Part shown: one piece after another, positions 1 to 64,000 of the stretch | Layout of the letters: each line of letters opens with the position of its first letter | Numbering within the stretch: position 1 is the first letter of the stretch | Source: a virus | Lineage: Duplodnaviria; Caudoviricetes | Reading direction: 5' to 3' (one strand) | Virus record (IMG/VR): IMGVR_UViG_3300036823_000389 | Location: 1,432-65,431 of that record | DNA: 64,000 nt | The notes under the pieces: model-generated | What the model saw: only the letters and a program-made list of their open reading frames with translations | What the model was told of the DNA's origin: nothing | Database searches by the model: none | Translations under genes and position numbers: made by a program

Positions 1-8
1 TGACCGCC

Positions 9-1859
9 ATGGACGAAGCCCGCGCACTGGTCGCGGCCGACGACCGCCAGGATTTCGACTTCGCCGCCCGCGGCTTCATCGCGACGCGCAAGGACCCCGT
101 CATCGCGCGCGCCGACGGCCGCGCCGCGTTCGATCTGTCGTCCTATGATTTCCTCAAAGGCCCGGCGCCGGCCACCGCCAACCCCAGCCTGTGGCGCCAG
201 GCGCAGATCCTGACCCAGCACGGCCTCTTCAGGGTCGCCGAACGCATCTACCAGGTGCGCGGCTTCGACGTCTCCACCATCTCGTTCATCGACGCCGGCA
301 GCGGCTGGATCGTGGTCGATCCCCTGACCACGGTGGAGGTCGCGCGCGCCGCGTATGATCTCGTCACCGAGCATCTCGGCCGCAAGCCCGTCGCCGCGGT
401 GATCTATTCGCACAGCCATGTCGACCATTATGGCGGCGTCGGCGGCGTCGCGACCGCGGCGGAGGCCGCGTCCGGCGCCATCACGGTGATCGCGCCCGAG
501 GGCTTTCTCGAGCACGCGGTATCGGAGAACATCATCGCCGGCCCCGCGATGTCGCGCCGCGCCCGCTTCCAGTTCGGGCTCACGCTGCCGCGCGGCGCCC
601 AGGGCGAGATGACCTCCGGCCTCGGCCCCTGCCCTTCGCTCGGCTCGCTGTCGCTGATCGCGCCGAACCTGCTGATCACGCAGACCGGCCAGGAGGTCAC
701 CATCGGCGACGTGACCATGGTGTTCCAGCTGACGCCCGGCACCGAGGCGCCGGCGGAGATGAACTTCTACCTGCCGCAATTCCGCGCCGTGTTCATGGCG
801 GAGAACGCCAACCTCACCATGCATAACCTGTTGCCGGCGCGCGGCGCGCTGGTGCGCGACGCCAAGGCGTGGGCCGACTACCTCACCGAGGCGATCCGCC
901 TGTTCGGGGCCAAGAGCGACGTGATGTTCGCGGCGCACGGCATCCCGCGCTTCGGCCAGGCTGAGATCGTGCGCTTCCTCGCCAATCATCGCGACGCCTA
1001 CAAATTCCTCCACGACCAGACCGTGCGGCTGATGAATGCCGGCTTCACCGGGCCGGAGATCGCCGAGGTGCTGAAGCTGCCCGACATCCTGTCGAAGCAA
1101 TGGTTCAACCGCGGCTATTACGGCACGATGAGCCACAATTCGAAGGCCGTGTATCAGCGCTATATGGGCTGGTACGACGCGAACCCCGCCAACCTCAACC
1201 CGCTGCCCCCCGAGCCCGCCGCCAAGCGCTATGTCGAAGCCATGGGCGGCGCCGATGCGGTGCTGGCGCTGGCCGAGAAAGCGGTGCGCGGGGGCGAGCC
1301 ACGCTGGGCCGCGACCCTCCTCAACCATCTCGTCTTCGCCGACGAGCACAACAAGCCGGCGCGCGAGGCGCTCGCCAAGGTCTACGCCCAGCTCGCCTTC
1401 GAGTCCGAGGCCGGCACCTGGCGCAACATCTATCTCACCGGCGCGCAGGAACTGACCACCGGCGTGGTCAAGCTGCCGCCCGCCGGCCTCAGCCCCGACG
1501 TGCTCTCGGCCACGACGACACCGATGCTGCTCGACTTCGCCGCCGTGCGCGTCAATCCGGAGAAGGCGGCCGCCGCGGCGTTCAAGATCAATATCGAGCT
1601 TACCGATCGCGGCGAGACGCATCTCGTCACGGTGGAGAACGGCGTGCTGATCCACGAAGCCGGAATTTCCGATCGGGAGGCCGGCGCCACCGTGCGCCTC
1701 GCGCGCCCGGCGCTGCTGATGACCCTGTTCGCCGGCGTGCCGGCGGCGGGCCTAGTGTCATCGGGTGCGATCGCGATCACCGGCGATGCTGCGCTCTACG
1801 ACGCGCTGGTCAGCCTGATAGATCCGATCGTGCCGAACTTCCCGGTGGTGACGCCGTAG
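9..1859 (+). CDS. Alkyl/aryl-sulfatase (SdsA1/BDS1-like metallo-beta-lactamase fold with C-terminal SCP2-like domain); host gene, true start may lie upstream
   Basis: HSHVDHYGG metal motif, TPGTEAPAEM, MHNLLPARGALVRD, RGYYGTMSHN, YMGWYDANPANL; host-like codon usage. Confidence 0.9.
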   Translation: MDEARALVAADDRQDFDFAARGFIATRKDPVIARADGRAAFDLSSYDFLKGPAPATANPSLWRQAQILTQHGLFRVAERIYQVRGFDVSTISFIDAGSGWIVVDPLTTVEVARAAYDLVTEHLGRKPVAAVIYSHSHVDHYGGVGGVATAAEAASGAITVIAPEGFLEHAVSENIIAGPAMSRRARFQFGLTLPRGAQGEMTSGLGPCPSLGSLSLIAPNLLITQTGQEVTIGDVTMVFQLTPGTEAPAEMNFYLPQFRAVFMAENANLTMHNLLPARGALVRDAKAWADYLTEAIRLFGAKSDVMFAAHGIPRFGQAEIVRFLANHRDAYKFLHDQTVRLMNAGFTGPEIAEVLKLPDILSKQWFNRGYYGTMSHNSKAVYQRYMGWYDANPANLNPLPPEPAAKRYVEAMGGADAVLALAEKAVRGGEPRWAATLLNHLVFADEHNKPAREALAKVYAQLAFESEAGTWRNIYLTGAQELTTGVVKLPPAGLSPDVLSATTTPMLLDFAAVRVNPEKAAAAAFKINIELTDRGETHLVTVENGVLIHEAGISDREAGATVRLARPALLMTLFAGVPAAGLVSSGAIAITGDAALYDALVSLIDPIVPNFPVVTP

Positions 1860-1861
1860 CG

Positions 1862-2164
1862 TCAGACGCACGCGGTCAGCAACACCGTCGCGGCGAGCGC
1901 CACGGCGCCGTAAGCGCCGATCTCGCTCCAGCTGCGCAACGGCTTGAGGCGGCGCTCCCACGGCGCGTCGCGCGAGTTCAACGATTGCGTGCGGGGAAAA
2001 TGAAAATCGGCATGCCGGTAATCGGCATGCGCGCTGATGACGCGCGAGGGGCAAGCATTGGCGATTCCAACAGCAGACATGGCGGCATTCCCAAACTTGG
2101 CCCCTCCTTGGTTGCAGAACGCCGGCCCCGATGGCCGGTTCCAAAATCCGGAAGATCGCGTCAC
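1862..2164 (-). CDS. Hypothetical small protein with hydrophobic C-terminus (host); start uncertain
   Basis: ORF convergent with the sulfatase, ending in IGAYGAVALAATVLLTACV. Confidence 0.3.
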   Translation of the reverse strand: MTRSSGFWNRPSGPAFCNQGGAKFGNAAMSAVGIANACPSRVISAHADYRHADFHFPRTQSLNSRDAPWERRLKPLRSWSEIGAYGAVALAATVLLTACV

Positions 2165-2253
2165 GCCGTGTCATCCGAGTCACATCCCTTGCGGCCCAGG
2201 ACAAAAAAAGAGCGGCTCGCGCCACTCTGCTTCGACGATAGGGAAGATTTGGA

Positions 2254-2273
2254 TGGTAGGCCGGGAGGGGCTT
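2254..2273 (-). other. Possible tRNA 3'-end fragment (att scar of another element)
   Basis: Minus strand reads AAGCCCCTCCCGGCCTACCA, resembling T-stem/acceptor stem plus CCA; adjacent to an AT-rich non-coding tract. Confidence 0.3.
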
Positions 2274-2548
2274 ATCTTTTATAGATATTTCAATGAGTTA
2301 GGAAGACTGGGAGCAAATCTCGGTGCCATTGTTTCATAAGGCTTATTTCGAAGAATGCTCCCACACCGCATGATGGCAACAGGCGTGACCCAGCCGCGTA
2401 ACATCGCCGTCGGTTTGATCGGTCATGGTGGGTCTCCTTGAGGGGCGGGCCGGCGGATGGGCGTTTTTCGGGGATATCGGCGACGGCTTGAGGCGGTGGA
2501 CAATCTAGGGCAAAAGTCGCCCCCCCCCCCGCCCGCGAGGGATGGAAT

Positions 2549-2587
2549 GGAGCTGTGGCCGAGAGGCTGAAGGCGGCGGCTTGCTAA
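2549..2587 (+). pseudogene. 5' half of tRNA-Ser(GCT), interrupted at the anticodon loop; putative attL
   Basis: GGAGCTG-TGGCCGAGAGGCTGAAGGC-GGCGGC-TTGCTAA matches the acceptor 5' strand, serine-type D arm and GCT anticodon loop; no variable arm, GTTCGAA T-loop or acceptor 3' strand follows. Confidence 0.75.
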
Positions 2588-2616
2588 TTCGCCAGCGCCA
2601 AGCATTTCTACGGTTT

Positions 2617-2666
2617 TTCTGACAACATTACCCGATTGTTGGCCTTTTCTTTGCCGTTTGTCAGAA
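2617..2666. repeat. Inverted repeat TTCTGACAA...TTGTCAGAA; candidate integrase arm-type or accessory sites
   Basis: 9-bp perfect inverted pair at 2617-2625 and 2658-2666, about 30 bp inside the junction. Confidence 0.4.
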
Positions 2667-3172
2667 TAGCGGCTCGACTATTCTTTGGCTGTTCGCTCGG
2701 CTTAAATCAAGCACAGGTTACCGGTGTCGGGCGGCAGACGAAGCGCGTAGACCTCTTGGCAAAACGCGCGAATACGGCGACAGTCGTTTCATGCCACCAG
2801 AGGTTCTCGTGGTTAACCCACTTCCGCCGCTCCGCGTCGCCGCCGCCTCTGCCGAAATCGCGCTGATTTCTGTGGCCAGATGGGCGTTTGCCGATTGCCG
2901 CGCGCGGCGCTCCGCGCCTAAGCTCTGCCGACATCTCATCCATGTCAGGGCTTCTGGGGACTGCGTCGCGGGGCGGGATGGGCGTGGATACGGATGCCAG
3001 TACCGCGCGTATTATGGGGGGAGACGAACATGATCACGCTTTTCGGGCGCGGCGGCGGCCGTCGCGGTAGTTGGGCTTCGCCCCGCTGCTTCGGAGCCAT
3101 GAGTTCGGTTGTTGACCGTTATTCGACAGCGGCCTTGAACCCGTCCACTTCCTCCACTACATCCCCTCACCC

Positions 3173-3730
3173 ATGAGCCAGCCAATTACCCGCGCCGTCG
3201 TCGTCAACCCCGAGCTCGTCGAGTATCGGGCTCTTGTCGCGCGCATGATGCAGGAGGCCCTTCGGGACCGCCAGCGCCGTGTGCTGCTGAACAAAGGCAC
3301 CGATCACGCCAAGGTCGTGATCGACAACATGCTTGAGAATGCGCGCGGCGACGTCTCAGTCTTCGCGCGCAAACTTACGATCTCTGTCTTCGACCCACAG
3401 GTCATCCGCACCCTTTTGGAGCGGCTTCCGAGCGCGAATGTGCGCGTAGTGGTCAGCGAAGCCGACGCACTCTCTGCGCCCGATTCGGCGCTGTCGCAGC
3501 TCGGTGATGTGATCGCGACCGGCCGCATCAAAGTCGCGACCAATCTAGCCGCGCACGAGAGCAACAACGTCTGCGTCGTGGACAAGCTATTCACACGGCT
3601 CGAGAAGAACCCCGTGACCCGCGAGGCGACCGTGGTTTTTGGCGATCCAGACTATGCCCAAAGCGCCCTGAACTACTTCGAGCGCATTTGGACTCCGGCG
3701 ACAAAACACCAACCGGAGCCCCGGGCGTAG
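3173..3730 (+). CDS. Moron: cytoplasmic protein with a probable PLD-like fold but no HKD motif
   Basis: Pattern MLENARGDVSVFARKL...VRVVVS...VCVVDK...RLE...FGDPDYAQSALNYFERIW; opposite strand to the late genes. Confidence 0.55.
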   Translation: MSQPITRAVVVNPELVEYRALVARMMQEALRDRQRRVLLNKGTDHAKVVIDNMLENARGDVSVFARKLTISVFDPQVIRTLLERLPSANVRVVVSEADALSAPDSALSQLGDVIATGRIKVATNLAAHESNNVCVVDKLFTRLEKNPVTREATVVFGDPDYAQSALNYFERIWTPATKHQPEPRA

Positions 3731-3806
3731 TTTCTCCATACCTGTAAGCGCGCCGTGCCGATGAGTTTGCGGCGCGCCCTTCCCGACTAGCCAATTCGCG
3801 AAAACG

Positions 3807-4706
3807 GTGATGGTAAAAGAAACCCGCAACTGGGTCACACGATCGTTTGTGCTTATCGCCTTGATGGCGATAGCTGGTGGAATTGCGTCGATTCAGCCAC
3901 TGAAAGGTGGCGGACCATTTATTCCGATGGACGAGCTACTCGCGGTAGTGATCGCGGTGACCGGCGTGACGGTCCCGCTGATCATCGTCTATCGCGCGAG
4001 CATGTTGACCGAAATTCGCAACACTGTTGCGACGGCCATTGAATCTTTTTTCTCATCGAAAGGCATGGCGGTTGACGACTTTATGGAAGCCTACACGCAG
4101 GCCTTGGGCGACCTCCAGGAACAGCAACGCCCTGCGAACGGCGTCATGGCACATGACGTTCCCCCGGTTCTGCAACCCGAACCCATCCTGATCGCGTTGG
4201 GCCGCGCGTACCGCGCCCGTGACCGCTACGACCATATCAATCATGTGTTCATGCCCTTCCCGGAAGCACCCCGAACTTGGCTGATCGGTAGCGACAAAAC
4301 GGTCAACAGGCATTTTGTTCGAATCTATGATGAGCAGGAAGATCGGCCTGTATCGGTCTGGCTGTTGTGGGTGCTGTCGGCTTTGGTCCTCATCTGTTTC
4401 AGCGATCTGTATGCGATGCATCTGGGATTCTTGGAGCAATACAAGGCTTGGGGATGGCAATCCGCCGACCGTTGGCTCGTCATCTACACCTTCGTAGTGA
4501 ATTTACTGACTTACGTCGTGCTGGGCTGGTTCGTGACGCGTCGCGCCTTTTTCGAAGCGAAGATCGAGGAAGAGGTTTGGCGCCTTTGCCCGGAGACGCT
4601 GAAGGAGGTCAAAGCGTCGCGGCAACGCCGAGAGTCCCAGGCAGACGTTGATCAAAAACAGCTTGAGCCGCAACTCCCTGTTCCGAACGGAACCCCGAAG
4701 CAGTGA
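3807..4706 (+). CDS. Moron: membrane protein with about 4 TM helices (2+2) around a soluble domain
   Basis: Hydrophobic runs FVLIALMAIAGGIA, LLAVVIAVTGVTVPLIIVY, VWLLWVLSALVLICF, WLVIYTFVVNLLTYVVLGWFV. Confidence 0.7.
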   Translation: MMVKETRNWVTRSFVLIALMAIAGGIASIQPLKGGGPFIPMDELLAVVIAVTGVTVPLIIVYRASMLTEIRNTVATAIESFFSSKGMAVDDFMEAYTQALGDLQEQQRPANGVMAHDVPPVLQPEPILIALGRAYRARDRYDHINHVFMPFPEAPRTWLIGSDKTVNRHFVRIYDEQEDRPVSVWLLWVLSALVLICFSDLYAMHLGFLEQYKAWGWQSADRWLVIYTFVVNLLTYVVLGWFVTRRAFFEAKIEEEVWRLCPETLKEVKASRQRRESQADVDQKQLEPQLPVPNGTPKQ

Positions 4707-4730
4707 GAATATCTCGCGTGGCGGAGCGGA

Positions 4731-4994
4731 TTATTGGCGTCGCGCTTTCGTCGATGGCAGAATTCGCGGCCCATACCGGTCCTCGATATCCGCCAGCGCG
4801 TCCCGCGCCGCGATCGCGCGGTTCATCGCCGCCACGCGCGCGATGTCTTCCGGGTACAGGATCAGGTGGACGTTGGGGGGCTGGGTGAAGCTCATACAAC
4901 CATGGCCGGCCGGAGCTTCGAAGGCGCGCGGAACGGCCGCCGGCGGCGGCGGGCCGAGCAGCGCCTCGGCGTAGCGCGTGAACGGCGCCTTCAT
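4731..4994 (-). CDS. Hypothetical protein
   Basis: ATGA overlap with the upstream ORF stop. Confidence 0.45.
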   Translation of the reverse strand: MKAPFTRYAEALLGPPPPAAVPRAFEAPAGHGCMSFTQPPNVHLILYPEDIARVAAMNRAIAARDALADIEDRYGPRILPSTKARRQ

Positions 4995-5497
4995 TCCACG
5001 ACTTTGAGATCGCGGACGCTGTCGCGCATCAGGCGCGTGTGTTCGCGCAGCCAGTAGCGATCGCGGCCTGGGCGAAGTGTCTTGAGCTTCATGTCGAACG
5101 CGATATGCGCGAGGTCGAGATCGCGGGTCAGTGTGCGTGTCTCGAAGACGTCTCCTGCGGGATCGATGGATTCAATCTGGAAGATGAACTCCGAACGCGG
5201 TGGTTCGATATAGCTGGCCGGCACGTCCGACATCGGCCTGTCCTGGTTGACCCAGTCGCGCGGCGTCGGCGCGTACCAAGGGAAGATCACCCAGAGCTTC
5301 TCGCGGCAGCGCCGACATTCGCGCTTGCCGATCAGCCGGCCGAACGAGATCGCGCCGAACACGCCGAGCGCGGTGCGCGCATCAGCCTCGAAAGATCTTG
5401 AGCAGGTCCAGCACCACAGGATAACGCGCTCGTCGCGTCCGGCAGCGTCGGCAAGATCGGTGGATGGTCGCAAGACGGGAAGGCGCGCGACGGACAT
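4991..5497 (-). CDS. Zn-ribbon hypothetical protein
   Basis: CWTC and CRRC pairs; start taken at MSVARL. Confidence 0.55.
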   Translation of the reverse strand: MSVARLPVLRPSTDLADAAGRDERVILWCWTCSRSFEADARTALGVFGAISFGRLIGKRECRRCREKLWVIFPWYAPTPRDWVNQDRPMSDVPASYIEPPRSEFIFQIESIDPAGDVFETRTLTRDLDLAHIAFDMKLKTLRPGRDRYWLREHTRLMRDSVRDLKVVE

Positions 5498-5517
5498 GGG
5501 ACACCCACGGCGTGTGA

Positions 5518-5937
5518 TTATGCCGCGCGAGCGCTGAGCATCTCGGCGATTTCCCGAGCCGCGCGCGACTGCTTTTCTGTGACTCTCAGCTTCAACGCCG
5601 CCGGCGACGGCACGCTTGCATCGTGCTCGACGATCGATAAGCCATGCCACACCTGCTCCCCCGCTTTGCGCATGATATCCGCCCGCGCAACCTCGTCATC
5701 TGGGTTGGCTGAGCGGAAGCAATCCCTGCCGACGTAGTCGATAGGCAAATGCTGGCGCGGCTCATCTGCAAGGATGTGCAGGTCCATGATGCCATCCGGG
5801 GCGCGCGCGAACCGATAGTGGGTCACCGTCCGCGCCATCAGCATCGCAAAGGCTTCCGGCAGCGAGAGCCGGAAACCGACGATTTCGATCTCGCTTGGCG
5901 CGGCGGGAATCCCATAATTGCAGACGGCGTAGGGCAT
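5518..5937 (-). CDS. Hypothetical protein, probably LexA-regulated
   Basis: GAGGA RBS before the ATG; SOS box 22 bp upstream. Confidence 0.6.
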   Translation of the reverse strand: MPYAVCNYGIPAAPSEIEIVGFRLSLPEAFAMLMARTVTHYRFARAPDGIMDLHILADEPRQHLPIDYVGRDCFRSANPDDEVARADIMRKAGEQVWHGLSIVEHDASVPSPAALKLRVTEKQSRAAREIAEMLSARAA

Positions 5938-5958
5938 GGCGTCCTCATTTCACTGTGA

Positions 5959-5973
5959 GAACATTAGAAGAAC
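5959..5973. promoter_or_regulatory. Alphaproteobacterial LexA box GAAC-N7-GAAC
   Basis: GAACattagaaGAAC is an exact consensus match, in the divergent intergenic region upstream of SRAP. Confidence 0.8.
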
Positions 5974-6258
5974 AAATCCGGAGACGAGTCTAGAGGGGAG
6001 CCAAGTTCCGTGCCGGACGTTGACGGACATGACCCGGTCCGACGCGCCCCGAAAACCAGCCAAACCCTTGAAAAAGGTGGTGCCGATGCCCGCTTACGAT
6101 ATCGTGTGGAACGACGACCGTGGCCGCTTCGAGGTGATGGTGGCGGGCCAGATGGTCGGCTTTCATCGTCTCCGCGGCGGTGCGGAGGCGCTCGGTGCAC
6201 GTGTCGTGGCCAAGCCGACCCGCTAAGATGCCTACCTTGCAACCCATCGGAGCTTGCC

Positions 6259-6963
6259 ATGTGCCGCGACTATGAACGCGAACGCGCCTGGCGCGAGCAT
6301 CAGAAGCTGCTGGAGCAAGAGTACCAGCGCCGCCAGCGCCAGCAGCTCAAGATCGTGTCGCCGGCAGCCGAGCCGAATACCTATCAGGCCTCGGACACCG
6401 CCCCGACCGATCCCGCGCCGATCATCCGCGCAGCCGAGAGCGGCTATGGCTGCGAGCTGGCCACCGCGCGCTGGTGGTTCGTGCCGGACACCTATCGCGG
6501 CACGCTCGACGACTTCCGCAAGAAGGAGAAGCTCAGCACCTTCAACGCGCGGAGCGACCGCATCGCCAAGTCACCCACCTTCCGCAAGGCCTTCGTCTCC
6601 GGCCGCTGTCTCGTACCGGCGTCTGGCTGGTACGAATGGACAGAGCCGCCGGGCTGGAAAAAGGGCACACCCAAAACCAAATGGCGCTTCACGATAGGAG
6701 ACCACGAGCCGATTTTCCTCGCGGGCATCTGCAGCCATATCCAGAACGGCGGCGATCCGACCTTCACCTTCGCATTGGTGACGCACGCGGCTGGCGCCGG
6801 CGTCGACGCGTATCATGATCGTGCGCCTTTCGTGCTGCCACCCGAGACATGGGCCGATTGGCTTGATCCAGGCTACGACGCGCCGCTCGATCTCATACCG
6901 GAAGCGAGCGCGCCCGATGCATACCGGGTCGAATACGTCAGTGGGACAGGGCCGGCGGACTAA
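6259..6963 (+). CDS. SOS response-associated peptidase (SRAP/YedK/HMCES abasic-site protection protein)
   Basis: Starts MC (catalytic Cys2); TFNARSD, RCLVPASGWYEW, HDRAP, WLDP motifs. Confidence 0.9.
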   Translation: MCRDYERERAWREHQKLLEQEYQRRQRQQLKIVSPAAEPNTYQASDTAPTDPAPIIRAAESGYGCELATARWWFVPDTYRGTLDDFRKKEKLSTFNARSDRIAKSPTFRKAFVSGRCLVPASGWYEWTEPPGWKKGTPKTKWRFTIGDHEPIFLAGICSHIQNGGDPTFTFALVTHAAGAGVDAYHDRAPFVLPPETWADWLDPGYDAPLDLIPEASAPDAYRVEYVSGTGPAD

Positions 6964-6983
6964 CTCCGCCAATTGGCGGAGTT
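6962..6983. repeat. Dispersed palindrome copy 1: AACTCCGCCAATTGGCGGAGTT
   Basis: Perfect 22-bp palindrome; the core recurs at 31876, 33153 and 42879. Confidence 0.9.
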
Positions 6984-6992
6984 TCAGAAACG

Positions 6993-7028
6993 GAAAAGGC
7001 CCGGCGGCTTGCGCCACCGGGCCTTTCC
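6993..7028. terminator. Probable bidirectional intrinsic terminator between SRAP and the late operon end
   Basis: AAAGGCCCGGcGGC-ttgc-GCCaCCGGGCCTTT hairpin between convergent genes. Confidence 0.65.
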
Positions 7029-7047
7029 AAGTTGACGTGAAGATCGT

Positions 7048-7278
7048 CTAGCCGCCGCGCAACTCCGGCCAGTCGTTGGTGTCGCCCTCGTTTGCACGGA
7101 GCAGAACTCCGGTGTTGATGGCGCTCAGCGTCTCCTTGGCGTCGTCGGGCCGGCGACCATAAGCGCTCTGCAGCGAGACGTTGCAGAAGTCTTCCGAGCC
7201 ATTGGAAAGCTGGGTGATGACGGCGGGGATCAGAACTTTGTCGCCGACCTTGAGCGGCCGGCTTTTGGCGTCATGCAT
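7048..7278 (-). CDS. Hypothetical protein
   Basis: AAGGAG RBS before MHDAKSRPLKVGDKV. Confidence 0.6.
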   Translation of the reverse strand: MHDAKSRPLKVGDKVLIPAVITQLSNGSEDFCNVSLQSAYGRRPDDAKETLSAINTGVLLRANEGDTNDWPELRGG

Positions 7279-7324
7279 TGTAGAACTCCTTAGAGGATAT
7301 GCCGGAATACGCCGGCTCGCTGAA

Positions 7325-7639
7325 CTACGGGTTTTTCCAGATCGCGGCGCGCGCGTACTCCCAGAACGCGATCGCCAGCCCGCCGGCGGCAAGCCCGACG
7401 ATCGTTGTCCAGATCCTGTGGCCGGTGACTTCCGACAGCTTGCGACCGCGGCGCGCCCATTCCAGATCATCGCGAAGCGATTGCATGTCTTTAAAGTCGG
7501 CGATGTTGACGCCGAGCAGTGCGAACTGCTCACTCATCGTTTGACGGACAGCCTCTTTCGCTGCCGCGAGAGCAATGCTCGAGGCTTCCTCGCGCGTGAT
7601 GAAGTGACGGCGCTGATCGTCATCGTCGCTGGGCGGCAT
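7325..7639 (-). CDS. Lysis-region protein with a single C-terminal TM helix (holin/antiholin-like)
   Basis: IWTTIVGLAAGGLAIAFWEY; position at the end of the late operon. Confidence 0.55.
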   Translation of the reverse strand: MPPSDDDDQRRHFITREEASSIALAAAKEAVRQTMSEQFALLGVNIADFKDMQSLRDDLEWARRGRKLSEVTGHRIWTTIVGLAAGGLAIAFWEYARAAIWKNP

Positions 7640-7727
7640 GTTTGTCTTCGCCTTCGCTGAAAACCTGGTCTGGCCGCGAGGCGGCGAGCGTCACCGTGCT
7701 CGCCGCCCTTCGGCAGGTATGCCACGC

Positions 7728-8021
7728 CTACTGAGCCGTGCTGTCTTCGAGCTTCTGCACGTCGGCATCCGTCTGCGCGTCGAGCGATGCCCACTGCTCG
7801 GTCGTCGGGTCGCTCGTGCTGTCCGCGAGGGCCTGCATCTTGGCGATGTAGTCGGCGGCGTCCTGCGAGCCAGCCGCAGCCGCCTTGCCGATGTCGGAAA
7901 GCTTATCGAGAGCGATGCCGGCGACGGTTGCGCCGGGCTCGACGATCGATGCGGCGGAAGCGATCGCGGACGCGATCTGCAGCGCCTTGTTGATGTCGGT
8001 GATGATGGTCTGTGCGTTCAT
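7728..8021 (-). CDS. Lysis-region helical protein (spanin-partner candidate)
   Basis: GGAGA RBS; Ala-rich helical ORF following the lipobox-containing gene. Confidence 0.5.
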   Translation of the reverse strand: MNAQTIITDINKALQIASAIASAASIVEPGATVAGIALDKLSDIGKAAAAGSQDAADYIAKMQALADSTSDPTTEQWASLDAQTDADVQKLEDSTAQ

Positions 8022-8066
8022 GTCGGTCTCCGATGTGATGAGATTTTGAGGGGTGGCGTAGTGGCG

Positions 8067-8876
8067 CTAAGAGCCGGAGCTCGAGCTGATCGGCACCCCA
8101 AGCTTCGCCAGCGCCCCGGCGAAGTCGAGGTTCGAGGCGTTAAGCGACGCGAGCAGCGTGGCCGTTGCCGCATTGGTGCCGCTCTCGGCGGCCCCGCGCG
8201 CCGCCTTGTTCACCGCTTGCGCCTTCAAGACGGCGTCATGGATCGCCGACTTCTGCGCCGGCGTCGCGAGCCCGGTGTCGACGAAGTGCTGCGCCTGGCG
8301 GACGAGGAAGTCGAACGTCAGCTCCGCGCCGAACACCGTCTTCGCCTGGCCGGGGACGGGAGTATTGGCAACCGTCGCAACCGCGACGTTGCCGAGCGTG
8401 TCCACGATGTCGTCGGTCGAACATGCCGAGAGCCCCAGCGCTCCCGCGAACATCAGGCTGGCAAGGATGACGGGAGCGGCGCGACCCGCCGCCGCGATGA
8501 TCATGCCGTTGCTCGGCACGATACCGTTCGCCTTGTTGAGCGCATGACCGAGCGAACCGAAGCCCGCGGCGCCGAGGATCGCGAACACGCCGTCCGGGAT
8601 CACAATGCCGAACGCCGGCGCGGCCGACGACAGCGCGAGGATCAGCGCGGTGGCATAGCTCTTCCAGCCCGTGCCGGCGCCCGCGGCCGTGAGATCGACG
8701 CGGAAGACGGTGATGCCGAGCGCGCCGGCGAGCGGCAGCGTGACGGGTAGGAACCAGGGCGGAAGGGGATGGCCGGTCAGGCTGGGCCACAGCACCTGCA
8801 AGGCGACCAGCAACGCGCTGGCGACCGGCGCCAGGTAGAGCTTGTACTTGTTCCAGATGTCGGTGAGCGATTTCAT
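8067..8876 (-). CDS. Holin-like multi-TM protein with an internal lipobox
   Basis: About 4 TM segments including GWKSYATALIL, then VILASLMFAGALGLSAC; GGAGA RBS. Confidence 0.55.
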   Translation of the reverse strand: MKSLTDIWNKYKLYLAPVASALLVALQVLWPSLTGHPLPPWFLPVTLPLAGALGITVFRVDLTAAGAGTGWKSYATALILALSSAAPAFGIVIPDGVFAILGAAGFGSLGHALNKANGIVPSNGMIIAAAGRAAPVILASLMFAGALGLSACSTDDIVDTLGNVAVATVANTPVPGQAKTVFGAELTFDFLVRQAQHFVDTGLATPAQKSAIHDAVLKAQAVNKAARGAAESGTNAATATLLASLNASNLDFAGALAKLGVPISSSSGS

Positions 8877-9015
8877 TGGGTCTTCTCCGGGTTAGATGCG
8901 GGACCGCCGCATCGGAGAGCCCGCCCTGGCCATACACACCGCACATAAGCGCGACACGCGCCGACCCGGAGGGGCGGCGGACAGGGCAGGCTCACCGATA
9001 AGGCGTCGCTTGGGG

Positions 9016-9201
9016 TTAGAGACGGGCGATCAACGGCGATGCGAACCAGATGACCCCGGCCGCCGTCATGACCACGCCGGCAACCAGCATGATTGCTGTC
9101 CCGCCCGCACTATCGTCGCCATATGTCGGCTTCGAAGTCAGCGGACCGATCACGAGCAAGACGCCGATGATGGTCATCGTCAATTGAATCGCGAATTTCA
9201 T
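9016..9201 (-). CDS. Small 2-TM membrane protein
   Basis: MKFAIQLTMTIIGVLLVIG...AIMLVAGVVMTAAGVIWFAS. Confidence 0.5.
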   Translation of the reverse strand: MKFAIQLTMTIIGVLLVIGPLTSKPTYGDDSAGGTAIMLVAGVVMTAAGVIWFASPLIARL

Positions 9202-9230
9202 TGCGCCCCCGAGGATCATTTTGAACTTGG

Positions 9231-10823
9231 TTAGGCGAGCTCCCTGACTATGAGCGACAGCAATTGAATTGTGTTTGTCCCCGTGCCCGCGGTGTCCCAT
9301 TTCGTTGCGATCTGCAACACCTGCGATGCGTTTGTGGCGACGATCACGGGCTGCAGGACCGTGTTTGCCGCGGCCGGTGCGTTCGTCTGATTGGTCGCCG
9401 CGAAAGCCGACGCAATCACGCCCACAGATGCACCGGGTGCGCCTGTCGAATGGATGAGGTAGCGATAGGTGATCGAGTGCGCAGTTTGGCTGGCTGTCGG
9501 CGTCGCCGGGTCCCAACTGCCAAGCACTGTGCTACCCATCAGCAACTGGAAATGAAGTACCGGAGGGGCCGAACCAGATACGATCTGGAATGTTGCAAGG
9601 ACTTCGATGGCCTTGTTGTTCGTCAGATACGACGCGCCAAGCGTCAAATTCGGCGTCATGTTGATGAAGGCACCGGAACCGCTCGCCGAATTGTTGGTGC
9701 TTCCGGTGTTGGCCGCCGAGAGCGGCATCGGAACTTGGACACCGCCGGCAAAGAGCGATACGGCGTTCACCGTTCCAGAGCCCATGTTACCGCCGGTCGG
9801 TGACCCAGCGATGAAGCTCAAGGCATTGAAAACCCCATCCGTCGCAAGCACGCTGACATTTTGCCGATACAAGCTGATGTCATACCCGCTGTCTGACGTG
9901 GACTCGGCCTTCCACGCAAACACGGCACCTTTGGTGGCGTCGTACTTGACGGTGAAGAGCGGCGTGGCCGTGGCCGAGGTCGCGCCATCACCGGGCCCCA
10001 GGAGACGCAGGAAGCGTCCATCCGCGATCGAGCCGAGCGGCGCCACGCGTAATTCAGCGCCGCACTGCACGTCATTCCACACCGACAGCATGCAGGGATT
10101 GGAGCTCGCCGGATTGAACGTCGTATCTTCAGGCGTGCCGCCGGCGGTCTTGACGCCGGACACGATGACCGCAGTGCAGGTGGAGATGCCGCCGGCGTCG
10201 ATATAGTGCAGAAGTGTATCGGCCGATTGGCCGCTCGTGTGATCGAAACACTTCAAAAACTTGCTGCCGCTGCCAGAGCCGAGCGGCTTCCAGGCTTCAA
10301 TAAGACCATAGGGGTGATTGTTCGCGGAGATTTTTGCCGTGACGCGAAAGCCACCGTCATACAGTCCGTCCGGCGTTGTAATGTCGAGCGAATATTTCCG
10401 GCCCGCGTAGGTGCCGTTGCCATCGGTGCCGTTGATGACCGGACTTGTTACTGTCGGATTGGTCTGCCGCACGAGCGAACCTGTGCCCGTTGGAGGAAAG
10501 CTTCCGAGATACTGCACGACATACCATTTCGACGTGTCGAGCGACGCCCCCGTCGTAAAAGGTAGCGCTGCCGGTATCGGCGCATAGACGATGCTCGAGC
10601 TGAGCACCGTTTGCGTGAGCGCCGTGATGGAGAGACCTGTCGTGTAGTTGACAGGAGCCTGGTAGGCGATCGCGCTGACAATCGAGTCCAAGCCGGTCAT
10701 CGTTGGCTTCGTATTGCCAAGCCGCGTCGTCATCGTGGAGTTCGAGGAATTGAGGAACTCCTCAAGGCTCGCTGCGTCGATCGCAGCATTGACCTGCTGC
10801 GTCCGGGTGATCGGATCAGTCAT
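9231..10823 (-). CDS. Tail fiber/tailspike receptor-binding protein
   Basis: Follows the J-like gene; N-terminal anchor-type motif (TRLG...YAP...LPFTT...KW); rich in S/T/G. Confidence 0.75.
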   Translation of the reverse strand: MTDPITRTQQVNAAIDAASLEEFLNSSNSTMTTRLGNTKPTMTGLDSIVSAIAYQAPVNYTTGLSITALTQTVLSSSIVYAPIPAALPFTTGASLDTSKWYVVQYLGSFPPTGTGSLVRQTNPTVTSPVINGTDGNGTYAGRKYSLDITTPDGLYDGGFRVTAKISANNHPYGLIEAWKPLGSGSGSKFLKCFDHTSGQSADTLLHYIDAGGISTCTAVIVSGVKTAGGTPEDTTFNPASSNPCMLSVWNDVQCGAELRVAPLGSIADGRFLRLLGPGDGATSATATPLFTVKYDATKGAVFAWKAESTSDSGYDISLYRQNVSVLATDGVFNALSFIAGSPTGGNMGSGTVNAVSLFAGGVQVPMPLSAANTGSTNNSASGSGAFINMTPNLTLGASYLTNNKAIEVLATFQIVSGSAPPVLHFQLLMGSTVLGSWDPATPTASQTAHSITYRYLIHSTGAPGASVGVIASAFAATNQTNAPAAANTVLQPVIVATNASQVLQIATKWDTAGTGTNTIQLLSLIVRELA

Positions 10824-10881
10824 CTCGGTTACCTTTGGATATATCTGGATACAGGTGCGCTAGCACCGCGCGCCGGCACCG

Positions 10882-13443
10882 TCAGACTGGATCGATGGTG
10901 TCGTTCTGGTAGTAGCGGCGGTCGTAGTTAATGACGGAAAGCTTGTAGGTTGCCGCGTCGTTTGGCGTCTTCTCCGCCACCAGAAAAGCTCTCCCGAGAT
11001 CGGTGTCGATATCGGGCACAATCCAGTAGGCCGCCCGTGCGGCATTCCGGATTTCAATCGACAACGAACTCGATGGCGCTTCCGCGAGCAGGACAGTTTT
11101 AGGGCTCGGACCTGGCACTATGGAGATCACATCCACAGTACCATCTGGAATCTGCAGCATGATCAGATAGTCGGTCTCCGGTGCGAAGATCGGCTTGCGG
11201 CTGAGTGTGAGGGCCAAGCCATCTTGGTCGATCACTTCTCCATCCTGTGTACCGGGCCGCGTGTTGTCGGCATTCAGGATCCGTTCGCTCTGTGCGACTA
11301 CGGCCGCCTGCTCGGTCGCGTCGAATTCGACGGCGAGCCGCTGCAACTGGGATTTCCAATAGGCGCGCCACGCCAACCAGGCCGCCGGCCGAAAGTTTCG
11401 AACTCCGACAGTATCGATCTTCTGCGGGTTGCCGGCAGAGCCATCCGTCGGAATACGGTATGTAGCGGCGGCGTCGAAATTTCCGCTATCGACATAGTTC
11501 AACTCGACGCCATCGTAGTCCTTCAGCGCGCCAAACCGCATGGTGCGTTTTTCCGAGCCCGGCAGCTTGTTGCGATGGTTGAACAGCATCGAGCTGTCCG
11601 GCGTTTCGCTTTCGAAGACGAGTTCTAGGACTGCGCCGCGCCGAAGCGCCGTGCAGAATATCGCCTGCGCAACCGATGTCAGTTCCTCTTCCGCCGGCAT
11701 CTGATCGTCGTCGAAGCTAAAGCCAAACTCCATGACGGAAGTGTCGCCGAAATAGGCCCCCACGGCAGCCACGGTGTCGTAAATCTGTGCGACGTTGAGC
11801 TCGGCGAGGCTCCGCCGGCCATTGTAAGGGTCGAGTGCTAGCGCGCAGAAGACATCAGCGGCGTTCTTGGACGCGGCTAATGTGTCCAAGAACCCATCGC
11901 CGTCGCGTACCGCAACGCGTCGGCAAACCAACGCGGTGAGTTTGCGCTCTTTGACGCCGAGAGCTGTCGGCGTTACCCGTGTCAGGCTGAGCATCGTCGT
12001 AATATTGCCGAAATCCTCCATCGCCACCGGCGCAGTCGCGAAGAGATCGCGCCATTTGATCTCGTCCGTCACGGTACCCTTGTAGAAATAGTCCGTTGGG
12101 GTCGTGCGCCAGGCGCGAAGACTGGACCGTCCTGACAGCGTAAGCGCCGCGCTGGCCGCCCGCTGCGTCTTGTCGACGCCCGAGCCTGGAAGCGTGATGT
12201 CGGTCGTCACCTCCGGACCGGTCGGCGCTCCTGATGCATCAACTGGGGTGACACCAAATCTTACTGTCACTGCGACGGGAAAAGAGTCTGACCCGTCCGT
12301 TTTGAAGCTGCCGCCCGGTTGGACAAGGTTCGCGATCGCGCCGGTGACCGTGGCGTCATCGACGATGACCGGTCCAACCACCTTAGTGGTGAGCCCTGAC
12401 GCATCCAGGGTACAGCTCGGGATCACCGGCGTCTGATGGCTGGCCATAGCGTTGACGATGGTCCAATCGGAATTCACCGACGCGGGGCTGACCAGCGTCA
12501 TTTCCGCATTCGAGACCGTGTCGATCGTGTAGGAACCGTCGAGATTGACCACATGGCCACTCCCATCGTCGGCGTGGGCGCCGCTGAGGACAATCCCGGC
12601 GCCCGCCTCGGCGAATTTTGTGAAGTTGAGATTGTCATCGTCGGTGCTGATGATGAAGTTCGGGTAGCGGAAGCGCAGGACAGGCGCCGTCGCGTCGCTC
12701 GTGTAGCTCTTGTAGTTCGGCGGATAGAGTGTCTGGCCGTTTATCCCATTCGATTTAAGGACCGTGACGACGCCCATTCCGATCGGGTTGCCGACGCGAA
12801 GCTGCGGATCGTCACCCGAGTTGGGCGAGGTGAACGGCGCGTAGACCTCGACGGTCTCACCCTCGATTTCAGATACAAGCGTGTCGCCGTCGCGGATGTC
12901 CGAGACGTCAAGTTCGCCGCGTGACACACCGAAATAGGACAATTCGCTTTCGTTGCCGCTGCTGTCGAATATTCTGAGCGGGACCATCAGATCGTCCGGC
13001 GTGCTGCGTTTTTCGCCGAAGATGTCCGGTATCCGGCCCAGCAGCCGCGCCTTGTTCTGGCGATCCCCGAGCTGGTTGTTGCTGCTATTGACGTTCTGGT
13101 TCAGCGCCGCCGGCTTCGGCACCAACAATCCGAGCAGCGCATAAAATGGTGCCAAAAGAACCGAAGCGACATCCTGCCAAGACCCGGGGCGTTGCTCGAG
13201 AAAGAACGGCCCGGGGAACGCGTTCAGTGCTTCCAGATCGCAACGATCACTCGGAGTCACGTCGCAATCTTGCGCGAAAGCGCGGTGATAGAGCCGCGTA
13301 TTCTCCGGCCATGACCAATGCCTGCGATCGCCGCTCCACCGTCCGACGTTGAGCGCGAGAAAATCGGCGACGTCCTCGACCTCGTGTTGCTGCCAGCTGG
13401 AGCGGTCAAAAACGTCGCGCGTGATCGTGACGGTCTTGGTCAT
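10882..13443 (-). CDS. Central tail fiber / tail tip protein (lambda J-like)
   Basis: RQNKARLLGRIPDIFG, YDGVELNYVD, INYDRRYYQND; synteny. Confidence 0.85.
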   Translation of the reverse strand: MTKTVTITRDVFDRSSWQQHEVEDVADFLALNVGRWSGDRRHWSWPENTRLYHRAFAQDCDVTPSDRCDLEALNAFPGPFFLEQRPGSWQDVASVLLAPFYALLGLLVPKPAALNQNVNSSNNQLGDRQNKARLLGRIPDIFGEKRSTPDDLMVPLRIFDSSGNESELSYFGVSRGELDVSDIRDGDTLVSEIEGETVEVYAPFTSPNSGDDPQLRVGNPIGMGVVTVLKSNGINGQTLYPPNYKSYTSDATAPVLRFRYPNFIISTDDDNLNFTKFAEAGAGIVLSGAHADDGSGHVVNLDGSYTIDTVSNAEMTLVSPASVNSDWTIVNAMASHQTPVIPSCTLDASGLTTKVVGPVIVDDATVTGAIANLVQPGGSFKTDGSDSFPVAVTVRFGVTPVDASGAPTGPEVTTDITLPGSGVDKTQRAASAALTLSGRSSLRAWRTTPTDYFYKGTVTDEIKWRDLFATAPVAMEDFGNITTMLSLTRVTPTALGVKERKLTALVCRRVAVRDGDGFLDTLAASKNAADVFCALALDPYNGRRSLAELNVAQIYDTVAAVGAYFGDTSVMEFGFSFDDDQMPAEEELTSVAQAIFCTALRRGAVLELVFESETPDSSMLFNHRNKLPGSEKRTMRFGALKDYDGVELNYVDSGNFDAAATYRIPTDGSAGNPQKIDTVGVRNFRPAAWLAWRAYWKSQLQRLAVEFDATEQAAVVAQSERILNADNTRPGTQDGEVIDQDGLALTLSRKPIFAPETDYLIMLQIPDGTVDVISIVPGPSPKTVLLAEAPSSSLSIEIRNAARAAYWIVPDIDTDLGRAFLVAEKTPNDAATYKLSVINYDRRYYQNDTIDPV

Positions 13444-13799
13444 CGATAGAACCTGGGCGAAGCGTAGCCATCGAGTGCCAAGTCGAGCCTCTCGAACCGC
13501 ACACCCTTTTCTGTGAGGTGGAGCAGGCGACCGCGGAGATAAACGCCGACGTGAGAATCTCCGCCGTTTTGCTGCCATAGGAGGACCAGGCACGGATCCT
13601 GGGGGCCGTCCAGCGCCTCGAAAGCCGCCACATCGCCCTTGTGAACACGGCGGTCCGCGGCCCCCTCGCGGAGCGCCTTGAGCCGCTCGCCGATGTCCAC
13701 ACCGACATGCGCCTGCCACACGTCCCGCGCGAAGTGCAGGCAGTTGTAAGCATCACCGCGGTGCCGCCGGGCGAGAAAGGGATCAACGCTCGCCAACAT
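13440..13799 (-). CDS. NlpC/P60-like tail tip assembly protein
   Basis: YNCLHFARDVW (Cys) and HVGVY (His). Confidence 0.8.
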   Translation of the reverse strand: MLASVDPFLARRHRGDAYNCLHFARDVWQAHVGVDIGERLKALREGAADRRVHKGDVAAFEALDGPQDPCLVLLWQQNGGDSHVGVYLRGRLLHLTEKGVRFERLDLALDGYASPRFYR

Positions 13800-14296
13800 C
13801 AGCGGAATCCGGCCAGCATCGGAAAGCGCGCCGCGGTATAGATTTCGCCGGTCCGGCTGGCGTTGAGGGCCGGCGCTTGGGCGATGAATGACGTTCCTTC
13901 CCGCGTCATAGGAAACTCCGGGATCTCGAGTGTGATAGGACCGAGCCGCGGCGTCATGAGATCGTCGGAGCGGAACATCCAGTAGGTCAGGCTCGGCTTG
14001 ATCATGAAGCCATCCGCTGCTTCTACGGCGTCCAGTTCCATGGACACGACCTCGCCGAGATCGCCCAGATCAATCTGAATGGCGAAATCGAGATCGGCTT
14101 TGGTAGGCTGTTCGGTCTTTTGCAGCGGGTAATAGTCGAACTGTGTCGGAACCCCTTCAACGACGGCCGTCAACCCACCTGGCTTGTTGCGGACGATGTA
14201 ATAGGCCTTCGTGAAATTGGGGTGCGAAATCTTGAAGCATTCGAACTTTTTCACACGCGATCGCGTGTTGAGGAACAGTTCGGTGTAGAGGCTCAT
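13799..14296 (-). CDS. Minor tail protein (DUF1833-like)
   Basis: ISHPNF...YIVRN and RTGEIY...RFPML motifs; synteny. Confidence 0.75.
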   Translation of the reverse strand: MSLYTELFLNTRSRVKKFECFKISHPNFTKAYYIVRNKPGGLTAVVEGVPTQFDYYPLQKTEQPTKADLDFAIQIDLGDLGEVVSMELDAVEAADGFMIKPSLTYWMFRSDDLMTPRLGPITLEIPEFPMTREGTSFIAQAPALNASRTGEIYTAARFPMLAGFR

Positions 14297-14775
14297 GGCG
14301 CTTCCGGCAGCGCGGCGATGATCTCCGCGAACCCATCGAGATATCCGGAAGGATCGCCGCCAGCCGCCTCAAAGATGTCGACGACGGAACTGTCGGCGTC
14401 CTCGTCCACATCCAGCGGCAGAACTTCCAGTTGTGCGCTGACATATTTGATCACGCCCTTCACGCCGGTGACCTTGGCCGATCCCGGTATCAGATAGACC
14501 GTGAACTCCGTCACCGGCGAGCCATCCAGGACGAGATCGGCCAGGAAAGGTTCACTCCCATCTGCCGCGCGATTGCGCAGAAACGCCCAGAAATATTGCC
14601 ACTGCGCCGGGTCGAGAATAAAAGCGACTTGGACGAGGGAAGTGCCCCCTTCGATGTCGGCACGATACCGTCCCGCACCGCCGTTCAGCGCAACGCGGAT
14701 GACGCCATCCTGCGGCGGCGTTGTGCTATACCCTGACGCCTGGGCTCGCACGAGCAGCTTATCCAATGTGGTCAT
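14293..14775 (-). CDS. Distal tail protein (lambda M position)
   Basis: Directly after the tape measure gene; LNGGAGRYRAD motif. Confidence 0.7.
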   Translation of the reverse strand: MTTLDKLLVRAQASGYSTTPPQDGVIRVALNGGAGRYRADIEGGTSLVQVAFILDPAQWQYFWAFLRNRAADGSEPFLADLVLDGSPVTEFTVYLIPGSAKVTGVKGVIKYVSAQLEVLPLDVDEDADSSVVDIFEAAGGDPSGYLDGFAEIIAALPEAP

Positions 14776-17711
14776 GTGCGCTTCGTGCGCGCCGTCGTGT
14801 GGCGCTCCAACGCCCGAGACGTCGTGCTTTGTGGGTTCGAGAGTTCGGCCCGGAACGACTTCGGCGCCTCGGCGTGAACGATACCCGGGGTCTTGGCATC
14901 GATACGGTCGTCGATCATCACCATCAGCTCATCCGGGCCTACTTGTTGCGTGGTGACCCGAGAGCTGCCGTTGTTGATGATATTGACCTTCATCCCGCCA
15001 GAATTCGAGTTGGCCGGCGCCGCAAACAGCGGCGAGCGAGTAGTCATGCGGTCGAAATTCATGCCCGCGTTCATCGCAGCCAACGTGTTGATGTTGCCTG
15101 GTACGGCGCCGGCGTGCGAGACCCACTCACGGCCGTGGACGACGCCGGCGACGTTATTCGTCGGCATATTACCGGTGTAGCCGCCATCTTCGAAGCCGGC
15201 GATCTTCGCCACGTTCACGGCCGCCGCGATCCCAACAGCGGCGGCCTCAATATAGTTGAACGGCGGGGGCGCAGACGCCAACGCCTTCTGCACGGCGAGA
15301 ATGCCGTCGATAGTCGCTTGCGCGATCGCAGCGGCCTTGCCGATCGCGGCCAACGTCGCATTGCTCGACTGCGACATCGTCGCCAAGTTGCTGAACACTT
15401 CGCTGGCGAACTGTAAGCGCTGTTGGCCTGCAGCCTCTTCAATGGCCGCACGCTTACGGGCGCCATCCTCTAGGATCGCGGTCATCGCCGCGTCATGTGC
15501 CGCGCCGCTGCCTTGGGTGGCTTGATAATACGCGTCGACAATTTGTTGCCGCTGTTGGATTTCGTTTTGCAGCACCGCCAACTGCGATTGCTGCGCAACG
15601 CCGGCGCCGGTGCCGAAGGGGTCGCTTTCGCCTAGGCCGGTGGCGAGCGAGTTGTAAGCTTGGCCTAGTCCGGTCTGCCCGATGGCGTATGTCGCCTGCC
15701 CCCCGCTGATTTCGCCCGTGCCTTGCTGGCGATGCGCCTCTGCGATAGTGCGCTGGTCTTCACGGTACGGGTTGATCGAAGCGTCAATACGCGCTTGCGC
15801 GGCTAACTGATCGTTTATGGCCTGCACGGTGTGGAGATGCTCCAAGGCGGCATCGGCAACCTCTTTGCCCCACTTCGCCGATAGAGCCAAATATTGGGCT
15901 TCAACGGCACGATCAGGGATACTGGTCGCGAGAAGTGCTTGGCCGCGCGCGATCTGGTCCGTCAGATCGGTTTGCACAGTATTGGTATCGGAAAGCGTGA
16001 GACTATTTTTAATCGCTAGCACCTGCGCATCGCTGAGGTGTTTGACAGCATCGGCATACGTCTGCGAGAGGTTTTTGGCGGCAACGCCGTGCGCCTTCTC
16101 GTCGATTTGCGCGCCCTTGACAATCGCCGCCTGCAGACGCTGCTGTTCCGTGGTCAGCCCCGCGGCAATCGCTGCCTGGTCGAGCTGAGCGAGATAGCCG
16201 CCGAACGTCTCCTTGACGTGGTCCGCCGCGTCCTGCGCTTTCTTGTCAGCATCGCCCTGGATCTTCAGCGCAACAGCATGATCGATATCGGACCGCTGCT
16301 TGGCCGTGAACTGCTGGTTATAGATGTCGTTGGATTCTGCAAGCCCCAGGTTCTGCGCGCGAATCTCTTGGCCCATGCCTCTGAGATATGCTTGCGCCGC
16401 TTCATAATGTGCGGCCTGCAGTGCCGCCTGGGCAGTGCTTAGCCCCGCAGCGGTGGCGGCCAACTGCTGTTTTGCGATGAACTGGTCCAACTGATCGTTT
16501 TGTAACGTCGAGGTGTTGGCTGCCGCGCCGGTGCCCGTCAGTATCTTGGTATTGTGGAAAAAATCATCCACGCCAGCATCTGCAGCGGCCTGTTGGTTGG
16601 CGGCATGTTGCCTTGCCGCGTACGCGGCATTCGCCTCGCCTTCCGTCATCAGCATGGCCGAACCAAGCTTGCTCCAGAAATCCTGATCCGACATTTTGCT
16701 CAGCCGGTCGAGTTCGGAAAGGAGATCTGTAATGGCATGCGCAAAAACAGTGATGTGCGGCGTGGCGGCGATCTCAAGCTGCTCCGACGCCTTGGTGAGT
16801 TGCAAGCTGGCCTCTTGTGCCTTTCGGGCGACCTCCTCGTCGAGCACCCGGCCCTGTTCGTGATATTTGGAGACGAGGTCGCCAGAACTGACGGCCAGTG
16901 TCGCGAGTGACGCTCCGACCTCCTGACCCGCGCGACCAAAAAACCGTACCTCTTCAGCGGCACGTTGGGCGGGGTCCTGGATTTGCGCAATTGCCTGCGT
17001 CACCGCTGTAACCGCCGCCTCTATAGGGTTGGATGCGGTCGCCAACTGGCGCCAATCGACGCCGAGATGGTTGAACTCAGCCCGCGCGGCACTTACGCCA
17101 AGCTCAGCATCGCCAAGCGTTTTGGACAACTTTTGCACCAACGTGTCCGCGACATCGGATGCCGCGCCACTATCCGCCAGGGCCGCGCGGTAGGCCTGGA
17201 GTGCCGACGCAGACACACCAACCCGATCAGCCTGGTCCACCAACGCTGCCGCCGTCTTGAACACGTCCTCGCCCCATTGGACCACCGAACCGATGCTGAG
17301 CGCGATGCCGAACTGGCTGAGCAAGCCGATTCCCTGGCTGATGCCGGCGCGAAAGTCGTCGAGCGCGCTATTGGTCTCGTGGTACTTCGTTCCCAACAGC
17401 GCCACACGCTGGGCGTGCTGGTCGGTCGTGATAATGCCCTGCTGAAGAGCGGCATCTGCAACCTTCATCGCGCGTGCCATTTGGTCCTGCTGCCGGGCAC
17501 CCTCCACCACCGCCAGGGTTTGGCGTGTATAAGCCTGCTGGGCCGAGAGCGCGCGCTTCGCCGCCGTGTCGGTGACGGTTGCGGTTGTCCCGCTCGTGGT
17601 CGCGAGGCGCGTTTGCGCTGCGCTGACATTGTTCAATGACGAGGCCAGGGAGTTGAGGCTTTGCTGCCCATCCCCCTGGATCGTCACTTTCCGGAGTAGT
17701 TCAACTTGCAT
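14772..17711 (-). CDS. Tail tape measure protein
   Basis: About 980 aa Ala/Gln-rich helical protein; KAAAIAQATI, GFEDGGYTG, AGVVHGREWV. Confidence 0.92.
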   Translation of the reverse strand: MQVELLRKVTIQGDGQQSLNSLASSLNNVSAAQTRLATTSGTTATVTDTAAKRALSAQQAYTRQTLAVVEGARQQDQMARAMKVADAALQQGIITTDQHAQRVALLGTKYHETNSALDDFRAGISQGIGLLSQFGIALSIGSVVQWGEDVFKTAAALVDQADRVGVSASALQAYRAALADSGAASDVADTLVQKLSKTLGDAELGVSAARAEFNHLGVDWRQLATASNPIEAAVTAVTQAIAQIQDPAQRAAEEVRFFGRAGQEVGASLATLAVSSGDLVSKYHEQGRVLDEEVARKAQEASLQLTKASEQLEIAATPHITVFAHAITDLLSELDRLSKMSDQDFWSKLGSAMLMTEGEANAAYAARQHAANQQAAADAGVDDFFHNTKILTGTGAAANTSTLQNDQLDQFIAKQQLAATAAGLSTAQAALQAAHYEAAQAYLRGMGQEIRAQNLGLAESNDIYNQQFTAKQRSDIDHAVALKIQGDADKKAQDAADHVKETFGGYLAQLDQAAIAAGLTTEQQRLQAAIVKGAQIDEKAHGVAAKNLSQTYADAVKHLSDAQVLAIKNSLTLSDTNTVQTDLTDQIARGQALLATSIPDRAVEAQYLALSAKWGKEVADAALEHLHTVQAINDQLAAQARIDASINPYREDQRTIAEAHRQQGTGEISGGQATYAIGQTGLGQAYNSLATGLGESDPFGTGAGVAQQSQLAVLQNEIQQRQQIVDAYYQATQGSGAAHDAAMTAILEDGARKRAAIEEAAGQQRLQFASEVFSNLATMSQSSNATLAAIGKAAAIAQATIDGILAVQKALASAPPPFNYIEAAAVGIAAAVNVAKIAGFEDGGYTGNMPTNNVAGVVHGREWVSHAGAVPGNINTLAAMNAGMNFDRMTTRSPLFAAPANSNSGGMKVNIINNGSSRVTTQQVGPDELMVMIDDRIDAKTPGIVHAEAPKSFRAELSNPQSTTSRALERHTTARTKRT

Positions 17712-17713
17712 GG

Positions 17714-18085
17714 TCAGCTCTTTTTTGCACTCTCGGCATGTCGCTTGACCTGGTCTGCGAGCCAATCGAGATAGACCACGTCCATCGCCCAGAGCATGCG
17801 CGCCAGCAATCGTGCGTCTTCAACGCCATTTCTGGCCGCATATCGCTCTATCGATGACCATGGTATTCGGCCGGCGCCGCCCATCGCCAAGAGCGGGCGA
17901 TCGGTGGTGAGTAGGTGCCATGCGTCCCAATACTCGGACGCGACATCCGTCAGTTCAGCGTCGTCCGGTATTTCCACGTCCCGAACGAGGGGGACGGCGT
18001 CCGCCTCTTCTTCTGCAAGGTCGGCCAAAAATTCGTCTGCGCCCTTCTGCGTCAGATTGTAGTGAAGGGCGCCTATGAGTTTTTT
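17714..18085 (-). CDS. Tail assembly chaperone GT extension (-1 frameshift product)
   Basis: Frame is open from the slippery site (KKLIGALHYNL...); YWDAW..L.TDR, IPWSSIERYA, AMDVVYL. Confidence 0.75.
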   Translation of the reverse strand, partial: KKLIGALHYNLTQKGADEFLADLAEEEADAVPLVRDVEIPDDAELTDVASEYWDAWHLLTTDRPLLAMGGAGRIPWSSIERYAARNGVEDARLLARMLWAMDVVYLDWLADQVKRHAESAKKS

Positions 18086-18489
18086 TCCGTCACCCCGTCC
18101 GCCTCGTCATCTTCCGCATCCACGGCCATTGCGGCGATCAGCACTCCGTCCCGGAACGATGCGTAGTCCGCCGACGTCAGAAAGACCTTCGCTTGCTCAT
18201 AGCTGTAGTCGCTCATCTTGCCGTCGTCGCCTTCGACGTTTTTCCAATCGCCAAGCGAGTGGTCGAGCAGACACACACCCGTGATGCGGTCCAGTTCGAC
18301 CGGATCGACCACGCCACCCTTGCGCTTCGACGGGGGAAGCGCCCGAATCATCGATTGCATCCGCCGGCGGTAATCGGGATTGCTTGTGCCGCGCACAAAC
18401 AACTCGATATCGCCCAGGCCGACAATATCCTTTTGCCAACGGCCCTTGTTGGCGATGTCGGCGTTGTTCTTGAGGCTTGAAAGCTTCAT
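18073..18489 (-). CDS. Tail assembly chaperone G
   Basis: Lies between tail tube and tape measure; ends GAA AAA AAC TCA TAG. Confidence 0.8.
   Translation of the reverse strand: MKLSSLKNNADIANKGRWQKDIVGLGDIELFVRGTSNPDYRRRMQSMIRALPPSKRKGGVVDPVELDRITGVCLLDHSLGDWKNVEGDDGKMSDYSYEQAKVFLTSADYASFRDGVLIAAMAVDAEDDEADGVTEKNS
18079..18085 (-). promoter_or_regulatory. -1 programmed frameshift slippery heptamer A AAA AAC
   Basis: XXXYYYZ heptamer in the correct phase; the -1 frame runs into the 17714 ORF. Confidence 0.8.
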
Positions 18490-18645
18490 TGGGTTCCTCT
18501 GTTCGGAGAGCGGCAGGCGGCGTCCGAACACACCGCCTGCCGGTTGCGTACGCACTCCCCCGCCGCCCGGACCGAAGGCCGCGCGGTGAAGGTCTTTGCT
18601 CCGTTGTTCGGACACGGAGCTGTTCGAATTGGATTGTGGCGGCGG

Positions 18646-20127
18646 CTACGCCTCGAAATACTCAAGACGATCCATCAGCACCACGGCGCTCGTGACGGTT
18701 TCGTCTTTCGACGCCTTGGCTTCCAGCGAGAGCATGACGTCCTTGTTCTTCGCGTCCGCGTTTGGCGAGCCGTTGCCGTTGTACGTCACATACGGGAACT
18801 GGATGATCACCGCGCGGCTGTCCTTCGCGACACGGCCATTGACCGCAGTCGGTGTGCCGGCGAAGAGTTTCTGCAGGAACGTATTGTCGCCGAAATAGGT
18901 GTTCAGCGTGAGGGTGGCGCCTACCTCGTGGCTTCCGATCCCGGCCGCGCCGGGGACGTCGACCGCATCTTGCGATGTCAGGACCGGTGACACCTTGAAG
19001 CTCAGTTCCTGAAGGAAATTCGGCGCTGCAAACGGAGTGCCGGCCTCTGCCACCCGGCCCACATTGGCGCCGCAAGCCATCACGCCATAGGTCGTCTGCG
19101 ACGACACAGGATCCGGGCTCGCGTCCAAGGACGTTCGGCTCTGGCTGACACCAGTCATGCCCTGGAACGAGGCGCTGCCGGTGATCTTCTTCTTCGCCGT
19201 CCAGGTCTGCGAATACTCGCTGGCCACCATGCCAGGCTGCGCGATGTAGGTCGGCAGGGCCTGGGCTTTGAAACCGCGCTCGATCGTCTGCGCGACTTGG
19301 GTGAGGGCGTTCTTGATCTGGTCACCAAACCAGAACTTCATCGTCAGGCCTGTGCCGGTCTCCGTCGCCCATCCCGCGGGCAGGTTGTCGAGCGTAATCG
19401 CGTGCGTGGTGACCGCCACGACGCGCACCCAAGTATTCAAGGCGGTCGTCACGAACCGGTTGCCCGCACCGCTGCCGCCGATCTTGAGCCACCGGCCGGG
19501 CGTGAGCGCGGCGATGCTCGTAAAGTCGAGCGTCGTCGACTGAAGGCCGCCGGCGGTCGCATTGATGTCGCCTGCCGCGCCTTGGAACCCGACGCATTTC
19601 ACGCGCGCGGCGGCGGGCGGCACGGCTTCATCCGTCAGGCCAGCGCCGATGAAGCGCGGGACGGTCGCGGAACCCGTGGTGCATTTGAACACGCCGTTGT
19701 TGCCGGCGACACCAAACCCCGTAAAGCGATAGAGCTCGCTGACCGCGAATGCGGTGCCCGTCACAGCAGTCAGCACCTCGTTCGTCGTGGCCACAGCAGT
19801 GACGACGCTGTCGGCGGTGCCGTCATTGTCGCGCTGGTTCGTGTTGGACCAGGTGTTGTGAAACGCGGACTCGATCAGAACCGACTCGGGCGAGAACGGG
19901 ACCGGATAGCTGAATTCGAAGTTGATCCCGCCGTCTGAACTCTCGCCGTTCATGATCGGCGGGGACGTCATCCCGTCATCACGCAGCTCCTCGGAGTCCT
20001 CGAACGTCGGGACAGCTTTGAGGCTCTCGCCGGTGATGCGCATCGCGCGCATGCGCGGCGTGGCCGGCGTCGTGCCGGGCGTCACTTCGCGGACGGAACA
20101 GACCTGGGTGCGATTGCTGCTCGTCAT
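18646..20127 (-). CDS. Major tail tube protein
   Basis: EVTPGTTP, RITGESL, SEELRDD, GGINFEFS N-terminal motifs. Confidence 0.85.
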   Translation of the reverse strand: MTSSNRTQVCSVREVTPGTTPATPRMRAMRITGESLKAVPTFEDSEELRDDGMTSPPIMNGESSDGGINFEFSYPVPFSPESVLIESAFHNTWSNTNQRDNDGTADSVVTAVATTNEVLTAVTGTAFAVSELYRFTGFGVAGNNGVFKCTTGSATVPRFIGAGLTDEAVPPAAARVKCVGFQGAAGDINATAGGLQSTTLDFTSIAALTPGRWLKIGGSGAGNRFVTTALNTWVRVVAVTTHAITLDNLPAGWATETGTGLTMKFWFGDQIKNALTQVAQTIERGFKAQALPTYIAQPGMVASEYSQTWTAKKKITGSASFQGMTGVSQSRTSLDASPDPVSSQTTYGVMACGANVGRVAEAGTPFAAPNFLQELSFKVSPVLTSQDAVDVPGAAGIGSHEVGATLTLNTYFGDNTFLQKLFAGTPTAVNGRVAKDSRAVIIQFPYVTYNGNGSPNADAKNKDVMLSLEAKASKDETVTSAVVLMDRLEYFEA

Positions 20128-20208
20128 GAAACTCTCCTGCTGCGCGGCGGTATGCCGGCGCTGTTCGTCGGTGGAAGCGGTCTGGGCTGCCTATTGGACT
20201 GCGATGGG

Positions 20209-20418
20209 CTATTCGCCCTGCAGGTTGCCGATTTGCGGCAGGTGCTCGGCCTCAAGCGCGGCATCGACGGACGGCGCCGCGCCGTCCCGGACGATGAACC
20301 CTTGCGCGACGAGGTTGCCGAACCGGTGGGGCGAGAGATCCTCGTCGGGACCGAGCATCGTGCCCACAGCAAACCGCCGAACGTGCGTGTTGAATTTCTT
20401 CGAAACGGAATAGGTCAT
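20209..20418 (-). CDS. Small hypothetical virion-region protein
   Basis: AGGAGA RBS; operon position. Confidence 0.5.
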   Translation of the reverse strand: MTYSVSKKFNTHVRRFAVGTMLGPDEDLSPHRFGNLVAQGFIVRDGAAPSVDAALEAEHLPQIGNLQGE

Positions 20419-20427
20419 GTCGGTCTC

Positions 20428-20883
20428 CTAAGCGTCGATCAGGCGCCACTCGATTGCGAGCGGCAGTTGAAACCAATTGCCTTCTTCTTCGGCGGCAGCG
20501 GTGCCTTCGCCAATGAACGCGTCCATGAATTCCAGTGAACCATCGAGCAGCGTGAGCCCGCGAAAGATATCGGCCAATTGCTTGCAGAGATTTCTGGCGC
20601 GCGAGGATCCTGTTCCGACCGGAACGAACACCGGCAACCACAGATGTCCTTCTTCATCCCACCTATTTTGCGCCGCGGTCGGGGCGCCGATCGACACTTG
20701 GCCGTAAATGACGCCCGTTAGTGCCATCGATATCCATGGGGCCGGCGGTTCTGGCACGCCGAACAGGTCGTTCTCGAAGCGAAATGGCGGAACAACAGAT
20801 GTGTCCGGATCGGCCAGGATCGCCACTACGCTTGCGTCCTGCAGATGGGCCTTTATTGCATCGTAGACAGCGTCATCGGCCAT
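20428..20883 (-). CDS. Tail terminator protein
   Basis: FEN...PWI, VFVPVGTG, LADIFRG, GNWFQ. Confidence 0.75.
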   Translation of the reverse strand: MADDAVYDAIKAHLQDASVVAILADPDTSVVPPFRFENDLFGVPEPPAPWISMALTGVIYGQVSIGAPTAAQNRWDEEGHLWLPVFVPVGTGSSRARNLCKQLADIFRGLTLLDGSLEFMDAFIGEGTAAAEEEGNWFQLPLAIEWRLIDA

Positions 20884-20885
20884 AG

Positions 20886-21554
20886 TCACCGCCCGATCGT
20901 CACGAAGATTGCTGGAACTCGGGTCTCCCACTCACGTCCGCCGGACCACACCCCGTGCCGCTTTTTGTGCTGCGATGGTGCGCCGCCGTAAGGCATGAAA
21001 GGTGACCGCCATCCGAATTGGACACGGGCAATATTTCCAAATTGGCTGTTCGCCTTCGTCGCCGTGATCTCGTAGACGCCCTTCGGCGCCTGTGGTGATT
21101 CCGGTGGACTGCCTGCGGCGCCCTCAATTTTGCGCGCATACGGCACGCTGCTGAGGAAGACGTATTCTCTCGCTTCTGGCACCACCACGCCGATCGGCAC
21201 CTCAGCTCCATCCGCAAAGAGCGTATGGCTTGCCTGATAGCGCCCGCTCTGGACAGGCGACACTTTGCGCAACTCGTCTCCGATGAATACCAACAGGTCG
21301 GCTACCAGTTCGTATTCGCGGACGATCACTCCGTCGGGACGCACGCTGTCGAGCGTCGCGCCTTCAACGCCGTCCACGAACGTGTGGTTCGGCGGAATTC
21401 TGCCCAGCACCCGCCGATTCGTCTCATCCGCTTCGCCCAACGCCGCCCTTGCGGCATCCGCAAACTGCTTACTCCTGCCTGCCGGCGAAAGTGTCTCGTC
21501 GATGATCAGCCGGATATCGCGGTCGATGGGATCGACGCGGGTCTTGACGGCCAT
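20886..21554 (-). CDS. Neck/tail completion protein (HK97 gp10-like)
   Basis: SPVQSGRY, VPYARKIE, SPQAPKGV. Confidence 0.75.
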   Translation of the reverse strand: MAVKTRVDPIDRDIRLIIDETLSPAGRSKQFADAARAALGEADETNRRVLGRIPPNHTFVDGVEGATLDSVRPDGVIVREYELVADLLVFIGDELRKVSPVQSGRYQASHTLFADGAEVPIGVVVPEAREYVFLSSVPYARKIEGAAGSPPESPQAPKGVYEITATKANSQFGNIARVQFGWRSPFMPYGGAPSQHKKRHGVWSGGREWETRVPAIFVTIGR

Positions 21555-21572
21555 CGCAAGAGCCTCCGCGCC

Positions 21573-21899
21573 CTAGCCTTTGACCCTGCAGAGGTGGACC
21601 AGTAATACCGTTCCGAGAAACTTTGGCTCATATGCGTCGATGGTTTTGGTTTTTCCGTCGATCACCATCTGATCGTTGATCTTCGGCGGTCCCGGCCATG
21701 TCGCTGCCAAAATCTCAGCATCAGAGAAAATGACGTGGCTCTCGCTCTGTACTACCGAACCAACGAGGCGCGAGATCATAGCGCCATCGGTCGTCCCGTA
21801 GACGGTCACCTCGCCTGTGCCAGAGACCAAGCCGCGGCGGAGAACCATCGGCCGACCGAAGTTCTTGAGCGCGCTACTGATTGATTCGGCAGCGCTCAT
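21573..21899 (-). CDS. Head closure protein
   Basis: Size and synteny; PKINDQMVIDG. Confidence 0.65.
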   Translation of the reverse strand: MSAAESISSALKNFGRPMVLRRGLVSGTGEVTVYGTTDGAMISRLVGSVVQSESHVIFSDAEILAATWPGPPKINDQMVIDGKTKTIDAYEPKFLGTVLLVHLCRVKG

Positions 21900-21903
21900 A
21901 CCC

Positions 21904-22563
21904 TCACCCGATTTGTATATTGCGGTAGCGTTCGAGAGGCGCCGTCACCGCGGCGGGCCAGTCGGTGTCAGCCTTTGCGCTGTCGAACAACGTGTAGCTG
22001 TAGAGGCCGGATAAGATATCCTCGGAGCGCAACGCTGGGTCTCTCGCCGCGTTGAACTTCGCGGCCTTGATCAATTCCAACGCGGCCCCCTGGACCGCGT
22101 CAGGCAACGTCGGATTTGCGTCGTCTGGGAGCGCGAAACCGACCGCGTAGGAGACGATGACCTTTCGTGAACGCCAAGCTGACCTGCAATCACCCCGCAG
22201 ACGAAAAAGAATGCCGGCCGCGACGTCAAGCTCGTAGTCATCGGGTGAAAGAGAAAGCCCATCTTCGTCGACACTTGCGACCGCGCAATAGTCGCTCAAC
22301 CCGGATGATCCAGGGTAACCATAGGCCAGAACGAGTTCGTTGGCTGGCGTCGCGGTCCGGAACGTCTGCGCCACGCTGTCGCGAGCGAATTCCCGGCCAC
22401 AGTGCCCCACGATGGCCTGAGACGCACGAGCAATGTACCGGCCAATTATTTGATCCGATGGCACAGTTGATATTCCGAGTTCCTCCTTGACCACCGCCAG
22501 CGAGACGAGATCCCGATTGGTCGCTCGGGCGACCACCGCGATCATGGACGAGTTCATCGCCAT
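21904..22563 (-). CDS. Head-tail adaptor
   Basis: LVSLAVVKEELGI, CGREF, LPDAVQGAALELIK, LERYR. Confidence 0.8.
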   Translation of the reverse strand: MAMNSSMIAVVARATNRDLVSLAVVKEELGISTVPSDQIIGRYIARASQAIVGHCGREFARDSVAQTFRTATPANELVLAYGYPGSSGLSDYCAVASVDEDGLSLSPDDYELDVAAGILFRLRGDCRSAWRSRKVIVSYAVGFALPDDANPTLPDAVQGAALELIKAAKFNAARDPALRSEDILSGLYSYTLFDSAKADTDWPAAVTAPLERYRNIQIG

Positions 22564-22566
22564 ACC

Positions 22567-22974
22567 TTACTTACCCATGATCAGCACGATCGTGCCGCCC
22601 TTGGCGTTGCCGGCGTTCGCGACCGTTGGGTAGAGATTTCCGCCTTCGTGGAAGACGCGCTGCAGTGCAGTCGTGCCGTCGCCCACTTGCGGCACGCCGA
22701 TCTTGCGCGTGGCGTTTGAAACATTCGCGCCAGTGCCGGTAAGGAAATCCACGCCGCCGCTGATTGCGTCGAGCAGCGTCACGTCATAGAGATCCGATGG
22801 CTGCGTGCCGCCGCCATCGGGCATGAACTTCACCTGATGGATGTGACCGCGCTTGAATTCGATGGGATTCTCCGCAACAGCACCGCCGGCAGAGCAAACC
22901 CAGGCCATGCTGTACTTCGTGTAGCCGCCGCCCAAGTCGGAACTCGTGAGCGTGACGGAGCCTGCTACGGCCAT
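22567..22974 (-). CDS. Hypothetical head-region protein
   Basis: Beta-rich ORF in the head operon with an RBS. Confidence 0.55.
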   Translation of the reverse strand: MAVAGSVTLTSSDLGGGYTKYSMAWVCSAGGAVAENPIEFKRGHIHQVKFMPDGGGTQPSDLYDVTLLDAISGGVDFLTGTGANVSNATRKIGVPQVGDGTTALQRVFHEGGNLYPTVANAGNAKGGTIVLIMGK

Positions 22975-23034
22975 GCTGGTCGCTCCCCTGAATGGATGCG
23001 GCGCGCCCTTGCGAGCGCGCCGCCCCTGTTATGC

Positions 23035-23952
23035 CTAGGCGTCGGTCGACGCCGTGATGTTCGTCTGCATCGAAGACTCGCCGGCCAGGTTCACGATATT
23101 GATCGGCTGGAAGTAGACGAACGTGGCGCCGGTGCAGGCCTCAGTGATGTTCGCCGCGTTGTCCTGCAGGCGCAGGTTGAGGTTCGGCCCGATCATTCCG
23201 GTCGAGCCTGTGATGGTGTCGATCAGGAAGATGTCGACCGAGTTGCGCGTGCGCGCCCAGCAATCGTGAACCTCGAGATCCGTGGTCGCGGTGGTGCGGA
23301 TATCGATCACACCGACCGAGAAGTTGCCATCGAAGCGGCAGTTCTTGATCTCAATACGATCGCCGCCCACCAGCGCGATCGCCGCGCCGGTGCCGGCCGC
23401 GGTATCACCGTCATAACGAAGGCCGTCGACCACCATGCGATCCGCGCCGGCGGTCGTGAGCAAGAAGACGGTAACCTGGCCGGTCACGTCGCGATATTCG
23501 CAGTCCTTCAGCAGGAAGTCGGCCGCAGACACCACGAAGGCCGATACGACCGCGTCGATGGCACCGATAAACAGCAGGTTGCGGATCGAGGAGTTGGCGG
23601 CCGAGACGGCCACAGTGCCCGCGGTCGCGGTGAAATTGATTTTGGGACGCACTGCACCGGTGCCGATGCCGATGATCTCTACGCCCGCAACATCCAGTGC
23701 CAGCGCCGCGGCGGTGCCGATCGTTTCGACATGGCCGGGCATCACATAGATGCGGTCGCCCTGGTTGGCGGTGCACAGACCGATCGCATAGTCGATCGAG
23801 GCGCACGGCGCATCGGGGTTCTGACCGTAGCCGGCGCCGTCCGTGCCGGTCAGCGAACAGACGAAGAAGATATTGCCGGTGGTGAGCGAATTGTTGACCA
23901 CGGTGAACATGCCGCCCGACTGCTTGCGGACAAAGAGTTCGGTACGAGACAT
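23035..23952 (-). CDS. Beta-helix (pectin-lyase-like) head-associated protein
   Basis: GQNPDAPCASIDYAI...GDRIYVMPGH.E, VEIIGIG, IRNL, IKNCRF. Confidence 0.65.
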   Translation of the reverse strand: MSRTELFVRKQSGGMFTVVNNSLTTGNIFFVCSLTGTDGAGYGQNPDAPCASIDYAIGLCTANQGDRIYVMPGHVETIGTAAALALDVAGVEIIGIGTGAVRPKINFTATAGTVAVSAANSSIRNLLFIGAIDAVVSAFVVSAADFLLKDCEYRDVTGQVTVFLLTTAGADRMVVDGLRYDGDTAAGTGAAIALVGGDRIEIKNCRFDGNFSVGVIDIRTTATTDLEVHDCWARTRNSVDIFLIDTITGSTGMIGPNLNLRLQDNAANITEACTGATFVYFQPINIVNLAGESSMQTNITASTDA

Positions 23953-23999
23953 TTCTTGGGTTCCTTCCAGTGTGATGCCTGAGGCGGCAGAGCGAAGTC

Positions 24000-24026
24000 A
24001 CGGGGCGGCATCCTGCCGCCCCGTTT
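24000..24026. terminator. Intergenic GC hairpin in the head operon
   Basis: ACGGGGCGGCA-tcc-TGCCGCCCCGT; no U-tract in the coding direction, so possibly a stabilising or processing stem. Confidence 0.4.
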
Positions 24027-24040
24027 GCGGCAGACGGCGA

Positions 24041-24514
24041 CTACGCGATCGCGGAATCCGGCGGAATGCTGCTGGCGAACCGCGGGTCGTAGAGTTCGAT
24101 CAGAATGCCGCCGAGCACCGGATCGTTGACGACTTCGACCGCCTTCAGGCGCAGCCAGGCTTTCGATCCCATCTTCTGCGGATCGACGTCGATCACGTAG
24201 ATGTGGTTCGAGCCCGCGGTGGTCGTGAACCCAGCCGTAGTCACCGTTGCCACCGCGCCAGGCAAGTCATCGGCGCCCGTATAGGCCTGATAGCTGAACA
24301 CCACGGCGACCGGATTGTCGCCATTGGCGTTGTCACACGCCTCGACGGTGATCGTCGACGTGCCAAGCAGGCCGACACCCTTGTGGATGATGAATCGTGC
24401 GCCGCCATATTCCGCGATCTTCACGACATCGGAGTAGACGGTGCCCGAGAATGCATCGGCAACGGCCGCGAGGCCCATCACCGTGTGCAGCAAGCCAAGA
24501 CGAAGTTTGGACAT
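24041..24514 (-). CDS. Capsid decoration/cement-like protein
   Basis: Directly after the major capsid gene; beta-sandwich pattern. Confidence 0.55.
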   Translation of the reverse strand: MSKLRLGLLHTVMGLAAVADAFSGTVYSDVVKIAEYGGARFIIHKGVGLLGTSTITVEACDNANGDNPVAVVFSYQAYTGADDLPGAVATVTTAGFTTTAGSNHIYVIDVDPQKMGSKAWLRLKAVEVVNDPVLGGILIELYDPRFASSIPPDSAIA

Positions 24515-24600
24515 GAGATTAACCCCTTTCAGAGGCCGATGAGATCAGAGGGAAGCGCGCCGGCACGTGCCGGCGCGCCCGATGGTGGTCAAGCGGACTT

Positions 24601-25941
24601 TTAGCCGCGGGTCGCCAACGTGATGAACGTCGACTGTTTGTCCGTGCCCTTGAACGGCGTGATCGGTTTGTCGTCGACCGGCTGACCGTCCACCCGATAG
24701 ATGAACCGGAAGGCCTGCTCATCCGTGACGAACGCGACGTGGATCGAGGTGGCGTACTGAACGTCGCCCTTGTCGATCATGACGTAGTTGGTGGGATCGG
24801 CGAGCACGATATCGCCTTCGGTGCCGAGCGTGTTGCAATACTCGATCGGCATGACAGGACGGCCGAGCAGCGTACCGAACGGCGAGCCAGACAGGCCACC
24901 AGGCGGCAGGAACACGGGCACACCGCCCGTGCCGATCACCGCCTGCAGACCCTGCAGCGCGGGGAACGCGTCCTGGTTGATCCACCATTCCGAACTCGGG
25001 ATGGAGCGGGCCGGCAAGCGCGCGAACATCTTGGTGATGTTCTCGTACACCACCGACTTCGCCGCTTGACCGGCTTCCTTGGCGACGGTCACCTTGCAAC
25101 CGGCGTTCATGAAGCCAAGCGGCATCGCCGCGCCGGCGCCCTCGAACATGGCGTCATCGACCATGAACGAAAACTCTTCCGGGAACGCTTCCGAGATAAC
25201 GCCGGCGAGCGCCGTGGAATCCTGGAGCATCTCGCTGGTAGCGTATAGCAGCCCGGCCAGTTTCTTCAGCTGCAGGTTCATCTGGCGGAACTTCGGACGC
25301 GTCGGCGTCAGTGAGTCACCCTCACCGATCCAGTAGGTCTGCAAACCGCCCCAGCGCGAGCCGGTGGCGCGATTGTCGTCCTTGAGCGCATTGATCTTGA
25401 GCCCGTTGGACTTGGCCGAGATCGGGATGCGGCGGGCGCGGTTGGCGATGCGCGCCACATCGAACGTGCGGCGAAGCAGGCCATCCGCGATGTCCTTCTC
25501 GACGAGAAAGCCGCCGTCTTCGGCGATGGTCTCGTTGGAACCCAGGGTGGCTTCGACCAAAAGCGGATCGTGCTGTGCGCCCAGCTTCGAGCGACGCACT
25601 GCCATCAGGAAATCGCCGAAGGCCGCGCTCTGCGCGGTGGTCAGGATCTGACCGTCCTGCAGCGTGTGTGCGCTGGTAGGGAGATTGCGGTACTTGGCCA
25701 TGAAGCCTTGCACCGCCGGCGCCGTCGGATCGACAACTTCCGGGTCCACCGCCGGAGAAGCCTTCGCGCCGCGGAGTTTCTGAAGCTTGTCGGCGTTGGC
25801 AATTTCCTTGTCGAGAGCTTCGACCTCCACGGCCGCAGCCTCGAACTTCGCCTGGCGATCTTCGCTCGTCAGCGCGAGCGCGGCCTCCATGGCTGCATAT
25901 GCCTTCGCGCGGTCCTGCTGAAGGCTCACGATATCGCGCAT
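24601..25941 (-). CDS. HK97-fold major capsid protein with N-terminal delta domain
   Basis: DGGFLV, WIGEG, LKKLAGL, LLGRPV, AFRFIYRVDGQP. Confidence 0.95.
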   Translation of the reverse strand: MRDIVSLQQDRAKAYAAMEAALALTSEDRQAKFEAAAVEVEALDKEIANADKLQKLRGAKASPAVDPEVVDPTAPAVQGFMAKYRNLPTSAHTLQDGQILTTAQSAAFGDFLMAVRRSKLGAQHDPLLVEATLGSNETIAEDGGFLVEKDIADGLLRRTFDVARIANRARRIPISAKSNGLKINALKDDNRATGSRWGGLQTYWIGEGDSLTPTRPKFRQMNLQLKKLAGLLYATSEMLQDSTALAGVISEAFPEEFSFMVDDAMFEGAGAAMPLGFMNAGCKVTVAKEAGQAAKSVVYENITKMFARLPARSIPSSEWWINQDAFPALQGLQAVIGTGGVPVFLPPGGLSGSPFGTLLGRPVMPIEYCNTLGTEGDIVLADPTNYVMIDKGDVQYATSIHVAFVTDEQAFRFIYRVDGQPVDDKPITPFKGTDKQSTFITLATRG

Positions 25942-26042
25942 TTGGGTTCTCCTTTGCTGCGCATGTGATGGGCACGAATGCGCCCGACTAACCGCGGCCT
26001 TCGCCGTGGAACTGGTTACTGTGCGTGATGGGAGGTGCGCGA

Positions 26043-26933
26043 TTACTTGCGCAACGCGGCGAGCTTCGCCTGGTTCGCCGCGTGGCGGGCCAGATAGGCC
26101 TGTGTGGCTTCCTGCGACTGCACCTTGTCGGCCATGCCGGCCGCGACGGCGGCGGAGCCGACAACAACGCCGCCCTGCTGGAAATCGCTTTTCACCTTGG
26201 TCGCCGTAGTGCCGCGGAATTTTGCCACGTCGGCGATGAACTCGGCTTCCAGTGCGTCGAGCACCGTCCGGATTTGCGCCTGGCCATCTTCGCTCTCCGG
26301 ATCCGGGCGCTTGTTCGGAGCATTCGAGCTCACGATCTCAACGCCGATAAAACCTTCAGAATCCGGTTCGACCTGTTTCGGAACGGCGGCCACAACGCCA
26401 ATCGAGCCGACGACGGCCGTGCGATCGAGGAAAACCTCTTGAGCAGCCGAACCAAGCCAATATGCGGCGGATGCCATGCTGCCGGTAACCTGGACGGCCG
26501 TGAGTTTCTTCTTCGCGCCCGCGTTGATGAGGGCCGCAAGGTTGGCGATGCCCGGAACTTGGCCGCCAGGACTATCCACCAGCAGCATGATCGCGCCGAC
26601 GTCTGGGCTGCCAAGCGCAACTCGGTAGTCTGCCTGTAGGGATGCGACGGACGTAGCCCCCGACATCTGGGTCATCATGTTGGCCCTCGGGAAGATCGGA
26701 CCAGTGATCGGGATGACCGCAACACCGTCCTGGATGAACGCCCGCTGAGTGCCGGCGAGCGGCTGCGCCGACGGGCCCGCCATCAGCTGATAGTCGCGAA
26801 CCTGCCATTCGGCGGCACGCGCCTGCACCTCGGGGTGCGCATGATCACGCTGTGCCAACGCCGCGAGAAACGGCAAGTACGATGGGTCGATCGCCCACGG
26901 CTCCGCCGTGAGTGCCCGGAAAACATAGGTCAT
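26043..26933 (-). CDS. S49 prohead protease
   Basis: VDSPGG, MASAAYWLGS, VGSIGV. Confidence 0.92.
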   Translation of the reverse strand: MTYVFRALTAEPWAIDPSYLPFLAALAQRDHAHPEVQARAAEWQVRDYQLMAGPSAQPLAGTQRAFIQDGVAVIPITGPIFPRANMMTQMSGATSVASLQADYRVALGSPDVGAIMLLVDSPGGQVPGIANLAALINAGAKKKLTAVQVTGSMASAAYWLGSAAQEVFLDRTAVVGSIGVVAAVPKQVEPDSEGFIGVEIVSSNAPNKRPDPESEDGQAQIRTVLDALEAEFIADVAKFRGTTATKVKSDFQQGGVVVGSAAVAAGMADKVQSQEATQAYLARHAANQAKLAALRK

Positions 26934-26936
26934 GCT

Positions 26937-28226
26937 CTAACCCTTCTTATTTGGATCGACCTGTTTGTCGTCCGCCGGTGGCACCACTTCTGTGCGGCGG
27001 ATCGGTACCGTGCCGGCCGGGATCATATTCAGTGGCGTGATGTACTCTTGACCTTGACCATTCGGCAGCGGCGGCAGGTTGTCCTTGCCTCGGATCGTAT
27101 CGACGTTGAGCCAGCCCCACTGACGCGCGATCGCATAGGCGGCATAGCGACCTTCAAGATCACCGCGCATCAGCGCGTCGAGATTGCACTCGACGTAATA
27201 TTGTTCGCGCTCGCGCGGCGTAAGACAGGCGACTTCGATCGATGATTCCAGGCACTGCGCAAGCGCGGAGACCGGGCCAGTCACATAGTCGATGCCTTGG
27301 CTCTCGATATTCGTGAAGGTTGCGTTGTCCAGAATGCCAACCTTATGCGGTGGCACGCCGTACATCATCGCGCAGGCCTTAGCTTGTTCCTTGCGCGTCT
27401 CGGTCATCTGGCTCTTCTGAGGATCGAAGGACCACTCCTTCAACTTCAGACCGAGCTCGAGGATCGCGACCTTGAACGAGTTGTCCACGCCGCTGTAGAC
27501 GCGCTCGATGCCAGCTCGAATGCGTTTTGCCACCTCGTCATCGGGCAGTTTCTTGTCCATCTCGAGGATGGCCGAAGGTTTCGCGCCGTTCTTGAAGAAC
27601 TTTGCGGCATAGCGTTCTGCCGCGAGCGCAAGCGCGACTGTTTCCTTGTTGCGGTGGATCGGCGATACGCCGAGCACGCCACCGTTTACTGCGCACTCGT
27701 TCGTCGCGCGGTACGGAACGTGGATGATGTCCTGCCATGAGAGATTCTGCTGCAGCGTGCCGTTCTCGACAACATCGAAGAACGGTTCGCCGTCAGTTTG
27801 CCAACGATGCGTGGTCGCCCCGGGTTGGATCAACGTCAGCCGATCGAGAAACGCGCCACCAGGACGATGCACTCGAGAATAGCCATTCCCGCGTGACAGC
27901 GCATTTGAGAGCAGTACACGACGCCAAGCATATGACGAGAGCCACGGCGCAGGCCCATATTTGAGCAACTTGTAGAGCGGATGATCGACGGCTTCCTCGC
28001 GCGCCGCGCCCGCCTTGTACAAGACGAACGGGACCTTGGCGAGATCTTCGGACAGTACGTTCACGGAGCCGGAGATCGCCGGCACTGTCATCGCTTCCTC
28101 GACGGTTATGCGAAGGCCGGTCGAACTCAGCGTGCCGCCGTCATCAAGCCCGCGGAGCCAGTTATCGATATAGCGATCCTGACCATCGCCACCATCGCTA
28201 CCGAGAATTCGTCCGAGGTACCCCAT
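26937..28226 (-). CDS. HK97-family portal protein
   Basis: DHPLYKLL, GNGY, GVSPI, FFKNGAKP, YGVPPHKVG, ATFTNIESQ. Confidence 0.95.
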   Translation of the reverse strand: MGYLGRILGSDGGDGQDRYIDNWLRGLDDGGTLSSTGLRITVEEAMTVPAISGSVNVLSEDLAKVPFVLYKAGAAREEAVDHPLYKLLKYGPAPWLSSYAWRRVLLSNALSRGNGYSRVHRPGGAFLDRLTLIQPGATTHRWQTDGEPFFDVVENGTLQQNLSWQDIIHVPYRATNECAVNGGVLGVSPIHRNKETVALALAAERYAAKFFKNGAKPSAILEMDKKLPDDEVAKRIRAGIERVYSGVDNSFKVAILELGLKLKEWSFDPQKSQMTETRKEQAKACAMMYGVPPHKVGILDNATFTNIESQGIDYVTGPVSALAQCLESSIEVACLTPREREQYYVECNLDALMRGDLEGRYAAYAIARQWGWLNVDTIRGKDNLPPLPNGQGQEYITPLNMIPAGTVPIRRTEVVPPADDKQVDPNKKG

Positions 28227-28402
28227 CAGCGACCGGCTCTCATCTCGCCAACGACGGCGATCGCAAGCAGCAGAACGCCTACTACGATGAAACCGGCGGG
28301 TGGATAGATCAGCCAGCTACCGAAGCCGGTCAATCCAATTCCACTGACACCCATTACAAGGCGCGTTGCGTCGGCAGGATCCGGCATCTTGGGCAGCTTC
28401 AT
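28226..28402 (-). CDS. 58-aa membrane protein between terL and portal (not in the ORF track)
   Basis: Hand translation MKLPKM...GSWLIYPPAGFIVVGVLLLAIAVVG; TGATG overlap with the portal start. Confidence 0.65.
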   Translation of the reverse strand: MKLPKMPDPADATRLVMGVSGIGLTGFGSWLIYPPAGFIVVGVLLLAIAVVGEMRAGR

Positions 28403-28405
28403 TGC

Positions 28406-30100
28406 TCATCCCCATACCGGCAGCTGATAGTCCTTCGAGAACCCGTCTCGGGCTTCGGGATTCAGCGCCATCAGCGCCGCGGCATCGAAGAGCGCCATCA
28501 GAGGGTCGATCTTTCCAAATCCGGACTCGTCGCGAACGATGCGCATTCCGGTTGGTGTCGGCTGCACGATCGCGTTGCCGGCACACCAGCTCATGAGCGC
28601 TTGGTTGGGGTGCTTGAACGAGCCATCAGCAAGTTTGCGCTCAATTGTTTTGATAGCGCCCATTAGCCCGAAACCCTGACGCACACCTATCAGGTTGTCG
28701 TCCGTTTCAGTTGTGATTTCGATCTCAGCCAAAGCGTCCACAATTACGCCTAACCCTGCTGGATCAACGCCGACCTTTGCCAAGAGCCCCGACGCTTTAA
28801 CCTGTGCGACTACCTCCACGAGTGCCGCCACGTCCTGAGGGAGCGTCTCGACGTAGACGAGCTCGCCAGCATCGTTGAAGCCGTCGTAGGCAGTTCGATT
28901 GGCTTGCCTGCGTTCTAGCCCCTCGGGGGAAATGAACGCCCTCGCCCAACCGAGCCAGCGCTTGGTGTCCTTCTCCCGTCCAATAACGGCGATACCAAGA
29001 AGATCATCTAGACCACCGCCATCGATGCCTACCGTGACGACTTCGCAACGTAGCAGCAGCGTTTCCAGCGTAAGCGTCAGATCGACCCCGCGGGGCCAAA
29101 GCGCCGCTCCTGCCCAGCCGTCGGACCTGGTGCCTTGGCCAATCTCGACATTGAGATGCTTTGCAAAGAACCCGGCCAGCGAACCACGCCCCTTGCCGCG
29201 CTCCTCCTCCAATTTATCGAGCAAAAACTGCTCATCAACCGCGCCGCCGAGGCTGGGATTGGTGACGTAGAAATTTCCGGGCTGCTCGTAAGCCTTCGAT
29301 TCGAGCATCGCCTTCGGAAATTCGTAGAGGATACCGAGGGAGCGTCGCGAGACGATCAGACCATCGCGGATATCGCGGAACCGTTTCAGCCACTGCTTGA
29401 ACACGCCAACCGGTGGTTCGTTGCTCATCGTGGAGAGAGCGACGACAAAGCCTTCCTTTCGGCTGGCCAATCCACCGGTGGCCTCGCGAAGCATGTCCTC
29501 CGCTTTGGCCGACTTGCCGAAGAGCCAAAGCTCATCAATCAAAACAAAGCCTGCCTTCTTGCCACCGACGGTCTCTGAATCCGCTGCTACGATCTTGAGC
29601 TTGGCCTTTGTGACCCGGTGCTCGATCGTCCGTTCGTGTGGTATCGGCTTTAGGATCGTGAGCAACTCTTCGTCGTTTTGCACCATGCCCATCGCGGGGT
29701 CTGCAGAGTTCTTTGCGATCTCGATCGTCGGCGCGAGAATGATCAGTTCGTTCAGATTGCGCCAATTCCGTATCAGCGCAGTGACCATGATGCCGGCGGC
29801 GATGGTCGACTTGCCGTTCTTCTTCGAAATCAGAAGGAAGAATTCATTGATGAGCCGGCGACCGCTTTCAGCATCATAGGCACCGAAGATGGCCGCTACG
29901 AAATCGAAAACCCACTGATCGCATATTTCGCCAAACGTTGGCGTTCCCGCCACGTCCATCACCTTCAGCGACTTGAACACCTCAAGGGCCGCAGCGGCCT
30001 CACCAGCAAACAGAGGCGCACATGGAAGGAGCGATTCTCGCGCGACGATCCGGCGCTCCCAATCGGGACACGCCGTCGTCCATTGTGGCGGGGCGGTCAC
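28406..30100 (-). CDS. terL: Terminase large subunit
   Basis: Walker A ISKKNGKST, Walker B VLIDELW, GIDGGGLDDL, KIDPLMA. Confidence 0.95.
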   Translation of the reverse strand: MTAPPQWTTACPDWERRIVARESLLPCAPLFAGEAAAALEVFKSLKVMDVAGTPTFGEICDQWVFDFVAAIFGAYDAESGRRLINEFFLLISKKNGKSTIAAGIMVTALIRNWRNLNELIILAPTIEIAKNSADPAMGMVQNDEELLTILKPIPHERTIEHRVTKAKLKIVAADSETVGGKKAGFVLIDELWLFGKSAKAEDMLREATGGLASRKEGFVVALSTMSNEPPVGVFKQWLKRFRDIRDGLIVSRRSLGILYEFPKAMLESKAYEQPGNFYVTNPSLGGAVDEQFLLDKLEEERGKGRGSLAGFFAKHLNVEIGQGTRSDGWAGAALWPRGVDLTLTLETLLLRCEVVTVGIDGGGLDDLLGIAVIGREKDTKRWLGWARAFISPEGLERRQANRTAYDGFNDAGELVYVETLPQDVAALVEVVAQVKASGLLAKVGVDPAGLGVIVDALAEIEITTETDDNLIGVRQGFGLMGAIKTIERKLADGSFKHPNQALMSWCAGNAIVQPTPTGMRIVRDESGFGKIDPLMALFDAAALMALNPEARDGFSKDYQLPVWG

Positions 30101-30687
30101 GAGTCGTTATTTACGATCAGCTTCGGCGGCGCCGGCGGCGCGAAACGTCCACCGCCGCGAACTGCTTCGTGAGCCGCGGCGCTCGCCTGTTCCTTCTTTC
30201 CACGCAACCCGTTCGACGCCGGCTGCATCTCGACCGCCTTTGCGGTCGTACGGTCACCCTGCATGTTCAAGATGAGCCAAGCCTTCGCGGCGGTTACGTT
30301 GCCGGCCTTCATTGAGTTGAAGAGGGACTCGACCCCCTCCCGATAGCCGAACGCCGGACCATCCTGCAGTTCCTTCGCAAAGCTTGCGTTAAGCTGATCG
30401 ACCGTGATGCCGATGGAGCTTGCGATGTCCTCCTCGGCGCCATGCGTCGCCGCCATGATCCTCACCGCCAACCGCTCATCCGGCGTCGGCTGGTAGGGTG
30501 GCGGCTTTGGTTCGGTATTTACCGTTTCTCCCGACTTTGCTGCCAGCTGCGGCGCGAAAGCTTTGCGAAATGTCTTGCTCGTTACGCCGATGCGTCGCGC
30601 CATTTCTTCAATGGCGACAGGAACTTGAATCCACGCGACGACTTGAGAGCACTGCTCGGGCGAGGGCGAGAATGATGGCCGTCCCAT
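30097..30687 (-). CDS. terS: Terminase small subunit
   Basis: Tandem HTH-like repeats, GNVTAAKAWL, GKKEQA; overlaps the terL start. Confidence 0.8.
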   Translation of the reverse strand: MGRPSFSPSPEQCSQVVAWIQVPVAIEEMARRIGVTSKTFRKAFAPQLAAKSGETVNTEPKPPPYQPTPDERLAVRIMAATHGAEEDIASSIGITVDQLNASFAKELQDGPAFGYREGVESLFNSMKAGNVTAAKAWLILNMQGDRTTAKAVEMQPASNGLRGKKEQASAAAHEAVRGGGRFAPPAPPKLIVNNDS

Positions 30688-30734
30688 TTGAACCCTCGGT
30701 AATTACCCACCCCAAAACGCCAGGATTTCAGCCC

Positions 30735-30810
30735 AAAGAAAAAAATCTCTGCGTGCTACCCCATGCGGTTGGCGTGTCCCTACCCGCCGGAGATTTCACC
30801 CCCCCTACCG
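30735..30810 (-). other. Candidate cos/packaging region
   Basis: Non-coding gap between HNH and terS with a GGGGGGTGAAATCTC...ACCGC...CGCAGAGATTTTTTT pattern; position typical of HK97-like cos phages. Confidence 0.45.
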
Positions 30811-30854
30811 ACGCATGGCTCGGCATGACGTGGTGGCATGGCTCAGGAGAGAGG

Positions 30855-31196
30855 CTACGCCGCCGCGCGCCGTGCGCGCTCGCGCGCGGTCTTGAGGCTA
30901 TGGTGACTTCCACAGAGGCATTGGCCGTTGGCGGGATCGAACGGTGCGCCGCCGTCCCTGCGTTCTTTCATATGGTCAGCGAACATGCGGTGCTCTGGAG
31001 CCGACTTCGTGCAGCGACGACCGTTCTCCACCCACTCACACCGCATCCCTGCTTTGGCGATGACGGCCGCAGCCCAAGCGACGTGCTCGGGCATCAGGTA
31101 GAACGGATCAACGGTCTTGGGCGGAGGCTTCACGGCTCGCGTGTCGATCGTTGCGATGCGCGCGCCTAGCATTCGAAGCTTGGCCAAGTATCGCAC
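30855..31196 (-). CDS. Terminase-associated HNH endonuclease
   Basis: ADHMKERRDGG...NGQCLCGSHHSLKT. Confidence 0.85.
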   Translation of the reverse strand: MRYLAKLRMLGARIATIDTRAVKPPPKTVDPFYLMPEHVAWAAAVIAKAGMRCEWVENGRRCTKSAPEHRMFADHMKERRDGGAPFDPANGQCLCGSHHSLKTARERARRAAA

Positions 31197-31204
31197 CCAC
31201 CAGA

Positions 31205-31295
31205 AAACAGCTGCGCCCGGTTCACCTCTTCCGAGGCGCCGGGCGCAAACTCAACTCATGGCGAAAGGGATACAAACTGCCGTACAGGATGACAA
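31205..31295 (-). promoter_or_regulatory. Candidate late promoter with a downstream terminator-like hairpin (PR'/tR'-like)
   Basis: TTGTCA-17-TATCCC, then TGCGCCCGG...CCGGGCGCA followed by GCTGTTTT. Confidence 0.4.
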
Positions 31296-31316
31296 GGGTA
31301 TTTACCGAATTATTTT

Positions 31317-31829
31317 TCAGCAGAGGCGATAGTGACGACCGAGTTGATCGAGCGCGCCTCGCAGAACCGGCAGCGCACCGCGTGCGTTGTACCCCATCTT
31401 ACCCGCCGCCCTTTCCATCGAAGCTCCATCGATGACAACCAATTCGATGACGCGCCAGTTCAATGGGCTGATCGCGGCGCGGGCCCTGTTGATCTCGGTC
31501 AGAGCATCGCACTTCGCATCGGAGAGCGTGCTGGCGTTGCCGCCACCGCCTCCACCCCCAACCAAAGAGACGCCGGCAGATATCTCTGCTTGCTCGGCAT
31601 GACGCTGCAGGATCCTGCCGGCGGCGTGGTGATGGGGCTCGATCAGCTTGTGCGCGAGCAGCCATTCGAGACGGTCCACATTGATGTTCTGTGGCCCGTC
31701 CGGAGCGTTGCGCTTGCCGATACCTGCAATGTCGCGTGCCGGTCTATGCACGGGCGGTAGCCCGTCGTGACCCGGCTTGAGGGCCAGGTGATTACCCGGC
31801 GCCCGAGGCTTCCGTCTTGCTTTTCCCAT
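31317..31829 (-). CDS. Late transcription regulator (Q position, DUF6456-like)
   Basis: C-terminal HTH-like region ending LRGALDQLGRHY; last gene before the late module. Confidence 0.65.
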   Translation of the reverse strand: MGKARRKPRAPGNHLALKPGHDGLPPVHRPARDIAGIGKRNAPDGPQNINVDRLEWLLAHKLIEPHHHAAGRILQRHAEQAEISAGVSLVGGGGGGGNASTLSDAKCDALTEINRARAAISPLNWRVIELVVIDGASMERAAGKMGYNARGALPVLRGALDQLGRHYRLC

Positions 31830-32094
31830 GTTCTTCAGCCCGCTTCGTGTTTGTTGTTTTCTTCGACGTTCGATTAACTCCGCCAATTGGCGGGGTTTCG
31901 CCGCGCGCCAGCGCAGCGACACATGCCCTTTCGTGGCTCTTCACGCGCTCGGCGCGCCGTACGCGATAGACTTTGTTGGCGAGCGCGTGACACTGATTGC
32001 AGTCGTACTGCCCTTGCCGCCGATCTCGTCCACACGCGCAAAGCCCAGGGTTTTTCTGCTCGCATTCCACGCTGTCACACGTGAAACAGTTCAT
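31792..32094 (-). CDS. Cys-rich hypothetical protein
   Basis: CFTC, CAC, CNQC; ATGA-coupled to the initiator gene. Confidence 0.5.
   Translation of the reverse strand: MNCFTCDSVECEQKNPGLCACGRDRRQGQYDCNQCHALANKVYRVRRAERVKSHERACVAALARGETPPIGGVNRTSKKTTNTKRAEEHGKSKTEASGAG
31876..31897. repeat. Dispersed palindrome copy 2: AACTCCGCCAATTGGCGGGGTT
   Basis: 21/22 identical to copy 1. Confidence 0.9.
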
Positions 32095-33131
32095 GCCGCC
32101 ACCTGCTTGACGACATCGATCAGGACATCGTCGCCGAAGGCGCGCCGCATGCGGCGGCCGAATTCGCCTTGGCTGAGGCGTTCTTGCTGGACCATCTTCG
32201 GAACGGTCCACCGCACGGGTGGTCCCCATTCGAACGTCGATCCGCCAAACCAGCCATCGATGTTCGCGGTGTCGAACCCCGCTTGGCGAAGCCGGCCTAC
32301 CACGCCTTCCGGCAGCACCGCTGTCGGCTTTCCTGCCTTTCGGTTTTCAACCTCGGTCATCCGGTCGGCACGGACAGCATCGAGGAATGCCAAGTATCGT
32401 CGATCGCGTATCCAGTTGTCGGGCTGCTTAGGCGATTGCGGCCTGTTCGCCGCGCGGGTGGCGTTGATCCGCGCGAGGTCGCGACTGTAGGCTTCGACGC
32501 ACGCGATCAATTCCGGCGCCGTTGGCCGATCATCCCATGGGATCGCTTCCCATCGCTTGCGGGCATCTGCCTCGAGGATGTCTCCCGATTGGTGTGGTAG
32601 CGCGACGAAGGTCGGCCAGACGCTTGGAGGCCAAGCCTTGGGGTCTGGCTTACCCGGTTCTGGTTGTTTTCCAGCCCAAGGCGGACCGTCATTCTCGCCC
32701 TCGGCGTGAGAGTGACGGTTCTCTGACGGTTCAATTGACGGTTCCTCTATATGCATTCCACCTGGTGGAATGGTTTTTCCATCCAGTGGAGAAGGGATTC
32801 CATCAGGTGGAATCGTTTTGCCGGAACGTTTTGAGATTCCACGAGGTGGAATCGCCTCAGAATTCTCCTCGGGAAGCGTCAACTGATAGGCCTTAACCAC
32901 CTGCCCCTTGCGCACGATCTCAGTTGGTACGATCAGACCCATCGATTCCAACGCCGCCAAGTGCTTGTAGACGGTGGACTGGGCGAGTTCGGTGTGGCTG
33001 ACCATCAGGTCTATTGACGGCCAGCAGACGCCTTGTTCATTGGCGTTGTCGGCGAGCTTCACCAACACCAGCTTCGCTGCCGGCGATCCCGTGTGTTGTT
33101 TCATTGCCCATCCGACCACTTCTCCGCTCAT
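32091..33131 (-). CDS. Replication initiator (lambda O-like, N-terminal HTH)
   Basis: AKLVLVKLADNANEQGVCWPSIDLM...STVYKHLAALE; internal iterons. Confidence 0.85.
   Translation of the reverse strand: MSGEVVGWAMKQHTGSPAAKLVLVKLADNANEQGVCWPSIDLMVSHTELAQSTVYKHLAALESMGLIVPTEIVRKGQVVKAYQLTLPEENSEAIPPRGISKRSGKTIPPDGIPSPLDGKTIPPGGMHIEEPSIEPSENRHSHAEGENDGPPWAGKQPEPGKPDPKAWPPSVWPTFVALPHQSGDILEADARKRWEAIPWDDRPTAPELIACVEAYSRDLARINATRAANRPQSPKQPDNWIRDRRYLAFLDAVRADRMTEVENRKAGKPTAVLPEGVVGRLRQAGFDTANIDGWFGGSTFEWGPPVRWTVPKMVQQERLSQGEFGRRMRRAFGDDVLIDVVKQVAA
32713..32852. repeat. Origin of replication iterons
   Basis: ATTCCA-N4-GTGGAAT at 32755, 32776 (degenerate), 32797 and 32836; three TGACGGTTC repeats at 32713-32744. 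Confidence 0.8.
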
Positions 33132-34834
33132 GGGGTGGGCTCCTGCGGCGCTAACCCCGCCAATTGGCGGGGTTTCTTGCTGGGCGAGGTCAGATACTTC
33201 TGAACCAGCGCCTGCAGCCGGCTGTCGTCGGTGTTGACCACCGTGACGCCCAGATGCGGATCGATGATTTGCGACGCCTCGCTGGCTTTGAGCCCCAATT
33301 GCTCCATCATCGGCGGATCGCTGCCCTCGTCCGTCACGAGGAAGATGGCCGATACCGGGTTCTCTTGGCCTTCGCGATCGAGGCGGCCGATGCATTGGTG
33401 ATGGACGCCCGGCGACCAATCGAGCTCGCCGAACACGAGGATGCTGCAGTGGTTCTGCAATCCATCCAGGCCGGCGCCAGCGCGCAGGCTGATGAACAAG
33501 GGCTTTGGCTTGCCCTCGATAAATCGCTGCTTCTCGCGGTCCTTCGCCGCGGGGCTTTCGCTCCCGGTGTACATGCACGGCTCGAGGTCTTTCAGTTCCT
33601 CAAGCCAGATGTCGTACACCTCGCGATGCCAGCCATAGACGATGACGCGCTCACCGGTCTCGACGATCAATCGGACGAACGCCGCAACGGTCTTTGCCTT
33701 GGCCACGCCGGTCGCCTGGCGCACTCGCATGTCCAATTCGCGAACAGCCTTGCCCCGCTCGGTGAACTCCGCCGTCGTGGCGCGGATGGCCAGAGCATGG
33801 GCGAGCGCATCGACGGAATGCATCTCGTGTTCATCGTAGCCGATACTCTCCACGATCCTGCTGACGGCCGGTAGTTCTTGCCCGACGTCCTTGCGGGTAC
33901 GGCGCACGAAGGCGTGCTGCTCGCGCAGATACGTCCCCAAAGCCTTAGGATCGGTGACATGGCCGTCAGGCGACCACTCGCGTTCGAACTCCTGTTGCGA
34001 GCCGAGCAATCCCGGTCGCAGGATGTTCATGATGTTCCAAATCTCGATGCCCCAATTGTAGATCGGGGTCGCTGTCAGTCCGAGCGTGATGGGATCGGCG
34101 TCGTCGATCAGTCGTTTCGCGGATGCGGCCCGATCAGATTGCAGACCGGTGCGAAGTTCTTGCACTTCGTCGAAGGCGACCGACTTGGGCCGCAGCACCT
34201 GCCAGACATCCGCCCAACCGCGCATTTGCGACCAGCGGAAGATGTAAACGTCCGCGTCGCCCGGAAGACCATACGGCTTGAGCGTTCTGACCAAATGACA
34301 CTTCAGCGTCGTGAACCCCTCAATCTTCTCTTTCCATTGGCGCTGGAGATGCGGATAGCAGACGGCGACGGCAGGCAGCGCGCCGGGCAGCAAGAACATG
34401 CCCGCCGCCTCATAGGTCTTGCCGAGACCAACCTCGTCGCCGCACAGCACGCGACGCGAGAGCCGCACCATATCGACCAGCTGCGCCTGATAGGGGCGGA
34501 GCACCTGGCCCGACCGCAATCCGGAGAGCAGCGGCGGCGTGTAGTGTGGCGAGAAGAGTCGCTCGATTTCCGCCTGGTTGTTCTCGAACTGCACGCGGCG
34601 CGCGCGCAACGCCATAAGGTCAGAAATGGACGCGGCCAGCGGATAACGCCGCGTAAACCAGTCGAGATCGGCCGCCACGTCGGGCGCGTCGGGGAAGACG
34701 TACGGCGGCGGATCCGTCTTGCGGATGCGCGGGAACAATTGCTTCAGCCGGATGGAGACGTGTGGCGCTACATCATCCATCACCCAGAAAGCGCCCCGGC
34801 GGGCGAGCGTGCCGTAGGTGGTTGTTACAGCCAT
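33128..34834 (-). CDS. SNF2-family helicase/ATPase
   Basis: DEVGLGKT, FDEVQEL, LTATPIYN, QCIGRLDREGQ. Confidence 0.9.
   Translation of the reverse strand: MAVTTTYGTLARRGAFWVMDDVAPHVSIRLKQLFPRIRKTDPPPYVFPDAPDVAADLDWFTRRYPLAASISDLMALRARRVQFENNQAEIERLFSPHYTPPLLSGLRSGQVLRPYQAQLVDMVRLSRRVLCGDEVGLGKTYEAAGMFLLPGALPAVAVCYPHLQRQWKEKIEGFTTLKCHLVRTLKPYGLPGDADVYIFRWSQMRGWADVWQVLRPKSVAFDEVQELRTGLQSDRAASAKRLIDDADPITLGLTATPIYNWGIEIWNIMNILRPGLLGSQQEFEREWSPDGHVTDPKALGTYLREQHAFVRRTRKDVGQELPAVSRIVESIGYDEHEMHSVDALAHALAIRATTAEFTERGKAVRELDMRVRQATGVAKAKTVAAFVRLIVETGERVIVYGWHREVYDIWLEELKDLEPCMYTGSESPAAKDREKQRFIEGKPKPLFISLRAGAGLDGLQNHCSILVFGELDWSPGVHHQCIGRLDREGQENPVSAIFLVTDEGSDPPMMEQLGLKASEASQIIDPHLGVTVVNTDDSRLQALVQKYLTSPSKKPRQLAGLAPQEPTP
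33153..33174. repeat. Dispersed palindrome copy 3: AACCCCGCCAATTGGCGGGGTT
   Basis: Perfect palindrome 21 bp upstream of the initiator start. Confidence 0.9.
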
Positions 34835-35259
34835 GCGCGCCCCAACGAGATGAGGAACGCAGGCTTGCCGCCTATATCGGCGGGCAGGTCCATGGCGCGG
34901 TTGGAGACTAGGTACAGCGCGCGCACGCACGGATGTGCGGCATAGCGCGCAAGCTGGCGAACAATGCTGGCCGGCCGCGCCGCGTTCATCTTGACCTCGA
35001 TCACCTCGCCGGCGTCGCCCCGCGGCTCCGGCAGCCAGAAGTCGAGGCGCTCATGAGGACTAAGGCGGTGCTCGCGTTTGTGCTTCACCTCCAGCTCGTC
35101 GAGCAATCGGCTGATCGCGGCTTGGGCGGCGATCTCATCGGTCAGCGGAATGCGCGCACTCTGGAGTTTGCGCGTCAGGAATCCCGCCAACTCGGCATAG
35201 GGGTCTCGCGGCAGCGCGAGCACTTGGATAAAATGCTCTGGACGGATGGATTCAGCCAT
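34825..35259 (-). CDS. PD-(D/E)XK-like nuclease
   Basis: REHRL...RLDF...IEVK...RQLARY. Confidence 0.65.
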   Translation of the reverse strand: MAESIRPEHFIQVLALPRDPYAELAGFLTRKLQSARIPLTDEIAAQAAISRLLDELEVKHKREHRLSPHERLDFWLPEPRGDAGEVIEVKMNAARPASIVRQLARYAAHPCVRALYLVSNRAMDLPADIGGKPAFLISLGRAWL

Positions 35260-35506
35260 TGCCCATCCCCAGCAATCGCATGACGCCAGCGAGCGACCAC
35301 AGCGCGAACTGACCTTTGCCGTAGGCAATGTCTCCGTTGACGCCGTCGGCGAGTTCTTCCGCTATCACCGGCGCCGCCGGATCGTCGCCGCAGACGCGCT
35401 CGACCCGCAGCGGCCGGCCGCGAAAGAGGAAGACCATCCCCCGCGTCACGGTGGCCGGCCGAACAACGGCGGGCGGTGCGATCGGATTGCACGGCAGCGG
35501 GTTCAT
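35252..35506 (-). CDS. Hypothetical protein
   Basis: ATGA-coupled to dnaB. Confidence 0.5.
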   Translation of the reverse strand: MNPLPCNPIAPPAVVRPATVTRGMVFLFRGRPLRVERVCGDDPAAPVIAEELADGVNGDIAYGKGQFALWSLAGVMRLLGMGNG

Positions 35507-36927
35507 GTTTCCTCCGCCGCGTTGGAGAACCTGGTGAACCGATCATCGAAGAACAGGTCGAGCTTGTTGGTCGCACCGTGCCTGTGCTTCTCAACCAGGA
35601 TCTCGGCGCGCCGGTGCGCGCGTTCGCACTTCTCCAGCCACTTCGCATGGTCGGGTGAAGCCGGGTCCGGCTCGCGGCTCTTGAGGTAGTATTCCTCTCG
35701 GTAGATGAACATCACGACGTCGGCGTCCTGTTCGATGGAGCCGGATTCACGCAGATCGGATAGCACCGGGCGTTTGTCGTCGCGGCTATCGACCGAGCGG
35801 CTCAATTGCGACAGGGCCACGACGGGGACGTCGAGCTCCTTTGCCAGCACCTTCAGGCCCTTCGATATCTCGGTGATTTCCTGCACGCGGTTTTCAGGCC
35901 GGCCCGAGCCCGCGACCAGCTGGATATGGTCGATCATGATGCAGCCGATGTTCTTCTCACGCTTCATGCGCCGCGCGCGCGCCGCGATCTGCGCGATCGA
36001 GATGCCGCCGGTGTCGTCGAAGTAGAGCGGCGCCGCGGAGATGCTCTGCATGCATATAACGAACTGTTCCCACTCGCTCTCCGAGAACTTGCCGTTCCGG
36101 ATTTTCCACATCTCGAGCTCGGTCTGCTCGGACAGGATGCGTGCGCCCAACTGCTGCGCCGCCATTTCGAGGCTGAAAAACAGCACTGGCGCGCCGCGCG
36201 GCACGTCGGCGCCGGCTTCGACGTCCTGGGCATAGGTGCGCGCCATGTGGAACGCCATGTTCGTGGCCAGCGAACTCTTTCCCATGCCCGGCCGGCCGGC
36301 GAGGATGATCAGATCGGAGGGCTGCAAACCACCCAACAGGCCGTCGATGTCGCTGAACCCAGTCGGGACACCCGATATCCTTCCGCCGCGCGCTTGCGCC
36401 TTCTCCGCCAATGCAACCGTGCGGCGGAGCGCCTCGGCGAAGTCCATCGGGCCCCGCCCGTACTTCGCGGTCTCGCTGACGCGGTAGAGCGCCTTCTCCG
36501 CCTCCTCGATCAGCTTTGCCGGCGGGCGGTCGACGTCGGTCTCATAGGACGCGTTGGCCAGGTCCTCGCCGATCCGCAGCAACTCACGCCGCACCGCGGC
36601 TTCGCGAATGACGCGCGCCATCTCCTTGACGTTGGTGATGGAGGGCGCGGCGTCGGCGAGGACGCCGAAGTAGTCCAGGTTGAGGCTGGAGAGGCCGGGA
36701 TCGGCTCGCATGATCGCCGAGAGGGTCAGCGGCGTAATCGCCCTGCCCTGCTCCCACACCTTGAGCATCGTCTCGAAGGTGCGCTGGTGCAGCGGGTCGG
36801 AGAAGTCGTCGGCCTTCAGGATGGCGGTCAGCGTCTCCAGGCGGCGGTTATCAACGAGGATGGCGCCGAGCACGGCTTGCTCGATCTCGACCTCGGCGGG
36901 CGCGTGGCGGAAGTCTGGAGCGTTCAT
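35503..36927 (-). CDS. dnaB: Replicative DNA helicase
   Basis: AGRPGMGKS, FFSLEM, IDHIQL, LSQLSR, DLRESGSIEQDAD, KHRHG. Confidence 0.97.
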   Translation of the reverse strand: MNAPDFRHAPAEVEIEQAVLGAILVDNRRLETLTAILKADDFSDPLHQRTFETMLKVWEQGRAITPLTLSAIMRADPGLSSLNLDYFGVLADAAPSITNVKEMARVIREAAVRRELLRIGEDLANASYETDVDRPPAKLIEEAEKALYRVSETAKYGRGPMDFAEALRRTVALAEKAQARGGRISGVPTGFSDIDGLLGGLQPSDLIILAGRPGMGKSSLATNMAFHMARTYAQDVEAGADVPRGAPVLFFSLEMAAQQLGARILSEQTELEMWKIRNGKFSESEWEQFVICMQSISAAPLYFDDTGGISIAQIAARARRMKREKNIGCIMIDHIQLVAGSGRPENRVQEITEISKGLKVLAKELDVPVVALSQLSRSVDSRDDKRPVLSDLRESGSIEQDADVVMFIYREEYYLKSREPDPASPDHAKWLEKCERAHRRAEILVEKHRHGATNKLDLFFDDRFTRFSNAAEET

Positions 36928-37241
36928 TCTGGCCTCCGCGGCTCGAACTCAGGCACCACGCGGCGCGTCAGGTGCGGTGTCTCGTTGCGCTTGGCGACGG
37001 TGCCGAGGAGTATGTCAGCGCGATCGCGCAGCGACTGCGTCAGGCCTGCGGCGACGATCTCACCCAGCAGCGCGACCATCTTCTGGAAGTGCTTCGCACC
37101 GTGCAGGTAGCGCTTGCAGCGGTAGACCTTGAACGTCTTGTCCGGCAGATGCTTCGCGAGACCATCCGCAACCGCGCGCGCTTCTTCGAGCGTCGTGATC
37201 TCGCGTTGGTCATCGGGAAGGACGAGGTAGAACTCGCTCAT
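36924..37241 (-). CDS. Hypothetical protein
   Basis: Overlap-coupled on both sides. Confidence 0.55.
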   Translation of the reverse strand: MSEFYLVLPDDQREITTLEEARAVADGLAKHLPDKTFKVYRCKRYLHGAKHFQKMVALLGEIVAAGLTQSLRDRADILLGTVAKRNETPHLTRRVVPEFEPRRPE

Positions 37242-37747
37242 CGCGGCACCTCGACCTCAATGGCATGCGTGATGTGCCAACGGCCGTCAGCGCGCGGCAC
37301 GCACTCTTTGAGGATGTGAGGCACCAACGAGTTCGCCCAAATTACCTCACTGCACCAACCCGTTCCGTTCCCAATCGCATTGATGTCGAAGATGCCCGTT
37401 TCGCCGTTCGATCTGGCGGAACCAACCCAGTGGGTCTGCCGATAGCGCGCCCGCAACGGCACGCCTGGCTTCGTCCAGGGACCTTCCCACTGGATTCGCG
37501 CCAACCCATACCGCGGCCAGCGAACGTCGGTTCTCCGCCAATGCCTGCCGATGCTGCGGAGCGCATCGAACATCATGGTAGGGTTCGTGTAGCCCTTGCC
37601 TTCGAAGCCGATCATGTGCGGCCGCACCTGTTCGAGCGTCAGGTGCATGATGGCGGCAAGCGCGCCAGGGCCGCAGTTCGCGCCCCATTCATCGCTTGCG
37701 CGGATGGCATCTTCGAGAGTGAACAGTGTCTGGAGCGGGAAGGTCAT
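37238..37747 (-). CDS. Papain-like (C39-like) cysteine peptidase-fold protein
   Basis: NCGPGALA (Cys), THWVG (His), IFDIN (Asp). Confidence 0.6.
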   Translation of the reverse strand: MTFPLQTLFTLEDAIRASDEWGANCGPGALAAIMHLTLEQVRPHMIGFEGKGYTNPTMMFDALRSIGRHWRRTDVRWPRYGLARIQWEGPWTKPGVPLRARYRQTHWVGSARSNGETGIFDINAIGNGTGWCSEVIWANSLVPHILKECVPRADGRWHITHAIEVEVPR

Positions 37748-38376
37748 GCGGCCTTCCTCGGAGAGAGGAAGCTCGGCTGGGATGCCCAGTTCGTAATCTT
37801 CCCAACGTTCTTCGCGAATCGCGAGGCGGAGGATCCGTCGACGCTTGAAGCACCGGCTTCAACCGCGAGGCGCATTCGGCCTCGCGTGTTGACGCGCGCG
37901 ACGTGATAGTGACAGCCGACGTCCGCACACAGCGCGCCCCAATCGCGCATGCGTTCGATTTTCCACTCGGTGCTACCTCCTAGAAAGACGCCGACGTGAC
38001 GCCCGAGCAGGTTGCGAACGTCGGCGGGCTCCATGCCGTCCTGCACAGCAAGCAAGACCAAATCGCTGACCGACCGGCATCGGTTCATCCAGCGCAGTGA
38101 GAGTTCGAGGCTCTTGATCCCTCCCGCCACGATGTCCGGAAGGACGATCCAATCGGCACAGCTTCCCATTTTCTCGATCAGCCGGTCGAAGGTGTCCCCA
38201 TCGAAAGGGCTTCCCGCTTGAAAATCTGTCCAAGCACCGTTGTCGAGCGCATAGGCGAAGCCTTCGCTCCGCCACACACCGGCGCGCGACACGAGCAACC
38301 GCCAACCAGCGGCGCGCATTGCAGCCAGATTCCTCTTTGTGCCCGTTCGACTTGCATAAAGGATCGGAAGGGTCAT
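37744..38376 (-). CDS. TGT/DpdA-like base-exchange transglycosylase-fold protein
   Basis: YALDNGAW, VLPDIV, VFLGGS, HVARVN, SVDGS line up with TGT-barrel Asp motifs. Confidence 0.55.
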   Translation of the reverse strand: MTLPILYASRTGTKRNLAAMRAAGWRLLVSRAGVWRSEGFAYALDNGAWTDFQAGSPFDGDTFDRLIEKMGSCADWIVLPDIVAGGIKSLELSLRWMNRCRSVSDLVLLAVQDGMEPADVRNLLGRHVGVFLGGSTEWKIERMRDWGALCADVGCHYHVARVNTRGRMRLAVEAGASSVDGSSASRFAKNVGKITNWASQPSFLSPRKAA

Positions 38377-47647: not shown

Positions 47648-48408
47648 GCCGCCGCGTCCTCCGGCCAAAGTACTTGCTCGCCCTTACCGGCTCCTTCGAA
47701 TTCCCAATTCCAGACGGATGGCTTGCCGGTGACGATTTCTAGATAGGAGCCATCGACCTTTTCCCGCCGTACGAACTTGGCGACGAAGTTGAACTCGCCA
47801 CGCGTCTCGCAGCGCCAAACAGCGCCCTCTGGTGTTTCGAGTGCGCCGTGATGCCCGAATGGCCCCAAGGCCTTCAGAGCGTCCTCAACGGCGAAGGCCG
47901 GACCATCCGACAACACCGCAGCTGCGCGCAGATCACACTGCTTGAATAGCTCGCGCGCGCCGTCGTGGTTGTGCCGCGACTTTCCGCAGATCAGGTCGAA
48001 CGCGACCAACAGTTCGCCCTCGTCGGCGATCAAGTATCGCGTGCCGTGCGCCTGGGCGAGCCATTCGCCGGCGATGCGCGCACCTTTTGGAATGTGGCGC
48101 GAGAATCGAGCAGCGCGTTCCTGCACCCATTCGGCGAAGCGATGGTGCTGCACATAATGAGAATCAGCGGCGTGATAGCCAGCCCGGGTCAGCGGCACGA
48201 TCGCGCCGTCGATGTTCGCGATAGCGACACACGAACCGTCGAGCTTCTCGGTCACGATGATGCGGTCATGCCGGTCGCGGATCCTGTCGCACAGGATCGC
48301 GGCCTGGCCGGCGCCGATGCTCCAGTCTCCTGGACCCAACCGGCTGTTCGGCAGATGCGGGATGCTGCCGTATGCCTTTCGCGCGAGCGGTTTGCTGGGC
48401 TTGTTCAT
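47644..48408 (-). CDS. ATP-dependent RNA ligase-family nucleotidyltransferase
   Basis: Motif I TEKLDGS, GEW, AFDL, EGAV, KFV. Confidence 0.75.
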   Translation of the reverse strand: MNKPSKPLARKAYGSIPHLPNSRLGPGDWSIGAGQAAILCDRIRDRHDRIIVTEKLDGSCVAIANIDGAIVPLTRAGYHAADSHYVQHHRFAEWVQERAARFSRHIPKGARIAGEWLAQAHGTRYLIADEGELLVAFDLICGKSRHNHDGARELFKQCDLRAAAVLSDGPAFAVEDALKALGPFGHHGALETPEGAVWRCETRGEFNFVAKFVRREKVDGSYLEIVTGKPSVWNWEFEGAGKGEQVLWPEDAAA

Positions 48409-48746
48409 CGCGCCCTACCAGCCATCATTCGTGCGAGCGACGGTGGTTTGATCGTTGACGACATCGCAGCGGTGGCTGGGGTCGGCCTGACCGGCAGGCG
48501 CGCGAATTCGCCTTGGGCGACCTTCAAGAGGTGATTTCGGTTGGCGAGATGCAACAGGGCGCCGGCGATCGTCATCGTGCTGCAGCTGTCGCCACCAGTT
48601 CCAACCATGAAGGCGCGCAAGTCTTTGGCGCGAAAACTCGTGTGAGCGGCGCCATAGAGATTGGCGGCGAGCAAGACGCGCTCATGCACAGGGCCGAGCG
48701 CTTCAACGCTCTTCGCCTGCGGTAGTCGATGGAACGGTGTTCCCAT
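48405..48746 (-). CDS. Hypothetical, winged-helix-like protein
   Basis: Coupled ORF; TIAGALLHLANRNHLLKVAQGEF. Confidence 0.45.
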   Translation of the reverse strand: MGTPFHRLPQAKSVEALGPVHERVLLAANLYGAAHTSFRAKDLRAFMVGTGGDSCSTMTIAGALLHLANRNHLLKVAQGEFARLPVRPTPATAAMSSTIKPPSLARMMAGRAR

Positions 48747-49300
48747 CAGCGCGCACCCCTTAATTCCATGAACCGGTACGACCAGGCCTGCGCTGCATCG
48801 TTCGGCAGGAGAGGAACGAGCTCGCCCTCGACAGCCTCGTATCGTTCTAGGTTCCAATCACCGCATGGGTGCATGAGATGTTGACGCTCGAAGCGCAGAG
48901 CGCGGACGTCCGCGTATTTGACGTCTTTCGGCCAAGGGAAACTCAGACCGAACTTGCGTGCGATCACTCGCTCGATCCGCTGTTCGATCGTCTTGAAGTT
49001 CGGTAGATATTGTTTCAACGGCGAGACGACGTCGCCGACATAAGCTTCCGCAGCGTCGTGCAGGAGACCCGCCAAAGCGAACTCGCGCGGGACCAGCTTG
49101 CTGACCAGGACGCAGTGCTGCGCGACCGAATAGAACTCGCGGGTGTGACCCGCGAAGCGGCAGGTATTCGCCAAGCCGCGCGCGATATCGATCTCGACAA
49201 CCATGTCGACGGTAGGTCGCATGATGTCGAAATACCGGCCCGACGACGTGAGGATCGTCGAACCCTTCACGCCGGCAGGTGCTGCTGCGGAGCGGCTCAA
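48746..49300 (-). CDS. HD-domain phosphohydrolase (YfbR/YfdR-like)
   Basis: [27 protein letters not shown]. Confidence 0.88.
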
Positions 49301-49548
49301 GACTTCATCCCCAGCGCGCTGAGGTAGAGGTCGAGCATCGCCTCTTGCTCTTGGCGGTCGGCACTTTCCATTTTGCGAAGGCGGATGACCTGGCGCAGGA
49401 TTTTGGTGTCGAAGCCGGTGCCCTTGGCCTCGGAGTAGACTTCCTTGATGTCGTCGGCGAGTGCCTTCTTTTCCTCCTCAAGCCGCTCGATGCGCTCGCA
49501 ATAAGCGAGCAAATGTTCTTTCGCAAAACCTGACTTGGCCATATCCAT
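49297..49548 (-). CDS. gapR: GapR/DUF2312 nucleoid-associated protein
   Basis: [42 protein letters not shown]. Confidence 0.92.
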
Positions 49549-49578
49549 CCCCTTCTTGCCCGCCCTGGGCGTGATCGT

Positions 49579-50025
49579 TCACGCCGCCAATTCGACGCGT
49601 GTGTCCTTCATGCGCAGCGGGATGCCCCAGCTGCGGATATGTGCGATTGCTTCGTCGATGTTCCGCGCCACGGCGCTCGGCATGCCGATTGTCGCGAGGT
49701 CCGCGTGCGCTTGGATCTGGTTGTCGTCGAGATCGCAGTCGTTGGTTTTCAGCTCAAGCCCATACGCGGCGCAGACGATGGCGTCGCCGAACTGCAAACG
49801 ATGCAGGAACACCACATCGTGCATGCCGGGCTTGATACCCATGGCCTTGAGGATTCCGGCTTCGGCACGCGTGCGGTATCCGCCGTTCGGGACGTGGAAG
49901 AAACGCGTCGCCGGCGTGAGGATCATGTCGAGCAACCGCACGAGCGCGATCTGAAAGTCCTGTTCAGTGCGGCGGCGGTTGCGGGCCGGCGACCGGCCTT
50001 GGCGGACTTTGACTGCCGCGCTCAT
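49579..50025 (-). CDS. VRR-NUC domain nuclease
   Basis: EQDFQ, FHVPNGG, GIKPGMHD, LELK, Q. Confidence 0.8.
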   Translation of the reverse strand: MSAAVKVRQGRSPARNRRRTEQDFQIALVRLLDMILTPATRFFHVPNGGYRTRAEAGILKAMGIKPGMHDVVFLHRLQFGDAIVCAAYGLELKTNDCDLDDNQIQAHADLATIGMPSAVARNIDEAIAHIRSWGIPLRMKDTRVELAA

Positions 50026-50284
50026 AGCGACAAATCCTTCTCGGCAATCATGCCGAACAAACGGCACAGGCCGATCAAATAGGCTGCGCGCGCGGGCTCG
50101 GAGATTGCGGTGCAAGCGGCCAGATCGGCGTGCACGCGATGGGCGTTGATCCCACGGAACGTCTCGCTGCGTGGCATCTTGCTGGCGTCGAGCCATGAAA
50201 TGCAGATCGCGCGAAAGCCCTCACCCGACGGCGTCTCAGTAACCTTTATGCCGGCGATATCTTGGGCACAGGGCAGGAGAGCGG

Positions 50285-50794
50285 TCACCGCGCACCTCCG
50301 AACAGCTCGGTCATCGCGTCATCGCAGGCTTCGCCAGCGTGATGCTCAGCACAGTCCGACGCTTGCTGCTGGCGCGTAAAGAAGTCGGCGACCTGGCTCA
50401 TGCCCTCCATGAATTCCGGGTCGGTCATCGGACCGGTCAGGCCGATCAGACGCGCGACGTGGGCGCGGACGCGCGCATTGCGGCGCGCCCAGTTGATCAG
50501 CCGCACGGTCTGGATGGCGCTCTCGCCGTTTTTCTGGCTCTCGATGGCGCGCGGGGTCGATCCTTGTTCTTCGGCGGCGCGTTCGGTGCCGAACTCCAGC
50601 ACGATCAGCTGGGTCTCCCGGATGAGCTCGTTGTTGGTGATCGGCGGGAGCGAAGTCTCCTTCGCATTTTCCACGGAAGACTTCCGGGCGCCCAGCCCCA
50701 CAAAAGTTCCGCGCGCCTGCTCGGTAAGAGTTGCGGGCGCCCGGCGCGGAAGACCGTTGCTGAATTTTCCCGATTGGAATGCAGCCGCGCCCAT
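50285..50794 (-). CDS. Hypothetical regulator in a CII-like position
   Basis: GGAGA RBS; HTH-like TERAAEEQGSTPRAIESQKNGES. Confidence 0.45.
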   Translation of the reverse strand: MGAAAFQSGKFSNGLPRRAPATLTEQARGTFVGLGARKSSVENAKETSLPPITNNELIRETQLIVLEFGTERAAEEQGSTPRAIESQKNGESAIQTVRLINWARRNARVRAHVARLIGLTGPMTDPEFMEGMSQVADFFTRQQQASDCAEHHAGEACDDAMTELFGGAR

Positions 50795-51300
50795 TCAAAT
50801 CTCCCCGCGCGGTGCAACGCCGCGTGTTCGATTACCCGCCGACTTGGCGCCGTGCTCGAGGGCTCGGCGTCCTTTTTGAAGAGGGATTTGAGATGCCACG
50901 TTCATCGCGCACCCATCAGTTCGGCCTGGGATGCTTTCCGAAGCCGGCTCTGCATTTGCTCGTGATGGCGCTCGACGGCGCGCGCGGAACGCTGCCGCTG
51001 CAAGGCCTCGCGACCCTTCGGCGTGATCGAAACGGACACGCTGAGCAGCCCGCGAGCCGCGAGATGGGCGATCGTCTCGTGCCCGACGAACGCGGGAAAC
51101 GCGGTGAACGCGACAGGCTTGTCGATCGCACCGGCCAGGTTGAGCGCGCCGAGTTGCTTTTTGGAGAAGCCGCTCATGCACCATCACCACCGGTTTCGTC
51201 GGCCCACGCCTGGACAGGTGGCGAGCCGGCCGGAGCCTTGACGGTTCGGCCGGACTCGCCGTCCGCTGCGGTTGTCGAGACACACAGCGAAGGAGAATTC

Positions 51301-51540
51301 ATGCCCGCCCCCATCGGAACGGACCTGCACGTCGTCGCAGAATGGAGCGTTGGTCCGAAGACGGATCGACCGGGGATCATTCTGATCCTCCAGCATCTTT
51401 CGCTCGCCGACTTAAGCCCGGGAGCAGCGCTGACTCAGACAGCGGTGATTCTGACACCGCAGCAGGCGAGCCTGCTCGCGGCTGACTTGGTACGAAATGC
51501 TGCGCTATTTCCGTCAAGTCCCAGCAGCGCGACCAACTAG
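51301..51540 (+). CDS. Antisense-oriented small protein, BssS-like
   Basis: Strong AAGGAG RBS; HVVAEWSV...IILILQHL...VILTPQQA..L. Confidence 0.5.
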   Translation: MPAPIGTDLHVVAEWSVGPKTDRPGIILILQHLSLADLSPGAALTQTAVILTPQQASLLAADLVRNAALFPSSPSSATN

Positions 51541-51691
51541 GGCCGGCCGAAATCAGATGGGGTGGCAAACCAAAGAATTTGGCGATGTCGGCGATGGCAA
51601 ACTTGCGAACGTCGAGCGCGGCGGCATCACCAACGGACAAATCCAGCGGTGCGAAGGCGACGGGCGCGGCGATGTCGTGAGGGACGCTCAT
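51377..51691 (-). CDS. Small protein containing a portal-like peptide
   Basis: ATGA-coupled to cro; FAPLDLSVGDAAALDVRKFAIADIAKFFGLPPHLI. Confidence 0.55.
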   Translation of the reverse strand: MSVPHDIAAPVAFAPLDLSVGDAAALDVRKFAIADIAKFFGLPPHLISAGPSWSRCWDLTEIAQHFVPSQPRAGSPAAVSESPLSESALLPGLSRRAKDAGGSE

Positions 51692-51918
51692 GCTGCCCTC
51701 CGTGGTTTGGAGGTAGGGCGCACAACTGCGGGAATTTCAAAAAAATCGTTGGGCGTTACGTCGCCCTCGGTAAGTTCGGTGAGCTTTTGCAGCACCGCCG
51801 GTTCTGGAACCCTGTCCCGCTCGTACCGGCCAACTGCAACGGAACTTACGCCCAGCAAAGAGCCGAGTGCCTCTTGGCTTAGTCCCTTTTCAACACGCCA
51901 TGCTTTCAGTCGGCTCAT
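51688..51918 (-). CDS. cro: Cro-like XRE regulator
   Basis: LSQEALGSLLGVSSVAVGRYE, G.VTPNDF; divergent from cI. Confidence 0.88.
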   Translation of the reverse strand: MSRLKAWRVEKGLSQEALGSLLGVSSVAVGRYERDRVPEPAVLQKLTELTEGDVTPNDFFEIPAVVRPTSKPRRAA

Positions 51919-51925
51919 GCAGCAT

Positions 51926-51990
51926 GACATAACCAATACGGTATATTTGTCAACCGATACGGTTATTGCAACGCTTGAACCGGTGCGGTT
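51926..51990. promoter_or_regulatory. OR operator region with PR promoter
   Basis: AACC-N5-GGT(T)-type sites at 51931, 51952 and 51978; minus-strand TTGACA(51953)-16-TATGTC. Confidence 0.8.
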
Positions 51991-51999
51991 CCTTGGCGC

Positions 52000-52620
52000 A
52001 TGAACGCGATTGCCCAATTACGAGCGGAGCGCGGCTGGTCCCAAGAGGATCTAGCGGAAAAGCTCAACACGACTGCGGTCTCAGTCGGACGTTATGAAAA
52101 GCAGGATCAACGGCTGACGCTGCCACTTATGCGAAGGGTGGCGAAGGTTTTTCGCGTTTCGGTCGCCCAAGTAGCTGGCGAAGCAAGCAGCACGCCGCTC
52201 GACCACACTGGCGTGCCTGTCTACGACGTCCGTGCCGCCGCCGGCGCTGGAGCTTTTTTAGTGGATGAACAGAGCGAGCCATCGCACTACCTAATGTTTC
52301 GCGAGCAATGGTTGCGGCGAGTCTCGCGCGATATTTCACAGCTTATAGTGCTGGAGGTGTCGGGTGATTCAATGTGGGATACACTCCATGATGGTGATCA
52401 CGCTTTAGTTGATCGGTCACAGCTTAACCCACGTAGAGAAGGCCTTTACGTCCTAAGAATTGACGACGTGCTCCAAGTCAAAAGGCTTTCGATGCACCCC
52501 GTATCAAAGCTTCTGACAATCAAGAGTGATAACGCGAATTACCCGACTTATTCCGACATAAATCCCGACGATATTGCGCTGGTTGGCAGAGTTGTTTGGA
52601 TAGGGAGGGCACTGGGATGA
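52000..52620 (+). CDS. cI: CI-like repressor (XRE HTH plus S24 autopeptidase)
   Basis: WSQEDLAEKL, AAAGAG cleavage region, VSGDSM (Ser), VKRL (Lys). Confidence 0.93.
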   Translation: MNAIAQLRAERGWSQEDLAEKLNTTAVSVGRYEKQDQRLTLPLMRRVAKVFRVSVAQVAGEASSTPLDHTGVPVYDVRAAAGAGAFLVDEQSEPSHYLMFREQWLRRVSRDISQLIVLEVSGDSMWDTLHDGDHALVDRSQLNPRREGLYVLRIDDVLQVKRLSMHPVSKLLTIKSDNANYPTYSDINPDDIALVGRVVWIGRALG

Positions 52621-53252
52621 GTGCACGCACACCGCTTTTCTCAACTTTGGCAATTCTAATCGTGCTCGGTTGCTTTGCTAGCGCGCAGGGAGCTACAGAC
52701 TTTGGGAAATTGGGTCATGTGACGGGCAACGGGTTTATTGCCACCTTCGCGGGCAAAACCGCCGATGGATATACATTTTCGATAGACCGCGATGGCATAG
52801 GTTCGGTCCGCGGTCCGGGAATAGACGATTACTGGACGGTTCATTGCAGAACCGACCAGATGACCGATCAGCGCATTTGCATTCTCGATTGGGAATTCAG
52901 CCTGTTTCTGCGCTTTGCGTTTACATATCCGGCCTTCCCCGCTGAAATCTGCGTCACCAACACTGATTATATGATCGGCCGTCCGATGATGAGGATAGAC
53001 GAGCATTTGCCGTTTGAAGGCAGTCCAGGCGCTTGTTTCAAACGAGAGCAAATCCCACAGATAATGAACGCTATGCACTCGGAGAATCGCATACGGGTGC
53101 GCACGAATCACATTGCGAACACGCGCATTGTTGACGTGGATGGGCGTGCTACGAGGGCCTATGCGATCGCGCGCGACCTAGTTCAATTTCTATTCTATAA
53201 ATCAGACGCGGGAATTTTATGGCGCCGCCTCCCGGCCCCGCACCATATATAA
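52617..53252 (+). CDS. Exported protein coupled to cI (rex/sie position)
   Basis: ATGA overlap with the cI stop; signal peptide LAILIVLGCFASAQG; visibly lower GC. Confidence 0.65.
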   Translation: MSARTPLFSTLAILIVLGCFASAQGATDFGKLGHVTGNGFIATFAGKTADGYTFSIDRDGIGSVRGPGIDDYWTVHCRTDQMTDQRICILDWEFSLFLRFAFTYPAFPAEICVTNTDYMIGRPMMRIDEHLPFEGSPGACFKREQIPQIMNAMHSENRIRVRTNHIANTRIVDVDGRATRAYAIARDLVQFLFYKSDAGILWRRLPAPHHI

Positions 53253-53289
53253 CCGTATCGGTTGACATATAACCAATACGGTTTATAAC
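53251..53289 (+). promoter_or_regulatory. OL operators and PL promoter
   Basis: AACCGTATCGGTT (53251) and AACCAATACGGTT (53271) match the OR sites; TTGACA(53262)-16-TATAAC. Confidence 0.85.
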
Positions 53290-53327
53290 GTCTCCCAACC
53301 CCGCATCGACGGGTTTGGAGAGACGGA

Positions 53328-53588
53328 ATGGCAGACCATGATCGCGTCGCTGAAAATGTCGGCTGCAATGGCAGCCCCGGTATCGAGGCCGAGCTTTCGC
53401 GCTTGACGGCAGAGTATGCCGGCTGGTGCGAAGCACAGGGTCTCAGCCTCGGAAGCGCCGACGAACACCTTGACGACGAAGACTTGAGCGATGCTCAGCG
53501 CACGTGGTTGTGTAATTTCAACGCTCGCTGGGAAGCGGCGTCTCCAGTTCACACGGGTCGCGGCTTTGTCCGTCAGGGCGATCTGTGA
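53328..53588 (+). CDS. First PL-operon hypothetical protein
   Basis: GGAGA RBS; acidic 86-aa ORF. Confidence 0.6.
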   Translation: MADHDRVAENVGCNGSPGIEAELSRLTAEYAGWCEAQGLSLGSADEHLDDEDLSDAQRTWLCNFNARWEAASPVHTGRGFVRQGDL

Positions 53589-54121
53589 TGTTTGGCGCCG
53601 CACCGAGAACTGCGCCGACACCGGAAGACCTCCGGATATTCCAGCGCAACATGCGCCGTATCGAGCGCTGGATCGATGATACCTGTCCGGACATCTCGCC
53701 TGACCACATGCCTGGGCTGCGCGCGGTCTTGGAACGCGCCATGCGAGATTACCTGCAGTTCGCGCCCAGCGACGACGCGGAACTCATCGATCTCCATAGC
53801 GAAGACGCGTGGCTGTCATTCTTAGCGGACAACCGCGAGGGATTGGAGGCTTGTGGGTTTTCGTCGGACCACGCGCGCTGGATGGCGGTTGAAAGGGGCG
53901 GCTTGGTCATCGGCGGCGGCGCCGCACCGCTCTATCGCGTTCGGCTGAAGATCGAAGACGCCGCCGAGCGCTGGAAAGCCGACGCCGCTGCATTTTGGGC
54001 GACACCCGGAACACCCCTGGTCAACGCTCAAGAAGTGCAACCCATCGCTCCAATTCAGCAAGCGTTGAACGATGGGCCGAGCCCGGCGCCGTCGCGACAG
54101 CCTGACGGAGGCGTTCGGTGA
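53585..54121 (+). CDS. Hypothetical protein
   Basis: Overlap-coupled ORF. Confidence 0.55.
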   Translation: MMFGAAPRTAPTPEDLRIFQRNMRRIERWIDDTCPDISPDHMPGLRAVLERAMRDYLQFAPSDDAELIDLHSEDAWLSFLADNREGLEACGFSSDHARWMAVERGGLVIGGGAAPLYRVRLKIEDAAERWKADAAAFWATPGTPLVNAQEVQPIAPIQQALNDGPSPAPSRQPDGGVR

Positions 54122-54263
54122 TGTCGCGAGCGACGTCGGCGCGCATGTTTCCGATTCCTGTGACGATGGCCAACAGGCCCATCGAGCAGGCCTCGATCCG
54201 AGCTTCCAACGTCTTCTGGTTGGTCTCCAGCGCCATCAAGCGGCGCTCGATGTCATCAGCCAT
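54021..54263 (-). CDS. Antisense-oriented coiled-coil small protein
   Basis: Purine-rich RBS; MADDIERRLMALETNQKTLEARIE heptad pattern. Confidence 0.45.
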   Translation of the reverse strand: MADDIERRLMALETNQKTLEARIEACSMGLLAIVTGIGNMRADVARDITERLRQAVATAPGSAHRSTLAELERWVALLER

Positions 54264-54844
54264 CGCATTTTCTCTTTCGTTGGGCTTCGCAACTCCAACG
54301 AAGGGCGAGTCGGACGGCACCGTCAAGGAAACGGCCGGCTCGCCCACTTTCTGCGGGGCGGCGCCGCGATGAACGCCATGTCCAACTCCTGCACATGGGC
54401 GGCGCGCCTGCGGTTCGCAGCATTCGTGATCGCGTCGGCGCTGCTGACGCTGGCCTTGGGCTACTACCTGCTCACCGAGGGCGCGATATGATCCGGCGCC
54501 TACTCATCTTCTGCTGTCTCCGTCTCACCGCATACTTGAGCGGCTGGCGCATCGATGCTGACGGATGGTGGACGCGCCCGCTACGCAAGGGCGACACGCC
54601 TATTGGTGACTCCGCGATTGGCTTTCTCGCAGATCATTCTCTGCCAGGCGAGCCAGCCGGACCGTATGTCCGCACGGCGGCTTTGGCACTCGCATATGAC
54701 GGGGCCGCAGCATGAGCTCGGACCTCCACAAATCTCCACCCGTCTTCATGCCAATGCAGCTCAAGCTGCTTATCGCCGGGTTGGTGATCTTGTTTGTCGG
54801 TGGCGCGGCAATCGCTGTTTCAATTTTAGCGAAAGGCTGACGCC

Positions 54845-55123
54845 ATGAAGAGACGCCGTTCCAATGCGACCGCGCCAAAACCCTCTCTTGCCCTCACGCA
54901 GATTCGTCATCGCCAGAGCCTGATGACGTCCGACGAGGTGGACGACGAGTTGGTGAAGACGATCATCCAGGCGATCGAAGATCGCGGCACATTGCAGGAT
55001 TTCGACCTCAAGCGCGCCGACGTGCTTCCCGAACTCATTACCAAGGATCGCATCAAGCGCTGCATGGTGCTCGCCGAAGATCGCGTGCCGCGGCTGCGCC
55101 ACATGCGCCGGGAGGCGGCATGA
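54845..55123 (+). CDS. Hypothetical protein
   Basis: AAAGG RBS; one of several small coupled PL ORFs between 54369 and 55668. Confidence 0.5.
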   Translation: MKRRRSNATAPKPSLALTQIRHRQSLMTSDEVDDELVKTIIQAIEDRGTLQDFDLKRADVLPELITKDRIKRCMVLAEDRVPRLRHMRREAA

Positions 55124-55763
55124 GCGCGCGCAAACCGACACAGGCGTGGCTTTGGACGACGGACGCCATCGCCGGCGCCGTGACGCTGGGCATCATCTAC
55201 GCCGTCATCTGCTGCCTGCCGCTGATCGCGCCATACGGAATCGTGGACCGGTTCAGCACACCATGAGGGCACTTCAATGACGATCGAGCGACAAGCCGCG
55301 CGCGAAGCCGCCCTTAAGGAACACATCATGTCGATGCCGGCGGAGCTGTTGCGCGCCTATCTGTGCGAGCACGTCGACGGCGCCGCCGCGATCACCGTGG
55401 AGACGCTGATCGTGGCGCTGCACGGTCAGTCGAAGATGCCGGCCATCGCATCCAACACCGGGGCGGCGAGCCCATGACCCGCCGCCGACCCAGGATCTCC
55501 ATCACCCGCGGCGGATGCGAGAGATGCACCGCGACCTGGCAAGGCGAGAACGCTCACATGCTCGCGGCGCGGCACCACGAGCTGATGGGACACCCGACAT
55601 GGTCGCAGACATCGGGCGGGAACCGCCATTGCTACCCGACCGCCGGGCAACCGGAGAGGCTGCTCTGATGATCGCTAACCGCAACCGACTGCGCAATGCA
55701 TCGGAATCCGAACCGTTTCATACCCGCCGGCACTGATACCGGCCAACCTTGGAGCCTGAGACC

Positions 55764-56681
55764 ATGAACGCACACGTAAAGCCGCATGCCACAGCGCCGA
55801 CGCTGATCAGACCGGACGCGAGTTCGCCCGTCTTCAAGGTGACCGACCGCGACAGCCTAGTCGTGAAGGCCGGAACGACCTTCGCCGCTCACACCTTCGC
55901 CGGAGACACTGCGGTTCCGCTTCACCTCAACGCCGGTGCCGAGCCCGGGTATGTCCCGGGCGCCGATTATGTCGTCAACTTCGATGGCACCACTCTGTCG
56001 GTCGCGCGCCTGACCGGTATCCCGGATGGCGAGACGTTGCTCGGTGGCTTCCACTACGCGCCAGGCGGCAATGCGCCAGCGCGCAGCGGCGGCGACGATA
56101 TCCCCGCGATCAATCCCTTCTCGCTGTGGGACATCGCATTCCGGCCCTCCTGCCCCGACCCGCGCGGGATGGCGCTGGTCGAGACGCCCAGTGGCTGCTT
56201 CTGGTGCGACATTTACCTGACCGGATCGAATCATCTGGCCGACGGCACGAGCAAGTTCGGCGTGACCATCGCCGATGGCAATGACCCGCCGCACGATGCC
56301 AATGGCACGAAGTACAGAAGGTTCGACTTTGCGACGGCGCAGGCCGCGATGGTGTCGCATGGCAAGGGGTTGCTCAGCATCGAGGAGTTCTTCGGCGCGG
56401 CATTCGGCGTCACCGAGAAAACGGCGGCGGCACGCGACCCGAAAACCACCGGCCTCGACGCAGCGCGCACTAGCCGCTTCGGCCTGATGCAGGCGACGGG
56501 CAATCTGTGGATCTGGGGCCACGACGCCGACCCCGACATGCCGCGTGCTTCGCTCTTCGGCGGGTCCTGGCTCGGCGACGAGGACGCGGGCTCGCGCTAC
56601 GCGGACCTCGGCTACTGGCCGGGCGACTCGGACGGCGGCGTCGGCGCGCGCGGGCGCAGTGACCACCTGCAGCTTGCATAG
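55764..56681 (+). CDS. DGR target 1: Mtd-like C-type lectin-fold protein (305 aa)
   Basis: GGFHYAPG, IN.FSLWD..FRP...DPRGM, FWCDIYL, GTSK, QATGNLW.WG, GARG..DHL.L resemble BPP-1 Mtd; C-terminal VR. Confidence 0.92.
   Translation: MNAHVKPHATAPTLIRPDASSPVFKVTDRDSLVVKAGTTFAAHTFAGDTAVPLHLNAGAEPGYVPGADYVVNFDGTTLSVARLTGIPDGETLLGGFHYAPGGNAPARSGGDDIPAINPFSLWDIAFRPSCPDPRGMALVETPSGCFWCDIYLTGSNHLADGTSKFGVTIADGNDPPHDANGTKYRRFDFATAQAAMVSHGKGLLSIEEFFGAAFGVTEKTAAARDPKTTGLDAARTSRFGLMQATGNLWIWGHDADPDMPRASLFGGSWLGDEDAGSRYADLGYWPGDSDGGVGARGRSDHLQLA
56538..56663 (+). repeat. DGR variable repeat VR1
   Basis: 126-nt ungapped match to TR; 15 mismatches, 14 at TR adenines (hand alignment). Confidence 0.95.
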
Positions 56682-56700
56682 AAGCCGCGACAGCGGCTTC
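56681..56700 (+). promoter_or_regulatory. DGR target-recognition hairpin 1
   Basis: GAAGCCGC-GACA-GCGGCTTC, a perfect 8-bp stem directly after the IMH. Confidence 0.85.
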
Positions 56701-56723
56701 CCAAAACTCTCAACAGGGACACC

Positions 56724-57641
56724 ATGACCATGAAAAAGCGGATCACGAAGAAGAAGGCAGGCGCGCCGAAGGCGATGCTCGTCAAACGCGACAAAACAAG
56801 CCCTGCAATCAAGGCTGCCGGTCTCAGCGCTATGCTGCGGGCGGGCGTCACGTTTCGCGGGGTCGCCTTCAAGAAGGACACGGCCGTCAAGGCGCCTGCC
56901 GTGGGCTATGCGGTGGGCTTCGATTACATCGTGACCATCGTGCGCGGCGCGCCGGTTGCGCAGCTGATGGAGACGGCCCGCATTCCCGCAAACGCGATCG
57001 GAGGCTTCCACTTTGCCCCTGGTGGCAATGCCACGGGCAAAGCTGGCGGCGACGGTACGCCGGCGATCAATCCTCATTCCATTTGGGACCGGAATTTTCG
57101 TCCGGCCTGCGGTGATCCGCGCGGCATGACGCTGGTGAACGTACCCGGCAAGAGCCGCGTCTGGTGCGATATCTACCTGCTCGGCAAAGACCATCTCGAG
57201 AACGGCACGAGCCGGCATGGAGCGACAATAGCGGACGGCACGGACCTGCCGCAAAACCCCGCTGGTGGCTATTTTTCGCGGTTCGATTACGCCGCGGCAT
57301 GCGCGGTGATGAACCATCACGGCAAGCAGCTTCTCGGTGCCGAAGAGTTCTTCGCAGCAGCTTATGGCGTCACCGAGAAAACCGCTGCGCAGGCGGAGCC
57401 GAAAACAACGGGCCTCGATGCGCTACGAACGAGCCAGTGGGGCTTGATGCAAGCGACGGGCAACATGTGGTCATGGGGCACAGACGGTCACCCCGATATG
57501 CCGCGTGCTTCGTTCTTCGGCGGTTCCTGGCTCTCCGACGAGGGCGCGGGCTCGCGCTTCGCGGCCCTCGCCAGCTGGCCGGACTACTCCAGCGACTACA
57601 TCGGCGCGCGCGGGCGCAGTGACCACCTGCAACTTGCATAG
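56724..57641 (+). CDS. DGR target 2: Mtd-like C-type lectin-fold protein (305 aa) with a Lys-rich N-terminus
   Basis: Same Mtd motifs as target 1; C-terminal VR. Confidence 0.92.
   Translation: MTMKKRITKKKAGAPKAMLVKRDKTSPAIKAAGLSAMLRAGVTFRGVAFKKDTAVKAPAVGYAVGFDYIVTIVRGAPVAQLMETARIPANAIGGFHFAPGGNATGKAGGDGTPAINPHSIWDRNFRPACGDPRGMTLVNVPGKSRVWCDIYLLGKDHLENGTSRHGATIADGTDLPQNPAGGYFSRFDYAAACAVMNHHGKQLLGAEEFFAAAYGVTEKTAAQAEPKTTGLDALRTSQWGLMQATGNMWSWGTDGHPDMPRASFFGGSWLSDEGAGSRFAALASWPDYSSDYIGARGRSDHLQLA
57498..57623 (+). repeat. DGR variable repeat VR2
   Basis: 126-nt ungapped match to TR; 14 mismatches, 13 at TR adenines (hand alignment). Confidence 0.95.
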
Positions 57642-57660
57642 CCGACGCGACAGCGGCGGC
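57641..57660 (+). promoter_or_regulatory. DGR target-recognition hairpin 2 (one stem mismatch)
   Basis: GCCGACGC-GACA-GCGGCGGC; same loop and position as hairpin 1. Confidence 0.75.
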
Positions 57661-57676
57661 ACGAGATTTTCGCGCG

Positions 57677-58048
57677 ATGATCACCAGGGATGACAACACC
57701 AGCACCGACGCCCTGGCGATCGTCGAGAAATACGAGACGTTTGTGAAATATCTGTACCCGATCGTTCAGCGAAGCCCAAAGCACCACGGCGTCCTCCGGG
57801 ACGCCGTGATTGCGGAAATGTTCGTCACGGTCGGCGATCTCTATCACGCTGCAAAGTCGCGGCAGCTCTCACGGCTCTACCAGGTCGATGCGCGCTTCGC
57901 GACGCTGCGTTCCTATCTGCGCTTCCTCGCCAGCCACGAGATACGCGTCCTCACGCCGAAGAACAACGCTCATGCCTTGAGCCTGCTCTCGGAACCGGGG
58001 CGCATGCTCGGCGCTTGGCAAAAGAAGCTCAGAGGGCAGAAGGGGTAA
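57677..58048 (+). CDS. avd: DGR accessory variability determinant
   Basis: 123-aa basic helical protein; YLYP, PKHH, LRSYLRFL, EPGRMLGAW; lies just before TR. Confidence 0.9.
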   Translation: MITRDDNTSTDALAIVEKYETFVKYLYPIVQRSPKHHGVLRDAVIAEMFVTVGDLYHAAKSRQLSRLYQVDARFATLRSYLRFLASHEIRVLTPKNNAHALSLLSEPGRMLGAWQKKLRGQKG

Positions 58049-58050
58049 GT

Positions 58051-58176
58051 ATGCCGCGTGCTTCGATCTTCGGCGGTTCCTGGCTCAACGACGAGAACGC
58101 GGGCTCGCGCTACGCGAACCTCGACAACTGGCCGGACAACTCGAACGACAACATCGGCGCGCGCGGGCGCAGTGAC
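58051..58176 (+). ncRNA. DGR template repeat TR
   Basis: Seven AAC codons; GC-only element followed by IMH* (AGTGACGACCGG), which diverges from the VR IMH (AGTGACCACCTG). Confidence 0.95.
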
Positions 58177-58362
58177 GACCGGAATACGACGCGGCGGCGA
58201 TTACGGTCCCGCCGGTCTTCCACGGCCGCGCGTAAGCGGTTTCGGTGGTCAGCCCATCTGTCCTGCTTCGGCGAACACACTCCAAGGTCCGGCATAGCGG
58301 GGCGTAGCGGAGCAACCCGTCGAGACCCGCGGCCGGCTTTCTTTTCAATAGGAGGCGACCAC

Positions 58363-59364
58363 ATGACCAGGCGGTTCAGGAATCTGATCGGCAAGATCGT
58401 CTCCCAGGCGAACATGGCCGAAGCCTATCGCCTGACCTGCGCCGGCAAGCGGCAGACGCCCGGCTATCTTGAGTTCAAGGAATATGCATCGCTCAACCTC
58501 GCAGACCTCGCTCGGGACATGGCCGAAGGGAGATACGTCGCCGGCGCGCCCTATGAGTTCCATGTGTTCGATCCGAAAAAGCGTTTGATCTCGGCGCTGC
58601 CGTTCCGCGATCGCGTCGCTCAGCAGGCGTTGTGTCTCGTCATCGGACCGATCTTCGAAGCTGCACTCTTGCCTCGGACCTTCGCCTGCCGTCCAGGCAA
58701 GGGCGTGCATGCCGGTGTCGTGCAACTGCAAAGCGAGATGCGCCATCTCACGCGGGGCGGCTCAGCGCTCTATTTCCTCAAGACCGATTTCCGCGGCTAT
58801 TTCGCTTCGATCAATCGCACGATCCTATGGCGGCTGATCGAAGCGAAGATTTCCTGCCGCGCGACGCTGCGGCTGATCGAGACGATGGTCCCTCGCAAGG
58901 GCGTTGGCTTGCCGATCGGAAGCCTGACATCGCAGATCTTAGCCAACCTCTATCTGGGCGCGACGCTCGACCGTCACCTGCAGCAGACGCTCGGCGAGCG
59001 CGCCTGGTATCGCTACATGGACGACATCGTTGTGCTCGGCGCCGATCCCGATCATCTGCGAAGCCTTAAGACATCGATTGAGGCCTACGCGCGCGACCGG
59101 CTCGGCCTCGCCTTTTCGAAATGGAGCATCGCCAGCGTCGCGCGCGGGGTAAATTTCCTCGGCTATCGGGTCTGGACTACCCACAAGCTGCTGCGCAAGG
59201 CCAGCGTCACGCGGGCGCGACGGAAGCTCAAGGCCTATCGCGCGCGCGGCGATGCGGAACGGCTACGGAAGTTCAAGGCCGCATGGCTGGGCCATGCGAG
59301 CTGGGCCGACAGCGCCAATCTGATCAAGAGCTTGGGCCTGCAGAATCCAGAGAGGCGCACATGA
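58363..59364 (+). CDS. DGR reverse transcriptase (333 aa)
   Basis: GGAGG RBS; PKKRLISALPFRDRV, LKTDFRGYFASI, GLPIGSLTSQ, RYMDD, NFLGY. Confidence 0.95.
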   Translation: MTRRFRNLIGKIVSQANMAEAYRLTCAGKRQTPGYLEFKEYASLNLADLARDMAEGRYVAGAPYEFHVFDPKKRLISALPFRDRVAQQALCLVIGPIFEAALLPRTFACRPGKGVHAGVVQLQSEMRHLTRGGSALYFLKTDFRGYFASINRTILWRLIEAKISCRATLRLIETMVPRKGVGLPIGSLTSQILANLYLGATLDRHLQQTLGERAWYRYMDDIVVLGADPDHLRSLKTSIEAYARDRLGLAFSKWSIASVARGVNFLGYRVWTTHKLLRKASVTRARRKLKAYRARGDAERLRKFKAAWLGHASWADSANLIKSLGLQNPERRT

Positions 59365-59410
59365 TCCATCGCAGCAGAGAAATCCAACGTCAGACCGAGC
59401 GAGAACCCTG

Positions 59411-60544
59411 ATGTCCGACACAAAGACACCCAAACATGGGACCGGAATTGAATGGACCAAGCGACCCGGAACGCGTGGCGAGACCCTCAATCCAATCCGG
59501 GCGCGCAACCGCGAAACGGGCAAGCTCGGATGGTTCTGCATCCACGCTAACCCCGACTGCATCAACTGCTATGCCGAGACCCTGAACGTGAAAGGCGGCG
59601 ATTCCGGCGGCAATGGCATCGCGTACAAGGCGCAGCTAGTCGACCGCGTTGAAATCTCCCTGGACGAGGACCGCGTGACGCAGCCGCTGCGGTGGCGCCA
59701 GCCGCGCACGATCTTCCTCTGCTCGATGACCGACCTTTTTGTGGACTTCGTTCCATTCCCGTGGATCGACCGCGTCTTCGCGGTCGCAGCGCTGGCGCCG
59801 CAACATACTTACATCATTTTGACGAAGCGCCCGAAGCGGATGCGAGATTATTTTAATGGCACGCCGCAGCCGCGCTGGATGGCTGCAATGCGAGAGATCG
59901 CGCCGCCGGCCGACAGCCGCGGCGTTCCGCTCGACACCAAAAATGGCGCGTTGCCAAATGTCTGGCTCGGGACGAGCTGCGGCACGCAGAAGACTGCCGA
60001 TGAGTTCATTCCCGATCTGCTCGCCACGCCGGCGGCCGTACGATTTGTATCGGTTGAGCCGATGACCGGGCCTGTCGATCTCTATAATGGCGACCCGGAT
60101 CCTCGTCTTGGCGGGCATCAGGCGACGCAGACGTTCTTGGGAGAATGGTGGGAGCCCGGCGCCGCGAAGAATTCGCCGCCTCACCACGGGCTCGATTGGG
60201 TGATCTGCGGCGGCGAGAGCGGCCCCAAGGCGCGGCCGATGCATCCGGAGTGGGCGCGGTCGCTCCGCGACCAATGCGCCGCGGCTGACGTTCCGTTCTT
60301 CTTCAAGCAATGGGGAGAATGGGCCCCGGGCGAGAACAGCGATCGCGCCCAGACCCGCACCGAGCGAACGGCGTCCTGGTCCGTTGACGCATGGACGTTC
60401 GAAAACATCACCGCGAGCTATTCGCAGGAGATGCATGCCGACGACGAGCCCGATCTGTGGCGCCTTGGGAAGAAACAGGCCGGCCGGATGCTCGATGGAC
60501 GCACACATGACGAATTTCCGCTGGTCCGAGGTTGTCGAACATGA
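59411..60544 (+). CDS. Phage Gp37/Gp68 (DUF5131) radical-SAM-like protein
   Basis: IEWT, CIHANPDCINCYAE, SMTDLF, LTKRP, SVEP, GGESG, FFFKQWG. Confidence 0.9.
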   Translation: MSDTKTPKHGTGIEWTKRPGTRGETLNPIRARNRETGKLGWFCIHANPDCINCYAETLNVKGGDSGGNGIAYKAQLVDRVEISLDEDRVTQPLRWRQPRTIFLCSMTDLFVDFVPFPWIDRVFAVAALAPQHTYIILTKRPKRMRDYFNGTPQPRWMAAMREIAPPADSRGVPLDTKNGALPNVWLGTSCGTQKTADEFIPDLLATPAAVRFVSVEPMTGPVDLYNGDPDPRLGGHQATQTFLGEWWEPGAAKNSPPHHGLDWVICGGESGPKARPMHPEWARSLRDQCAAADVPFFFKQWGEWAPGENSDRAQTRTERTASWSVDAWTFENITASYSQEMHADDEPDLWRLGKKQAGRMLDGRTHDEFPLVRGCRT

Positions 60545-60780
60545 CCGTCCGGATCACAGCGTGGAAAAAGACGATCGACGGGCTGCTGGCATGCGAGCCC
60601 GGTGACATCTTGGCCGTTGCCTGGGATGTCCGCTATCCGGGCTCCTTCTTCGGAATGCCGCTCCAATTCGAGGATCGTCACCAGGCAGAGCGGATTGCAC
60701 ATGCGCTTTCGGTGGCGTTCCGGGCCGGCGGCGAAGCCAAGCTCCGCGAGCTGCGGCAGTTCATAGGGATATTGCCATGA
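60541..60780 (+). CDS. Hypothetical protein
   Basis: ATGA-coupled on both sides. Confidence 0.5.
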   Translation: MTVRITAWKKTIDGLLACEPGDILAVAWDVRYPGSFFGMPLQFEDRHQAERIAHALSVAFRAGGEAKLRELRQFIGILP

Positions 60781-61661
60781 CGCCCGCGGCTGCGCTTCGC
60801 CATTGGGTTTGCGAGCGGGAAGCAATTAGGCTGCGCCGGGAGACAGGCACGCTGACGCCGTGGACCGATGATCCGATCCTCGCGAAATACCGCTTCTGCA
60901 ATGTGCGGCGCGAGGACGACAGGGTCACCATCTGGATACGCGAAAACATCCGCGAGAAGTTCGCCGATCATCCCCACCTCTGGTTCATGTTGGCGATTGG
61001 GCGCTGGATCAACTGGCCGGACACGCTTGTGGAGCTGATCGGTAGCATCGACCCGGGCCAAGCTTGGCCCAGCGGCCCCGGCTTCACGCTGCGCCACCTT
61101 TCTGACGTCCTGCATCGGCGCGAGGCGCGCGGTGAGAAGGTTTGGACGGGCGCCTACACCATCAATGCGCCGTCGAAGAAAGGCGGCTCGAAGATCGACC
61201 ATGTCGCGATGACGGTGCTGGGCGGGGTATGGCTTGCGCGAGACCGTATCAGCCGCATGCTGGAGGGCGTTCGCACGCCGGCGACGTTACGCGCCGCACA
61301 TGCGGAGTTGTTGAGCTATCCGGGCTGGGGCGCGTTCATGGCCTATCAGCTCGTGGTCGATCTTCGGTTCACGCGGTACCTCGCCGGTGCCGAGGACATC
61401 GCGACCTGGGCCGCGGCGGGGCCCGGCACCATTCGCGGCCTAAATCGCATCGCCGGCCGGCAACTCGACTACCGGTTGGAGCAGTGGCAAGCGCTTAACG
61501 AAATGCGCACGCTGTTCGCTACGATCCAAGGGGAGATTGGCGTCGCGATGGATTTCTCCGACGTGCCTAACATCCTCTGCGAGACCGATAAGTATCTGCG
61601 AGTGCTGAACGAGGAAGGAACGCCGCGCGCACTGTACCATCCGCATGGGGGACGCTTATGA
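60777..61661 (+). CDS. aGPT-Pplase1 / amino acid:DNA transferase-family protein (HhH glycosylase fold)
   Basis: WTDDPILAKYRFCNVRREDD, TGAY, G.GAFMAYQ...DL, GPGTIRGL, LCETDKY. Confidence 0.8.
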   Translation: MTPAAALRHWVCEREAIRLRRETGTLTPWTDDPILAKYRFCNVRREDDRVTIWIRENIREKFADHPHLWFMLAIGRWINWPDTLVELIGSIDPGQAWPSGPGFTLRHLSDVLHRREARGEKVWTGAYTINAPSKKGGSKIDHVAMTVLGGVWLARDRISRMLEGVRTPATLRAAHAELLSYPGWGAFMAYQLVVDLRFTRYLAGAEDIATWAAAGPGTIRGLNRIAGRQLDYRLEQWQALNEMRTLFATIQGEIGVAMDFSDVPNILCETDKYLRVLNEEGTPRALYHPHGGRL

Positions 61662-61666
61662 ACGCG

Positions 61667-62260
61667 CTAAAGGCACGCTGGAGGTGGCGCGGGAGCGAAG
61701 GCGTTGAGAGCTACGCGTACGATGTTGAGTTCGGCACGGATTTCATCGTGCCTGGTACGAATCCAAGCCGTAAGGCGCTGCAGATCGTCGGCGCTGCTCG
61801 TCGCCTCGGCGACGTAGGACCGGTTGAATTGCTCGACCTTGTAGAGCAGCAGCACGGCCCGGCGGGCCAACGTCGGGGGCAGCGCGTCGAAATCTTCGTA
61901 AAGGTTGTCGCTCCACCCTACCTTGATGGAGAGTGCAGGAAGCCAGGTCTCTTTCGCTGGCACGCCCGCACGCGCCAGACTGCTCCGAAGCTGGTAGAGC
62001 TGCGTGCTATTTGTGCTGATCCCGGCAAGATGATCGAGTCCGCGGAGGATTTCCTCGACGACAGGAATCAGTCGAAAGGCAGCAATATTTGCGCGGGCGT
62101 CACGCGCGGCGCCCTCGCGGGCGCGATCCACGTCTTTAAGGTCCAGCGCTTGCCTTGCCTGATCGCGCGCGACGCTCACCGTAAACCGAATGGCGGCACC
62201 GGTCGCGCAGGTTTGGGCCACCGCCGCAAACGCAATTACCCAGTTAGGATCAAAGCTCAT
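61667..62260 (-). CDS. Antisense-oriented moron with an N-terminal TM anchor
   Basis: WVIAFAAVAQTCATGAAI followed by a helical domain; fills the gap between plus-strand genes. Confidence 0.55.
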   Translation of the reverse strand: MSFDPNWVIAFAAVAQTCATGAAIRFTVSVARDQARQALDLKDVDRAREGAARDARANIAAFRLIPVVEEILRGLDHLAGISTNSTQLYQLRSSLARAGVPAKETWLPALSIKVGWSDNLYEDFDALPPTLARRAVLLLYKVEQFNRSYVAEATSSADDLQRLTAWIRTRHDEIRAELNIVRVALNAFAPAPPPACL

Positions 62261-62289
62261 CTTGTAAACCTTAGCACGGTGAGGAGGGC

Positions 62290-62634
62290 ATGAGCATCCC
62301 TGTTCGACTGAGGCTCTCCCGCCGCAAGGGCTTCCGCCTCCAAACATTGAGCTTGGCGACCAATGGGCTTGCAGCGGTCGTCGTTACGCGGGCGAGCAAG
62401 AAATGGGGCAACCCGTACTATGTCGGCATGTTCCGCGACTATGACCGCGCGGACGCCGTGCGAGATTTCAAGAAATGGATCGACGGCGACCACGGCGCGC
62501 GCGCATGGGCCGGCGCGCCGCCAACTGACACCGAGATAAGAGCCTCGCTGCGCGGCCATAATCTAGCCTGCACATGCCCACTCGACGGCGGCCCCTGTCA
62601 TGCCGATGTGCTGCTGGAGATCGCGAACAGATGA
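62290..62634 (+). CDS. DUF4326 protein
   Basis: RRKGFR, KWGNPY, LRGHNLACTCP...CHADVLLE. Confidence 0.85.
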   Translation: MSIPVRLRLSRRKGFRLQTLSLATNGLAAVVVTRASKKWGNPYYVGMFRDYDRADAVRDFKKWIDGDHGARAWAGAPPTDTEIRASLRGHNLACTCPLDGGPCHADVLLEIANR

Positions 62635-62873
62635 GCCGGACGCGTGGCAGCGAAATTGAACCCCGCGGCCTCCGCCGCGAGAACGCTGCGCGTTATCTCG
62701 GGATATCCCCGTCAAAGTTCGATGAGTTTGTTGGCGACGGCCGTCTTCCGGGACCGAAACAGTTGGATGGCTGCGTCGTCTGGGATCGCCACCGGCTTGA
62801 CGACGCCTTCGAAGCCTTCCCTGATAGGGATGCCGCGCCGGCCGTCAATCGTTGGAGCAACGTCGCGGCATGA
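62631..62873 (+). CDS. xis: Excisionase (AlpA-like HTH)
   Basis: PRGLRRENAARYLGISPSKFD...WDRHRLD; overlaps int. Confidence 0.8.
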   Translation: MSRTRGSEIEPRGLRRENAARYLGISPSKFDEFVGDGRLPGPKQLDGCVVWDRHRLDDAFEAFPDRDAAPAVNRWSNVAA

Positions 62874-64000
62874 TGGACGCCGCCGACATGCCAAAGCGCC
62901 TGCCGAAGTACTGCTTCGAAGAGGATCGCCCCAGCGGCATCCGGATCCGCTTGCGCGCGCCGAACAGGCCGAAAGTCACGCTGCACGGCGTGCCGTGGTC
63001 TGAACCGTTCATGGAAGCCTATCGCCGAGCGCTGGACACAGTCGCGCCGGAGCAGACTGCGCACGGCCCCGTCGTCGGAAGCTGGGAATGGCTGTGCCGC
63101 AAATTCTTCGCGAGCATCGATTTCAAGATGTCACAGCGCACCGGCAAGCAGCTTTCGGCCGGTCACGTTCTCCAACGCCGGCGCGCGCTTGAGAAGACGT
63201 TCGAAGAGCCATTGAGCCCAGGTTCGATTGATGTGTTCGGCGAGATGCCGATCGCCATGATGGCGCCGAAGGCGGTGAAGGTCCTGCGCGACCGCCTGGC
63301 GGCGACGCCCGACATGGCGAACAAGCGCCTGAAGGCCGTGCGCCAGGCGCTCGCCTTCGCCGTGAGCGAGAGCCTGCTCAAGCACAACGCCGCGCGCGAG
63401 GTCAGCGGCTTCCAGATCATCACGGACGGCTTCTACACCTGGACGGAGGAAGACGTCGCGGTGTTCGAGAGGACGTACGCGCCCGGCACGCGCGAGCGGC
63501 GCGCCCTCGCGATGCTGCTCTACGCGGGGCCGCGCTGCATCGACGTCGTGAAGTTCGGCCGGCAGATGCTCTACAAGCCGGTGAAGACGGACAGGACGCA
63601 GCTGGCCAGCCGCTGGCTCAAGTTCATGCCGCACAAGGGCGAGAACGTCACCGGCAAGGTGATCGACATCCCGGTCCTGCCGGTGCTGCTCGCCGAGTTG
63701 GAACGCGCGCCGAAGGACAGCCTGCTCTACATCGAGAACCGCTACGGCCGTGACTTCAGCGCTAAGGGGTTCGGCAACTGGTTCAAGGATGCCTGCACCA
63801 GCGCGGGCCTGCCGCAGTGCTCGGCGCATGGCTTGCGCAAAGCAGGCGCAACGATCCTCGCCGAGCTCGGCGCGACGCCACACCAGTTGATGGCGATCTA
63901 TGGCTGGTCGAGCGTGAAGGAAGCCGAGCGCTACACGAAGAAGGCGCAAGGCAAGAAGCTGGCCGAGGCCGGCCTGCGCCTGATGAGTGCTCCCAAGTAA
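62870..64000 (+). CDS. int: Tyrosine integrase
   Basis: GPRCID (Arg), HGLRKAGAT, YGW...AERY. Confidence 0.93.
   Translation: MMDAADMPKRLPKYCFEEDRPSGIRIRLRAPNRPKVTLHGVPWSEPFMEAYRRALDTVAPEQTAHGPVVGSWEWLCRKFFASIDFKMSQRTGKQLSAGHVLQRRRALEKTFEEPLSPGSIDVFGEMPIAMMAPKAVKVLRDRLAATPDMANKRLKAVRQALAFAVSESLLKHNAAREVSGFQIITDGFYTWTEEDVAVFERTYAPGTRERRALAMLLYAGPRCIDVVKFGRQMLYKPVKTDRTQLASRWLKFMPHKGENVTGKVIDIPVLPVLLAELERAPKDSLLYIENRYGRDFSAKGFGNWFKDACTSAGLPQCSAHGLRKAGATILAELGATPHQLMAIYGWSSVKEAERYTKKAQGKKLAEAGLRLMSAPK

Follow-up and report, generated by a model that had tools for sequence, protein, structure and literature searches.

Large DGR surveys assign Mtd-like targets to the tail or the virion by homology only (for example, passages of PMC5758913 and of the preprint of Roux et al.). 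In Mtd, loop 312-334 extends to the binding site of the neighboring protomer (according to part of PMC2408619). The mtd-type genes of three cultured phages (BPP-1, P12026 and S-CBS3), as well as the cassette of a Mesorhizobium MAG prophage (L114), were found in structural modules, and tail-type Mtd proteins kept the 312-334 loop. The element at 55764-59364 of the window (the whole 64,000-nucleotide stretch of DNA analyzed) is a complete BPP-1-type DGR, with two targets, bAvd, template repeat (TR) and reverse transcriptase (RT). Its targets belong to a coherent subfamily departing from both ties of Mtd to the tail, namely gene position and oligomer-related elements.

A complete DGR with two tandem targets

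The cassette and its downstream neighbor displayed the following features:

55764-56681, + strand: DGR target 1, 305 aa, a short member of the Mtd subfamily that combines a beta-sandwich with a C-type lectin fold; GGAG 9 nt before the ATG
56538-56663, + strand: variable repeat VR1; 15 mismatches to the TR, 14 of them at TR adenines
56681-56700, + strand: hairpin after VR1; 8-bp stem, GACA loop, -13.3 kcal/mol (z -4.3), equaled by none of 200 shuffles
56724-57641, + strand: DGR target 2, 305 aa, paralogue of target 1 with a Lys-rich N-terminus
57498-57623, + strand: variable repeat VR2; 14 mismatches to the TR, 13 of them at TR adenines
57641-57660, + strand: hairpin after VR2; -13.6 kcal/mol (z -2.2), equaled or bettered by 7 of 200 shuffles
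57677-58048, + strand: bAvd accessory gene; Pfam PF22296 at 1.9e-25, NCBIfam DGR Avd NF033474 at 9.2e-31, over its 80-bit cut-off
58051-58176, + strand: TR, 126 nt, 25 adenines, IMH*-like divergence 3' of it
58369-59364, + strand: DGR RT, 331 aa; RVT_1 at 9.6e-19, PHROG 'Reverse transcriptase' at 4.1e-112
59411-60544, + strand: DUF5131 gene (Pfam 1.5e-78), a frequent neighbor of this cassette type

The bAvd gene was placed between target 2 and the TR, and the RT was 53% identical to BPP-1 Brt over 325 residues, its IGSLTSQ being aligned to the IGSLTSQ of Brt. A 131-nt repeat was present in three copies in the window (56537-56667, 57497-57627 and 58050-58180). In-register comparison of both VRs over 58051-58176 reproduced the count given in a preliminary description of this DNA, with 27 of 29 VR/TR mismatches at TR adenines, and the 22 internal TR adenines that it reported were all located within 58066-58153. 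All 25 TR adenines fell at codon positions 1 or 2 in both targets, and the printed translations were the same at the residues of the two non-A changes (58077 T>G and 58143 G>C). Differences at A sites set VR1 and VR2 apart from the TR as well as from one another, which shows that the DGR was active in the past. No VR variants were seen in two public runs, both of which consist of assembled contigs.

The 24-nt GC-rich end segment occurred three times in the window at three mismatches or fewer (0.01 expected). Right after it the VRs and the TR part ways, a divergence probably corresponding to a functional IMH versus IMH*, and the stop codon of each target is followed by its hairpin, the role of which is likewise predicted from sequence. 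The GC-only element, IMH and hairpin previously described for each VR were thus recovered, and an intact DGR in the order target 1-target 2-avd-TR-RT was borne out by the Pfam and NCBIfam matches together with the repeats. The last 40-odd codons of the two tandem paralogues have been rewritten by adenine-specific mutagenic retrohoming, through RT, bAvd and the 126-nt template. Across the entire 3.13-Mb assembly (completeness 82%), sequence matching the TR was limited to three places; hence the putative fiber (9231-10823) carries no VR, in agreement with the preliminary description.

Target proteins and their relation to Mtd

Both targets matched Pfam mtd_2nd (PF21916, the beta-sandwich) above cut-off (7.7e-06 and 1.1e-05), and the target-family profile matched Mtd structures at E 2.9e-72, the C-terminal C-type lectin fold that carries the VR being present. 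Target 1 and Mtd shared 38% identity over 291 residues, and Foldseek with the target 1 model gave a TM of 0.66 to 1yu0-1yu4 (Mtd variants), the only matches to solved structures at E<=0.001. Such likeness favors the reading that the targets are still virion receptor-binding adhesins like Mtd, made early and attached in trans, via the beta-sandwich or the short N-terminus, to the tail or another particle surface, with the DGR then serving to switch or widen host range; the placement of the cultured-phage mtd-type genes in structural modules points the same way. We consider this adhesin reading quite possible, if on balance doubtful.

The targets had been called anchorless. Mtd_N was absent from both even at E<=10, while the Mtd control displayed it at 5-41 (1.3e-16); the alignment started with target 1 residue 19 at Mtd residue 57, and the family profile began at Mtd 53. 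In the AF2 model, pLDDT was 82-96 over residues 11-100 and below 50 at residues 1-9, the VR part had low confidence, and the first DSSP strand residues were 14-15. N-termini in the target family were variable (8-16 residues), and inspection by eye found no hydrophobic core in that of either target. The lack of the Mtd_N prism is therefore upheld by alignment, profile and search, but it is not diagnostic of an anchorless protein: the L114 target, encoded in a tail module, also begins at the beta-sandwich without Mtd_N, so the missing prism proves little and the adhesin reading gains. It also gains from distant long relatives with tail-fiber-type N-termini (DUF2793 was fused in 6 of 32 long, more distant homologues, and P0144 also matched PHROG tail-fiber families). 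The loop bears in the opposite direction. Target 1 displayed an 18-residue gap opposite Mtd 313-330, with Mtd Tyr333 aligned to Pro, and the beta2-beta3 loop (Mtd 312-334, with Tyr322 and Tyr333) spanned 5 positions in the 62-sequence profile versus 23 in Mtd; the loss of this contributor to the trimeric binding site argues against a Mtd-like adhesin.

Judged from sequence, the targets represent a distinct, large Mtd subfamily of about 300 aa from Rhizobiales phages, devoid of Mtd residues 1-52 and of loop 312-334, across which the Mtd beta-sandwich and lectin fold are retained. At least 897 proteins matched at E<=0.001, as did 381 stretches in IMG/VR. According to their record titles, several of the carriers were cultured isolates, e.g., Rhizobium, Mesorhizobium and Shinella strains. 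No member of the target family was found in plasmid records and the family occurred in phage contexts only; it thus appears phage-bound, as a virion part would be, which again favors adhesins. In excerpts of PMC11792537, two Mtd-like targets in one phage are read as a doubled BPP-1 tropism mechanism, which also favors them.

Position of the cassette in the prophage and in related phages

The prophage (about 61.8 kb, from 2249 to window-equivalent 64074) was integrated in tRNA-Lys, with the tRNA-Lys(CTT) gene immediately past the end of the window, 58 nt from the integrase stop codon. Its switch and attachment features were as follows:

2249-2270, strand not assigned: 22-nt attL core, an exact copy of the tRNA-Lys(CTT) gene 3' end
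51688-51921, - strand: cro-like HTH gene (Pfam HTH_3 4e-10), opening the leftward lytic arm; its start codon is uncertain
51931-51990, strand not assigned: OR-like region separating cro from cI, with a palindromic 13-bp operator in triplicate
52000-52620, + strand: CI-type repressor (HTH_3 2.7e-11 and Peptidase_S24 2.7e-18)
53251-53289, + strand: OL/PL-like region, in which a promoter directed toward the DGR arm (TTGACA - 16 nt - TATAAC) is overlain by two copies of the operator
62574-62873, + strand: xis-like small HTH gene, tentative (HTH_17 E 0.054, under the Pfam cut-off)
62852-64000, + strand: tyrosine integrase (Pfam 1e-08, PHROG integrase 1.2e-18), last gene of the arm

Operator matches numbered six in the window versus 0.65 expected, five of them in the OR-like and OL/PL-like clusters. 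The OL/PL-like region shared a 38-nt inverted similarity with the cro side, and an OR/OL duplication likewise heads the DGR arm at locus L019. The arm was organized as PRM-cI, one moron, OL/PL and about 20 same-strand genes ending in xis-int-att; the xis-like gene matched, by tblastn, ORFs just upstream of int at three other loci (L015, L020 and L021). The cassette is located in the early-left operon of a lambda-like prophage, outside the late operon and 2.5 kb downstream of the near-consensus PL-like promoter, with a terminator-like hairpin cluster at 54772-54830 in between. The preliminary description had placed the DGR on the strand opposite the tail genes, which holds for all structural genes, and downstream of a CI-controlled PL, which the two operator copies overlapping the PL-like promoter support as a prediction. 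It had also put the cassette about 45 kb from the tail fiber; this distance is correct in the integrated map but shrinks to 12-15 kb across attP in the circular genome (11.7 kb from the putative fiber to the RT end, 15.3 kb to the target 1 start).

The location downstream of cI on the same strand would suit a cassette serving the lysogen, in which low-level cI read-through would supply hypervariable binding proteins able to block invaders, superinfecting phages among them (exclusion or defense). Regions near int often hold defense genes, and the DUF5131 neighbor matched the PADLOC candidate families PDC-M41B and PDC-M30B. However, the promoter at the head of the arm is covered by two operators, which should keep it silent in a lysogen; the targets displayed neither an effector domain nor a PADLOC match, and the cassette lies in the lytic early-right operon in 21 viral contigs. 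A role in the lysogen thus appears very improbable.

A survey for recurrence near int/xis, suggested in the preliminary description, was positive. It covered 13 PHROG-annotated genome loci and 69 dereplicated viral contigs, 42 of them classifiable; context classes were assigned by our own tblastn panel, six contigs of the upstream-of-terminase type being checked by PHROG. Early, lysogeny or DNA-metabolism neighborhoods, near xis/int or in the early replication operon, were found at all 13 genome loci and in 40 of the 42 classifiable contigs. Twelve genome loci carried the cassette between the CII/repressor switch and the integrase, within about 5 kb, and one before primase, antiterminator and terminase; PHROG detected no further tail-category gene within 10 kb at any of the 13. 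The 69 viral contigs were distributed as 19 in the switch-to-int arm, 21 in the early operon upstream of terminase, two after head genes (the most distant relatives) and 27 without markers. Other layouts might be hidden among these 27. The cassette of the subfamily therefore shows an early, lysogeny or DNA-metabolism placement throughout the sample, in two different genome layouts. Cassettes were also located among orphan DNA methyltransferases and other DNA-modification genes.

These positions weigh against virion adhesins, the cassette being in or next to a tail module at none of the 13 genome loci and in only those two most distant of the 42 classifiable contigs, and the target genes of the window being on the strand opposite the late genes. 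Four whole prophages had only the DGR parts and DUF5131 in common, with no common tail protein; the putative fiber of the window, used as a single query, was not found in five other carrier genomes and bore no likeness to BPP-1 Bbp9.

Position could also be meaningless for the targets, with a mobile module settling in early-region accessory hotspots or an RT that needs co-expression with replication. A quick RT tree required at least two changes of the arm label, with every row staying in an early region, and the cassette travels with DUF5131 (present at eight of the 13 genome loci and at 19 of the 69 viral ones) across otherwise unrelated prophages; decayed or partial cassettes also exist (L094, with a 180-aa RT fragment and no Avd). 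All three observations would fit such neutrality. Under this model, however, the ends of late operons should also have received the cassette in some cases, as happened in BPP-1 and L114; no such insertion was found among the 53 classifiable close-family loci, the two most distant relatives excepted. Moreover, relocation coincided with an altered protein, one from which the loop has been lost. We regard a neutral position as improbable.

Proposed role and comparison with known systems

We tentatively favor, at somewhat short of an even chance, a BPP-1-type DGR in a PL-driven early operon whose targets are early-made, free hypervariable binders outside the classic fiber-tip route. Upon induction or infection, CI would be lost and PL would open, leading to early synthesis of targets, Avd, TR RNA and RT, so that diversification and expression would both precede virion assembly; the targets would then act free, rather than being built into the tail by that route. 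Several observations speak against free binders. Early transcription is compatible with later incorporation into virions, for which a few dozen copies per particle are enough; the retained beta-sandwich is part of the intertwined trimer body of Mtd; the variable 8-16-residue N-termini could be short anchors fitted to different tails; the family is phage-bound; the placement may serve RT and TR rather than the targets; and the terminator-like hairpins intervene between PL and the DGR. The intracellular action, with an anti-defense or host-takeover role, put forward in the preliminary description would be one hypothetical form of such binding. The further step, that an entire clade of temperate phages uses a DGR to evolve in the phage population, instead of altered virion binding, soluble antibody-like proteins that would be made as the lytic cycle begins and bind variable intracellular host components, e.g., strain-specific defense proteins, is unlikely on present evidence. 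Were the targets not on virions, they would represent a second, unexplored use of phage DGRs, and host-range predictions from such cassettes would be wrong; were the intracellular reading true, it would be the first adaptive, hypermutation-based counter-defense of a bacterial virus.

The window resembles BPP-1 in the target-avd-TR-RT order, the RT, bAvd and adenine-specific mutagenesis, in the GC-rich end, IMH-like divergence and hairpin after each VR, in targets homologous from the beta-sandwich to the C-terminus, and in the prophage plan (divergent cro/cI, int at the end beside a tRNA att site). In contrast, the cassette of BPP-1, a podovirus, has a single target and follows the tail-fiber gene bbp9 on the late strand, while here a siphovirus with a tape measure harbors two targets, devoid of Mtd 1-52 (including Pfam Mtd_N) and loop 312-334, in a cI-to-int arm behind a PL-like promoter. 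L114, from the same bacterial order, has an RT 64% identical over 322 residues and the same layout of Avd and TR. Its cassette, however, is preceded by genes for the baseplate hub and wedge and followed by those for holin, endolysin and spanin, and its target, 43% identical to that of the window, is 50% identical to Mtd and keeps the 312-334 loop.

The gut phages nd4 and nd12 (tgt2) and the tentaclins, as presented in parts of PMC10743442, likewise have two-target phage DGRs with short single-domain C-lec proteins, but those targets are DUF6273 members in which the beta-sandwich is absent as well, and they are interpreted there as receptor-binding proteins. In Toutatisvirus, according to portions of 10.1101/2024.10.15.618418, the DGR is also the cargo of an accessory-gene hotspot beside the integrase of temperate phages, in part of the lineage only, and its targets, one a Hoc-like or tentaclin protein and the other a core gene at 17 kb distance, are read as virion proteins; that hotspot follows the tail genes, whereas the cassette described here lies inside a repressor-controlled early operon.

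A complete DGR in the early operon of the prophage

The prophage carries a complete DGR within its early operon, and the same address is general for a distinct Mtd subfamily. Three stretches of the window are copies of one another, each about 130 nt long: two are the variable repeats (VR) in the targets and one is the template repeat (TR).

55764-56681, plus strand, target 1
56538-56663, plus strand, VR1, with 15 differences from TR, 14 of them at template adenines
56724-57641, plus strand, target 2
57498-57623, plus strand, VR2, with 14 differences from TR, 13 of them at template adenines
57677-58048, plus strand, bAvd
58051-58176, plus strand, TR, third repeat copy and template, with 25 adenines
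58369-59364, plus strand, RT

In-register alignment bore out the count of the preliminary description, 27 of the 29 VR/TR mismatches falling at TR adenines. In target codons the TR adenines all fell on the first or second position; 22 of them were located within 58066-58153. A GC-rich segment of 24 nt closed all three repeat copies (3 matches against 0.01 expected), the VRs diverged from TR just past this shared end, and each target displayed a stable hairpin 3' of its stop codon. With bAvd located between VR2 and TR, and the RT (53% identity to BPP-1 Brt) located 3' of TR, all parts of the DGR were present and it could be regarded as intact, as first described. Since TR found no match beyond its three window copies in the 3.13-Mb assembly (82% complete), no further target is predicted, in particular none among the tail genes, and the putative fibre is without a VR, as had been claimed. 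Contigs from two soil DNA runs broke at VR ends and displayed no VR variants, rare variants being dropped in such contigs.

The tRNA-Lys(CTT) gene was sited 58 nt past the integrase stop, and 22 bases from its 3' end were repeated at 2249-2270; the prophage is therefore bounded at about 61.8 kb. When 68 predicted ORFs were scanned against PHROG and Pfam, the genes for DNA metabolism, packaging, head and tail proved to lie on the minus strand. A cro-like HTH gene on that strand and a plus-strand gene for a CI-type repressor diverged at 51.9-52.0 kb.

Roughly 51 to 9 kb, minus strand, genes including helicases, methyltransferases, HNH endonuclease, terminase, portal, protease, capsid and tape measure
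10882-13719, minus strand, J-like tail protein (PHROG/Pfam scans)
9231-10823, minus strand, 530-aa ORF next after the J-like gene, the putative fibre
52000-52620, plus strand, CI-type repressor (HTH_3 plus Peptidase_S24)

The putative fibre ORF had no family match in PHROG or Pfam. From cI through the integrase, DGR included, all genes were on the plus strand with small gaps or overlaps, and the order 3' of the DGR was DUF5131, a 5-hmdU DNA kinase homologue, DUF4326, an xis-like ORF and int.

Other genes of the two arms were also of note. The arm past the DGR (59411-62634) encoded the 5-hmdU DNA kinase homologue (PF18723, 7.6e-49) together with DUF5131 and DUF4326, and the other arm (45218-49300) encoded a dNMP phosphatase homologue, an RNA-ligase-domain protein, an 816-aa methyltransferase and a helicase-methyltransferase fusion; together these genes may make up a pathway by which a temperate phage hypermodifies thymidine. 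Among PADLOC candidates, PDC-M41B and PDC-M30B were matched by DUF5131. At 6010-6963 the prophage has a SRAP (SOS-response-associated peptidase) gene, with attL to one side and the tail end to the other. The early part of the lytic arm has a GapR-like gene for a DNA-binding protein (PF10073, 5.3e-34) at 49297-49548, and GapR-like homologues recurred close to the DGR cassettes of five related loci (L008, L011, L014, L017, L094).

Allowing up to 2 mismatches, the window contained six occurrences of a 13-bp palindrome (0.65 expected), three of them between cro and cI and two at 53251-53283, directly 3' of the lone ORF after cI. The latter cluster nearly repeated the cro-side region in inverted orientation (79% over 38 nt) and overlapped a plus-strand-facing TTGACA / 16-nt spacer / TATAAC. 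This promoter was located via the operator repeats; a generic promoter scan gave nothing useful in 51-64 kb and missed it because the scan demands T as the last -10 position. The first ORF past the PL-like promoter begins at 53328 and target 1 begins 2.5 kb downstream, with a terminator-like hairpin cluster at 54772-54830 between promoter and target 1. In the related locus L019, one copy of an operator-like 21-mer preceded the repressor gene and three stood at the head of the DGR arm (SSB, clamp-like gene, DUF5131, DGR, int); the OR/OL duplication was clear in this locus and unclear in L012 and L013. Operator clusters and promoter, together with the duplication in L019, thus lend sequence support to the CI-controlled PL proposed upstream of the DGR. 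The lambda map runs PRM-cI-moron-OL/PL-early-left operon-xis-int, and the window followed the same plan.

The lone ORF (52596-53252, 211-218 aa) overlaps the cI end, stops just before the OL/PL operators and occupies the position of lambda rexAB. It had no family match, its N-terminus was signal-peptide-like by eye (hydrophobic run, then AQG), and its product is a candidate lysogen-expressed surface protein.

Genomic neighbourhoods of related cassettes

The family comprised at least 897 proteins (E<=0.001, near-length candidates), from Bradyrhizobium, Rhodopseudomonas, Xanthobacteraceae and other Rhizobiales. No family match was obtained among 72,556 plasmid records, which fits any phage-bound role.

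Early neighbourhoods recurred in a survey for N-truncated Mtd DGRs near int/xis, both in genome loci and in viral contigs. Long flanks were annotated for 13 of 20 genome loci, the other seven being short contigs or left out. In 12 of the 13, the cassette had a CII-like gene, a repressor gene or both on one side and, at most about 5 kb from the RT, an integrase on the other; the integrase was on the same strand as the cassette in 11 and on the opposite strand in L011, and that of L014 was a serine integrase. The remaining locus, L004, had its cassette ahead of primase, antiterminator and terminase, with a 'Neck1' match just ahead of its terminase, and no other tail-category gene was detected within 10 kb of the cassette in any of the 13 annotated loci. 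From 381 IMG/VR relatives, the best 80 were retained, giving 77 loci and 69 dereplicated clusters, whose context classes were assigned by tblastn with a marker panel taken from the annotated loci.

Cassette context in the 69 viral clusters (tblastn marker panel, best 80 of 381 IMG/VR relatives)
Switch-to-int arm: 19 of 69
Early rightward operon (opposite-strand integrase/repressor upstream, and/or terminase 3-8 kb further down): 21 of 69
After head genes: 2 of 69
No marker found: 27 of 69

The two clusters placed after head genes were the most distant matches (41-47% identity), and no RT was found in them. PHROG confirmed the early rightward context in six loci, where the cassette lay amid ParB-methyltransferase, methyltransferase, helicase, primase and replication-initiator genes, with HNH, TerS and TerL further downstream. 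Two targets were present in 27 of the 69 clusters and three in L014. A quick RT tree (38 rows, SH-aLRT support only, midpoint root) displayed Brt on a long branch outside the 37 others and required at least two changes of arm.

Several viral and genomic loci showed other arrangements of the cassette. At L094:9899-11405, on a viral contig, the RT after the intact short-Mtd target was reduced to a 180-aa fragment; there was no Avd, terminase lay next to it, and this cassette looks like a decaying one. A second target was located 1.4-6 kb from the target-avd-RT unit, with early genes between, in L004, L037/L038, L046, L050, L053 and L056, that of L046 being on the opposite strand.

Target proteins compared with Mtd

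Alignment of target 1 with BPP-1 Mtd started at residue 19 of the former and residue 57 of the latter (38% identity). Mtd harbors the Pfam domains Mtd_N (5-41) and mtd_2nd (66-169); targets 1 and 2 harbored mtd_2nd as their only Mtd domain, without a Mtd_N match even at E<=10, and the seven ORFs that separate target 1 from PL gave no sign, at E<=1, of a split or upstream-encoded Mtd_N. A 62-member family profile had Mtd as its only solved-structure match (E 2.9e-72) and covered Mtd 53-311 and 335-379; residues 1-52 and 312-334 are thus missing from the family. The lack of the Mtd N-terminal segment noted at first reading was therefore confirmed, and the second missing stretch is the loop bearing Tyr322 and Tyr333, residues that PMC2408619 describes as reaching into the adjacent protomer's binding site. 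The AF2 model (mean pLDDT 69, pTM 0.73) was confident in the sandwich and lectin core and poor at residues 1-9 and at the hypervariable end, and a structure search with it returned Mtd structures alone at E<=0.001 (TM 0.66).

The target start is genuine. GGAG stood 9 nt upstream of the target 1 ATG, 112 of the 120 best homologues were 280-330 aa long, and the first Met was kept in 95% and Asn2 in 68% of an alignment of 111 homologues of 285-330 aa among these 120. Seven of the eight homologues longer than 330 aa were inspected: five were upstream-ORF read-throughs with the internal start kept (MN in four), one had an extended C-terminus and one an 80-residue N-terminal extension, and no beta-prism-like sequence was seen by eye in the seven. 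The 8-16 residues ahead of the first conserved motif were variable and Ala/Thr/Pro/Ser-rich, and the Lys-rich N-terminus of target 2 recurred once in the sample.

Role of the targets and comparison with known systems

The distance of about 45 kb first given from target 1 to the putative fibre holds on the integrated map but not after excision, where the ends join: arithmetic on the prophage limits places, across attP, the RT end 11.7 kb and the target 1 start 15.3 kb from the putative fibre. Targets and putative fibre are convergent in the circular map too, with int and attP between, so a late transcript cannot express the targets.

What the target proteins bind, and where, is inferred. That they are produced early and act as free binders, bypassing the fibre-tip route of mounting, is tentatively preferred, at a little under an even chance. 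In a docking-partner search, the putative fibre showed no likeness to the BPP-1 tail-fibre protein Bbp9 and, as query, was not found in five carrier genomes. Four whole prophages with the cassette had no tail protein in common; DGR parts and DUF5131 were their only shared content, which speaks for the cassette being independent of any particular tail. The targets could alternatively be virion adhesins supplied in trans, a possible reading held with somewhat more doubt. The remaining probability falls to lysogen-protective or position-neutral readings.

Literature searches returned no description of Mtd-type DGRs in phage early operons or Rhizobiales prophages, and supplements may hold per-locus context tables. 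Among the items found in print, the nearest are PMC10743442, whose short prism-less C-lec targets are still interpreted as receptor-binding proteins, a preprint describing a DGR in a tail-to-integrase hotspot (10.1101/2024.10.15.618418), and the Roux et al. preprint, with a kinase-bearing viral DGR target proposed as a manipulator of host signalling.

Long homologues of the targets were also found (32, more distant, with DUF2793 in 6). A DUF2793-Mtd fusion of 562 aa, with its Mtd-type C-terminus intact, was located at L113:9001-10689 in Jiella sp. M17.18; no RT or Avd was found within 9 kb, few phage-like matches occurred nearby (among them a GtrB-like gene), and the gene could represent a remote or orphan target.

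In contrast to the early cassettes, Mtd-type genes of other phages were located in structural modules. The DGR cassette of BPP-1 comes after the tail-fibre gene, as does the 494-aa Mtd-domain protein of Marinomonas phage P12026, and mtd of Synechococcus phage S-CBS3 lies between head and tail genes. The long homologue P0144 had PHROG tail-fibre matches at its N-terminus and 54% identity to Mtd 48-380, with the loop intact. In L114, a Mesorhizobium MAG prophage, the cassette (RT 64% identical to that of the window) lay 3' of baseplate genes and 5' of holin, endolysin and spanin, and its target (50% identity to Mtd) kept the loop and was without Mtd_N. The targets had been called anchorless: Mtd_N is indeed missing, but its absence alone does not prove a tail-free target, because the tail-module L114 target lacks it too. 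P0144 and the L114 target both keep the loop, and from these contrasts it follows that the loop-less short family is a separate branch, in which relocation is accompanied by structural change.
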